Assembly (NCBI GenBank): GCA_964016885.1 | Contig: OZ024749.1 | Location: 15,190,001 to 15,254,000, forward strand | Length of the DNA: 64,000 nucleotides | Source of the DNA: Eledone cirrhosa | Lineage: Eukaryota | Reading direction: 5' to 3' | Part shown: positions 1 through 64,000 of the stretch, piece after piece | Layout of the letters: the number at the start of each line of letters is the position of its first letter | Position numbering within the stretch: the stretch's first letter is position 1 | The notes under the pieces: model-generated | Database searches by the model: none | Told to the model about the DNA's origin: nothing | Seen by the model: only the letters and a program-made list of their open reading frames with translations | Program-made: the position numbers and the translations under genes

Positions 1-1046
1 ATTTATCATCATCATCACAACCATGTGTATTACCACCACCACCACCACATTTATCATCATCATCACAACCATGTGTACTACCACCACCACCACCACATTT
101 ATCATCATCATCACAACCATGTGTACTACCACCACCACCACCACATTTATCATCATCATCACAACCATGTGTATTACCACCACCACCACCACATTTATCA
201 TCATCATCACAACCATGTGTACTACCACCACCACCACCACATTTATCATCATCATCACAACCATGTGTACTACCACCACCACCACCACATTTATCATCAT
301 CATCACAACCATGTGTATTACCACCACCACCACCACATTTATCATCATCATCACAACCATGTGTACTACCACCACCACCACCACATTTATCATCATCATC
401 ACAACCATGTGTACTACCACCACCACCACCACATTTATCATCATCATCACAACCATGTGTATTACCACCACCACCACCACATTTATCATCATCATCACAA
501 CCATGTGTATTACCACCACCACCACCACACTTATCATCATCATCATCACAGCCATGTGTATTACCACCACCACCACCACCACCACACTTATCATCATCAT
601 CACAACCATGTGTACTACCACCACCACCACCACACTTATCATCATCATCATCACAACCATGTGTACTACCACCACCACCACCACACTTATCATCATCATC
701 ATCACAACCATGTGTACTACCACCACCACCACCACACTTATCATCATCATCACAACCATGTGTATTACCACCACCACCACCACACTTATCATCATCATCA
801 CAACCATGTGTACTACCACCACCACCACCACATTTATCATCATCATCACAGCCATGTGTATTACCACCACCACCACCACACTTATCATCATCATCATCAC
901 AACCATGTGTATTACCACCACCACCACACTTATCATCATCATCATCACAACCATGTGTATTACCACCACCACCACCACCACCACACTTATCATCATCATC
1001 ATCATCACAACCATGTGTATTACCACCACCACCACCACCACCACAT
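1..1046. repeat. 48-bp minisatellite (ATTTATCATCATCATCACAACCATGTGTAYTACCACCACCACCACCAC)n
   Basis: Unit read directly; copies vary in CAT/CAC triplet number. ORFs 23..1048 and 25..1080 are translations of it. Confidence 0.95.
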
Positions 1047-1176
1047 AGTGTCCACACATAGTGCTGGTGGTGCTGAATAAACAAATAAACCAACCAACTG
1101 GATGTTTATAATAAATTGAAGTGAAAACCAACAAATGAGTGTGTTTTTATTGGCAGCATGACCCTCCCAAAGTGTA

Positions 1177-1217
<41 letters not shown>

Positions 1218-1396
1218 ATCTCCTATCAGATATGTCAATATTTATAAAACAAACTTTGTATTTTATCTGATGAGAGCATACCAAAGTTTTGGTACCCTTG
1301 AAATATATATAATAGAATAAATATAGTTTCCATTTATTTAATATCATTGTTATATATATAAATATATATATATATATACACACTTCCTCTCGACCC

Positions 1397-1985
1397 CATA
1401 ATCTTCTGTATTCCCAATCCTTGCTCCCAAATACAGGAAGTCCTCAACAATTCTAGCGGCTTCCCGCCTACATTAGTAATCTTCTCTGGCTTCTTAATAT
1501 TCTCTACCAGATATTTTGTCTTAATCTCATTCATTCTCAGCCCCACACTCATCGACACAGTCTCCACCTCCTGCATCAAATTCTCTGCCTCCTTCACTGT
1601 GTTTGTCACCAAAACTATGTCGTCGGCAAATTCAGCATCTGATATCTTTTTTGCTTTAACTTTCCTGCTCTGAGCCGGTGCTACAGTAAAGAACTCAGAG
1701 CTGTACGGGAGCCTCTCAAAAGTCAACTCAAAAGTGACACAGAGGAGACTGAGGTTACCTGGACATGCTCACCGACATCCATAGTTGACACTGCACTCAG
1801 TGCTCCTTTGGGAGCCCCTGCATGGACGCACTGGAAGAGGAAGACCGAAGTTAACGTATGTTGATGCCCAAAGGACAGACACTGGTCTGTTGGAGACGCA
1901 GGACATGGTAGCGATAATGAGGGACAGAGACCGCTGGATAGAACTCGTTCATGGATCTCAGGAATTTTACCTGTCCTAGATAGAT
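1397..1985 (+). mobile_element. 5'-truncated, 5'-inverted RTE-like LINE fragment
   Basis: Minus strand ~1397-1692 encodes the RT region ISDAEFADDIVLV...GLRMNEIKTK. Plus strand ~1690-1979 encodes the C-terminus ELYGSLSKVNSKVTQRRLRL..GH..LLWEPLHGRTGRGRP, followed by a TAGA tail. Confidence 0.75.
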
Positions 1986-2157
1986 ATATATATATATATG
2001 TATATATATATCTATCTGTAAAAGAGTACTCAATACGAAGAGTACTCAATATCAAGAAGAGTTTCTTATAGTTCTGCCTGTTTATCACTGTATTAAACAT
2101 GCAGAACTCCAGAGTAACAACACTCACTATGTAGCCTTCATGAAATATATATATTGT

Positions 2158-2604
2158 GAAGGTGCATGGCTTAGTGGTTAGAGCATTGGCCTTGCAATCG
2201 AAAGGTTGTGAGTTCAATTCTCAGACCGGGTGATGTGTTGTTTCCTTGAGCAAGACACTTTATTTCACATTGCTTCAGTTTACTCAGCTGTAGAAATGAG
2301 ATGATAGGGACAGAGGTCACTATCATTCCACTGCAAAGTGGTCGTGGAGGTGCCATGGCAATAAAGCATCCAGCCCACACTGTAAAGTGGTTGTGTAGGC
2401 GCCACGGAAAAAAAAGCACCCAGTACTCACTGTAAATGAGGTTGGTGTTAGGAAGGGCATCCAGCTGGAAAAATCAAGCCAGAATCAGTTCCCATGTGAG
2501 CAAGACAAGGTCAGCCGACCGGACACTGTCCACAACAGGACAGCCCGTCTAACCCATGCTAGCGTGGAATAACGCACATAAAACAGTGATGATGATGATG
2601 ATGA
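2158..2604 (+). mobile_element. tRNA-derived SINE family A (CORE-like centre, RTE-type tail), long-tail form
   Basis: A box TGGCTTAGTGG, B box GAGTTCAATTC, MIR/CORE-like CCTTGAGCAAGACACTT, (GAT)n tail; at least 8 copies in the window. Confidence 0.9.
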
Positions 2605-2796
2605 TATATATATATATATATATATGGTGAAGTTATATCTGCGTAAATATAAAGTGTAATTGAGTATATATACAGATATAACTTTATTATACAATTCAGC
2701 TGCTGGCACACCTATTACTCACTGTTGAGTGCTCTAAATCAGTTATAAACATTTATATTCGTTGGACTTCCAACAAATTAAATACCCCTTCTACTT

Positions 2797-2914
<118 letters not shown>

Positions 2915-3345
2915 TATACCGACACATATGCATGTCCTTGCGTGTATATCCATGTATATGTCTGTGTATCCGTGTGTGTTCATGCATGTCCATGTATGTG
3001 TGTCTCTGTGTGTGTGTGTGTGTGTGTGTATCCCTGCCCCCATATGTGTCTACGTGTGTATGTCCATACATATGTCCATATATGTATGCCTACACCCCCC
3101 CCCATGTGTGTCCACGTGTATGTGTCCATGTATGTGTGTGTCTGTCTCCGTGTGTGTGTGTATCTGTCCCCGCTCCCATGTATATGTGTGTCCACACATA
3201 TGTCCGTGTCTCTCCAGCCATTCCCCTATTAACTCCATCAGTGTGACACCACAGTGTCTGTTTTGATATTAATCTGACTGGATTTGTTGATCTCCGGAGA
3301 CAGATCAACTGAAAATAGAAACTGATGATATGACTGCGAGCATTT

Positions 3346-3386
<41 letters not shown>

Positions 3387-3479
3387 CATTCATACGCACA
3401 CACACATATATACATACACACACACAAATATATACATCTACATATATATACACACATGAATATATACATCTACATACAT

Positions 3480-3521
<42 letters not shown>

Positions 3522-3889
3522 CTTAAGTTGATCAATAAAAAGCATTATGTGAAACTTCTTTGTGTTAAACTTTATATATATAATCATCTATCATCATCGT
3601 TTTCATCATCATCATCATTTTATATAAAGCGCCCAGTCCACCCTGTAAAGTGGTCGTGTTGATGCCACGATAAAAAGCACCCAGTCCACGTTGTAAATGT
3701 GATTGGAAGTATATCCAGCTGTAGAAACCAAGCCAGAATACAGATCCGTAAGAGCAAGATGGTCTCCCTTTCTTGAATTGTCTCATAATATGACAGCCCA
3801 TCTAAACCATGTCCTTCCCCCCACCACCACCACTAGCCTACACCCTACGGGGCGGGGGGTGTCTACTGCTGCATGGCCATCCTTCCCCT

Positions 3890-4510
3890 CCACCAGCACC
3901 TAGCCAAAAAGGAATATATCCGCAGGCATGATAGAGTTGGGACCTTCATACAGTGGAAGTTATGCCAACATTATGAAATACCAACAGAAAAAAGATGGTA
4001 CAAACACACACCAGAAAAAATGTCAGAGAATGACAAAGCAACCATTCTCTGGAATATGCCAATACATACAGACAGAAAGATCAAAACCAACCAATAAAAT
4101 ATTATAGTCAAAGATCACAAAGAAAAAAAATGTCTTCTAATAGATGTATCAATCCCCACAGATGACACTATATCTTCCAAGGAAATGGAGAAACTCTCCA
4201 AATATAAAGATCTAGAGATAGAAATGACTTGAATGTGGAAAATGAAAACTGGATACCTATAATAAAAGGTGTTCTGGGAATGAGGAAAAAACAAACACAG
4301 ACAAATATACATAACCAAAACTTACAACTATATACAGCATACGAAAGATAGCACAAGGCACTGCACACATTACAAAAAGTACTATCAATACAATAGAAAC
4401 ATCAGCAAACACTACACTGCACATACCCAAGGCACACACAGCTGTGCTCGGTAAAGCAATAATGATGTGCAATAAAAATGATGATAATGGTAATAATACA
4501 AATAATAATA
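3890..4510 (+). mobile_element. 3' fragment of an RLE-type (R4/Dong-like) non-LTR retrotransposon, decayed
   Basis: HLAKKEYIRRHDRVG...KATILWNMPIHTDRKIKTNQ...CLLIDVSIP...EKLSKYKDLEIE matches RHD and PD-(D/E)xK restriction-like endonuclease motifs; contains stops; AAT-rich tail. Confidence 0.75.
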
Positions 4511-5094
4511 ATTACGATGAGAATTCATTAAGTTTTGTTGGTTATAAATATATTATTAGCAGCTCACTGTCATTAATTATGGTTCTTCGTTGACACAGTA
4601 ACACTTTGGTATTGCTCTCTCTTTCTCTCTCTATCTATCCTTTCATCTCTCCCTCTCTCTCTATCTAAACTTCCACCTCTCTCCCCCTCTCTATCTTCTA
4701 TCTATCCTTCCGCCTCTCTCTTTCTCTGTCCAACAACACAGGTTTCATTATCCACATTTCCATAATTTTCACTGATACAGCTTAATTACACCTTAATGAC
4801 TGACTGATGTATATTGGCTGGGTGGCTGGATGGATGGATGGTTAGCTGGGTGGATAGTTGGTTGGAGAAATGGGAGGTTGACTGGATGGTTAGATGGGTG
4901 GTTGGGTGGCTGGATAGTTGTGTGTATGGATGATTAGTTAGTAGGTTAGCTGGTTGGGTGGTTGATTGGTTGGGTGGTGGGGTGAATGATGGATTGATAG
5001 ATGGATGCAGCATGTTCCAATGGATGTGCAACATTGATATGCATGAACGACGAAGGCACAGATGAGTTGAGGGATAAAACTGTGTAACAGAGGA

Positions 5095-5345
5095 CAAATT
5101 AGATGTTGTGTGCTGCAGAGAAGACTGCTGGTATCGACATGTAATGTATATGGAGGATACCAGTCTGGTCTGGATAAAGATGTGTCAGGGGTACCAAGTG
5201 GAAGGAAAACACAGAAGAGGAAGACTGAGGAGGACCTGGACAGAAGTGGTGAGAGGTGATCTCAGGATATTGAACTTCACAAAGATAACAAAGAAATGTC
5301 TACACACTGTCCAATCACATGCAAGCAGGGATGATGATGATGATA
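5095..5345 (+). mobile_element. RTE LINE 3'-end fragment
   Basis: WYRHV...VEGKHRRGRLRRTWTEVVRGDL C-terminal motif, then CATGCAAGCAGG and a (GAT)n tail. Confidence 0.6.
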
Positions 5346-5364
5346 TAGTTATGGCTTTTACTTT

Positions 5365-5722
5365 CTCAGTTCAAATCCAGCCAAGGTTAGCTTTGCTGTT
5401 TATCTTTACGGAGTTGATAAAATAAAGTACCTGTAACACACTGGGGTCGATTTGATTGACTTTCTCTTCCCCTTCCCCCCAATTGCTGGCCTTGTGCCTA
5501 TAGTAGAAATCATCATTATTATTATTATTGGCAGTATCGGTAGAGGGTCGGACGCCATGCTTTCTAGTATAGAGTTACGGCCCTTGCCATTCTGGACTGA
5601 GTTCAAATCCTGCCGAGGTTAACTTTGCCTTTCATCTTTACGGGGGTCGATAAAATAAAGTACCAGTAATGCACTGGGGTAATTGCTCGCCTTGTGCCAA
5701 ACGTAGAAACAATTATTATTAT
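5365..5722 (+). mobile_element. tRNA-derived SINE family B, two tandem copies (partial ~5365-5528, fuller 5528-5722)
   Basis: TTGGCAGTATCGGTAGAG head, GAGTTCAAATCC B box, centre TTTGCCTTTCATC...GGGGTCGATAAAATAAAGTACC, (ATT)n tail; further copies at 13962 and 55860. Confidence 0.8.
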
Positions 5723-5999
5723 TGCAGAGATGCTTTAGATAACAGAGAGTGTAGTGAAGGAGAGTGGTGGCCCTGCCATTACTGGTCTTCTTATAATTTA
5801 CACTAAACTCACTCTCGTTAGTGTCAGTCAAAAGAAGCAGTTAACTGGAATATTTTTAGAGACGACATCTTATGTCTAATATATACATATGTACATGTGT
5901 ATATATTAGACATATATGCATGTATATATGTGTGTGTGTATATATATATATATATAATCATCATCATCACCGTTTAACATCCATTTTTCCATGCTTATA

Positions 6000-6040
<41 letters not shown>

Positions 6041-6845
6041 GGGCACACAAACATATATATATATATATTTAATAGACATATGTATGTATATACATATGAA
6101 TATATATCATCATCATCACCATTTTACAACCATTTTCCACACTAGCACATATATAAATCATACAGACATATGTATGTCATATATATATATATATATATAT
6201 AGTCTGATTGAGGGCATCTAGTGCAGACATATGAAACATTGTTTAAATCTGTTTTGTTTGTTTGCCCCAAAAGTGTTGAATTATTTTTGTCTGTTTAGAC
6301 ATGGGGTAAAGGGCATAAAGGAAAGTACCAATGACCTTTCTCAGAGAGGGTGGTGGTGGGAGGGGGGTCCTAGACTGGTGTGGATGTGGGGTCCTAATGG
6401 GTTGAGTGTTCGCTGGCCCCTAATCGTGAGGGGATATGGTACGACCTACAGACAGGGTGACACATTGTGTTGGGCTTGAGCAAGGTACTTCATTTTCATG
6501 AACTACTTCCCTCAGCTGTGTACCAGTGGTAACTTGGGGTTAACCTTCCGATATCCTTGTGTTAGATTCAGGATTTGGAGTGGGAGGAGCAGATTGAGTA
6601 CTTAATCGCTTAACCTTTTTCATTACCATATTTTTAATGAAAGACACTGCCAGTGGTTCACAGATATTTTTTTTAATTAATCAAGAATTTGAAAGGATAT
6701 AATATGACTAACTTTCTCATAATTAAGCTGGTGTTTGGAACATAATATATCAAAATTTTCTTACATATGTGAATGGAGGTATATGTGTGTATATGTGTGT
6801 ATATATGTGTAGGTAAGTGTGTATATATGTGTAGGTGTATGTATG

Positions 6846-6898
<53 letters not shown>

Positions 6899-6971
6899 TA
6901 GCTGCTTTCATGTAGCTGTATGTATACATATGTGAATGGAGGTATATGTGTGTATATATGTGTAGGTATAA

Positions 6972-7007
<36 letters not shown>

Positions 7008-7071
7008 CATAGCTGCTTTCATGTAGCTGTGTATATATATATATATATATATCATAGCTGCTTTCATGTAG

Positions 7072-7124
<53 letters not shown>

Positions 7125-7129
7125 GTTAT

Positions 7130-7470
7130 GGAGGCACATGGCTTAGTGGTTAGAGCATTGGCCTTGCAATCGAAAGGTTGTGAGTTCAATTCTCAGACCG
7201 GGTGATGTGTTGTTTCCTTGAGCAAGACACTTTATTTCACATTGCTCCAGTTTATGTAGAAATGAGATGATAGGGATGATAGGTCCATATCATTCCACTG
7301 CAAAGTGGTCGTGGAGGTGCCACGGCAAAAAAGCACCCAGCACTCACTGTAAATGAGGTTGGTGTTAGGAAGGGCATCCAGCTGTAGAAATCTACCCAGA
7401 ATCAGTTCCCGTCTCACCCTTGCAAGCAGGGAAAAAGCGGACGTAAAATGAAATGATGAAAAATGATGAT
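7130..7470 (+). mobile_element. SINE family A, short-tail form
   Basis: Same head and core as 2158; ends CCCTTGCAAGCAGGGAAAAAGCGGACGTAAAATGA. Confidence 0.9.
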
Positions 7471-7713
7471 AGTTATGTAATAAACAACATAAGGCAATTA
7501 TTCCATTTACCAGTGGTTTCTTAAAAGCAAAAAATTTTGCTTTCAATCATCAGAATGAAAAATCCTGGTCTGTTTATTGAATTTGGATTTAAATCCAAAT
7601 TCAATAAACAGACCAGGATTTTTTCATTCTGATGATTGAAAGCAAAATTTTTTGCTTTTAAGAAACCACTGGTAAATGGAATAATTGCCTTATGTTGTTT
7701 ATTACATAACTAT
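7469..7713. repeat. Spacer-less ~245-bp palindrome (fold-back of an HHR-bearing PLE-type terminal repeat)
   Basis: Arms 7469-7590 and 7591-7713 are reverse complements apart from one T in a homopolymer; centre GGATTT|AAATCC. Confidence 0.9.
7623..7680 (+). ncRNA. Type I hammerhead ribozyme (mirror copy on minus strand ~7501-7558)
   Basis: UUCAUU-CUGAUGA-[UUGAAAGCA/UGCUUUUAA]-GAAA-CCACUG-GUA-AAUGGA: intact core and stems I/II, quasi-palindromic stem III. Confidence 0.8.
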
Positions 7714-7777
7714 TAAGCTCTGTTACCTACATAGAGCACTCTTTTTTCCTGGACTTTTCCGACGGAATTACTTCATT

Positions 7778-7842
<65 letters not shown>

Positions 7843-7987
7843 CATAGCTGCTTTCATGTAGCTGTATGTATACATATGTGAATAGAGGTGTATGTGTGTA
7901 TATATGTGTATATGTATGTATATATGTGCGTGTATATGTGCGTGTATATGTGTGTATATATGTGTGTGTATGTGTGTGTGTGTGTAG

Positions 7988-8033
<46 letters not shown>

Positions 8034-8211
8034 CATAGCTGCTTTCATGCATATGTGAGTGGAGGTGTATGTGTGTATATATGTGAGTAGGTGTGTGTAT
8101 ATATATGTGTGTGTAGGTGTATGTGTGTATATATATGTGTGTGTAGGTGTATGTGTGTATATATGTGTGTGTATAGGTGTGTGTGTGTGTATGTGTGTAT
8201 ATATGTGTATA

Positions 8212-8616
8212 GAGATGACCCCTTAGCCTTTGTCAAGGCAGAATTCTAGGAGAAGGAAAACTCTGATATAACACCTGCAACCCTGATGGTATCCAATGAT
8301 GTTGACTTGTTCTTCTTTTTGGTAAATATCATCTTGGTTAAGAGAGTGGGACTGGCTTTGTGCAGTGCCTTTGCTCACTATAAAAGCTTCATGGCACAGG
8401 CATTGCTTTATATCTGGAGATCTCTCTGCACTTGTCGTCACATGGTACCATGGGCCCAGCACTATGTGTCAATAATTGTCACAAGTGTAGTGTTTGTACC
8501 AGAGTTTTCAAGTCGCTGGCTGGACTAAAAAGTCACACTCGTTCAGCACATCGGTAGGGTTCTCCTACATGGATATAAAGTAGTGGCCGTACTCGAAAAC
8601 GAGTTGGCAGCCACCA
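8212..8616 (+). mobile_element. Non-coding interspersed repeat family C (RTE 5'UTR-like), 5'-truncated copy
   Basis: Near-identical reverse complement of 30328-30732; contains CTAGGAGAAGGAAAACTCTGA; flanked by TA/TG microsatellite. Confidence 0.7.
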
Positions 8617-8687
8617 TATATGTGTATATAAGTGTATGTGTGTATATGTGTATGTGTGTATGTGTGTGTATATATATATATATACAC

Positions 8688-8901
8688 ACACATGGCTTAG
8701 TGGTTAGAGCATTGGACTTGCAATCGAAAGGTTGTGAGTTCAATTCTCAGACCGGGTGATGTGTTGTTTCCTTGAGCAAGACACCTTATTTCACATTGCT
8801 CCAGTTTACTCAGCTGTAGAAATGAGATGATAGGGGCTGGGGTCCCTATCATTCGACGGCAAAGTGGTCGTGGAGGTGCCACGGCAAAAAAGCACCCAGC
8901 C
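8688..8901 (+). mobile_element. SINE family A, 3'-truncated
   Basis: Head and core match 7130. Confidence 0.85.
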
Positions 8902-9087
8902 AATACTGTGCGTAAGATGGCGCTGCCACTACCACGTTGACCATCCACTGGACATAGAAATATCATTCCTTGAAGCAAATCGGCCTAGTACTTCAAAAGT
9001 TAAAAGGAGCCTAGTATTTGTACACAGACAGATACATAGACAGACACACACACACACAGACCGACTTCCTTTTATATATATAGATAT
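8902..9087 (+). mobile_element. Possible Helentron-associated (DINE-1/HINE-like) non-autonomous element end
   Basis: AAATCGG..AGT..TT, ACAG microsatellite, terminal CTTTATATATATAGAT; assignment by resemblance only. Confidence 0.45.
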
Positions 9088-9569
9088 ATAGATATTTAAT
9101 ATAGAAATGGCTTCTACAGGACTAGAACTGTTTCATTCGGGCTTCCTGATCATATAGCTGTTCTCTTGTATGTATGTATACATGTAAGTGTGTATGTGTG
9201 TTTGTCTACATGAAAGTATGTGACTATATGTGTATGTACATGTATGTGTAGGTGTATGTGTGTAGGTGTATATGTATGTGTGTAGGAGTATGTGTGTATG
9301 TATATGTGTGTAGGTGTGTATGTGTATGTGTATGTGTGATGTATATGTGTGTAGGTGTGTATGCATGTGTGTAGGTGTGTATGCATGTGTGTAGGTGTGT
9401 GTGTAGGTGTGTATGCATGTGTGTAGGTGTGTATGTATATGTATGGTGTAGATGTATGTGAGTAGGTGTGTATGTATATGTATGTAGGTATGTATGTATG
9501 TGTATGTATGTAGGTGTATATACATATATTGCTATGTCAGTATTCAACAGCAGCACTATCATCATCACC

Positions 9570-12500
9570 ACTACCACTACAACAAACACTACTGCCACTA
9601 CCACTACCACCACAACAACCACTACAACAACCACTACTGCCACTACCACTACCACCACAACAACCACTACTGCCACTACCACTACCACCACAACAACCAC
9701 TACCACCGCAACAACCACTACTGCCACTACCACTACCACCACAACAACCACTACTGCCATTACCACTACCACCACAACAACCACTACTGCCACTACCACT
9801 ACCACCACAACAACCACTACTGCCACTACCACTACCACCACAACAACCACTACTGCCACTACCACTACCACCACAACAACCACTACCACCGCAACAACCA
9901 CTACTGCCACTACCACTACCACCACAACAACCACTACTGCCACTACCACTACCACCACAACAACCACTACTGCCACTACCACTACCACCACAACAACCAC
10001 TACCACCGCAACAACCACTACTGCCACTACCACTACCACCACAACAACCACTACTGCCACTACCACTACCACCACAACAACCACTACTGCCACTACCACC
10101 GCAACAACCACTACTGCCATTACCACTACCACAATCACTACTGCCACTACCACCGCAACAACCACTACTGCCACTACCACTACTACCACTACCACCTCCA
10201 CCACCACAACAACCACTACTGCCACTACCACTACCACCACAACAACCACTACTGCCATTACCACTACCACCGCAACAACCACTACTGCCACGACCACTAC
10301 CACCACAACAACCACTACTGCCACTACCACTACCACCACAACAACCACTACTGCCACTACCACTACCACCACAACAACCACTACTGCCACTACCACTACC
10401 ACCACAACAACCACTACTGCCACTACCACTACCACCACAACAACCACTACTGCCACTACCACTACCACCACAACAACCACTACTGCCACTACCACTACCA
10501 CCACAACAACCACTACTGCCACTACCACTACCACCACAACAACCACTACTGCCACTACCACTACCACCACAACAACCACTACTGCCACTACCACTACCAC
10601 CACAACAACCACTACTGCCACAACCACTACCGCCACAACGACCACTACTGCCACTACCACTACCACCACAACAACCACTACTGCCACTACCACTACCACC
10701 ACAACAACCACTACTGCCACTACCACTACCACCACAACAACCACTACTGCCACTACCACTACCACCACAACAACCACTACTGCCACTACCACTACCACCA
10801 CAACAACCACTACTGCCACAACCACTACCGCCACAACGACCACTACTGCCACTACCACTACCACCACAACAACCACTACTGCCACTACCACTACCACCAC
10901 AACAACCACTACTGCCACTACCACTACCACCACAACAACCACTACTGCCACTACCACTACCACCACAACAACCACTACTGCCACTACCACTACCACCACA
11001 ACAACCACTACTGCCACTACCACTACCACCACAACAACCACTACTGCCACTACCACTACCACCACAACAACCACTACTGCCACTACCACTACCACCACAA
11101 CAACCACTACTGCCACTACCACTACCACCACAACAACCACTACTGCCACTACCACTACCACCACAACAACCACTACTGCCACTACCACTACCACCACAAC
11201 AACCACTACTGCCACAACCACTACTGCCACAACGACCACTACTGCCACTACCACTACCACCACAACAACCACTACTGCCACTACCACTACCACCACAACA
11301 ACCACTACTGCCACTACCACTACCACCACAACAACCACTACTGCCACTACCACTACCACCACAACAACCACTACTGCCACAACCACTATTGCCACAACGA
11401 CCACTACTGCCACTACCACTACCACCACAACAACCACTACTGCCACTACCACCACAACAACCACTACTGCCACTACCACAACAACCACTACTGCCACTAC
11501 CACTACCACCACTGCCACTGCCACTACCACCTCAACAACCACTACCACCACAACAACCACTACTGCCACAACGACCACTACTGCCACTACCACTACCACA
11601 ACAACAACCACTACTGCCACTACCACTACCACCACAACAACCACTACTGCCATTACCACTACCACCACAACAACCACTACTGCCACTACCACCACAACAA
11701 CCACTACTGCCACTACTACTACCACAACCACTACTGCCACTACCACTACCACCACAACAACCACTACTGCCACTGCCACTACCACCTCAACAACCACTAC
11801 CACCACAACAACCACTACTGCCACAACGACCACTACTGCCACTACCACTACCACCACAACAACCACTACTGCCACTACCACTACTGCCACAACAACCACT
11901 ACTGCCACTACCACCACAACAACCACTACTGCCACTACTACTACCACAACCACTACTGCCACTACCACTACCACCACAACAACCACTACTGCCACTGCCA
12001 CTACCACCGCAACAACCACTACTGCCATTACCACTACCACCGCAACAACCACTACTGCCACTACCACTACCACCGCAACAACCACTACTGCCACTACCAC
12101 TACCACCGCAACAACCACTACTGCCACTACCACTACCACCACAACAACCACTACTGCCACCACCACTACCACCACAACAACAACCACTACTGCCACTGCC
12201 ACTACCACCACAACAACCACTACTGCCACTACCACTACAACGACCACTACTGCCACTACCACCGCAACAACCACTACTACCACTACCACTACCACTACCA
12301 CCACAACAACCACTACTGCCACTACCACCGCAACAACCACTACTACCACTACCACTACCACCACAACAACCACTACTGCCACTACCACTACCACCACAAC
12401 AACCACTACTGCCACTACCACTACTGCCACAACCGCCACTACCACTACTGCCACTACCACCACAACGACCACTACTGCCACTACCACCACAACAACCACT

Positions 12501-12615
12501 ACTGCCACTACCACTACCACCACAACAACCACTACTGCCACTACCACTACTGCCACTACCACTACTGCCACTACCACCACAACAACCACTACCACCACAA
12601 CAACCACTACTGCCA
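9570..12615. repeat. 33-bp minisatellite (CCACTACTGCCACTACCACTACCACCACAACAA)n, ~3 kb
   Basis: Unit read directly; 11-residue periodicity in all frames, and the ~1000-aa ORFs are artefacts. Confidence 0.95.
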
Positions 12616-12684
12616 TCATTATCATCACTATCATCATCATGTGCTCCCAAAGCTCCTTGAAACTTTAAACATTACACAATGCTG

Positions 12685-13400
12685 ATGGTGGTGGTGGTGG
12701 TGGTGAGTGGTGGTGTATGGTGGTGAGTGATGTATGGTGGTGGTGGTGTATGGTGTGGGTGGTGGTTGTGAGTGGTGGTGGTGATGGTTGTGTATGGTGG
12801 TGAGTGGTGTTGGTGCTGGTGAGTGGTGTTGGTGTGTGGTGGTGTATGGTGGTGGTGGTGGTGTATGGTGGTGGTTGTATATGGTGGTGGGTGGTGGTGG
12901 TGGTTGTGAGTGGTGGTGGTGGTTGTGAGTAGTGGTGGTCATGGTTGTGTATGGTGGTGAGTGGTGGTGGTGGTGGTGAGTGGTGGTGGTGGTGATCGGT
13001 GGTGGTGGTGAGTGGTGGTGAGTGGTGGTGGTGGTGAGTGGTGGTGGTTGTGTGTGTTGCTGAGTGGTGGTGGTGGTGGTTGTGTATGGTGGTGGGTGGT
13101 GGTGGTGGTTGTGTATGGTGGTGAGTGGTGGTGGTAGTGGTTGTGTATGGTGGTAAGTGGTGGTGGTGAGTGGTGGTGGTGGTGAGTGGTGGTGGTGGTG
13201 GTGTGGTGTGGTGTGGTCTCTGATGGTGGTTGTGTATGGTGGTGAGTTGGTGAGTGGTGGTGGTTGTGTATAATGGTGAGTGGTGGTGGTTGTGTATAGT
13301 GGTGAGTGGTGGTGGTTGTGTATGGTGGTGAGTTGGTGAGTGGTGGTGGTTGTGTATGGTGGTGAGTGGTGGTGGTTGTGTATGGTGGTGAGTGGTGGTC
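12685..13400. repeat. Degenerate (TGG)-based minisatellite
   Basis: Recurrent TGGTGGTGAGTGGTGGTGGTTGTGTA. Confidence 0.85.
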
Positions 13401-13914
13401 CCTCCTTCAACAAGTGTCAATCTCACACCCAGACACCACTCATACCATTTCTATAAATAGTATGGGTATGTTGTAATCTGGTAATATACCCCCACCTCCA
13501 TTAATTAAGTAATGTAATCATATTAAATGTTGTCTAATAAATGCTCGTTAACAATCTGAGTGGGAGGTTAATGAGATTAGCAGAGATTAACAGCCCCTAA
13601 TTACACAACAACTTACCCTACCTATCCACCACCCTTTTAAATATCTCAACATGTAATAAGGGCTTTTTAACCCTTTCATTACCAGATTTATAACATGATA
13701 TATGTCCTTTTTTTCTTTTACTGTTTCAGGCATTAGACTGCGGCCATGCTGGGGCAATGTGTTGGTTTAGTGGTTCATATCAACAATACCCACCCACATT
13801 TGTGTTTTTTAAGTCTGGTACTACCTATTTTATTAGCTTGTTTTTGACTACCTGCTAAGTTACAAAACTTAAACACGGGTACAAATGTAAACAAAGATAT
13901 TTACACACACGCAC

Positions 13915-13961
<47 letters not shown>

Positions 13962-13962
<1 letters not shown>

Positions 13963-14150
13963 GTTTCTACTTTTGGCACAAAGCCAGCAATTACCCCAGT
14001 GCATTACTGGTGCTTTATTTTATCGACCCCGTAAGGATGAAAGGCAAAGCTAACCTCTGCAGAATTTGAACCCAGAACACAAAGGGCCATAACTCTATGC
14101 TGCAAAGCATGGTGTCTGATGCTCTACCGATACTGCCAATCCACTAGCCC
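13962..14150 (-). mobile_element. SINE family B
   Basis: Reverse complement of 5528-5715. Confidence 0.8.
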
Positions 14151-14295
14151 TATATATATAATGTGTTGGTATGAACATGTGATGTGTATGAAGAATCATG
14201 CTTGTTTTATCAGCTTGTTTTGAGCAAACTGCTAAGTTATAGGACTTCAACACAGACTTAAATGTAAACACACACACACACATATATATATATAT

Positions 14296-14637
14296 GGAGG
14301 CACATGGCTTAGTGGTTAGAGCATTGGCCTTGCAATCGAAAGGTTGTGAGTTCAATTCTCAAACCGGGTGATGTGTTGTTTCCTTGAGCAAGACACTTTA
14401 TTTCACATTGATCCAGTTTCATCAGCTGTAGAAATGAGATGATAGGGACTGGGGTCTCTATCATTCCACTGCAAAGTGGTCGTGGAGGTGCCACGGCTAA
14501 AGAGCACCCAGCACTCACTGTAAATGAGGTTGGTGTTAGGAAGGGCATCCAGCTGTAGAAATCAAGCCAGAATCAGTTCCCGTCCCACCCTTGCAAGCAG
14601 GGAAAAGCGGACGTAAAATGATGATAATGATGATGAT
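14296..14637 (+). mobile_element. SINE family A, short-tail form
   Basis: Full head, core and tail; followed by an RTE C-terminal fragment at 14640-14760 (KTWDEVIKAD). Confidence 0.9.
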
Positions 14638-14909
14638 TGATATGACGTGATGCGTATGAAGGATGGCAGCAATATAAAAAGGTGTAGAGTGCTCAAAGTT
14701 GATGGAAGCTATGGAGTGGGAAGACATAGGAAGACTTGGGATGAGGTGATAAAAGCTGACGTTGCATAATTGCAACTCTCAAAAATGTAATACACACAAA
14801 CATATAAATATACATAGACACACACATAAAATTACACGCGTGCATCTATACGTACATCCATATATAATCTTAAGTAGATTATGCATCAACCACATATACA
14901 CATACATCC

Positions 14910-14940
<31 letters not shown>

Positions 14941-14963
14941 TACATATATATATATACATACAT

Positions 14964-14999
<36 letters not shown>

Positions 15000-15748
15000 G
15001 TCCTGGGTATGACATTAAACTACATCCAGTGGCAAGGCTCCAGTTCAGAAGTTCAGGAGCTGTGGAGTTACCCCCTTAGTTGTTATCACTCCTAGGTCTG
15101 CTCTGGCTCGGAGCAGTAGTACCTGTTAGGGCCCTATTTACAGGTTATATAATTAACTTACTTGAGTGGGGCTGATAAGATATTATCAGCCATTGAAATG
15201 AACCATCTCAGGAATGTTACCCGCCCTAGATATATATATATATATAGATATGTATATATATATATATATAGATATAGATATATATATATATGCTCACATA
15301 CATACAGACAAACACATATATACACACGCTCATGATAATAAACACACGCATATATATATATATACAGTAAGAAAGGACATACATAGATATATTTAACTAT
15401 ATATTTAATTATAAAAATAATAAAAAATAAAAATTAACAACATAAAATATATATATATATATGATAAAAAAAAAAAAAATATGTGTGTGTATATGTATGT
15501 TTTTACATATATATATGTGTATATGTATGTATATACATATATGTGTGTGTTTATGTGTATATGTATGTATGTGCTCCCCAATTTATGTTTCAATCTTGCC
15601 AGTTGTTAGCCAGAGTTTCACACCTTGTTGGCGATGATCATCAGTCTGGTGCCTGCTATCATCACCATTTCATACACACATACACGCGTGCAAGTGTGTA
15701 TGTCATGTGTGTATATATATATGTGTACATGTAAATGCATATATGTGA

Positions 15749-16085
15749 ATCATCATCATCATCATCATCATTTAACGTCCACTTTTCCCTGCTTGCAAGG
15801 GTGGGACGGGAACTGATTCTGGCTTGATTTCTCCAGCTGGATGCCCTTCCTAACACCAACCTCATTTACAGTGAGTGCTGGGTGCTTTTTTGCCATGGCA
15901 CCTCCACGACCACTTTGCAGTGGAATGATAGGGATCCCTGTCTCTATCATCTCATTTCTACAGCTGAGTAAACTGGAGCAATGTGAAATAAAGTGTCTTG
16001 CTCAAGGAAACAACACATCACTCGGTCCGAGAATTGAACTCACAACCTTTCGATTGCAAGGCCAATGCTCTAACCACTAAGCCTC
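15749..16085 (-). mobile_element. SINE family A, short-tail form
   Basis: Reverse complement of the 14296 copy. Confidence 0.9.
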
Positions 16086-16086
16086 A

Positions 16087-16143
<57 letters not shown>

Positions 16144-16454
16144 GTATATATATATATGTATGTATATAAGACACATACATACACGTGTGTATGTATGTAA
16201 ATAAACACATATATTCATATACACGTGTGTGTGTGTGTGTGTGTATATAAACACATTCATATATGTATGTGTGTGTATATCATCACCATCATTAAATGAT
16301 AATGATTATATGACTAACAACCTAGACATTTAAAAAATTTACTCAACACTTCAGTTAAAAACAAAACAAAAGAATGCTGATAAAACTTCTCTCATTTACT
16401 GCTGATTAACACAATATAGTCCACATACACGTGTCTGTGTATATATATATATGG

Positions 16455-18545
16455 TATCATCATCATCATCATCATCGTTTAACGGCCATCTTCCACGCTA
16501 GCATGGGTTTAGACGGGAATTGTCCCACTTGAGGCAAGATTGGTCGTCTCACTCGTATAGGTTGTGTGGCAGGTTTTCTACGGCTGGATGCCCTTCCTAA
16601 CACCAACCACGTTTACAGTGTGGACTGGGAGGTTTTTACCGTGTTACCTACATGGCCACATTACAGCGTGGTGGACTGTGTGTTTTTTTGTCGTGACACC
16701 TACACGATCTCATTTATTTCGGACTGGATGTTGTGGTACCAACATAACTTTACATCAAAAGGGGTGGTGTGGATGAGGTGGGGGTAGTGGGACACGGGTG
16801 TATTTTTGTTAAGTGGTGCCTACTGACTGTAGGTTTTGCTTTGTACTTAGGCAAGGCGGGTCTTCTGTATTACTGTGTAGCGCCAAAGATCTCAGTCCAG
16901 TGACATTGTCTTGGAGAGGTGTAAGTGTGTGAGGTTGGAATTTATCAAGTCGTCCCAGGTTTTTCTGGGTCTGCCTACTCCGTGGCTACTGTCTATTTTT
17001 ATCGCCCTGCACTTTTTATACAGCTGTCATCTTTCATGCCCATCACGTGACCATACCAACGTCGTCTTCTCTCAAGTAAACATCATCTGATCCCTCTTAT
17101 TCCTAATTTCTCAGTTTATTTATGTTTTGCTGTTCGCGTATATTACTATTACACATCCAACGGAGCATGCATGCTTCATTCCTTTCCAATCTGTGCAGAT
17201 CCTCTGCACACAATGCCCATGTTTCACTGCCATGTAACATTGCTGTTCGTATACAGGCATCATACAATCTGCCTTTCAATTTTAGAGAGAAACCTTTTGT
17301 GGCCAACAGCGATATTAGCTCTCTGAACTTATTCCATCCCGTTCTGACTCTGGCTACTGTACTTTCAGAACACCCTCCACCACTGCTGATTTTGTCACCC
17401 AGGTAACAGAAAGTGTCCCCTATTTCTATAGAACCATCTGGGCAATAGAAGGAACTAGTATCCTGTGGGCACTTGCTACTTATTGCACCTGAGCATCGGC
17501 CACATATAAAATCTACGTTCTTAGATAGCTTACCTGTAATCCCACTACATCTTTTATGTACCCATAGTTTGCATTTGGGACATAAAATGGAATTTCTACC
17601 TACTCCTTTCCTACACACTGAGCATGGCCATCTCCCAGAGGGAAGTTAACTTTAAGGCCTTTTGATTCTAGGCCATGCTTCCATGTTTGGAATTTCTTCT
17701 CTAGTTCAGCCATTGATTCAGCCACGAGAGTTAGATCATCTGCATATAGGAGTTCCCATGGGCAGCCGGTCTTAAACTCCTCTGTTATAGCCTGAAGGGC
17801 AATAATAAATAGGATGGGGCTAAGGACAGAGCCTTGATGAACACCAACTTTTACGCTAAATTCTTCACAATATCCATTGTTAATTCTAACCTTACTGACT
17901 GTTTCATTATACATAGCTTGTATAGCTCTCACAAGCCATTCATCTACACCTAGTTTTCTAAGACCCCACCAGATAATAGAACGTGGGACTCTGTCAAAGG
18001 TTTTCTCCAAGTCAACAAAAGCTAAGTAGAGGGGTTTACTTTTAGCTAGGTACTTCTCCTGTAGTTGTCGTACAAGGAAAAGAGCGTCTGTGGTACCTGA
18101 CACAAACCCAAACTGCATTTCATCTAGATCAATTCGCTCTCTGATTAGTTGTGCTATAACTCTTTCTGTGACCTTCATGACCTGGTCATGAAGGTCACTG
18201 CCTCTATAGTTTCCCCTATCTAGAGCATCTCCTTTACCCTTGTAGCAGTTAATGATGCTGCTGCTACGCCAGTCTTTTGGTATGACCCCTTTCTGTATTA
18301 CTTGGTTTACTATCCGGGTGACCATAGTATGTCCCACCATTCCAGATGCTTTCAACATCTCAGTAACTATCTCCGAAGGTCCAGCTGCCTTGCCTCTCTT
18401 CATATCTTTGATTGCCTTACTTATTCCCATTTAACTTGCACCGCTGGTCCCTCTATTGGATCAATTTGGGACAGACTATCTTTTTCCCATTTATTCTCCT
18501 CATTTAGTAGTCTCTCGTAGTGACACTTCCAAGCTACCTTCTTAG
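16455..18545 (-). mobile_element. 5'-truncated RTE-clade LINE (RT pseudogene with PHD-like Zn finger) including 3'UTR
   Basis: ORFs 17600..18430 (NYRG, QFGF, FVDLEKTFDRV, GVHQGSVLSP, LLYADD) and 17103..17618; frameshifts and a deletion; (GAT)n tail at 16455-16476. Confidence 0.9.
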
Positions 18546-19350
18546 GTAGTGATGGGAGATGAGGGTGGGAGATGAGGGTGGGAGATGTGGGTGGGAGATG
18601 GAGAGAGTCAGATGTGGGTGGGAAGATGAGGGCGTTTAGGTGAGGTGTGAGGTGGTTAGATGAGGGTGGGATGTGTGAGGTGGGAAGATGAGGGTGGGAG
18701 ATGGAGTCAATTTCAGAGGGAAAATTGGAAAAATAAAATAAAATCCCTTTGAAACCTGAAGCAAGGACTTGGAATGACGATAACATTTTTTTAAATGATG
18801 TGAAGGGGAAGAAAGAAAGAAAGAGTGAAAGATGAAGGGATGAAGAAATGGGAGGGAAGGAAGGATTGGAGAAGAGAGAAGAAGGAGGGAAGAAGGAAAG
18901 TATGGAGAGGAGGGAAGAAGGAAAGTATGGAGAGATGGAATGAGGAGGAGGAAGGAGGAAGGATCGGGGAATGAAGTAATGGAGGGGGTGGAGAAAAGGA
19001 GGGAAGAGGTGAAAGAGGGAAAATAAAGAGGGGAAGAGAAGAAGGAAAAGAATTGGAAGGGTGAAGAGAAGAAAAAAGGAGGGAGGAGGAAAGAAGGATA
19101 GAGAGAGAAGGAAGGAGAGAGAGAGAGAGAAGGAGAGAGAGAGAGAGAAGGAGAGAGAGAGAGAGAAGGAAGGGAGAGAGAGTGAGTACGGAGAGAGAGA
19201 GTAAGGAGAGAGAGAGAGAGTGAGGAGAGAGAGAGAGAGTGAGGAAAGAGAGAGAGAGGGAGGAAGGAGATACAGAGAGAGACAAGGAAGGAGAGAGAGA
19301 GAGGTAGGAGAGAGAGGTAGGTAGAAGAGAGAGAGAAGAAAGAATGACTG
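18546..19350. repeat. Purine-rich (GA/GGA) low-complexity tract
   Basis: Direct reading. Confidence 0.85.
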
Positions 19351-19411
19351 ACTTCAAAGAACTATTTAATTATGAATGAGGAACAAGAGTAGAAACACAT
19401 GATCCCCACAC

Positions 19412-20030
19412 TCACACACACTACTACCACCACAACATACATCACACACACACACTACTACCATCACAACATACACCACACACACACACTACTACCACCA
19501 CAACATACACCACACACACACACTACTACCACCACACACACACTACTACCACCACAACATACACCACACACACACACTACTACCATCACAACATACACCA
19601 CACACACACACTACTACCACCACAACATACACCACACACACACACTACTACCATCACAACATACACCACACACACACACTACTACCACCACAACATACAC
19701 CACACACACACACTACTACCACCACACACACACTACTACCACCACAACATACACCACACACACACACTACTACCACCACAACATACACCACACACACACT
19801 ACTACCACCACAACATACACCACACACACACACTACTACCACCACAACATACACCACACACACACTACTACCACCACAACATACACCACACACACACACT
19901 ACTACCACCACAACATACACCACACACACACACTACTACCACCACAACATACACCACACACACACACTACTACCACCACAACATACACCACACACACACA
20001 CTACTACCACCACAACATACACCACACACA
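19412..20030. repeat. ~32-34-bp minisatellite (CA)nCTACTACCACCACAACATACAC
   Basis: Direct reading. Confidence 0.9.
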
Positions 20031-21019
20031 CCCACAATACATAGCACAATCACCCACTACTCCCACCATACCCACCAAACACACTACCACCCACTACTCC
20101 CACCATACCCACCAAACACACCACCACCCACTACTCCCACCACACACATCCACCCACAGCCACACCAACCATAGCTACCATATCCACCACACACACACTA
20201 CACACAACCACGACACATACCACAAGCCCCACACCTACTACACACATCCACAACAACCCCGACACACACCACTACTACCACACTGACCACACAAACCACA
20301 ATCACAACACACACAACACCCACCACAACTACCATCACCATACCCTCACACACCACGACACACACCACAACTATCATACCCACCATACTCACCACACACA
20401 GTGCCCCAGCCCTCATCACCAGTGCTTCATGTAATGGTATGAAATCATCAGAGGAAACAACCCCAGAAAAGTTGTAGGACAAAAAAATATTCTGGGACTT
20501 TCCTGAATATCTTTTTAAATGGAGAGTGAGAGAGGGAGAAAGAGAGTGAGAGAGGGAGAAAGGGAGTGAGAGAGTGTGTGAGAGGGAGAGGGAGAGAGAG
20601 AGAGTGTGTGTGTGTGTGTGTGTGTGAGGGAGAGTGTAAGAGAGAGGTCAGGGTCAAAATTACTATCAGAACAGTCAAAGGTCAAGGTCAAGACCAAACT
20701 GTAACTGTGATGGTGTGGAGTACCTCTCTCTCTATATATATATAATGGAGGAAATGTGGTAAGGAACCAGGTGGACCATAACGCATCAAAGTACTCAATA
20801 CTTAGGGTAGTAGAGTGGGTAATAGGAACGAGTAGGACCCCGACGGCTGAGCTCAAGCCGTTTCGACGGCTAATTCTGGACTCCAGAAGCCATGTGCCTA
20901 AGCCATGTGCCTCCATATATATATATAAAAATAAATAAATACAGTGAAGGAGGCAGAGGATTTGATGCAAGAGGTATAAATATATATATATATATATAAA
21001 TATATATTTATATATAAAT

Positions 21020-21086
<67 letters not shown>

Positions 21087-21142
21087 GCTTCTAATTATAT
21101 ATAGTTATATATAGCTTCTAATTCGAATGGAAGGAAATGGGA

Positions 21143-21213
21143 TGTGTATTGGTGTAATGGTAGCACAGTGGTCTGGATAACCAAAGATGTGGGTTCGACT
21201 CCCATGTACGGCA
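21143..21213 (+). tRNA. tRNA-like pseudogene or SINE head embedded in a (TA)n array
   Basis: TGGTGTAATGGTAGCAC D-arm, TGGT-CTGGATA-ACCA anticodon arm, GTGGG-TTCGACT-CCCAT T-arm; imperfect acceptor stem. Confidence 0.55.
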
Positions 21214-21309
21214 ACACTCATCTTTTCCATTTCTCCGAGGGTTATAAACCCTACTATCAGGTTAGAAATTTCTTTAGTCTAAAATACGGTGAAAGCTTAT
21301 AATTTCTAA

Positions 21310-21342
<33 letters not shown>

Positions 21343-21373
21343 ACTATATATATATATATTTATATATAAATAA

Positions 21374-21421
<48 letters not shown>

Positions 21422-21489
21422 TGAAACAAAATGAAAACGAAATTTCATTTCTCACTCTTATATATATATATATATTTATATATAAATAA

Positions 21490-21582
<93 letters not shown>

Positions 21583-21659
21583 AATATAAATATATATATA
21601 TATAAATATATATATATATAAATAAATATATATATATATATATAAATAAATATATATAT

Positions 21660-21696
<37 letters not shown>

Positions 21697-21713
21697 AATA
21701 TATATATATATAA

Positions 21714-21752
<39 letters not shown>

Positions 21753-21822
21753 TATATATAAATAAATATATATATATATATATAAACATATATAAATATA
21801 TATATATATATATAAATATATA

Positions 21823-22290
21823 AGTTGAAATAAAATGAAAACGAAATTTCATTTCTCACTCTTAGTACGGCACTTACTTAAATGTAAGTATGTGTGTATA
21901 CGTACATATATATATGTATACAGACGTACAGTAGCATGCATATATATATATATATACATATATACATATATATACATACAGGTACACATACATATATGCA
22001 CGTATCAGTTTAGCGGACGCTTATTATAACGCCGCTTTGTTCGTTTGTAAACAAACAGAACAGCCTGAATTTTTATGCCGTACGGTGTTAAGGCAACCAC
22101 GTCACCTTTTTGTTCAACACTGACACAGGAACGATGTACTAGTTTCAAGCTTGTTAGCTATCATCAGCACCGTATACCCATCTGCCAGATAGTTGAACGT
22201 TCGAAAGTATATACTTTCCTTATGAAAATTAACGGCTGAGCAGCCTAATATATATGCATGCTACTGTACGTATACACACATACTTACATA
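21823..22290 (-). mobile_element. Non-autonomous PLE pLTR remnant with hammerhead (22130-22175) and inverted terminal segment
   Basis: Minus strand ACGGUG-CUGAUGA-UAGCU-AACA-AGCUU-GAAAC-UA-GUA-CAUCGU; 22250-22290 is the reverse complement of 21882-21945; second copy at 28083-28280. Confidence 0.75.
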
Positions 22291-22291
22291 T

Positions 22292-22359
<68 letters not shown>

Positions 22360-22365
22360 TATATT

Positions 22366-22416
<51 letters not shown>

Positions 22417-22915
22417 ATATATATATATATAAAAATAAATATATATATATATATAAATATATATACTTAGGTTAATAGGAGTTAGGTATTGTATACCCGT
22501 GTCCCATTAAGGTATTGGCAGCATAATAATTAGCTCTATGCTTTGGAGCATAAATATATATATATATATAAATATATATAAATATATATAAATATATAAA
22601 TAAATATATATATATATATATAAATAAATATATATATATATATATAAATATATATATACACAGTTCAAGAGTAACCAATCTTAAAGAGAGAGATTGAGAT
22701 AGTAGAGGAGATATGAGAGGAAAGATTGGTGAGTTAGTTAGAAGCCAAAGCGTAAAGGCATGTGCTCAACATCCTGCTGGACCCTTTTGAGAAAGATCTA
22801 TTCAACTTCGTCAGGAGCATTAAGTTCAAAAAGCATTATAGACACAGGAATAACTTCCTCACTACATTAGCAACAACTATAAAAAAAATTTAAGGATAGC
22901 AACCTCTTACATCTT

Positions 22916-25060
22916 ATGTCTGACAAAACCAAAAATCTATACACCATGACTCCTGAAATTTACAACTTTTTCCTTCTTAAAAAACTCAACAAAAACTATA
23001 AAAAAACTACACCCTCCAGTGTAAACGTACTTAACCGAAAAGCCCAGACTTTGGTTAAGGACTTGCATTTGGATAGATTTACCCACCCTTATGTACCAAC
23101 AACTCCAAGGTTCTCTCTCAAGGACCACAAGCCAAACTTTATAGAGAACCCATCCATTAGACTCATAAGCCCAACCACATCTGACCTCGGCCGCATCAGT
23201 AAGAACATCCTTGATAGGATAATCCCTGGGCTACGGGATAATACTACCTACAAGTTGTGGTCCAACACCGGCCAAGTCATCAGATGGTTCTCCGATCTAA
23301 GGTCCAAGCAATCTATGAGGTTCATCCAATTTGATATAGACAGCTATTATGCGTCAATAACCCCGGAACTGCTCAACAAAGCACTAGCCCTAGCAACCAC
23401 CAACTCGGACATAACCAATAATGAGATTAACATCATACTCATGGCTAGGCAGACTATCATTGAATTCAACAGAGCACTCTGGACTAGAAAAGATAGAACA
23501 GATAACTTTGACATTACGATGGGCTCAAGTGACTCCGTGCAAGTCACCGATTTAGTTGGGATTTACCTATTACGTAACATCAGAGCCGAAATCCAGCCCA
23601 TGCAAGGTGGAATATACAGGGACGACGCCCTATTTGCAGTCCACAATTGCACTAATCGGGGAATCGATTTGCTTAAGAAACAATTTCATAGATTCTTCAA
23701 AAATAACGGTCTCTCTATCGCCATCGAGCTGAACCATAAAGTAGTAAACTTCCTAGATGTCACCCTTGATCTCAACAATAACCTTTATAACCCTTATCAT
23801 AAACCAGGCGAAATACTCACATATATTAGCCCACACTCTAACCACCCACCGGCAGTCATCAGAGCAGTAATCAAATCTATCTCCTATAGGATCTCAATGC
23901 TATCAGCAAATGAAGAGATATTTATAAACCACGCACAATATTATAATAAGGCTCTCTCTGAATCTGGTTATAAACAATCAATTTATTACATACCAAAATA
24001 CCATAACACAGCAACTCACCATAATAAACTTAACACTAGAACTAGAAATACCTTAGCATATAGCCAGATTCGCCGGAATTTTAGCAGTAACAGCACCTAT
24101 ACAGGGAACTTTAATGATGGTAGCGGCCTGCTCCCCACTCCTAGTAGCAAACTAAGAATCAACCCTAGAATAGGAATGAGAAATGGGATGACAAATAACA
24201 AACCCCCAGGTAATAATAACCCTAGGAAGGCCCCTACCAACTCCACTAGAACCCCTAGAAGTAATAGGCCTAGAAATATCACCTGGCTTAACCCACCATT
24301 CTCATCTAATCTAGCCACTAATATCCCCAATCACTTTTTCTCTATCCTATCCAAACACTTCCCCCCTAACCATAGATATTACAAACTCTTTAATAAAAAC
24401 AACATTAAAATATCATTCTCCACTACACCTAACCTAGCTAGCCACATCGCGTTCAGTAACCATCATAAGCTAAGACACTATAACTCCCACACCGCAGTAC
24501 CACCACCCCTATCAAATACACCACACCACTACACCAATAATTACTCTAGTAGCACACCTCCCCCATCTAATCCTTCTAGCACGGACCAACTGCTTAGGTT
24601 AAATAACCCTACTCTCACTAACCGCAGAAGCAACTGCCGGTACCCCAATGCATGCCCATTAAATGGAAACTGCCTGACACCCAACATAGTCTATAGGTGC
24701 ACAGTTGAGACTGCTTCGAATACCAGCTCTTATATCGGGTCTACCTCTAACCCTTTTAAGGTACGCTATAACGCGCACTCTTTTTCCTTCCAAGACCCTA
24801 GCAACAGATGTTCGACATCGCTAGCTAGGCTCATTAAAAACCTTAAATTAAACAAAGTTCAACACTCACTAAAATGGGATATCGTAGCTAGGGCCCAACC
24901 GTTCAATGGACGAAGGAAATCTTGTGATCTCTGTGTTACGGAAGCATATTACATAACTCTATCAAGACCTCTACCAATTAACGATAGAACGGAGGTAACC
25001 ATTAGCTGTCAACATCGAAGGGCTAATTCCTTCGCCAATAGAGTTTTTGACCCAACTTAG
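22916..25060 (+). CDS. Penelope-like element RT plus C-terminal GIY-YIG endonuclease, Hydra-clade-like (714 aa; frame probably extends upstream across an A-run frameshift)
   Basis: LKDHKPNF..RLISP, FIQFDIDSYYASI, FDITMG, GIYRDD, VNFLDVTL, WLNPPF, CRYPNACPLNGNC, NIVYRC..YIGST..R...H, CDLC..E. Upstream DPFEKDLFNFVRSIKF lies in another frame. Confidence 0.9.
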   Translation: MSDKTKNLYTMTPEIYNFFLLKKLNKNYKKTTPSSVNVLNRKAQTLVKDLHLDRFTHPYVPTTPRFSLKDHKPNFIENPSIRLISPTTSDLGRISKNILDRIIPGLRDNTTYKLWSNTGQVIRWFSDLRSKQSMRFIQFDIDSYYASITPELLNKALALATTNSDITNNEINIILMARQTIIEFNRALWTRKDRTDNFDITMGSSDSVQVTDLVGIYLLRNIRAEIQPMQGGIYRDDALFAVHNCTNRGIDLLKKQFHRFFKNNGLSIAIELNHKVVNFLDVTLDLNNNLYNPYHKPGEILTYISPHSNHPPAVIRAVIKSISYRISMLSANEEIFINHAQYYNKALSESGYKQSIYYIPKYHNTATHHNKLNTRTRNTLAYSQIRRNFSSNSTYTGNFNDGSGLLPTPSSKLRINPRIGMRNGMTNNKPPGNNNPRKAPTNSTRTPRSNRPRNITWLNPPFSSNLATNIPNHFFSILSKHFPPNHRYYKLFNKNNIKISFSTTPNLASHIAFSNHHKLRHYNSHTAVPPPLSNTPHHYTNNYSSSTPPPSNPSSTDQLLRLNNPTLTNRRSNCRYPNACPLNGNCLTPNIVYRCTVETASNTSSYIGSTSNPFKVRYNAHSFSFQDPSNRCSTSLARLIKNLKLNKVQHSLKWDIVARAQPFNGRRKSCDLCVTEAYYITLSRPLPINDRTEVTISCQHRRANSFANRVFDPT

Positions 25061-25427
25061 TCATGTAGCCTCATCTCTAATTGTAGCTAATAAGTTAAAT
25101 TGCTATGAACAACTCGATAATTATAAGTTACCTCATCTACATTGTCGCTCAATTAAATAATTTAATTACTAGCACATAACTATAAAATACACACAATCTC
25201 TAATCTCTCTAGAAGTTACTTCCCCTGAAACCACCCTCTAATTCGTAAGGTAAATATGCCCTTTGGCAGCCATCTTGTTACCCATAGGCAGATCTCACAC
25301 ACTGCAGCCTCGACAGATGAGTACTGCATGATTATGGCTGACAGCTGATGAAACAAAGGCACAATAGTAAAAACTAATATATGGAACATTATATTATGTA
25401 ACATTATTTTAATTTATATTCCTTTGA

Positions 25428-25548
25428 GTTCCGATGAGCCATTCTGTTTTTTTAAATATGTTAATTATTTTAAACTGAACCAGATCAATTATGATACATA
25501 GTCATCTGATCCAGAAATATTATACGGAGTAGCGAAACAATTGTAAAC
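25428..25548 (+). ncRNA. Hammerhead-like motif in the 3'UTR of the Hydra-like PLE (U4C core, very long stem II)
   Basis: GUU-CCGAUGA-GCCAUUCUGU...ACGGAGUAGC-GAAAC-AAUU-GUA-AAC. Confidence 0.6.
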
Positions 25549-25906
25549 GGGCATTATTATTATTAATATTATTATTATTCTCTACATTCCTTACATCAAA
25601 CTAAATATGTTGACAATCTTTTAATAATGTCTTCCTTGTGAAATTTGTGGTCTTGTTTTGCTTAACTAATGAATAAATATATATATATTTATAAATATAT
25701 ATATATATAAATATATATATATATAAATATATATATATATAAATATATATATATATAAATATATATATATATAAATATATATATATATAAATATATATAT
25801 ATATAAATATATATATATATAAATATATATATATATAAATATATATATATATAAATATATATATATTTATATATATATATATATAAATATATATATATTT
25901 ATATAT

Positions 25907-25939
<33 letters not shown>

Positions 25940-25950
25940 AATATATATAA

Positions 25951-25981
<31 letters not shown>

Positions 25982-26028
25982 AATATATATATATATAAAT
26001 ATATATATAAATATATATATATATAAAT

Positions 26029-26059
<31 letters not shown>

Positions 26060-26062
26060 AAT

Positions 26063-26093
<31 letters not shown>

Positions 26094-26096
26094 AAT

Positions 26097-26263
<167 letters not shown>

Positions 26264-26264
26264 A

Positions 26265-26307
<43 letters not shown>

Positions 26308-26344
26308 TATATATATATAAATATAAATATATATATATATAAAT

Positions 26345-26435
<91 letters not shown>

Positions 26436-26436
26436 A

Positions 26437-26486
<50 letters not shown>

Positions 26487-26568
26487 TAATATATATATAT
26501 AAATATAAATATATATATATATAAATATATATATATAAATAAATATATATATATAAATAAATATATAT

Positions 26569-26601
<33 letters not shown>

Positions 26602-26610
26602 AATATATAA

Positions 26611-26688
<78 letters not shown>

Positions 26689-26689
26689 T

Positions 26690-26785
26690 ATAGTTTTGCA
26701 AGGTTTTTTATATGAAACCGTGTGTCGAGACAAATATTGTTATACTTGGGGAGGGTCATATTCTGTAATAATGCCAGAATTAATA
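26690..26785 (-). mobile_element. ~95-bp terminal tail of a diverged relative of the 1210-aa PLE
   Basis: Encodes [23 protein letters not shown] versus [23 protein letters not shown]; flanked by TA. Confidence 0.85.
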
Positions 26786-26799
26786 ATATATATATAAAT

Positions 26800-26830
<31 letters not shown>

Positions 26831-26861
26831 AATGTATATATATATATATATAAATGTATAT

Positions 26862-26892
<31 letters not shown>

Positions 26893-26901
26893 AATGTATA
26901 T

Positions 26902-26932
<31 letters not shown>

Positions 26933-26935
26933 AAT

Positions 26936-26966
<31 letters not shown>

Positions 26967-27440
26967 AATATATATATATATAAATGTATATATATATATA
27001 TATATAAATGTATATATATATAAATGTATATATATATATATAAATGTATATATATATATAAATGTATATATATATATAAATGTATATATATATATAAATG
27101 TATATATATATATATATAAATGTATGAAATATGAAATATAAGAATCAAAGAACTGTTCAAAACATTATTGTGCTTACAGCTTTCCTCCAAACCGAGGTTT
27201 GGGTTCTTCGGACCAATTTATTAATGCATGGACAGTTATATGACCTCCTTTTCAGCCGAGAGACATACCAATACATATTCAAACATTGATACATATTGAT
27301 ATTGATACATAAATGTATATATATATATATAAATGTATATATATATATAAATGTATATATATATATAAATGTATATATATATATATATATATAAATATAT
27401 ATATATATAAATATAAATATATATATATATAAATATAAAT

Positions 27441-27471
<31 letters not shown>

Positions 27472-27556
27472 AATGTATATATATAAATATAAATGTATAT
27501 ATATATATATAAATGTATATATATATAAATATATATATATATATAAATATATATAA

Positions 27557-27591
<35 letters not shown>

Positions 27592-27686
27592 AATATATAA
27601 ATATAAATATATATATATATAAATATATATATATAAATATAAATAAATATAAATATATAAATATATATAAATATATATAAATATAA

Positions 27687-27717
<31 letters not shown>

Positions 27718-27787
27718 AATATAAATATATATAAATATAAATAAATATATATATAAATATATATATATATATAAATATATATATATG

Positions 27788-27897
<110 letters not shown>

Positions 27898-27996
27898 TAA
27901 ATATATATATATAAATATATATATAAATATAAATATATATATATAAATATATATATATAAATATATATAAATATATATATATAAATATATATAAAT

Positions 27997-28048
<52 letters not shown>

Positions 28049-28082
28049 ATATTTATATAGATATATTTATATATATATTTAT

Positions 28083-28276
28083 ATACGGTGCTGACGATAG
28101 CTAACAAGCTTGAAACTAGTATATCGTTCCTGTGTCAGTGTTGAACAAAAAGGTGACGTGGTTGCCTAAACACTGTACGGCGTAAATCAGGCTGTTCGTT
28201 TGTTTACAAACGGACAAAGCGAACATTATAATAAATGTTCGGTAAACTGATACATGCATATATATATGTGTGCCTG

Positions 28277-28280
<4 letters not shown>
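28083..28280 (+). mobile_element. PLE pLTR remnant with hammerhead (CUGACGA core)
   Basis: Diverged reverse complement of ~21975-22175; ACGGUG-CUGACGA-UAGCU..AGCUU-GAAAC-UA-GUA-UAUCGU. Confidence 0.75.
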
Positions 28281-28318
<38 letters not shown>

Positions 28319-28329
28319 TATATCTATAC

Positions 28330-28472
<143 letters not shown>

Positions 28473-28781
28473 TATACATATACATATATATATCTATACA
28501 TATATATCTATACATATATATCATCATCATCATCATCATTTTACGTCATATATATATAGATATGTATATATATATATATACATACATATATATACATATA
28601 CATATCTATATATATACACATATATATACATATACATATATATATATACATATATATACATATACATATATATATATACATATATATACATATACATATA
28701 TATATATACATATATACATATATATATACATATATATACATATATACATATATATATATACATATATATACATATATATAC

Positions 28782-28820
<39 letters not shown>

Positions 28821-28875
28821 CATATATACATATATATATATACATATATACATATATATATATACATATATATAC

Positions 28876-28998
<123 letters not shown>

Positions 28999-29023
28999 CA
29001 TATATATACATATATATATATAA

Positions 29024-29092
<69 letters not shown>

Positions 29093-29129
29093 CATATATA
29101 TACATATATATATATAAATATATATATAC

Positions 29130-29180
<51 letters not shown>

Positions 29181-29189
29181 CATATATAC

Positions 29190-29372
<183 letters not shown>

Positions 29373-29517
29373 CATATACACATATACACACATATATATA
29401 TACATATATATATATATACACATATACACACATATATATATATATATATATATACATATATATATACATATACACACATATATATATATATATATATATA
29501 CATATATATATACATAT

Positions 29518-29566
<49 letters not shown>

Positions 29567-29853
29567 CATATATATACATATATATATATACATATACACA
29601 TATATATATATATACATATATATACATATATATATATACATATACACATATATATATATATACATATATATACATATACACATATATATACATATACATA
29701 TATATACATATACACATATATATATATATACATATATATACATATACACATATATATACATATACATATATATACATATACACATATATATATATACATA
29801 TATATATATATACATATATTTATATATACATATACACATATATATACATATAC

Positions 29854-29884
<31 letters not shown>

Positions 29885-30166
29885 CATATATATATACATA
29901 TATATATATATATACATATACATATACACATATATATACATATACACATATATATACATATACATATATATATATATACATATACATATACACATATATA
30001 TACATATACATATATATATACATATATATATATATACATATACATATATATATATATACATATATATCTATACATATATATATATCTATACATATATATC
30101 TATACATATATATATATCTATACATATATATATATATCTATACATATATATATATCTATACATATA

Positions 30167-30200
<34 letters not shown>

Positions 30201-30327
30201 CATATATATACATATACATATATATACATATACATATATATACATATACATATACATATATATACATATACATATACATATATATACATATACATATATA
30301 CATATATATATACATATATATATATAT

Positions 30328-30936
30328 GGTGGCTGCCAACTCGTTTTCGAGTACGGCCACTACATTATATCCATGTAGGAGAACCCCTACCGATGCGCTG
30401 AACGAGTGTGACTTTTCAGTCCAGCCAGCGATTTGAAAACTCTAGTACAAACACTACACCTGTGACAATGATTGACACACAGTGCTGGGCCCATGGTACC
30501 ATGTGACGACAAGTGCAGAGAGATCTCCAGATATAAAGCAATGCCTGTGCCGTGAAGCTTTTATAGTGAGCAAAGGCACTGCACAAAGCCAGTCCCACTC
30601 TCTTAACCAAGATGATATTTACCAAAAAGAAGAACGAGTCAACATCATTGGATACCATCAGGGTTGCAGGTGTTATATCAGAGTTTTCCTTCTCCTAGAA
30701 TTCTGCCTTGACAAAGGCTAATGGGTCATCTCTCCCGGTGATTTTGGATGGCCATTGACTCTTAAGAGCTCCTTTGCCCTTTGACAGGTCTTGCTTTTAG
30801 TCCTGCAGATGTCCAAAGTCACCCTCCTCACCAAGAAACCTTGGTGGGGTTGCCAGTTTAGTCGCCAACGACCCGACCATGAGACAGGTTGTACTGGGAT
30901 ACATGTTACCAGTAGCACCAAGTGGTGCCCTGACGT
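30328..30936 (-). mobile_element. Interspersed repeat family C, longer copy
   Basis: Matches 8212-8616 and, more distantly, 61067-61590; inserted in a (TA/TACA)n array. Confidence 0.75.
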
Positions 30937-31023
30937 AATACATATATATATATATATACATATATATATACATATATATATACATATATATATACATACA
31001 TATATATATACATATATATATAC

Positions 31024-31106
<83 letters not shown>

Positions 31107-31191
31107 CATATATACATATATATATATACATATATATATATACATATATACATATATATATATACATATATACATATATATATACATATAC

Positions 31192-31388
<197 letters not shown>

Positions 31389-31411
31389 CATATATATATA
31401 CATATATATAT

Positions 31412-31530
31412 GAAGGCGTGTAGCTGAGTGGTTAGAGAATTGGATTCACAATGTTAAGGTTGTGAGTTCGATTCCTGGACCAGGCGATGCGTTATGTCCT
31501 TGGGCAAGACACTTTATTTCACGTTGCTCC
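31412..31530 (+). mobile_element. Diverged CORE-like SINE head related to family A
   Basis: TAGCTGAGTGG A box, GAGTTCGATTCC B box, CCTTGGGCAAGACACTTTATTTCAC. Confidence 0.7.
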
Positions 31531-31709
31531 TTCTACCTGGAGTTGCGACCGATAGATAGTACTAGCAACTGGAAAGACCAACGGAAACATTGTTTCCTCG
31601 GTCCGATTTGACGAAAGTCGATCGATAGGAAAAATATATATATATATACATATATACATATATATACATATATACATATATATACATATATACATATATA
31701 CATATATAC

Positions 31710-31884
<175 letters not shown>

Positions 31885-31991
31885 CATATATATATATACA
31901 TATATATATATACATATATATATACATATATATATACATATATATATACATATATATATACATATATATATATATATACATATATATATAC

Positions 31992-32022
<31 letters not shown>

Positions 32023-32083
32023 AACATATATATATATATACATATATATATATACATATATATATATATACATATATACATAC

Positions 32084-32132
<49 letters not shown>

Positions 32133-32216
32133 TATATACATATACATATATAACATATATATATATATACATATATATATACATATACATATATATATAT
32201 ATATACATATATATAC

Positions 32217-32248
<32 letters not shown>

Positions 32249-32268
32249 ATATATATACATATATATAC

Positions 32269-32321
<53 letters not shown>

Positions 32322-32367
32322 CATATATACATATATATATATATATACATATATATATACATATACA

Positions 32368-32401
<34 letters not shown>

Positions 32402-32420
32402 CATATATATATACATATAC

Positions 32421-32610
<190 letters not shown>

Positions 32611-32723
32611 GTATATATATATGTATATATATATATATGTATATATATATGTATGTATATATATATGTATATATATATATGTATATATATATATATGTAT
32701 ATATATATATGTATATATATATG

Positions 32724-32756
<33 letters not shown>

Positions 32757-32769
32757 GTATATATATATG

Positions 32770-32820
<51 letters not shown>

Positions 32821-32861
32821 GTATATATGTATATATATATATACTCTCTACCGATACTGCC

Positions 32862-35800
32862 AATTAATAACAGAACACACTCACTGTTTGGTTGGTTTTC
32901 GCTTCTCGCTGTCTTTTATTATATCTGCGATCTAACTTACTCGGTCCTCAATGTTGCCATTGACTGACCGGCGGTCAAAAATAATACAGATACAATATAG
33001 ACACAAACACATATATATAGTTTACATAATTTACATAAATCTTTCGTTGCACATCTGCAACATCGTCAGTGGTGTTATATTCATTGTTCCTCCTGTTGTG
33101 TTGTATGTCTACGCCATTTTTTTTTGTTCAGTCTGTCTATATATTTATTTATTTATTTGCTTGTTTGTTTATCTTATTTTATTTTGTCTTCTTTGCGCAT
33201 GCGTTTGCGTGTGTGTATAGTGTTATGTGTGATGTGTGACTAGTGTGTATAGTGTTGTGTCTGCTGGGTGACTAGTGTGTGTTTATGTGCTTGTGTATGT
33301 ATTTATTTATCTTATTTTATTTAATTTTATTTACTTATTTATACTTCTCTTAGGTCAGTGTTGTTTGTTTGGGTGTTGTTGTTGTTCCACTCATTCTTTC
33401 TGTTTAGCTTTGGTCTTCTAATTTATATTTCACTGGCCTCTCTGATTTGCCTATCTGCTGGGTCATTCCTATGTTTAGATATTATTCTAATTTCTATGTT
33501 GTCTATGTTACCGTCATGTTGTTGTCTAGCATGTTCGTATAGTACTGACCCGTTTTTTCGTCCTTTTAGTTCCCCCCAGTGTTGGTCTATCCTTTCACCT
33601 ATGCTACGAGCTGTCTCACCTATGTATGTTGTTGTCATGTTTCTGCAAGTACCCTCTGTACATCTTATGCTATAGACTACGTTTCTAGTTTTACAGTTTA
33701 TCCGGGGGTTCACCTTACATATGATACATTTCCTATTGGTACAGTGGGTTTTCTTAAAAGGGTAGGTTTTGCTGATCAGGGATTTTATGGTGGTTCCTGG
33801 CTTTTCTACCACCTTTATTTTTAAGTGGGTCTTTCTCAGGGCCTTTCTACACTGGTTAGCTAATTTCCCTCCAGGGGTGGCGTCCACAAACATGACACTC
33901 TGATATCTCTGGTTGTCGTACCATGATGTGGCCTTCCCTATCTTATGTCTAGCCCTATCTAAGCTATTCCATGATTTGCTCCTGTATAGTGGGCAAATTC
34001 CTTTCATGTCCAGTTCTATGAGGGTCTTATACTTTTCCATGGCTCCTTCGTATACTCTGACTCTGTCTCTTTGGTTGTAGCCAGAGAACTGCATGCGGTT
34101 GATGAAGTGTTGGATGTGTCCTTCCATTTCTGTTGGGTCGCACATGCTGGACACATTCTTCATCACTCGTACCAAATCTGCGATCAGAATATTAAACTTA
34201 GCACTACTGGACATTGCTGAGTTTTTGAGTATCAGGTATTTGGAGGCCATGGGTTTAGCATAGTGTGAGTGGAGAATTTGGGCTCTCTCGTCTATAGTGT
34301 TAATCCAGAGTTCTGTGTCTAATACAGGTAGTCTATTGTTAGGGTGTTTGGAAGGGAAGTCTATAGTTACAGTTATACTCTGGTGTATGGAATTAGCTAT
34401 CTGCTGGATGCTTTCCATCGTGCTACGTTCTAAATCAAACTTGTTAGTGCTCTCTAGTGGGGGTGTTCTTATAACTATATTGATATCGTCTACATAACGA
34501 GAGTACATGATGAGGTCTATGGAGCTTTCATTAAGGAGATCTTTAAGTCTCCTTTCCCACCATACCATGAAAAGGTTGGCAACATCACCAGCTATGCTGA
34601 CGCGGATGGCTGCTCCCTCATTTTGGGTGTAGATTTTCTCATTGAACTTAAATATGTGGCCCTTTAGGGTAGTTTTGATACTAGCCCCTATTGCATGTGC
34701 GACCATTTTTCTTACCTGATCAGTGTTTTGGGGGGTCCGTATAGCTTTGGTCCACCCAATCCACCTTCCTATGGGTGTCTTTTTAGCCATTGAAGTTATG
34801 GTGGGGGGTCTACCTCTTATAGGTCTACTAGGGCAGAAACATCTAAGGTCATGGCTGTCTAGGTAGTCAGTGTCGTAGGTAAGTCTAAGTAGGAGGCCCA
34901 GTTCGTCTGTGTCGACGTCGCAGAACTCCACCTCACTCTCAATGATCATCTCCACACATCTTTTCACAGCAAAATCAATGTTAATGGATGGGTACAGTGA
35001 CACCACATCCATGCTGCCTATTATGCAGTTGGATAGGCTCCTGTTTTTGTTGCACTCACTGATTCACTGATTCTGCTGAGGAGGTCCTCTGTACTTTCAC
35101 TTACATCTGGGGACATCTTGATTATGGGGCGTATAACCATTGAGAGGAAGTAGGAGATCCTGTAGTTGCTAGCTATATTAGCTCCGCATACGGGTCTTGT
35201 TGGTGGTCCTGTTGTCGGGTCGTCGACTGTCTTGAGGTCTTTGCGGAGCCCATACAAGGGTGGTATGCCATTGTTAGACGCCTGGAAGTTGTTGGCAGTG
35301 TGTCTGCTTGGCTTAGAATAATATCTAAACATAGAATAATATCTAAACTTAGAATAATATCTAAATATAGAATAATATCTAAACATAGAATAATATCTAA
35401 ACATAGAATAATATCTAAACATAGAATAATATCTAAACATAGAATAATATCTAAACATAGAATAATATCTAAACATAGAATAATATCTAAACTTAGAATA
35501 ATATCTAAACATAGGAATGACCCAGCAGATAGGCAAATCAGAGAGGCCAGTGAAATAGAAATTAGAAGACCAAAGCTAAACAGAAAGAATGAGTGGAACA
35601 ACAACAACACCCAAACAAACAAGACTGACCTAAGAGAAGTATAAATAAGTAAATAAAATTAATTATAATAAGATAAATAAATACATACACAAGCACATAA
35701 ACACACACTAGTCACCCAGCAGACACAACACTATACACACTAGTCACACATCACACATAACACTATACACACACGCAAACGCATGCGCAAAGAAGACAAA

Positions 35801-36172
35801 ATAAAATAAGATAAACAAACAAGCAAATAAATAAATAAATATATAGACAGACTGAACAAAAAAAAAATGGCGTAGACATACAACACAACAGGAGGAACAA
35901 TGAATATAACACCACTGACGATGTTGCAGATGTGCAACGAAAGATTTATGTAAATTATGTAAACTATATATATGTGTTTGTGTCTATATTGTATCTGTAT
36001 TATTTTTGACCGCCGGTCAGTCAATGGCAACATTGAGGACCGAGTAAGTTAGATCGCAGATATATATATATAAAAGACAGCGAGAAGCGAAAACCAACCA
36101 AACAGTGAGTGTGTTCTGTTATTAATTCTGGCAATATTACGCAAATATGACCCTCCCCAAATATAACAATAT
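32862..36172 (-). mobile_element. Defective copy of the large PLE: 5'-truncated minus-strand body (32862-~35314) plus inverted 3' segment (~35314-36172)
   Basis: Near-identical to 42990-45436; premature TAA at 33423, GAAIG to GAAIR, 8-bp duplication at ~35060; HHRs at 33033-33075 (-) and 35911-35952 (+). Confidence 0.92.
35313..35514 (+). repeat. 11 x 18-bp tandem (TAGAATAATATCTAAACA) at the PLE inversion junction
   Basis: The unit occurs once in the element (codes RIISKH); 11 RIISK repeats in ORF 35300..35644. Confidence 0.95.
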
Positions 36173-36561
36173 TTATTTATATATATATATAAATATATAT
36201 ATAAATATATATCTATATATATATATTTATTTATATATATATATATATATTTATTTATATATATATATAAATATATATATAAATATATATCTATATATAT
36301 ATTATTTATTATATATATATATAAATAAATATATATATATATATTTATTTATATATATATATATATATTTATTTATATATATATATAAATAAATATATAT
36401 ATATATTTATTTATATATATATATAAATATATATATAAATATATATCTATATATATATATTTATTTATATATATATATATATATTTATTTATATATATAT
36501 ATAAATATATATATAAATATATATCTATATATATATATTTATTTATATATATATATAAATA

Positions 36562-36598
<37 letters not shown>

Positions 36599-37170
36599 AT
36601 ATTTATTTATATATATATAAATAAATATATATATATATATTTATTTATATATATATATATATTTATTTATATATATATATAAATAAATATATATATATAT
36701 ATTTATTTATATATATATATATATTTATTTATTTATATATATATATAAATATATATATAAATATATATCTATATATATATTTATTTATTTATATATATAT
36801 AAATATATATCTATATATATATATTTATTTATTTATATATATATATAAATATATATATAAATATATATCTATATATATATATTTATTTATATATATATAT
36901 AAATATATATATAAATATATATCAATATATATATATTTATTTATATATATATAAATATATATATAAATATATATATATATAAATATATATATATATTTAT
37001 TTATATATAAATATGTATATATATAAATATATATATATAAATATATATATATATTTATTTATATATATATAAATATATTTATAAATATATATATATATAT
37101 ATATTTATTTATATATAAATATATTTATAAATATATATATATATATATATAAATATATAAATATATATTT

Positions 37171-37204
<34 letters not shown>

Positions 37205-37302
37205 AATATCTATATCTATCTATATATATATATATATATATATAAATATATATATAAATATATATATCTATATCTATATATATCTATCTATAAATATATA
37301 TA

Positions 37303-37354
<52 letters not shown>

Positions 37355-37581
37355 TATATATAAATATATATATCTATATAAATTATATATATATATCTAT
37401 ATCTATATCTATATATATTTATATATATATTTATATATATATATAAATAAATATATATATATATAACTAAATATATATATATATATTATTTATATATATA
37501 TAAATAAATATATATATTTATTTATATATATATAAATATATATCTATATATATATATTTATTTATATATATATATAAATAA

Positions 37582-37615
<34 letters not shown>

Positions 37616-38198
37616 ATATTTATTTATATATATATAAATAAATATATATATATATATTTATTTATATATATATATATATATATTTATTTATATATATATA
37701 TAAATAAATATATATATATATATTTATTTATATATATATATATTTATTTATTTATATATATATATAAATATATATATAAATATATATCTATATATATATA
37801 TTTATTTATTTATATATATATAAATATATATATAAATATATATCTATATATATATATTTATTTATTTATATATATATAAATATATATATAAATATATATC
37901 TATATATATATATTTATTTATATATATATATAAATATATATATAAATATATATCAATATATATATATTTATTTATATATATATAAATATATATATAAATA
38001 TATATATATATAAATATATATATATATTTATTTATATATAAATATATATATATAAATATATATATATAAATATATATATATATTTATTTATATATATATA
38101 AATATATTTATAAATATATATATATATATATATTTATTTATATATAAATATATTTATAAATATATATATATATATATATAAATATATAAATATATATT

Positions 38199-38236
<38 letters not shown>

Positions 38237-38250
38237 AATATCTATATCTA

Positions 38251-38286
<36 letters not shown>

Positions 38287-38340
38287 TATATATAAATATA
38301 TATATCTATATCTATATATATCTATCTATAAATATATATA

Positions 38341-38392
<52 letters not shown>

Positions 38393-38608
38393 TATATATC
38401 TATATAAATTATATATATATATCTATATCTATATCTATATATATTTATATATATATTTATATATATATATAAATAAATATATATATATATAAATAAATAT
38501 ATATATATAAATATATTTATATATATATAAATAAATATATATATTTATTTATATATATATAAATATATATCTATATATATATATTTATTTATATATATAT
38601 ATAAATAA

Positions 38609-38642
<34 letters not shown>

Positions 38643-38866
38643 ATATTTATTTATATATATATAAATAAATATATATATATATATTTATTTATATATATAT
38701 ATATATATATTTATTTATATATATATATAAATAAATATATATATATATAAATAAATATATATATATATATTTATTTATATATATATAAATAAATATATAT
38801 ATTTATTTATATATATATAAATATATATCTATATATATATATTTATTTATATATATATATAAATAA

Positions 38867-38900
<34 letters not shown>

Positions 38901-39469
38901 ATATTTATTTATATATATATAAATAAATATATATATATATATTTATTTATATATATATATATATTTATTTATATATATATATAAATAAATATATATATAT
39001 ATATTTATTTATATATATATATATATTTATTTATATATATATATAAATATATATATAAATATATATCTATATATATATATTTATTTATTTATATATATAT
39101 AAATATATATATAAATATATATCTATATATATATATTTATTTATTTATATATATATATAAATATATATCTATATATATATATTTATTTATATATATATAT
39201 AAATATATATATAAATATATATCAATATATATATATTTATTTATATATATATAAATATATATATAAATATATATATATATAAATATATATATATATTTAT
39301 TTATATATAAATATATATATATATAAATATATATATATAAATATATATATATATTTATTTATATATATATAAATATATTTATAAATATATATATATATAT
39401 ATATTTATTTATATATAAATATATTTATAAATATATATATATATATATATAAATATATAAATATATATT

Positions 39470-39505
<36 letters not shown>

Positions 39506-39521
39506 AATATCTATATCTATC

Positions 39522-39553
<32 letters not shown>

Positions 39554-39607
39554 TATATATAAATATATATATCTATATCTATATATATCTATCTATAAAT
39601 ATATATA

Positions 39608-39653
<46 letters not shown>

Positions 39654-39871
39654 TATATATCTATATAAATTATATATATATATATCTATATCTATATCTA
39701 TATATATTTATATATATATTTATATATATATATAAATAAATATATATATATATAAATAAATATATATATATATATTTATTTATATATATATAAATAAATA
39801 TATATATTTATTTATATATATATAAATATATATCTATATATATATATTTATTTATATATATATATAAATAA

Positions 39872-39905
<34 letters not shown>

Positions 39906-39944
39906 ATATTTATTTATATATATATAAATAAATATATATATATA

Positions 39945-39975
<31 letters not shown>

Positions 39976-40474
39976 TTATTTATATATATATATAAATAAA
40001 TATATATATATATATTTATTTATATATATATATATATTTATTTATTTATATATATAAATATATATATAAATATATATCTATATATATATATTTATTTATT
40101 TATATATATATAAATATATATATAAATATATATCTATATATATATATAAATATATATATAAATATATATCTATATATATATATTTATTTATATATATATA
40201 TAAATATATATATAAATATATATCTATATATATATATTTATTTATATATATATAAATATATATATAAATATATATATATATAAATATATATATATATTTA
40301 TTTATATATAAATATATATATATATAAATATATATATATATAAATATATATATATATTTATTTATATATATATAAATATATTTATAAATATATATATATA
40401 TATATATTTATTTATATATAAATATATTTATAAATATATATATATATATATATATAAATATATAAATATATATT

Positions 40475-40508
<34 letters not shown>

Positions 40509-40518
40509 AATATCTATA

Positions 40519-40556
<38 letters not shown>

Positions 40557-40610
40557 TATATATAAATATATATATCTATATCTATATATATCTATCTATA
40601 AATATATATA

Positions 40611-40662
<52 letters not shown>

Positions 40663-40958
40663 TATATATCTATATAAATTATATATATATATATATCTAT
40701 ATCTATATCTATATATATTTATATATATATTTATATATATATATAAATAAATATATATATATATAAATAAATATATATATATATATTTATTTATATATAT
40801 ATAAATAAATATATATATTTATTTATATATATATAAATATATATATAAATATATATATCTATATATATCTATATATATATAAATTATATATATATATATC
40901 TCTCTCTCTCTATATATATATATATATAAATTATATCTATATATATCTATATATATAT
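36173..40958. repeat. (TA)n-derived array with ~1.0-1.3-kb higher-order repeats
   Basis: Marker TCTATATAAATTATA near 37373, 38399, 39660, 40669; ATCAATAT near 36921, 37952, 39221. Confidence 0.8.
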
Positions 40959-41121
40959 TAAGAAACACACAGATACATGCGGACACACACATATATACAT
41001 GAATGCATCCGCACCCAACTGTGAGTTAAGGGTGCCAACTTCACCGATGTTGCTCAATGAATGACTGGGACAGACCAATTCAGTTTGAACCAGACTGAAC
41101 CAGTATCAGAGTTAAAAATAC

Positions 41122-41433
41122 ATTATGAAGAGAGAAGAAACATTTAGATATAATTAGTAATAAAATGTATCATACCTAAACTGTTCCTAAATTCCTCGAC
41201 TACGTAGTTTCGTGGCATAAACAAAAACAATATATCAAAGATATAGAGTCCTTGCGAGGTCTGCCGACTTATCAAGAGGATACCTCATTTAACTAGTCTC
41301 AAGAACGCGTCTACACGACGTAAGAAAGAATCACAAAAGGCGGAGGGGGAGATAGTCACGCGATATAACGGTCGAGTTTAGGTATGATACATTTTATTAC
41401 TAATTATATCTAAATGTTTCTTCTCTTCATAAT
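41122..41433 (-). mobile_element. Small PLE-type remnant with ~60-bp terminal inverted arms and a decayed hammerhead
   Basis: 41122-41182 pairs with 41375-41433; minus strand UCCUC-UUGAUAA-GUCGGCA...UGCCAC-GAAAC-UACGUA-GUC-GAGGA. Confidence 0.65.
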
Positions 41434-41436
41434 ATA

Positions 41437-41487
<51 letters not shown>

Positions 41488-41491
<4 letters not shown>

Positions 41492-42004
41492 ATAATAATA
41501 AAATTGAAGACTAAAATCCAAAGAGGGCTCGATAAGGAAAATATATATCAAATATATAAGAACCGTAGAGCAAATATTTATTAAAATAACAGATTAAAGT
41601 TTAAGCAAAGAATCGCTGCTTTCACCCTTAACGGGATCTTCTGAAACTAACGAAGTCAATCTGTAAACGCAGAACTGGATATTTCGAAAAACGTTGCAAC
41701 CGGAGGAAGACAGGAAGACGATACTTTGGTTCGTGGTAACGTTCGCTGGCAAAGAACGAGAAAAAACGAATAATACGTCATTTCACCGCTCCGATTAATG
41801 ACATATTATTCGTTTTTTCCCGTTCTTTGCCAGCGAACGTTACCACGAACCAAAGTATCGTCTTCCTGTCTTCCTCCGGTTGCAACGTTTTTTGAAATAT
41901 CCAGTTCTGCGTTTACAGATTGACTTTGTTAGTTTCAGAAGATCCGTTAAGGGTGAAAGCAGCGATTCTTTGCTTAAACTTTAATCTGTTATTTTAATAA
42001 ATAT
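41488..42004. repeat. Fold-back element (~208-bp arms, ~15-nt loop) with a hammerhead-like motif in each arm; copy 1
   Basis: 41574-41781 is the reverse complement of 41797-42004; AGUUU-CAGAAGA-UCC(C)GUUAAGGGU-GAA-AGCA..UGCU-U-AAACU. Confidence 0.85.
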
Positions 42005-42007
42005 ATC

Positions 42008-42063
<56 letters not shown>

Positions 42064-43470
42064 TTTATATATATATATAAATAAATATATATATATATAT
42101 TTATTTATATATATATATATAAATATATATATAAATATATATCTATATATATATATATTTATTTATATATATATATATATATTTATTTATATATATATAT
42201 ATATATAAATATATATCTATATATATATATTTATTTATATCTATATATATATATTTATTTATATATATATATATATAAATATATATATATATATTTATTT
42301 ATATATATATATATATTTATTTATATATATATAAATAAATATATATATATATATTTATTTATATATATATATATATTTATTTATATATATATATAAATAG
42401 ATATATATATATATATTTATTTATATATATATTTATTTATTTATATATATATATAAATATATATATAAATATATATTTATTTATATATATATATATATAT
42501 TTATTTATATATATATAAATAAATATATATATATATATTTATTTATATATATATATATATTTATTTATATATATATATAAATAAATATATATATATATAT
42601 TTATTTATATATATATATATATATTTATTTATCTATATATATATATTTATTTATTTATATATATATATATAAATATATATCTATTTATTTATTTATATAT
42701 ATATATATAAATATATATCTATATATATATATTTATTTATATATATATATAAATATATATATAAATATATATCTATATATATATATTTATTTATATATAT
42801 ATAAATATATATATAAATATATATATATATAAATATATATATATATTTATTTATATATAAATATATATATATATAAATATATATAGCGGCGATGAATTAG
42901 TTTTGCGAGGTTTTTTATATGAAATCGTGTGTCGAAACAGATATTGTTATATTTGGGGAGGGTCATATTTGCGTAATATTGCCAGAATTAATAACAGAAC
43001 ACACTCACTGTTTGGTTGGTTTTCGCTTCTCGCTGTCTTTTATATATATATATCTGCGATCTAACTTACTCGGTCCTCAATGTTGCCATTGACTGACCGG
43101 CGGTCAAAAATAATACAGATACAATATAGACAAACACATATATATATAGTTTACATAAATCTTTCGTTGCACATCTGCAACATCGTCAGTGGTGTTATAT
43201 TCATTGTTCCTCCTGTTGTGTTGTATGTCTACGCCATTTTTTTTTTTTGTTCAGTCTGTCTATATATTTATTTATTTATTTGCTTGTTTGTTTATCTTAT
43301 TTTATTTTGTCTTCTTTGCGCATGCGTTTGCGTGTGTGTATAGTGTTATGTGTGATGTGTGATGTGTGACTAGTGTGTATAGTGTTGTCTGCTGGGTGAC
43401 TAGTGTGTGTTTATGTGCTTGTGTATGTATTTATTTATCTTATTTTATTTAATTTAATTTACTTATTTAT

Positions 43471-46400
43471 TTATACTTCTCTTAGGTCAGTGTTGTTTGT
43501 TTGGGTGTTGTTGTTGTTCCACTCATTCTTTCTGTTTAGCTTTGGTCTTCTAATTTCTATTTCACTGGCCTCTCTGATTTGCCTATCTGCTGGGTCATTC
43601 CTATGTTTAGATATTATTCTAATTTCTATGTTGTCTATGTTACCGTCATGATGTTGTCTAGCATGTTCGTATAGTACTGACCCGTTTTTTCGTCCTTTTA
43701 GTTCCCCCCAGTGTTGGTCTATCCTTTCACCTATGCTACGAGCTGTCTCACCTATGTATGTTGTTGTCGTGTTTCTGCAAGTACCCTCTGTACATCTTAT
43801 GCTATAGACTACGTTTCTAGTTTTACAGTTTATCCGGGGGTTCACCTTACATATGATACATTTCCTATTGGTACAGTGGGTTTTCTTAAAAGGGTAGGTT
43901 TTGCTGATCAGGGATTTTATGGTGGTTCCTGGCTTTTCTACCACCTTTATTTTTAAGTGGGTCTTTCTCAGGGCCTTTCTACACTGGTTAGCTAATTTCC
44001 CTCCAGGGGTGGCGTCCACAAACATGACACTCTGATATCTCTGGTTGTCGTACCATGATGTGGCCTTCCCTATCTTATGTCTAGCCCTATCTAAGCTATT
44101 CCATGATTTGCTCCTGTATAGTGGGCAAATTCCTTTCATGTCCAGTTCTATGAGGGTCTTATACTTTTCCATGGCTCCTTCGTATACTCTGACTCTGTCT
44201 CTTTGGTTGTAGCCAGAGAACTGCATGCGGTTGATGAAGTGTTGGATGTGTCCTTCCATTTCTGTTGGGTCGCACATGCTGGACACATTCTTCATCACTC
44301 GTACCAAATCTGCGATCAGAATATTAAACTTAGCACTACTGGACATTGCTGAGTTTTTGAGTATCAGGTATTTGGAGGCCATGGGTTTAGCATAGTGTGA
44401 GTGGAGAATTTGGGCTCTCTCGTCTATAGTGTTAATCCAGAGTTCTGTGTCTAATACAGGTAGTCTATTGTTAGGGTGTTTGGAAGGGAAGTCTATAGTT
44501 ACAGTTATACTCTGGTGTATGGAATTAGCTATCTGCTGGATGCTTTCCATCGTGCTACGTTCTAAATCAAACTTGTTAGTGCTCTCTAGTGGGGGTGTTC
44601 TTATAACTATATTGATATCGTCTACATAACGAGAGTACATGATGAGGTCTATGGAGCTTTCATTAAGGAGATCTTTAAGTCTCCTTTCCCACCATACCAT
44701 GAAAAGGTTGGCAACATCGCCAGCTATGCTGACGCCGATGGCTGCTCCCTCATTTTGGGTGTAGATTTTCTCATTGAACTTAAATATGTGGCCCTTTAGG
44801 GTAGTTTTGATACTAGCCCCTATTGCATGTGCGACCATTTTTCTTACCTGATCAGTGTTTTGGGGGGTCCGTATAGCTTTGGTCCACCCAATCCACCTTC
44901 CTATGGGAGTCTTTTTAGCCATTGAGGTTATGGTGGGGGGTCTACCTCTTATAGGTCTACTAGGGCAGAAACATCTAAGGTCATGGCTGTCTAGGTAGTC
45001 AGTGTCGTAGGTAAGTCTAAGTAGGAGGCCCAGTTCGTCTGTGTCGACGTCGCAGAACTCCACCTCACTCTCAATGATCATCTCCACACATCTTTTCACA
45101 GCAAAATCAATGTTAATGGATGGGTACAGTGACACCACATCCATGCTGCCTATTATGCAGTTGGATAGGCTCCTGTTTTTGTTGCACTCACTGATTCTGC
45201 TGAGGAGGTCCTCTGTACTTTCACATACATCTGGGGACATCTTGATTATGGGGCGTATAACCATTGAGAGGAAGTAGGAGATCCTGTAGTTGCTAGCTAT
45301 ATTAGCTCCGCATACAGGTCTTGTTGGTGGTCCTATTGTCGGGTCGTCGACTGTCTTGTGGTCTTTGCGGAGCCCATACAAGGGTGGTATGCCATTGTTA
45401 GACGCCTGGAAGTTGTTGGCAGTGCGTCTGCTTGGCTTTAGGATGTCAGTCCACATCATCATGTGAGCGTTGAGGATTTTTTCTCTCCCATCGTGTGTTA
45501 GTTGTGCAACTTCGCTCGTGTTGGTGATGTGGGGTTGCATTGCCTCGATGTAGTTCGGCATGCTATCTATTGACATCCTACCAGACTTATCTGTGGGTAG
45601 ACACACTACCTCACCATCCCTTGTGCGCTGCTTGAGGCTAACCAAGCCTTCTACAGGTTTTATCCCAAGTTGTTGGGCCTCTGGTCTGCTCTGTCTCATA
45701 GTGTACCTGTCTACTACTTGTCTAATCTTATTTCTAGCTATGGTGAACTGTGCCTCCGTCTCGTCATCTATTTGTTGTGGTATGCAAACTCTTTTATTAA
45801 AGGGTAACCTCGTAGGATAGATATTACCCATCTTATATGTTTTGTCAGCTGGGTTGAAAAATAGTTTCTCTAAGGGGTTGTCGTTATTTCTATCGTCATA
45901 GTTGTGTGTGTTGCTATTATTGTTATCATGGTGGTTGTTGTTGTTTCTATCCTTAGCATTAATATTATTATTGTTATGATTGCTAGATGTATTGTTGTTT
46001 ACTTCACCGTTATTGTTGTTGTTACTGCTATTTCTACCATTGTGGTTGTTACTATTATTATGTTTCTTGTTTTTGTTGATGTTGCTACATGTACTATTTC
46101 CATTATTACCACTGTGGTTATTGTTGTTGTTGTTGTTCGTATTGTTACCGTTATTACTACTGTGGTCACTGTTGCTGTGTCTGTGGTTAACGTTTCTATT
46201 ATTATTATTATTGTGGTTGTTGTTGTTCTGTCTATCGCTAGTATTATTACCATTATCACTATTTCTCACTTTCCTGCCATTGTTATGGTTATGGCTGTTA
46301 TTTCTATACCCAGAGTTATTGTTTATATTACTACTACCGTTATTATTGTTGTTGTTGTTGTTTACCTTTGCATTCCAACGTATTTTTGTGAAACACTTTT

Positions 46401-47103
46401 CCAGCTCCGTTTTGCATTCCATAGGATTAATCTTTTTGTAGATGGCAAATTTTGGTGGTAACTTTAGGATTTGTTGTTCTTGTTCACTGATTAAAGTGTT
46501 CCCATAGATATTTACTGTGTGGTCATTGGTAAATTCTTCCGGTAGTTTTACATCACTCATACGGATGTTGTCGATGTTATCTGGGTATTTTTGAGAATAT
46601 TCGATTTTCCTTTCTTGTAGTTTTTTCTTATTCATCCATTCTAATTTCTTCTTGAAATGCCTACAGCATTCGTTTTGAGCATATTTCGTTTCGCGTCGGA
46701 TGACGCTCATGAAGTCATCTCTCTCGTTTGCTGTGATGAGATTTCGGATTTCCTTACCGTTGATGCGTTTTTGTCTGTAGAGTGCGTTGACTTTTGTGTA
46801 TGTTGTTCTTTTCATATTAACTGTTATTGTGTGTTTTAGCCGTTCAGCTTGTGTTTTGTTCAATAATAAATTATTTACTTGTTTTGATATGTTTGTTGTG
46901 TATGTTTTGGAGGAAACACAGTGTTTTAAGAAGCGGATTTGTTCTGTTGTTATTGTAGTTTTTATATAACAGAAAACAGTGTCTTTCAATAACCTTTCAG
47001 CTTGGCACAAGCTAATGCCATAGCGGCGATGAATTAGTTTTGCGAGGTTTTTTATATGAAATCGTGTGTCGAAACAGATATTGTTATATTTGGGGAGGGT
47101 CAT
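43471..47103 (-). CDS. PLE polyprotein, 1210 aa: N-terminal domain, Asn-rich tract, RT, Cys linker, GIY-YIG endonuclease (possibly Nematis-like clade)
   Basis: PTDKSG, LYGLRKDHK, RPVC, GSMDVVSLYPSI, QNEGAAIG, RYVDD, LPVLD, HYAKP, CTNRKCIIC..C, NVVYSIRC..C..YIGETAR...R..QH..H..RE; uninterrupted ORF. Confidence 0.95.
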   Translation of the reverse strand: MTLPKYNNICFDTRFHIKNLAKLIHRRYGISLCQAERLLKDTVFCYIKTTITTEQIRFLKHCVSSKTYTTNISKQVNNLLLNKTQAERLKHTITVNMKRTTYTKVNALYRQKRINGKEIRNLITANERDDFMSVIRRETKYAQNECCRHFKKKLEWMNKKKLQERKIEYSQKYPDNIDNIRMSDVKLPEEFTNDHTVNIYGNTLISEQEQQILKLPPKFAIYKKINPMECKTELEKCFTKIRWNAKVNNNNNNNNGSSNINNNSGYRNNSHNHNNGRKVRNSDNGNNTSDRQNNNNHNNNNNRNVNHRHSNSDHSSNNGNNTNNNNNNNHSGNNGNSTCSNINKNKKHNNSNNHNGRNSSNNNNNGEVNNNTSSNHNNNNINAKDRNNNNHHDNNNSNTHNYDDRNNDNPLEKLFFNPADKTYKMGNIYPTRLPFNKRVCIPQQIDDETEAQFTIARNKIRQVVDRYTMRQSRPEAQQLGIKPVEGLVSLKQRTRDGEVVCLPTDKSGRMSIDSMPNYIEAMQPHITNTSEVAQLTHDGREKILNAHMMMWTDILKPSRRTANNFQASNNGIPPLYGLRKDHKTVDDPTIGPPTRPVCGANIASNYRISYFLSMVIRPIIKMSPDVCESTEDLLSRISECNKNRSLSNCIIGSMDVVSLYPSINIDFAVKRCVEMIIESEVEFCDVDTDELGLLLRLTYDTDYLDSHDLRCFCPSRPIRGRPPTITSMAKKTPIGRWIGWTKAIRTPQNTDQVRKMVAHAIGASIKTTLKGHIFKFNEKIYTQNEGAAIGVSIAGDVANLFMVWWERRLKDLLNESSIDLIMYSRYVDDINIVIRTPPLESTNKFDLERSTMESIQQIANSIHQSITVTIDFPSKHPNNRLPVLDTELWINTIDERAQILHSHYAKPMASKYLILKNSAMSSSAKFNILIADLVRVMKNVSSMCDPTEMEGHIQHFINRMQFSGYNQRDRVRVYEGAMEKYKTLIELDMKGICPLYRSKSWNSLDRARHKIGKATSWYDNQRYQSVMFVDATPGGKLANQCRKALRKTHLKIKVVEKPGTTIKSLISKTYPFKKTHCTNRKCIICKVNPRINCKTRNVVYSIRCTEGTCRNTTTTYIGETARSIGERIDQHWGELKGRKNGSVLYEHARQHHDGNIDNIEIRIISKHRNDPADRQIREASEIEIRRPKLNRKNEWNNNNTQTNNTDLREV

Positions 47104-47139
47104 ATTTGCGTAATATTGCCAGAATTAATAACAGAACAC

Positions 47140-47182
47140 ACTCACTGTTTGGTTGGTTTTCGCTTCTCGCTGTCTTTTATAT
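47140..47182 (-). promoter_or_regulatory. Candidate TATA/Inr-like promoter upstream of the PLE ATG
   Basis: TATAAAAG about 35 nt before ACAGT, 43 nt upstream of ATG 47103; motif resemblance only. Confidence 0.3.
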
Positions 47183-47289
47183 ATATATATCTGCGATCTA
47201 ACTTACTCGGTCCTCAATGTTGCCATTGACTGACCGGCGGTCAAAAATAATACAGATACAATATAGACAAACACATATATATATAGTTT

Positions 47290-47332
47290 ACATAAATCTT
47301 TCGTTGCACATCTGCAACATCGTCAGTGGTGT
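47290..47332 (-). ncRNA. Minimal hammerhead ribozyme in the pLTR (identical copy at 43153-43195)
   Basis: CA-CUGACGA-UGUUGCA-GAUG-UGCAAC-GAAA-GAUU-UA-UG; stems I and III are weak. Confidence 0.65.
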
Positions 47333-48934
47333 TATATTCATTGTTCCTCCTGTTGTGTTGTATGTCTACGCCATTTTTTTTTTTTGTTCAGTCTGTCTAT
47401 ATATTTATTTATTTATTTGCTTGTTTGTTTATCTTATTTTATTTTGTCTTCTTTGCGCATGCGTTTGCGTGTGTGTATAGTGTTATGTGTGATGTGTGAT
47501 GTGTGACTAGTGTGTATAGTGTTGTCTGCTGGGTGACTAGTGTGTGTTTATGTGCTTGTGTATGTATTTATTTATCTTATTTTATTTAATTTAATTTACT
47601 TATTTATTTATACTTCTCTTAGGTCAGTGTTGTTTGTTTGGGTGTTGTTGTTGTTCCACTCATTCTTTCTGTTTAGCTTTGGTCTTCTAATTTCTATTTC
47701 ACTGGCCTCTCTGATTTGCCTATCTGCTGGGTCATTCCTATGTTTAGATATTATTCTAATTTCTATGTTGTCTATGTTACCGTCATGATGTTGTCTAGCA
47801 TGTTCGTATAGTACTGACCCGTTTTTTCGTCCTTTTAGTTCCCCCCAGTGTTGGTCTATCCTTTCACCTATGCTACGAGCTGTCTCACCTATGTATGTTG
47901 TTGTCGTGTTTCTGCAAGTACCCTCTGTACATCTTATGCTATAGACTACGTTTCTAGTTTTACAGTTTATCCGGGGGTTCACCTTACATATGATACATTT
48001 CCTATTGGTACAGTGGGTTTTCTTAAAAGGGTAGGTTTTGCTGATCAGGGATTTTATGGTGGTTCCTGGCTTTTCTACCACCTTTATTTTTAAGTGGGTC
48101 TTTCTCAGGGCCTTTCTACACTGGTTAGCTAATTTCCCTCCAGGGGTGGCGTCCACAAACATGACACTCTGATATCTCTGGTTGTCGTACCATGATGTGG
48201 CCTTCCCTATCTTATGTCTAGCCCTATCTAAGCTATTCCATGATTTGCTCCTGTATAGTGGGCAAATTCCTTTCATGTCCAGTTCTATGAGGGTCTTATA
48301 CTTTTCCATGGCTCCTTCGTATACTCTGACTCTGTCTCTTTGGTTGTAGCCAGAGAACTGCATGCGGTTGATGAAGTGTTGGATGTGTCCTTCCATTTCT
48401 GTTGGGTCGCACATGCTGGACACATTCTTCATCACTCGTACCAAATCTGCGATCAGAATATTAAACTTAGCACTACTGGACATTGCTGAGTTTTTGAGTA
48501 TCAGGTATTTGGAGGCCATGGGTTTAGCATAGTGTGAGTGGAGAATTTGGGCTCTCTCGTCTATAGTGTTAATCCAGAGTTCTGTGTCTAATACAGGTAG
48601 TCTATTGTTAGGGTGTTTGGAAGGGAAGTCTATAGTTACAGTTATACTCTGGTGTATGGAAGTTAGAGTAAGTTAGATCGCAGATATATATATATAAAAG
48701 ACAGCGAGAAGCGAAAACCAACCAAACAGTGAGTGTGTTCTGTTATTAATTCTGGCAATATTACGCAAATATGACCCTCCCCTAAATATATATATATATA
48801 AATATATATATATATTTATTTATATATATATAAATATATTTATAAATATATATATATATATATATATTTATTTATATATAAATATATTTATAAATATATA
48901 TATATATATATATATAAATATATAAATATATATT

Positions 48935-49088
<154 letters not shown>

Positions 49089-49142
49089 TATATATAAATA
49101 TATATATCTATATCTATATATATCTATCTATAAATATATATA

Positions 49143-49186
<44 letters not shown>

Positions 49187-49487
49187 TATATATATAAATA
49201 TATATATAAATATATATATCTATATAAATTATATATATATATATCTATATATATATATAGATATATATTTATATATATATTTATATATATATATAAATAA
49301 ATATATATATATATAAATAAATATATATATATATATTTATTTATATATATATAAATAAATATATATATTTATTTATATATATATAAATATATATATAAAT
49401 ATATATATCTATATATATCTATATATATATAAATTATATATATATATCTCTCTCTATATATATATATAAATTATATATATATATATA

Positions 49488-49523
<36 letters not shown>

Positions 49524-49542
49524 TATATATATATCTATATAT

Positions 49543-50051
49543 AGTAATAATAATAAAATTGAAGACTAAAATCCAAAGAGGGCTCGATAAGGAAAATATA
49601 TATCAAATATATAAGAACCGTAGAGCAAATATTTATTAAAATAACAGATTAAAGTTTAAGCAAAGAATCGCTGCTTTCACCCTTAACGGGATCTTCTGAA
49701 ACTAACGAAGTCAATCTGTAAACGCAAAACTGGATATTTCGAAAAACGTTGCAACCGGAGGAAGACAGGAAGACGATACTTTGGTTCGTGGTAACGTTCG
49801 CTGGCAAAGAACGGGAAAAAACGAATAATATGTCATTTCACCGCTCCGATTAATGACGTATTATTCGTTTTTTCCCGTTCTTTGCCAGCGAACGTTACCA
49901 CGAACCAAAGTATCGTCTTCCTGTCTTCCTCCGGTTGCAACGTTTTTTGAAATATCCAGTTCTGCGTTTACAGATTGACTTTGTTAGTTTCAGAAGATCC
50001 GTTAAGGGTGAAAGCAGCGATTCTTTGCTTAAACTTTAATCTGTTATTTTA

Positions 50052-50060
<9 letters not shown>
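49543..50060. repeat. Fold-back element, copy 2
   Basis: Direct duplicate of 41488-42004 with a few substitutions. Confidence 0.88.
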
Positions 50061-50103
<43 letters not shown>

Positions 50104-50181
50104 GAGAGGTATAGAGATTGTTTTAGCAAGAAGCTAACAGCATTCTATAACATATATGCGACTATATATATATATATAAAT

Positions 50182-50212
<31 letters not shown>

Positions 50213-50213
50213 T

Positions 50214-50248
<35 letters not shown>

Positions 50249-50281
50249 TTATATATATATATATAAATATATATATATATA

Positions 50282-50625
50282 TCATCATTCATCATCATTT
50301 TATTTTATGTCCGCTTTTTCCCTGCTTGCAAGGGTGGGACGGAAACTGATTTTGGCTTTATTTTTACAGCTGGATGCCCTTCCTAATACGAACCTCATTT
50401 ACAGTGAGTGCTGGGTGCTTTTTTGCCGTGGCACGTCCACGACCACTTTGCAGTGGAATGATATGGACCCCAGTCCCTATCATCTCATTTCTACAGCTGA
50501 GTAAACTGGAGCAATGTGAAATAAAGTTTCTTGCTCAAGGAAACAACACATCACCCGGTCTGAGAATTGAACTCACAACCGTTCGATTGCAAGCCCAATG
50601 CTCTAACCACTAAGCCATGTGCCTC
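50282..50625 (-). mobile_element. SINE family A, short-tail form
   Basis: Reverse complement of the 7130 copy. Confidence 0.9.
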
Positions 50626-50646
50626 TCTCTCTCTCTATATATATAT

Positions 50647-50844
<198 letters not shown>

Positions 50845-50870
50845 CACACATATATATATATATTTATATC

Positions 50871-51185
50871 ACTGAGTTTCTGTGAGGACGCAACACAGAA
50901 ATGTACAAGAAAACCCTTGATGTGAGGCAAAACTGCGCCTACCTCACCGACATCGGCGACAAATGCAATAGCGTCATTTTGGCTTTGCAGGGGAAGAAGA
51001 TCAGCTTGCTTAAAGCAAGGAATGCTGTGAAAACATTCCTGGCCAAATTGAATGTCATTGAAAGGAATCTTTGTTGATGGCAATTCTATAATTTTCCTAG
51101 CGTCACCAATGTTCAAAACATTGTAAGCGATGACCAGCTCCAAATTTATACCGCTCACTACAAGACAACATGAGAGAATGGTTTG
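50871..51185 (+). pseudogene. hAT (Charlie/Buster-like) transposase fragment
   Basis: Manual translation [38 protein letters not shown]...FYNFPS...[11 protein letters not shown] resembles the AYLxDIF..LN..N..LQG motif; in-frame stops. Confidence 0.6.
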
Positions 51186-53848
51186 AAGCCTTCCCTAGTG
51201 AGGAATGTACATCCCCACATAGCTTAGTTGTCAGCGACCTCACAGTCAGAACTAGACGAACCTGGAAACAGAGGCCAACCTGGAGAAGAAAGATCTGGAA
51301 GCTGAAAGACGCCTCAACCAGTAACAGATTTAGAGATATTTTACACAACGCCTACGACAGTAAAAAAGAACAGATAGAGACATTCAATGTAGAAGAGCAC
51401 TGGGAGTTCCTAAAAAATAACTTACTAGAGGCGACGGATGAGGTCTGTGGCTGGAGTAAGACCACAAGCAGGAGGAGAGTGACTTGGTGGTGGAACAATA
51501 AGGTAGATGAGGCAGTTAAGGCCAAGAGACAGGCATGGAAAGAATGGAAGAACGGGGGGAGCAGGGTACATTACATAGAGACCAAGAGGGAAGCTAGGCG
51601 ACAAGTATACTTAGCTAGGAGGGAAGCAGAGGATAGAAAATTCAAGCATGTTTTGCAACGTGAGGACCAGAAACAGGAGGTGTTCAAGATTGCAAGGCAG
51701 TGTGTCAGAGAGAATTGTGATGTCATTGGAGAGAAGTGTATCCGGAATGATAAAGGTTAGCTTGCCCTCGCAAGTGCTGAGAAGAAAGATGCATGGAAGA
51801 GTCATTATGATAGATTACTAAATGAGGAGAATGCATGGGAAGATGAGACCCTACCCCAAGTAGACCCTATAGAGGGGCCAGCAGTACAAGTCAGCAGCAG
51901 CGAAGTAAGTAAGGCAATCAAAGATATGAAGATGGGGAAGGCAACCGGTCCATCGGGTATAGCTGCCGAGAGGCTGAAGGCATCTGGGTCTGTAGGTCAC
52001 ACTATAACCACATGTATTGTTAACCAGGTAATACTAGAAGGTGTCACACCAAAAGATTGGTGCAGTAGCATCATTGTCAACTGCTACAAAGGTAAAGGTG
52101 ATGCACTCGATAGAGGAAACTATAGAGGTATAAAACTGATGGACCCGGTCATGAAAGTAACAGAAAGAGTTATAGCACAGTTGATTAGGGACCGGGTGAA
52201 ACTAGATGAGATGCAATTTGGATTTGTACCAGGAAGAGGCACCACTGATGCCCTCTTCCTTGTGAGGCAGTTACAGGAAAAGTACCTAGCTAAAAGTAAG
52301 CCACTCTACCTGGCATTTGTCGACCTTGAGAAAGCCTTTGACAGAGTTCCACGTGCTGTAATCTGGTGGGCTCTTAGAAAACTAGGAGTAGATGAATGGC
52401 TTGTGAAAGCAGTACAAGCCATGTATAGGGGAGCAGTCAGCAAAGTTAGGATTAGCAATGAGTATAGCGAGGAATTTAATGTACAGGTTGGGGTCCACCA
52501 GGGCTCTGTTCTTAGCCCCTCCTGTTCATCATAGTCCTGCAGGCAATAACGGAGAAGTTTAAGACCGGATACCCATGGGAACTCCTGTATGCTGATGACC
52601 TCGCACTCATAGCTGAATCTATGGTAGAATTAGAGAATAAATTCCAAACTTGGAAGCAGGGACTAGAAAGAAAGGGTCTCAAAGTCAACATGACAAAGAC
52701 TAAGGTCCTTGTAAGTAGACGAGAAGACAGAACCCAGATCCCCTCAGGGAAATGGCTTTGCTCAGTATGTAGGAAAGGTGTAGGTAGGAACTCCATTCTC
52801 TGCCCCAAATGCAAATAATGGGTACACAAGAGATGTAGCGGGATCTCAGGAAGCTTAATTACGAATGTAGGCTTCACATGCAGCAGCTGTGCTGGGACAG
52901 CAAACAGCCACAGGAAACAAGTACCACCAATCTCTGGGAGGCCTCTGTAGAAACAGTAGACAGCTTCTGCTACCTAGGTGACCGAATTAGCAGCGGAAGT
53001 GGGTGTTCAGAAAGTACAATAACTAGGGTAAGAACGGGATGGAAGAAGTTTAGGGAACTACTACCACTGCTCGCTGCAAAAGGCTTCTCCCTCAAAATGA
53101 AAAGCAGACTGTATGATGCGTGTATCCGAACAGCGATGTTGCATGGTAGTGAGACCTGGGCGCTGAAGGTGGAAGACTTACGTAGATTAGAGAGAAACGA
53201 AGCCTGCATGCTCCGATGGATGTGTAATAGTAATATACGCGACCGAGAAAGCATAAATGAATTGAGAGAGAGACTGAGCATAAGAGGAATCAAATGATGT
53301 GTGCAGGAGAGGCGATTGTGTTGGTATGGACATGTGATGCCTATGAAGGATGACAGCTGCATAAAAAGATGCAGAGCACTAGAAGTCGATGGAAACCGCG
53401 GAGTGGGGAAACCCAAGATGACCTGGGATGAGGTGATAAAAGCCGACCTTACCCAATTACACCTCTCAAAGGCGATGACACACGACCGTGACCTCTGGCG
53501 TCACGCAGTAATACAGAGTACCCGACCTCCCATGGGTACAAGCTGAAGCATATAGACAATATTCCCCCCCCCCCACTGCAAGGTGGTCGTGGAGGCACCA
53601 CGCAAAAAAGCACCCAGCCCACACTGTAAAGTGGACGTGTAGGCGCCACGAAAAAGCACCCAGCACTCACTGTAAATGAGGTTGGTGTTAGGAAGGGCAT
53701 CCAGCTGTAGAAATCAAGCCAAATCAGTTCCTGTATGAGCAAGGCATGGTCAGCCGACCATACACTGCCCACAACAGGACAACCCGTCTAACCCATGCTA
53801 GCGTGGAAGAACGGACGTAAAACGGTGATGATGATGATGATGATGATA
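51186..53848 (+). mobile_element. 5'-truncated RTE-clade LINE (same family as 16455-18545) with 3'UTR and (GAT)n tail
   Basis: End of APE domain (SPHSLVVSDL), TWWWN, NYRGIKL, FVDLEKAFDRV, QGSVLSP, LYADD, CSVC..CPKC..H..C finger, ERRLCWYGHV; several stops and frameshifts. Confidence 0.92.
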
Positions 53849-54249
53849 TATAAATATAAATAAATAAATATATATAAGTAAATATATATATATAACTAAA
53901 TAAATATATATATAACTAAATAAATATATATAACTAAATAAATACATATAACTAAATAAATATATTTAAATATATATATATATATAGTATAAAACATAGG
54001 TAAGCATTAAGAGAAGGATTTTATCCAGGTATTTACGACTGTTTCATTGGTAAGTGCAACCTTATATTGCTATACTGCAACAAATTTTCAAAATAGTGTG
54101 TTTTCTCTTTTATACTTTATACTCCAAGATTGAACGGAATTCTTACAAACTTGTGGAGTTACCCCTAACCGTACGTTGAAACCATCCAATTTTTTGCTTC
54201 TCTAACTATATATATATATATAGTTATATAGTTATATATATTTATTTAG

Positions 54250-54282
<33 letters not shown>

Positions 54283-54284
<2 letters not shown>

Positions 54285-54625
54285 ACACAGTGTGAAATAG
54301 AATAGAAGTCAGCAATATTGGACTATACAGAGATGACATGTTTCATGTAATCTACAACACGAGCAAACTTTACAACATGTTAATCAATACAATCAAACTA
54401 TTTAGTCGAGAATTTACAATATATACAAACCTGAAAAGAGTAAATTTACACAAAATAACACTAAATTAGCAATCCTCACCACAGAATCCCTCACCTATAT
54501 TTTACAGACAACCTCCTCCACCTCTACTCACAGACAATTCCCACAACTGTATTCACACCTATATTTTAATAAGATATTAAATGAAACAATAAAATTGCTT
54601 TACACGGAGAATATATTCAGATTTA
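54283..54625 (+). pseudogene. Highly decayed Hydra-like PLE RT fragment
   Basis: AAT ATT GGA CTA TAC AGA GAT GAC = NIGLYRDD, matching GIYRDD of the 714-aa PLE; TA-flanked. Confidence 0.45.
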
Positions 54626-54784
54626 TACAACTATATATATATATATACAAATATATATATATACAACTATATGTATGTATACAATCCAATAAATATATAT
54701 TAAAAAAAAACAGAAACATATTTTCTGAAATTCTATTTTTAAAAAATATTTAATCTCAGAAAAGAACAGCTTTAAGCTATACAT

Positions 54785-55321
54785 ATAACTACTACTACTG
54801 ATACTACAATTACTAATACTACAACTACTACTACTACTGATACTACAATTACTAATACTCCTACTACTGCTCCCATTAATACAACCACCACCATCACTAC
54901 CACCACTACCACCCACCATCACTACCACCATTACCACCCTCTAACACCACAACCACCACCGCCGCCACTGCCACCACCACCACTGCCACCATCTCCTCTA
55001 CCTCCACCAGTAAGTACCACTACTGCCACCTCTACCACCACCACCACCAGTACCACCACTGCCACCACTGCCACCTCTACCTCCAGTATCACCACTGCCA
55101 CCTCTACTACTGCCACCACCACCAGTACCACCACTACCACCACCACCACCACAGTTCCAACAATAGCTAATCTAAACCATGATAAAGTAACACACTCAAC
55201 AGGAGGAAATTAAATGAAAACAAAGCCAACAACAACAACAGCTAGGACAGCAACAACAACAACAACCACAACAACAGCAACAACAACAACAGCTAGGACA
55301 GCAACAATAGCAACAATTAGG

Positions 55322-55381
<60 letters not shown>

Positions 55382-55616
55382 GCAACAGCAGCAACAACAA
55401 CAACAACAACAGCAACAGCAACCACAACAACAACAACAACTACAACAACAACAACAACTACAACAGCCACAACAACCACAACAACCACAACAACCGCAAC
55501 AACAACAACCACAACCACAACAACCACAACCACAACAACCACAACAACCACAACAACAACCACAACTACAACAGCCACAACAACTACAACAACAGCCACA
55601 ACAACTACAACAACAA
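54785..55616. repeat. (CTA)/(CCA)/(CAA) trinucleotide low-complexity tracts
   Basis: Direct reading. Confidence 0.9.
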
Positions 55617-55859
55617 TTCCATCATCCATTAACCATCTCTGGCAATGTCTTCTCTCTGTAGACATCAATACACAAACCTATTCCCCTAACCAAACATCAA
55701 CTATATTGGTATCCCTTACATTTAAAAGGACTCTTAAAAGTCCTGACTTCTTTACCCTGTTTTACTTAAGTCCCTTTACCTTAACCCTTTAGCATTAAAA
55801 CTGGTCAAACCAGCCACAACTGGCTGCTCATACTGATGTTAAGGTATTGTTCTCAAAAT

Positions 55860-56060
55860 AAATAATAAATAATTGTTTCTACTTTTTGGCACAAGGCCAG
55901 CAATTACCCAGTGCATTACTGGTACTTTATTTTATCGACCCCGTAAGGATGAAAGGCAAAGTCAACCTCGGTGGGATTTGAACTCAGATCGTAAAGGGAC
56001 GTAACTATGCTGGAAAGCATGGCGTCCGACCCTCTACCGATACTGCCAATCCACCGCCTT
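55860..56060 (-). mobile_element. SINE family B
   Basis: Reverse complement of 5528-5722 with head AAGGCGGTGGATTGGCAGTATCGGTAGAG. Confidence 0.82.
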
Positions 56061-56434
56061 TAAGAGTTAATAATGAAACAAATAAGAACTTTAGTATATC
56101 TTTCCACACATTAAGACATGTGCACACACACATACATACACTCTCACACACCACCCACACATTCAGACGTGCACACACACACATACATATTCTGTGAGCT
56201 AATTTAGAGAGTTACAGTGTTTTGTAAAGAGATACAGATATCTATATGGCCTCAGTGGAGTTTGAACTCATGACCCAGGAGCTGAAAGAACAATGACAGC
56301 TGGCAACAAACTGTTAGGGATATATCTTTTACAAATAACCAGAAAATATGAACGCAAATATTGAAGTACAAGGAAAACAATAGACTATGTTAAACTTTTG
56401 GATAGCAGTGCTAAGATCAGATGTTACCACCAAC

Positions 56435-58010
56435 ATTCAGACACATTAACACATACACACACATATATACATTCAGATACACACTCACACACACATATAT
56501 ACATTCAGCTACACACTCACACATACACACACATATATACATTCAGATACAGACTCACACATACACACACATATATACATTCAGATACAGACTCACACAT
56601 ACACATATATATATACATTCAGATACACACTCACACACACATATATACATTCAGATACACACATACACACACATATATACATTCAGATACACACTCACAC
56701 ATACACATACATATATACATTCAGATACACACTCACACATACACACACATATATACATTCAGATACAGACTCACACATACACATACATATATACATTCAG
56801 ATACACACTCACACACACATATATATACATTCAGATACACACTCACACATACACACACATATATACATTCAGCTACACACTCACACATACACACACATAT
56901 ATACATTCAGATACAGACTCACACATACACATACATATATACATTCAGATACACACTCACACACACATATATACATTCAGATACACACTCACACATACAC
57001 ACACATATATACATTCAGATACAGACTCACACATACACACACATATATACATTCAGATACAGACTCACACATACACATACATATATACATTCAGATACAT
57101 ACTCACACATACACACACATATATACATTCAGATACAGACTCACACATACACACACATATATACATTGAGATACACACTCACACATACACATACATATAT
57201 ACATTCAGATACACACTCACACACACATATATACATTCAGATACACACTCACACATACACACACATATATACATTCAGCTACACACTCACACATACACAC
57301 ACATATATACATTCAGATACAGACTCACACATACACATACATATATACATTCAGATACAGACTCACACATACACATACATATATACATTCAGATACACAC
57401 TCACACATACACACACATATATACATTCAGATACACACTCACACATACACATACATATATACATTCAGATACACACACATATATACATTCAGATACACAC
57501 TCACACATACACACACATATATACATTCAGATACAGACTCACACATACACATACATATATACATTCAGATACACACACATATATACATTCAGATACACAC
57601 TCACACATACACACACATATATACATTCAGCTACACACTCACACATACACATACATATATACATTCAGATTCACACATACACATACATATACATATATAC
57701 ATTCAGATACACACTCACACATACACATACATATATACATTCAGATACACACTCACACATACACATACATATATACATTCAGATACACACTCACACATAC
57801 ACACACATATATACATTCAGATACACACTCACACATACACACACATATATACATTCAGATACAGACTCACACATACACATTCAGATACACACTCACACAT
57901 ATATATATACATTCAGATACACTCACACATGCACATACATATATACATTCAGACTCACACATACACACACATATATACATTCAGATACACACTCACACAC
58001 ATATATTCAA
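56435..58010. repeat. 38/32-bp minisatellite (ATATATACATTCAGATACASACTCACACATACACAYAC)n
   Basis: TTCAGATAC recurs every 38 or 32 bp. Confidence 0.92.
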
Positions 58011-58456
58011 AAACACATACACACATATGCACTTAAAGATACACACATATACATGCATACACACTCAAAGACACACACACATTCACACAGACACATGCAT
58101 ACACACTCAAAGAAACACACACACACATTTCATACACTCAGACACACACACACACATACATACACACATATTCACATACAGATGAATACAAAAATATACT
58201 CACACACACAACTATAATCCCTCTCCCTTCCCCCTCTCCCATTCAACTTGTATACATATCAACATAACCTCTGTCATTAAGAAAACCTGTTAATTTCATA
58301 AAATAATTAGTTTATTAATTAGATGACCTAATTAATTGGATTCCCTTTTTCTTCGTTTACATTTTTAGTTTTCATTATTTTTCAATAAAACCATTTTTCA
58401 AATTGTGGGTTGACTAGGTTTACAAATTTATAAGAGCAACATCAATATACAAGGTA

Positions 58457-58775
58457 ATGTGTTGTTTCCTTGAGCAAGACACTTTATTTCACATTGCTCC
58501 AGTTTACTCAGCTGTAGAAATGAGATGATAGGGAGTGGGGTCCCTATCATTCCACTGCAAAGTAGTCGTGGAGGTGCCACGGCAAAAAAGCACCCAGCAC
58601 TCACTGTAAATGAGGTTGGTGTTAGGAAGGGCATCCAGCTGTAGAAATCAAGCCACAATCAGTTCCCGTATGAGCAAGGCATGGTCAGCTGACAAGGCGC
58701 TGCCCACAACAGGACAGCCCGTCTAACCCATGCTAGCGTGGAAGAACGGATGTAAAACGGTGATGATGATGATGA
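58457..58775 (+). mobile_element. SINE family A, 5'-truncated, long-tail form
   Basis: CORE-like centre plus CCCATGCTAGCGTGGAAGAACGG..(GAT)n. Confidence 0.88.
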
Positions 58776-58807
58776 TATAACTGGATAGTCTTGTCCTGTC
58801 TTACTGC

Positions 58808-59841
58808 TGGTGGTGGTGGCTATGTTGGAGTGATGGTGGTGGTGGTGGTGGTGGTGGTGGTGGTGGTGGTGGTGGTGATGATGATGGTGGTGGTTGTGGT
58901 GGTGGTGGTAGTTGCTGTTGTGGTTGTAGTGGTGATGATGATTGCGGTTGGTGGTTGTTGAGGTGGTGGTGGTAGAGGTGATGATGATAGTGATGGTGGT
59001 TGTTATTGTGGTGGTAGTTGTGGTGATGATGATGGTGCTGATTGTTGTTATGATGATGATGATGATTGTGGTGGTGGTTGTTGTGGTGGTGGTGGTGGTA
59101 GAGGTGATGATGGTGGTGATGGTTGTGGTAGAGGGGTGATGATAATGGTGGTGGTGGTTGTTGTTGTTGTGGTGGTGGTGGTGATGGTGGCAGTGGTGAT
59201 GTTAGTGGTAGTGATGGTGTTGTGGTGGTGGTAGTAGTGGTGGTGTTGGTGTTTGGGGGGGGGGGGCACTAGAATTATTGGATCAAAAGTTCAAATCTTG
59301 AGCAAAATGTCTTTATTCTACACAACTAACACCACAATCTCCACTATAAAAGAACCACCACTACTACTACCAGCGCTACAACCACCACAACAGCCATAAC
59401 CACAACAACCACCATCACTACCACCACTGCTACCACCACAACAATTACCTCCACTACCACTGTAACCACCACATCCACCACTACTATCTGCACTACCACA
59501 ACCACAACCACTGTTACGACCACAACTATCAAAACTACCATCACAATCACTACTACCACCACAACCACCACCACTACGACCACTACTATCACAACAATCA
59601 CCATTACTACTACAACTACCACTACCACAACTACTACCACAATAATCACCACTACTACTACCATCACTACCACCACAGCCACTACTACCACCACGACTAC
59701 TACGACAATAATCACCACTACTACCACTACAATCACCACCACAACAACCACTGCTACTACCACCACCACCACCACCACTACCACCACCACCACCACCACC
59801 ACCACTACCACCACCACCACCACCACCACTACCACCACCAC
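58808..59841. repeat. (TGG)n then (CCA)n degenerate trinucleotide tracts
   Basis: Direct reading. Confidence 0.9.
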
Positions 59842-59917
59842 AAGTTTACATTGAATGTAGAATTAGAAGACAGCGATGAATATTTGACCTTTATAGTGGA
59901 GAGAGAAACACACACAC

Positions 59918-60028
<111 letters not shown>

Positions 60029-60095
60029 TTATATATATATATATATACACACACACACATTATATATATATATATATGTATACACACACACACAC

Positions 60096-60129
<34 letters not shown>

Positions 60130-60130
60130 T

Positions 60131-60168
<38 letters not shown>

Positions 60169-60237
60169 TTATATATATATATATATATATATGTATACAC
60201 ACACATTATATATATATATATATATACACACACACAT

Positions 60238-60314
<77 letters not shown>

Positions 60315-60315
60315 T

Positions 60316-60349
<34 letters not shown>

Positions 60350-60499
60350 TTATATATATATATATATACACACACAAACATGTATGCATATATATATATA
60401 TATATATAGAAACAATGTTCATCAGATGGTGTGGGCAGGGTAGAGAGGATGCATGAATGAGTGACAGAGAGGGTGAGGGGTAAAGAGAAGAGAGAAGTG

Positions 60500-60644
<145 letters not shown>

Positions 60645-61066
60645 GTGAGAGTTCATTAAAACATTACTAGCATCTCAACTATAATGCCATTTGGATGAGT
60701 ACCATTGAACAAGTCAAACAGAATTTCATAATGTCTGATGGAACTTTCTGGATTTTGTGTGGCAGATTGTGGTGAGGGGGGGGGGGTAGTGTGGTGAGGG
60801 GGGGGGTAGTGTAGTGGGGGGAGGGTGGTGGTAGTGGTAGGGGGCAGTAGGTGTCAGTGGAGTGAGGGTGGTGGTGGTGGTGGTAGGTGTGAATTGGTTG
60901 TGGGGGTGACGGTGGTGTAGGTGTGTGTGTGGAGACGAGAATAAGAAGAGATGAAGGCATCCATCTCCTGCACTAGCAGCATTGCAGTGTTTGTTTCAAT
61001 AACAAACACACATACACACACATATATATATGTGTGTGTATGTACATATATATATATATATATAAT

Positions 61067-61590
61067 GTCAGGTCGCACTTGAGTGCTACTGGTAACATGT
61101 AACCCAGTACAACCTGTCTCATGGTCAGATCGTCGGCTACTAAACCGGCCACCCCACCGAGCTAGCTTGGTGAGGAGGGTGATATTTGGACACTCTGCGG
61201 GATGAAATACAAGACCCGGAAAAGGGCGGAGCAACTCAGCAGAGTTAAGGGCCATCCAAATAGTACTTTTTTTTTTCCACCTGGGAGTGGAAGGCCCCCA
61301 GTTGTTGTCACAACACCTTTCTAGGAGAGGGAAACTCTGAAGAAAACAACTGCGGCTTTGGAAGCATCCGATGATGTTGACCTGTTCTCCTTTTTGGGTA
61401 GTGTTTTCGATGCTCAGAGAGTGGGATTAGTCGAGTGCAAGGCCTTTCCCCACTTAAAACACCTTCAAAGCATAGGCATTGCTTGTTCAGGATATGTTAC
61501 AGGTTCGTGTGGCTGGCCGTAGCCTAAAAGTGCACCAAACTCTATACTTTGACAAGGGATTGCAGTACTCTGCTAAGAGTTTGCAGCCAT
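61067..61590 (+). mobile_element. Diverged member of repeat family C
   Basis: GTGCTACTGGTAACATGTA.CCCAGTACAACCTGTCTCATGGTC shared with 30875-30925 (-); CTAGGAGAGGGAAACTCTGA; ends GCAGCCATATA. Confidence 0.65.
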
Positions 61591-61677
61591 ATATACATAC
61601 ACGCTCACTATCTCCCCCACCCCCAATTTTCTTACAATTCCGCCCTACCCGCCCCTTTAATCGTTCCAATTTCTCAT

Positions 61678-61713
61678 TCTTCTGATGAAGGATTAGCGTC
61701 CAAAACATTAAGA
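61678..61713 (+). ncRNA. Decayed minimal hammerhead
   Basis: UCUU-CUGAUGA-AGGA-UUAGCG-UCC-AAAAC-AUU-AAGA; two G-to-A changes from GAAACGUU at CpG sites. Confidence 0.5.
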
Positions 61714-61798
61714 CCCTCTTCCTACTATCTCAGGCGTTAAACTAATATATCCCTTCCATATACTGTACCGTTTGTGTTGTTATTTCTGCTTACCTTTT

Positions 61799-61855
<57 letters not shown>

Positions 61856-62147
61856 CACACGCATATCAGATCTATCCACATCTGACATCGTAGAGCAGAT
61901 TTGGCTTTGCTGAAACACTGACCAAATTAAACTAATCTAAAGTAATTTTTCAGAAGTGGGTCTTGGCAAAAAAAAACAAACCTTAAAATTTTTGATCTAT
62001 GGGTTAATTTAAGTGGGACCAACTGTTTCCAATGTTCAGCAGCATCTGTTTGGTGGCCAGTCAGAATCATTTCATATCACACATTCACTCCACCAAGGGT
62101 GTTCCATCCTCTTTCTTTTTGATATCACACTTCATAACTATGGTCTT

Positions 62148-62720
62148 GCTAAGCCAGCTAGTGTCCTTCCTTTTGATAACTGGACTCAAAATGACCTTGA
62201 CATTGCTAAGTGAGCAAGCAACATTGCTTTTGATAGCTTGGCTTAGAATGACCTTGAACCTGCTAAGTGAGCAGGGTCAGGGTCATTCTACCTTGCCCTT
62301 AATTGTTTGGCCCAAAATGAAACTGACATTGCTAAACCAACTAGTGACCTTGTCCTTGGTAGCTCAACTTAGAATAACCATCACCTTCTAAGTCAGTATA
62401 TGTATTTGTCTTTGATAGCTCAGTTTAGAATGACCATGACCTAGCTAAGCCAGTTACTGTCCTTGTTTTTGATAGCTTGGCTCAAAGTGAATTTACCTTC
62501 TTAGCCACTATTTGATTTTCCCCTTAATAGCAACCTTGCCCTTGACAGCATGGCTCACAGTGACCTTGCTTTGTAAGCCAAGGTTAGTTTAACCTTGCTC
62601 TCAGAACTACAACTCAGTGACATTGTACTTCAAAGCTTAGGTCACAATAACCTTGCCCTTGATAGGCCTAGGTCACAGTGACATTGGCAATGATAGCCAA
62701 GGTTGTAATGACCTTTCCCT
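62148..62720. repeat. Old degenerate ~57-bp tandem repeat
   Basis: GCTAA recurs at 62148, 62205, 62262, 62331, ~62388, 62443 with TTTGATAGCT and TGACCTTG at constant offsets. Confidence 0.7.
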
Positions 62721-62859
62721 TGCAACCCCTGGGGGATAATGAACATCTAACTTTATATTGATCAACTAACAGATACAGTTGTTGTTGTAACTGGTAGATC
62801 AGCATTGAACTAAGTCTAACATAAACTGAGAAACCACACTCACATACACACTTGAATAT

Positions 62860-63696
62860 ATACACACACACAGGCATATACATACACACACACAGGCATA
62901 TACATACACACACAGGCATATACATACACACACAGGCATATACATACACACACACAGAGGTATATATATATATATATATATATATACACGGGAATAAACA
63001 CATACACAGGCATAAACATACATACACAGGCATAAACATATATACACAGGCATAAACATATATATACAGGCATAAACATACATACACAGGCATAAACATA
63101 TATACACAGGCATAAACATACATACACAGGCATAAACATACATATACAGGCATAAACATACATACACAGGCATAAACATACATACACAGGCATATACATA
63201 CATACACAGGCATATACATACATACACAGGCATATACATACATACACAGGCATAAACATATATACACAGGCATAAACATATATACACAGGCATAAACATA
63301 CATATACAGGCATATACATACATATACAGGTATATATATACACACACACACAAGCAGGGAAAAGCGGACGTAAAATGATGATGATGATTATATATATATA
63401 TATACGGGCATAAACACACACACAGGCATATACAGACATATACAGGCATATACAGACACAGACATATACATACACAGGCATATATAAACATACACAGGCA
63501 TAAACATATATACACAAACATATACATACATACACAGGCATATATAAACATACACAGGCATATACAGACATATACACACGTATACATACATACACAGGCA
63601 TACAAATATATACACAGGCATATACATACATACACAGGCATATACATACAGACATATACACACATATACATACATACATACACAGGCATAAACATA
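62860..63696. repeat. 20-bp minisatellite (CACAGGCATAWACATAYATA)n
   Basis: Direct reading. Confidence 0.9.
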
Positions 63697-64000
63697 TATC
63701 ATCATTTTTCATCATCATTTTACGTCCACTTTTTCCCTGCTTGCAAGGGTGGGACGGGAACTGATTCTGGCTTGATTTCTACAGCTGGATGCCCTTCCTA
63801 ACACCAACCTCATTTACAGTGAGTGCTGGGTGCTTTTTTGCCGTGGCACCTCCACGACCACTTTGCAGTGGAGTGATATGGACCCCAGTCCCTATCATCT
63901 CATTTCTACAGCTGAGTAAACTGGAGCAATGTGAAATAAAGTGTCTTGCTCAAGGAAACAACACATCACCTGGTCTGAGAATTGAACTCACAACCTTTCG
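63697..64000 (-). mobile_element. SINE family A, short-tail form (runs off the window)
   Basis: Reverse complement of the 14296 copy. Confidence 0.9.

Follow-up and report, generated by a model that had tools for sequence, protein, structure and literature searches.

The window analysed here, the whole 64,000-nt stretch of contig OZ024749.1 from Eledone cirrhosa, contains two insertions of one young Penelope-like element (PLE) family, both of which sit in (TA)n-type tracts. Copy A comprises one full unit with an 81-nt tail that ends in a (TA)n tract (42886..47020, minus strand) and carries an intact 1210-aa open reading frame encoding a reverse transcriptase (RT) plus a GIY-YIG at the C terminus (43471..47103, minus strand). 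Upstream of it lies a partial tandem copy, the pLTR (47021..48661, minus strand), with 0 substitutions versus copy A in 1643 columns, and an inverted arm of 117 nt (48666..48782, plus strand) that stops 12 nt into the ORF start. Copy B is composed of a 5′-truncated main arm (32853..35313, minus strand), which corresponds to copy A positions 1584 to about 4040 and bears an 8-nt frameshifting duplication at about 35056, and of an inverted arm (35494..36172, plus strand), a 5′-truncated sense copy covering the end of the GIY-YIG region, the 3′ UTR and a tail of 26 nt running into the ORF start. The two arms meet head to head with a tandem array between them. At its 3′ end (window 32843-32862) the main arm stops about 19 nt short of the start codon; about 18 nt that do not belong to the element then separate it from a microsatellite. 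A 96-bp remnant of the 3′ tail of the same family, 91% identical, is located within (TA)n at 26691-26786 (minus strand).

The 1210-aa product displays the RT motifs GSMDVVSLYP, GAAIG and RYVDD and, at the C terminus, a GIY-YIG domain with CX4CXXC and CCHH motifs, and its best homolog is an Octopus vulgaris protein (68% identity). Pfam assigned no family to the protein itself at E 0.001 or 5; among the aligned homologs RVT_1 was matched in 4 of 30 and GIY-YIG in 3 of 30. The homolog alignment showed that in the CCHH of the endonuclease C1111 is invariant and C1116, H1154 and H1159 are at least 90% conserved, and that C1084, C1089 and C1092, forming the CX2-5CxxC upstream of GIY-YIG, are invariant; the latter motif is a Neptune/Nematis criterion in the accessible text of PMC8557442. 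The element has a single ORF with RT and C-terminal GIY-YIG, as canonical EN+ PLEs do, and the partial tandem pLTR, the adjacent inverted truncated copy (a known feature of PLEs) and the tail reproduce the canonical layout described in that same text. By these criteria of motifs and layout, applied to the sequence, it belongs with the canonical EN+ PLEs of the Neptune/Nematis type. A search of solved structures with the homolog alignment matched two bacterial DRT proteins only, TERT being absent. No Rfam match was obtained for 42800-48900. The 3′ UTR includes a hammerhead-like core (CUGA-GA, 7-bp stem II, GAAA) at 43162-43189 (minus strand), for which stems I and III were not found; in copy B a 9-nt duplication directly follows this core. 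A long Asn-rich low-complexity stretch of the ORF (45900-46400, minus strand) separates the N-terminal region from the RT. Elsewhere in the window a second, unrelated PLE ORF of 725 aa (22883-25060, plus strand), possibly of Hydra- or Neptune-type, ends in a GIY-YIG-like region with no evident CCHH, and its alignment to P0001 is limited to the endonuclease core. Two decayed copies of a LINE-like RT element (51134-53500 and 16881-18543) are mutually inverted and 74% identical.

The array between the arms of copy B (35314..35511, plus strand) consists of 11 units of 18 bp, and is closed by TAG at 35512-35514, after which unique element sequence resumes. Its source, a TAG-15 nt-TAG segment within the endonuclease coding sequence (RIISKH), is single in each element copy and lies on the minus strand at 33469, 43601 and 47738, the native single copy of the copy B main arm occupying 33469..33489 and that of copy A 43601-43621. 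Since the segment is present once per element copy, ten of the units are regarded as added and one as native. The units are identical apart from their endings, which are CA in 8 of 11, CT in units 2 and 10, and TA in unit 3 alone. The bases preceding successive TAGs across the array are T, A, T, then A seven times, T and A, so that the order of variants read at the base before TAG is TATAAAAAAATA. The first base of the inverted arm is also the first of the array, and a start within 2 nt of a cDNA end has a probability of about 0.002 (9,053 element bases, 4 cDNA ends in the window); confinement of 3 independent changes to any two adjacent columns has a probability of 0.021. The original prediction of 11 18-bp units at the cDNA end of a PLE inversion, derived from one TAG-TAG segment per element and differing solely at the point of realignment, was confirmed in the sequence in all these respects. 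TRF did not report the array among the matches listed, and the region falls within an (AT)n call at 25673-40958. A weak 5-bp hairpin (35313..35328, plus strand; stem TTAGA/TCTAA, 6-nt loop; dG −0.7 kcal/mol as DNA and −1.2 kcal/mol as RNA), the first base of which is the arm boundary, spans most of an array unit; a comparable stem starts at 25 of 4115 positions of copy A. A coding role was considered, as 2 of 6 frames are open through the array (RIISKH and LCLDII repeats), yet copy B is truncated and frameshifted with no sign of use, and the array is without predicted function.

The arms of copy B share a TT microhomology (35313..35314, plus strand) at which the main arm reads ggc(TT) and the inverted arm (TT)AG, and an imperfect match of 6 in 7 (TTAGGAT/TTAGAAT) lies near the junction. 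The C at 35312 together with the TT yields CTTAG, which is seen again in the CT variant units. The 3′ extent of the inverted arm exceeds that of the main arm by about 35-45 nt, and for this reason we favour two separately primed cDNAs, in which case both ends meeting at the junction would be cDNA 3′ ends. The two arms of copy A likewise end at different tail positions, and purified PLE protein has been reported to cut and extend both strands (PMC11167929, accessible part). Fold-back of the main cDNA as the source of the inverted arm is disfavoured, as this arm runs 35-45 nt past the 3′ end of the main one. Snap-back on the hairpin was rejected as the source of the units, which are direct rather than alternating.

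It is quite probable that the array was born in one episode of iterative microhomology realignment at integration, because a start so near to a cDNA end is improbable by chance and because a history of duplications only fails. In a computed search, in-register block duplications alone gave no path from one unit to the variant order observed, and when deletions were allowed as well the shortest path took 6 events; conversions instead of a deletion would also need about 6 by our own count, made outside the path search. A single iterative episode, by contrast, yields this order at once. The arms of copy B differ by 5 substitutions in 636 columns, and 3-4 private changes in 1260 nt correspond to a divergence of 0.24-0.32% since insertion, which with the calibration taken from the available part of PMC13282606 would place the insertion of copy B at under about 1 million years. 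Such divergence predicts 0.5-0.6 later changes in the 198-nt array, where 1 unexplained change, the TA, is seen; the TA unit is likely to reflect one later point change.

The same data render rather improbable the growth of an ordinary minisatellite, that is one junction duplication made during repair and expanded afterwards by stepwise slippage, unequal exchange or conversion. Such growth would have to accommodate no fewer than 6 separate events, a deletion or else conversions among them, within the 0.24-0.32% divergence. The 9-nt duplication, which is older than the insertion, still counts 2 copies in either arm of copy B, and element duplications of period 6-40 elsewhere (non-microsatellite, four pieces scanned) amount to 2 to 3.1 copies. 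Several observations nevertheless speak for later growth: the window is rich in long minisatellites, which makes it plausible in this genome; single duplications are found at or near junctions and within the element; both variant letters, T and A, are already present at the two ends of a single unit; the hairpin would stabilise loop-outs; and TE segments flanked by short direct repeats are a known origin of minisatellites, according to the accessible text of a review (PMC6947457). Against the prediction it had been put that expansions might be as frequent inside elements as at junctions; single 7-9 nt duplications do occur within the element away from junctions, but none exceeds 3.1 copies. 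Repeat addition rather than later slippage, as originally proposed, is therefore retained in so far as a single episode fits the position and the variant order better, and its attribution to the RT copying RNA is unsupported.

An error of assembly or sequencing, to which an inverted repeat of 700 bp enclosed by very long (AT)n tracts might give rise, is very improbable, given 198 bp with three distinct internal variants and the accuracy of the neighbouring sequence (the intact 1210-aa ORF and the 0 substitutions in 1643 columns). In its favour, PLE inverted structures are noted to cause assembly trouble (PMC8557442, accessible part) and no read or contig among the matches listed, from runs of other individuals, shows the copy B junction. 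The reference used for mapping was copy A and not the array. The Hi-C runs X12 and X13 gave 1 and 0 reads matching copy A of 12.8 million each. Contigs matching copy A numbered 523 in X1, several of them 99.7-100% identical, and 15,712 in X6, and the joint 45438/43620 was absent among the 15 of 37 joints and the 12 of 531 loose ends listed, a share too small for this absence to carry weight. In a related species the family shows a very high copy number, with a 40-fold gradient of depth from 3′ to 5′. In the 45262-45292 region four X6 contigs share a joint that leads from about 45290 back to near 45265 and contains 11-18 additional letters, which amounts to a gain of 41-42 nt if it is a same-strand duplication; one filler equals the element tail near the start codon. 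One further X6 contig has a tandem joint from 43941 to 42947, the filler of which opens with 11 nt that the element contains once, at 43615-43625, where the source segment of the array has its boundary.

As for the template of the reiteration, the contexts placed in register are AAAT-TAG upstream in the element, AACA-TAG downstream and GGCT-TAG at the genomic junction. CTTAG equals the genomic junction, with a match at −2 to the downstream context (C/C), as against a mismatch (A/C) with the upstream context of the element. An overshoot on RNA leaves a terminal mismatch, whereas a two-base overshoot on joined DNA leaves a matched C:G end and an identical CTTAG. The CT-TAG variant, taken in the prediction for one extra templated base, is thus not diagnostic of an RNA template because the genomic junction (ggCTTAG) has the same letters: the T before the first TAG occurs there too, preceded by C, and CT-TAG is a 5-nt copy of the junction as much as one extra templated base. 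The RNA template and the RT assumed at the outset are unsupported, as the CT variant fits copy-back on joined DNA at least as well. All T boundaries, three with the final junction included, stop at the same base and none takes the next upstream A, which fits an RNA end or a pause just as well as joined DNA. In the predicted MFE RNA fold (181-nt segment, z −1.7) the template is preceded on its 5′ side by 21 unpaired nt and hence by no boundary stem. The locus does possess the A-B-A′ template (TAG-15 nt-TAG) and the (A-B)n product of telomerase-type reactions, and the array may be likened to repeat addition by realignment on a terminal redundancy. A telomerase-type reaction is not established because two defining features of telomerase and DRT10, a stable 5′ boundary stem (by prediction) and a dedicated non-coding template RNA, are lacking. 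The TT microhomology and an insert made of the first 18 nt of one arm are what is expected of an SD-MMEJ / Pol theta junction.

We lean, with reservation, towards DNA-templated copying and realignment during the joining of two cDNA ends. The array would be a by-product of integration, made in ten successive cycles in which copying was followed by a slip back on a direct repeat of 3 nt, with DNA as the probable template. Nicking and priming of both target strands would produce two cDNAs whose single-stranded 3′ ends face each other and anneal via TT/AA. The nascent strand would then repeatedly release and re-anneal at the TAG 18 nt away, with some aid from the small hairpin, in 2 of 10 cycles after its synthesis had entered the junction by one or two bases (C-T-TAG), and fill-in and ligation would complete the process. 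A host end-joining polymerase (Pol theta / SD-MMEJ type) and the PLE RT acting on DNA are both candidate enzymes, between which the sequence is indifferent. What weighs against DNA-templated joining is that the case appears at a single locus, that 7 of 8 junctions of relatives bear no reiteration, and that ten cycles have no precedent: no published end-joining product with ten perfect 18-mer cycles was found in the accessible portions of open-licence PubMed Central and bioRxiv texts.

Another possibility, which we regard as doubtful, is that the PLE RT worked on its own RNA, copying TAG-15 nt-TAG at the end of the second cDNA and realigning at the downstream TAG in ten cycles, in two of which one extra base had been added first, before this cDNA was joined to the other arm. 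The geometry A-B-A′ is that of telomerase and DRT10, and PLE RTs are the most similar to TERT among RTs (both PMC12632851, available part). The array lies at a cDNA 3′ end and is built from one arm only, with every T boundary at one base and the next upstream A never included. Telomerase-like slippage at initiation has been described for the eel LINE UnaL2 (accessible text of PMC1636434). The four X6 joints from a related species, running from 45289-45292 back to 45262-45267 with their 11-18 extra letters, count in the same direction, and the filler that matches the element's own tail is consistent with RT template switching inside the ORF. On the other side, the undiagnostic CT-TAG would require extension from a terminal mismatch, an 18-nt unit would rely on an alignment region of just 3 nt, and the repeat AACATAG, 7 nt long and situated 7 nt further upstream in the RNA, was left unused. 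The predicted fold has no stable stem 5′ of the template, which DRT10 requires (PMC12632851), canonical PLEs are described without the IFD of TERT (PMC8557442), and the in vitro study of a PLE (PMC11167929) mentions no ladder, slippage or repeat addition, each as far as the available text of these sources goes. The duplicated unit of a distant relative, L008, also appears to straddle its junction. That the PLE RT has a latent repeat-addition processivity, by which it would realign and copy anew ten times on any TAG-N15-TAG-like stretch at a pause or RNA end, is a tentative suggestion.

For the comparison with relatives 80 of 147 confirmed loci, drawn from 598 candidate stretches, were taken. 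Eleven were flagged, of which L011 and L013 are reference partners and L045 and L048 represent one event, leaving 8 inversion junctions; those of L027 and L036 were located only roughly. Among the 80 loci listed, reiteration is present at 1 of the 8 junctions (L008, 2 x 19 nt), none has more than 2 copies, and the other 7 are clean or microhomology joins. Reiteration at PLE inversion points is thus a recurrent but occasional event, with 11 copies as an outlier. In L008, a short-read metagenome contig, the 19-nt unit is duplicated at the inversion junction (41-81) and includes a 13-nt exact run, which was reached in 0 of 1500 random windows of the relatives' elements and in 2.4% of copy A windows. 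The first 15 nt of the unit are the end of the antisense arm, and the AAAATG that follows matches the ORF of the relative L039 from base 76 on and not before. The unit thus appears to span the antisense and sense arms; were this so, a DNA template would be needed, since the element RNA could not have served as one. An alternative parse, in which the antisense arm alone is reiterated, needs 2 shared changes. A long chance homology behind the L008 junction is disfavoured, the longest chance inverted match in this element being 10 nt. The inverted arm of L008 carries a hammerhead-like core.

The insertions resemble, in the accessible description of inverted-pLTR EN+ PLEs (PMC8557442), those with a partial tandem and an adjacent inverted 5′-truncated copy, a tail into the ORF start, (TA)n targets, and an RT with C-terminal GIY-YIG and both Zn-finger-like motifs; they differ in that no multi-copy repeat is described there at the inversion point, where copy B has 10 extra 18-mers. 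Neither a multi-copy array at the inversion junction of a PLE nor repeat addition by a PLE RT was found described in open-licence PubMed Central and bioRxiv. Inversion junctions of L1 have been described as products of end joining, 10 of 32 carrying duplications of 1-10 bp (PMC11702581, accessible part), and R1 and R2 junctions are reported in part of the literature seen to carry microhomologies. L1 twin-priming (PMC11702581) and R2 snap-back and joining (PMC11371274), so far as the accessible texts go, resemble copy B in that microhomology unites two cDNA ends, with short duplications and with additional templated synthesis ahead of the join, but involve single 1-10 bp duplications or one snap-back as opposed to ten cycles; moreover, both PLE arms begin at the 3′ tail instead of one being primed internally. 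Direct repeats are described as a product of SD-MMEJ, which primes on repeats of 2-4 nt by loop-out or in trans (PMC5728401, available part). Inserts made by SD-MMEJ or Pol theta (PMC5728401, PMC4912351) likewise have their source no more than a few tens of bases from the break and are primed on 2-4 nt repeats, with a hairpin-forming end sequence, yet in the accessible text they are single or mixed in contrast to the clean 11-unit array. With telomerase, DRT10 and DRT2 (PMC12632851, PMC12039810, accessible parts) the array shares the A-B-A′ logic, the direct A-B repeat and an RT of the same broad clade; it differs in having no dedicated template RNA or stable boundary stem, in the putative nature of any RNA templating, in the 3-nt alignment for an 18-nt unit and in being a one-off by-product. 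In the slippage of UnaL2, already likened to telomerase in the available text of PMC1636434, a retrotransposon RT also re-copies a short segment, but does so at initiation and on a 5-nt repeat that the RNA already has at its 3′ end, while the present repeat is at the far cDNA end and was made from unique sequence.

How PLEs build their inverted structures is considered an open question in the accessible part of PMC8557442. The ten-cycle reiteration at the joint may be a record of the formation of such a structure, and it suggests that one integration event is enough to produce a minisatellite of 11 copies. Were the RT to have copied its own RNA, the closest eukaryotic relatives of TERT would have given a first sign of telomerase-like repeat addition, the array would be a genomic fossil of an ancestral reaction common to telomerase and DRT10, and retrotransposition itself would make minisatellites in one step; were a host polymerase responsible, it would be an unusually clean case of iterative end-joining synthesis. 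The array is a single-locus case and a lead, and for the question of RT on RNA the window offers both the intact 1210-aa ORF and the exact template.

A few observations concern other junctions. At the second inversion junction of the window (48660..48677, plus strand) AAGTTAGA occurs twice at 10-nt spacing, about 1.6 units; the 8-nt run at this spacing is not significant alone (null 0.056-0.139), and the junction was dropped as independent support for reiteration. Both inversion junctions of the window (35313-35316 and 48662-48666) fall on a TTAG present in each partner arm, every time offset by 1 nt. TTAG, the start of the animal telomere repeat, begins 34 of 8270 strand positions of the element, and the coincidence, noticed post hoc, may be due to chance. 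In the relative L068 a long near-perfect palindrome (4778-5672) is centred on a GC-rich hairpin of the element itself, and its inversion arose by switching at this internal inverted repeat. In L073 tandem CTAAACC repeats, which are telomere-like, lie beside a PLE-related RT (4695-4810).
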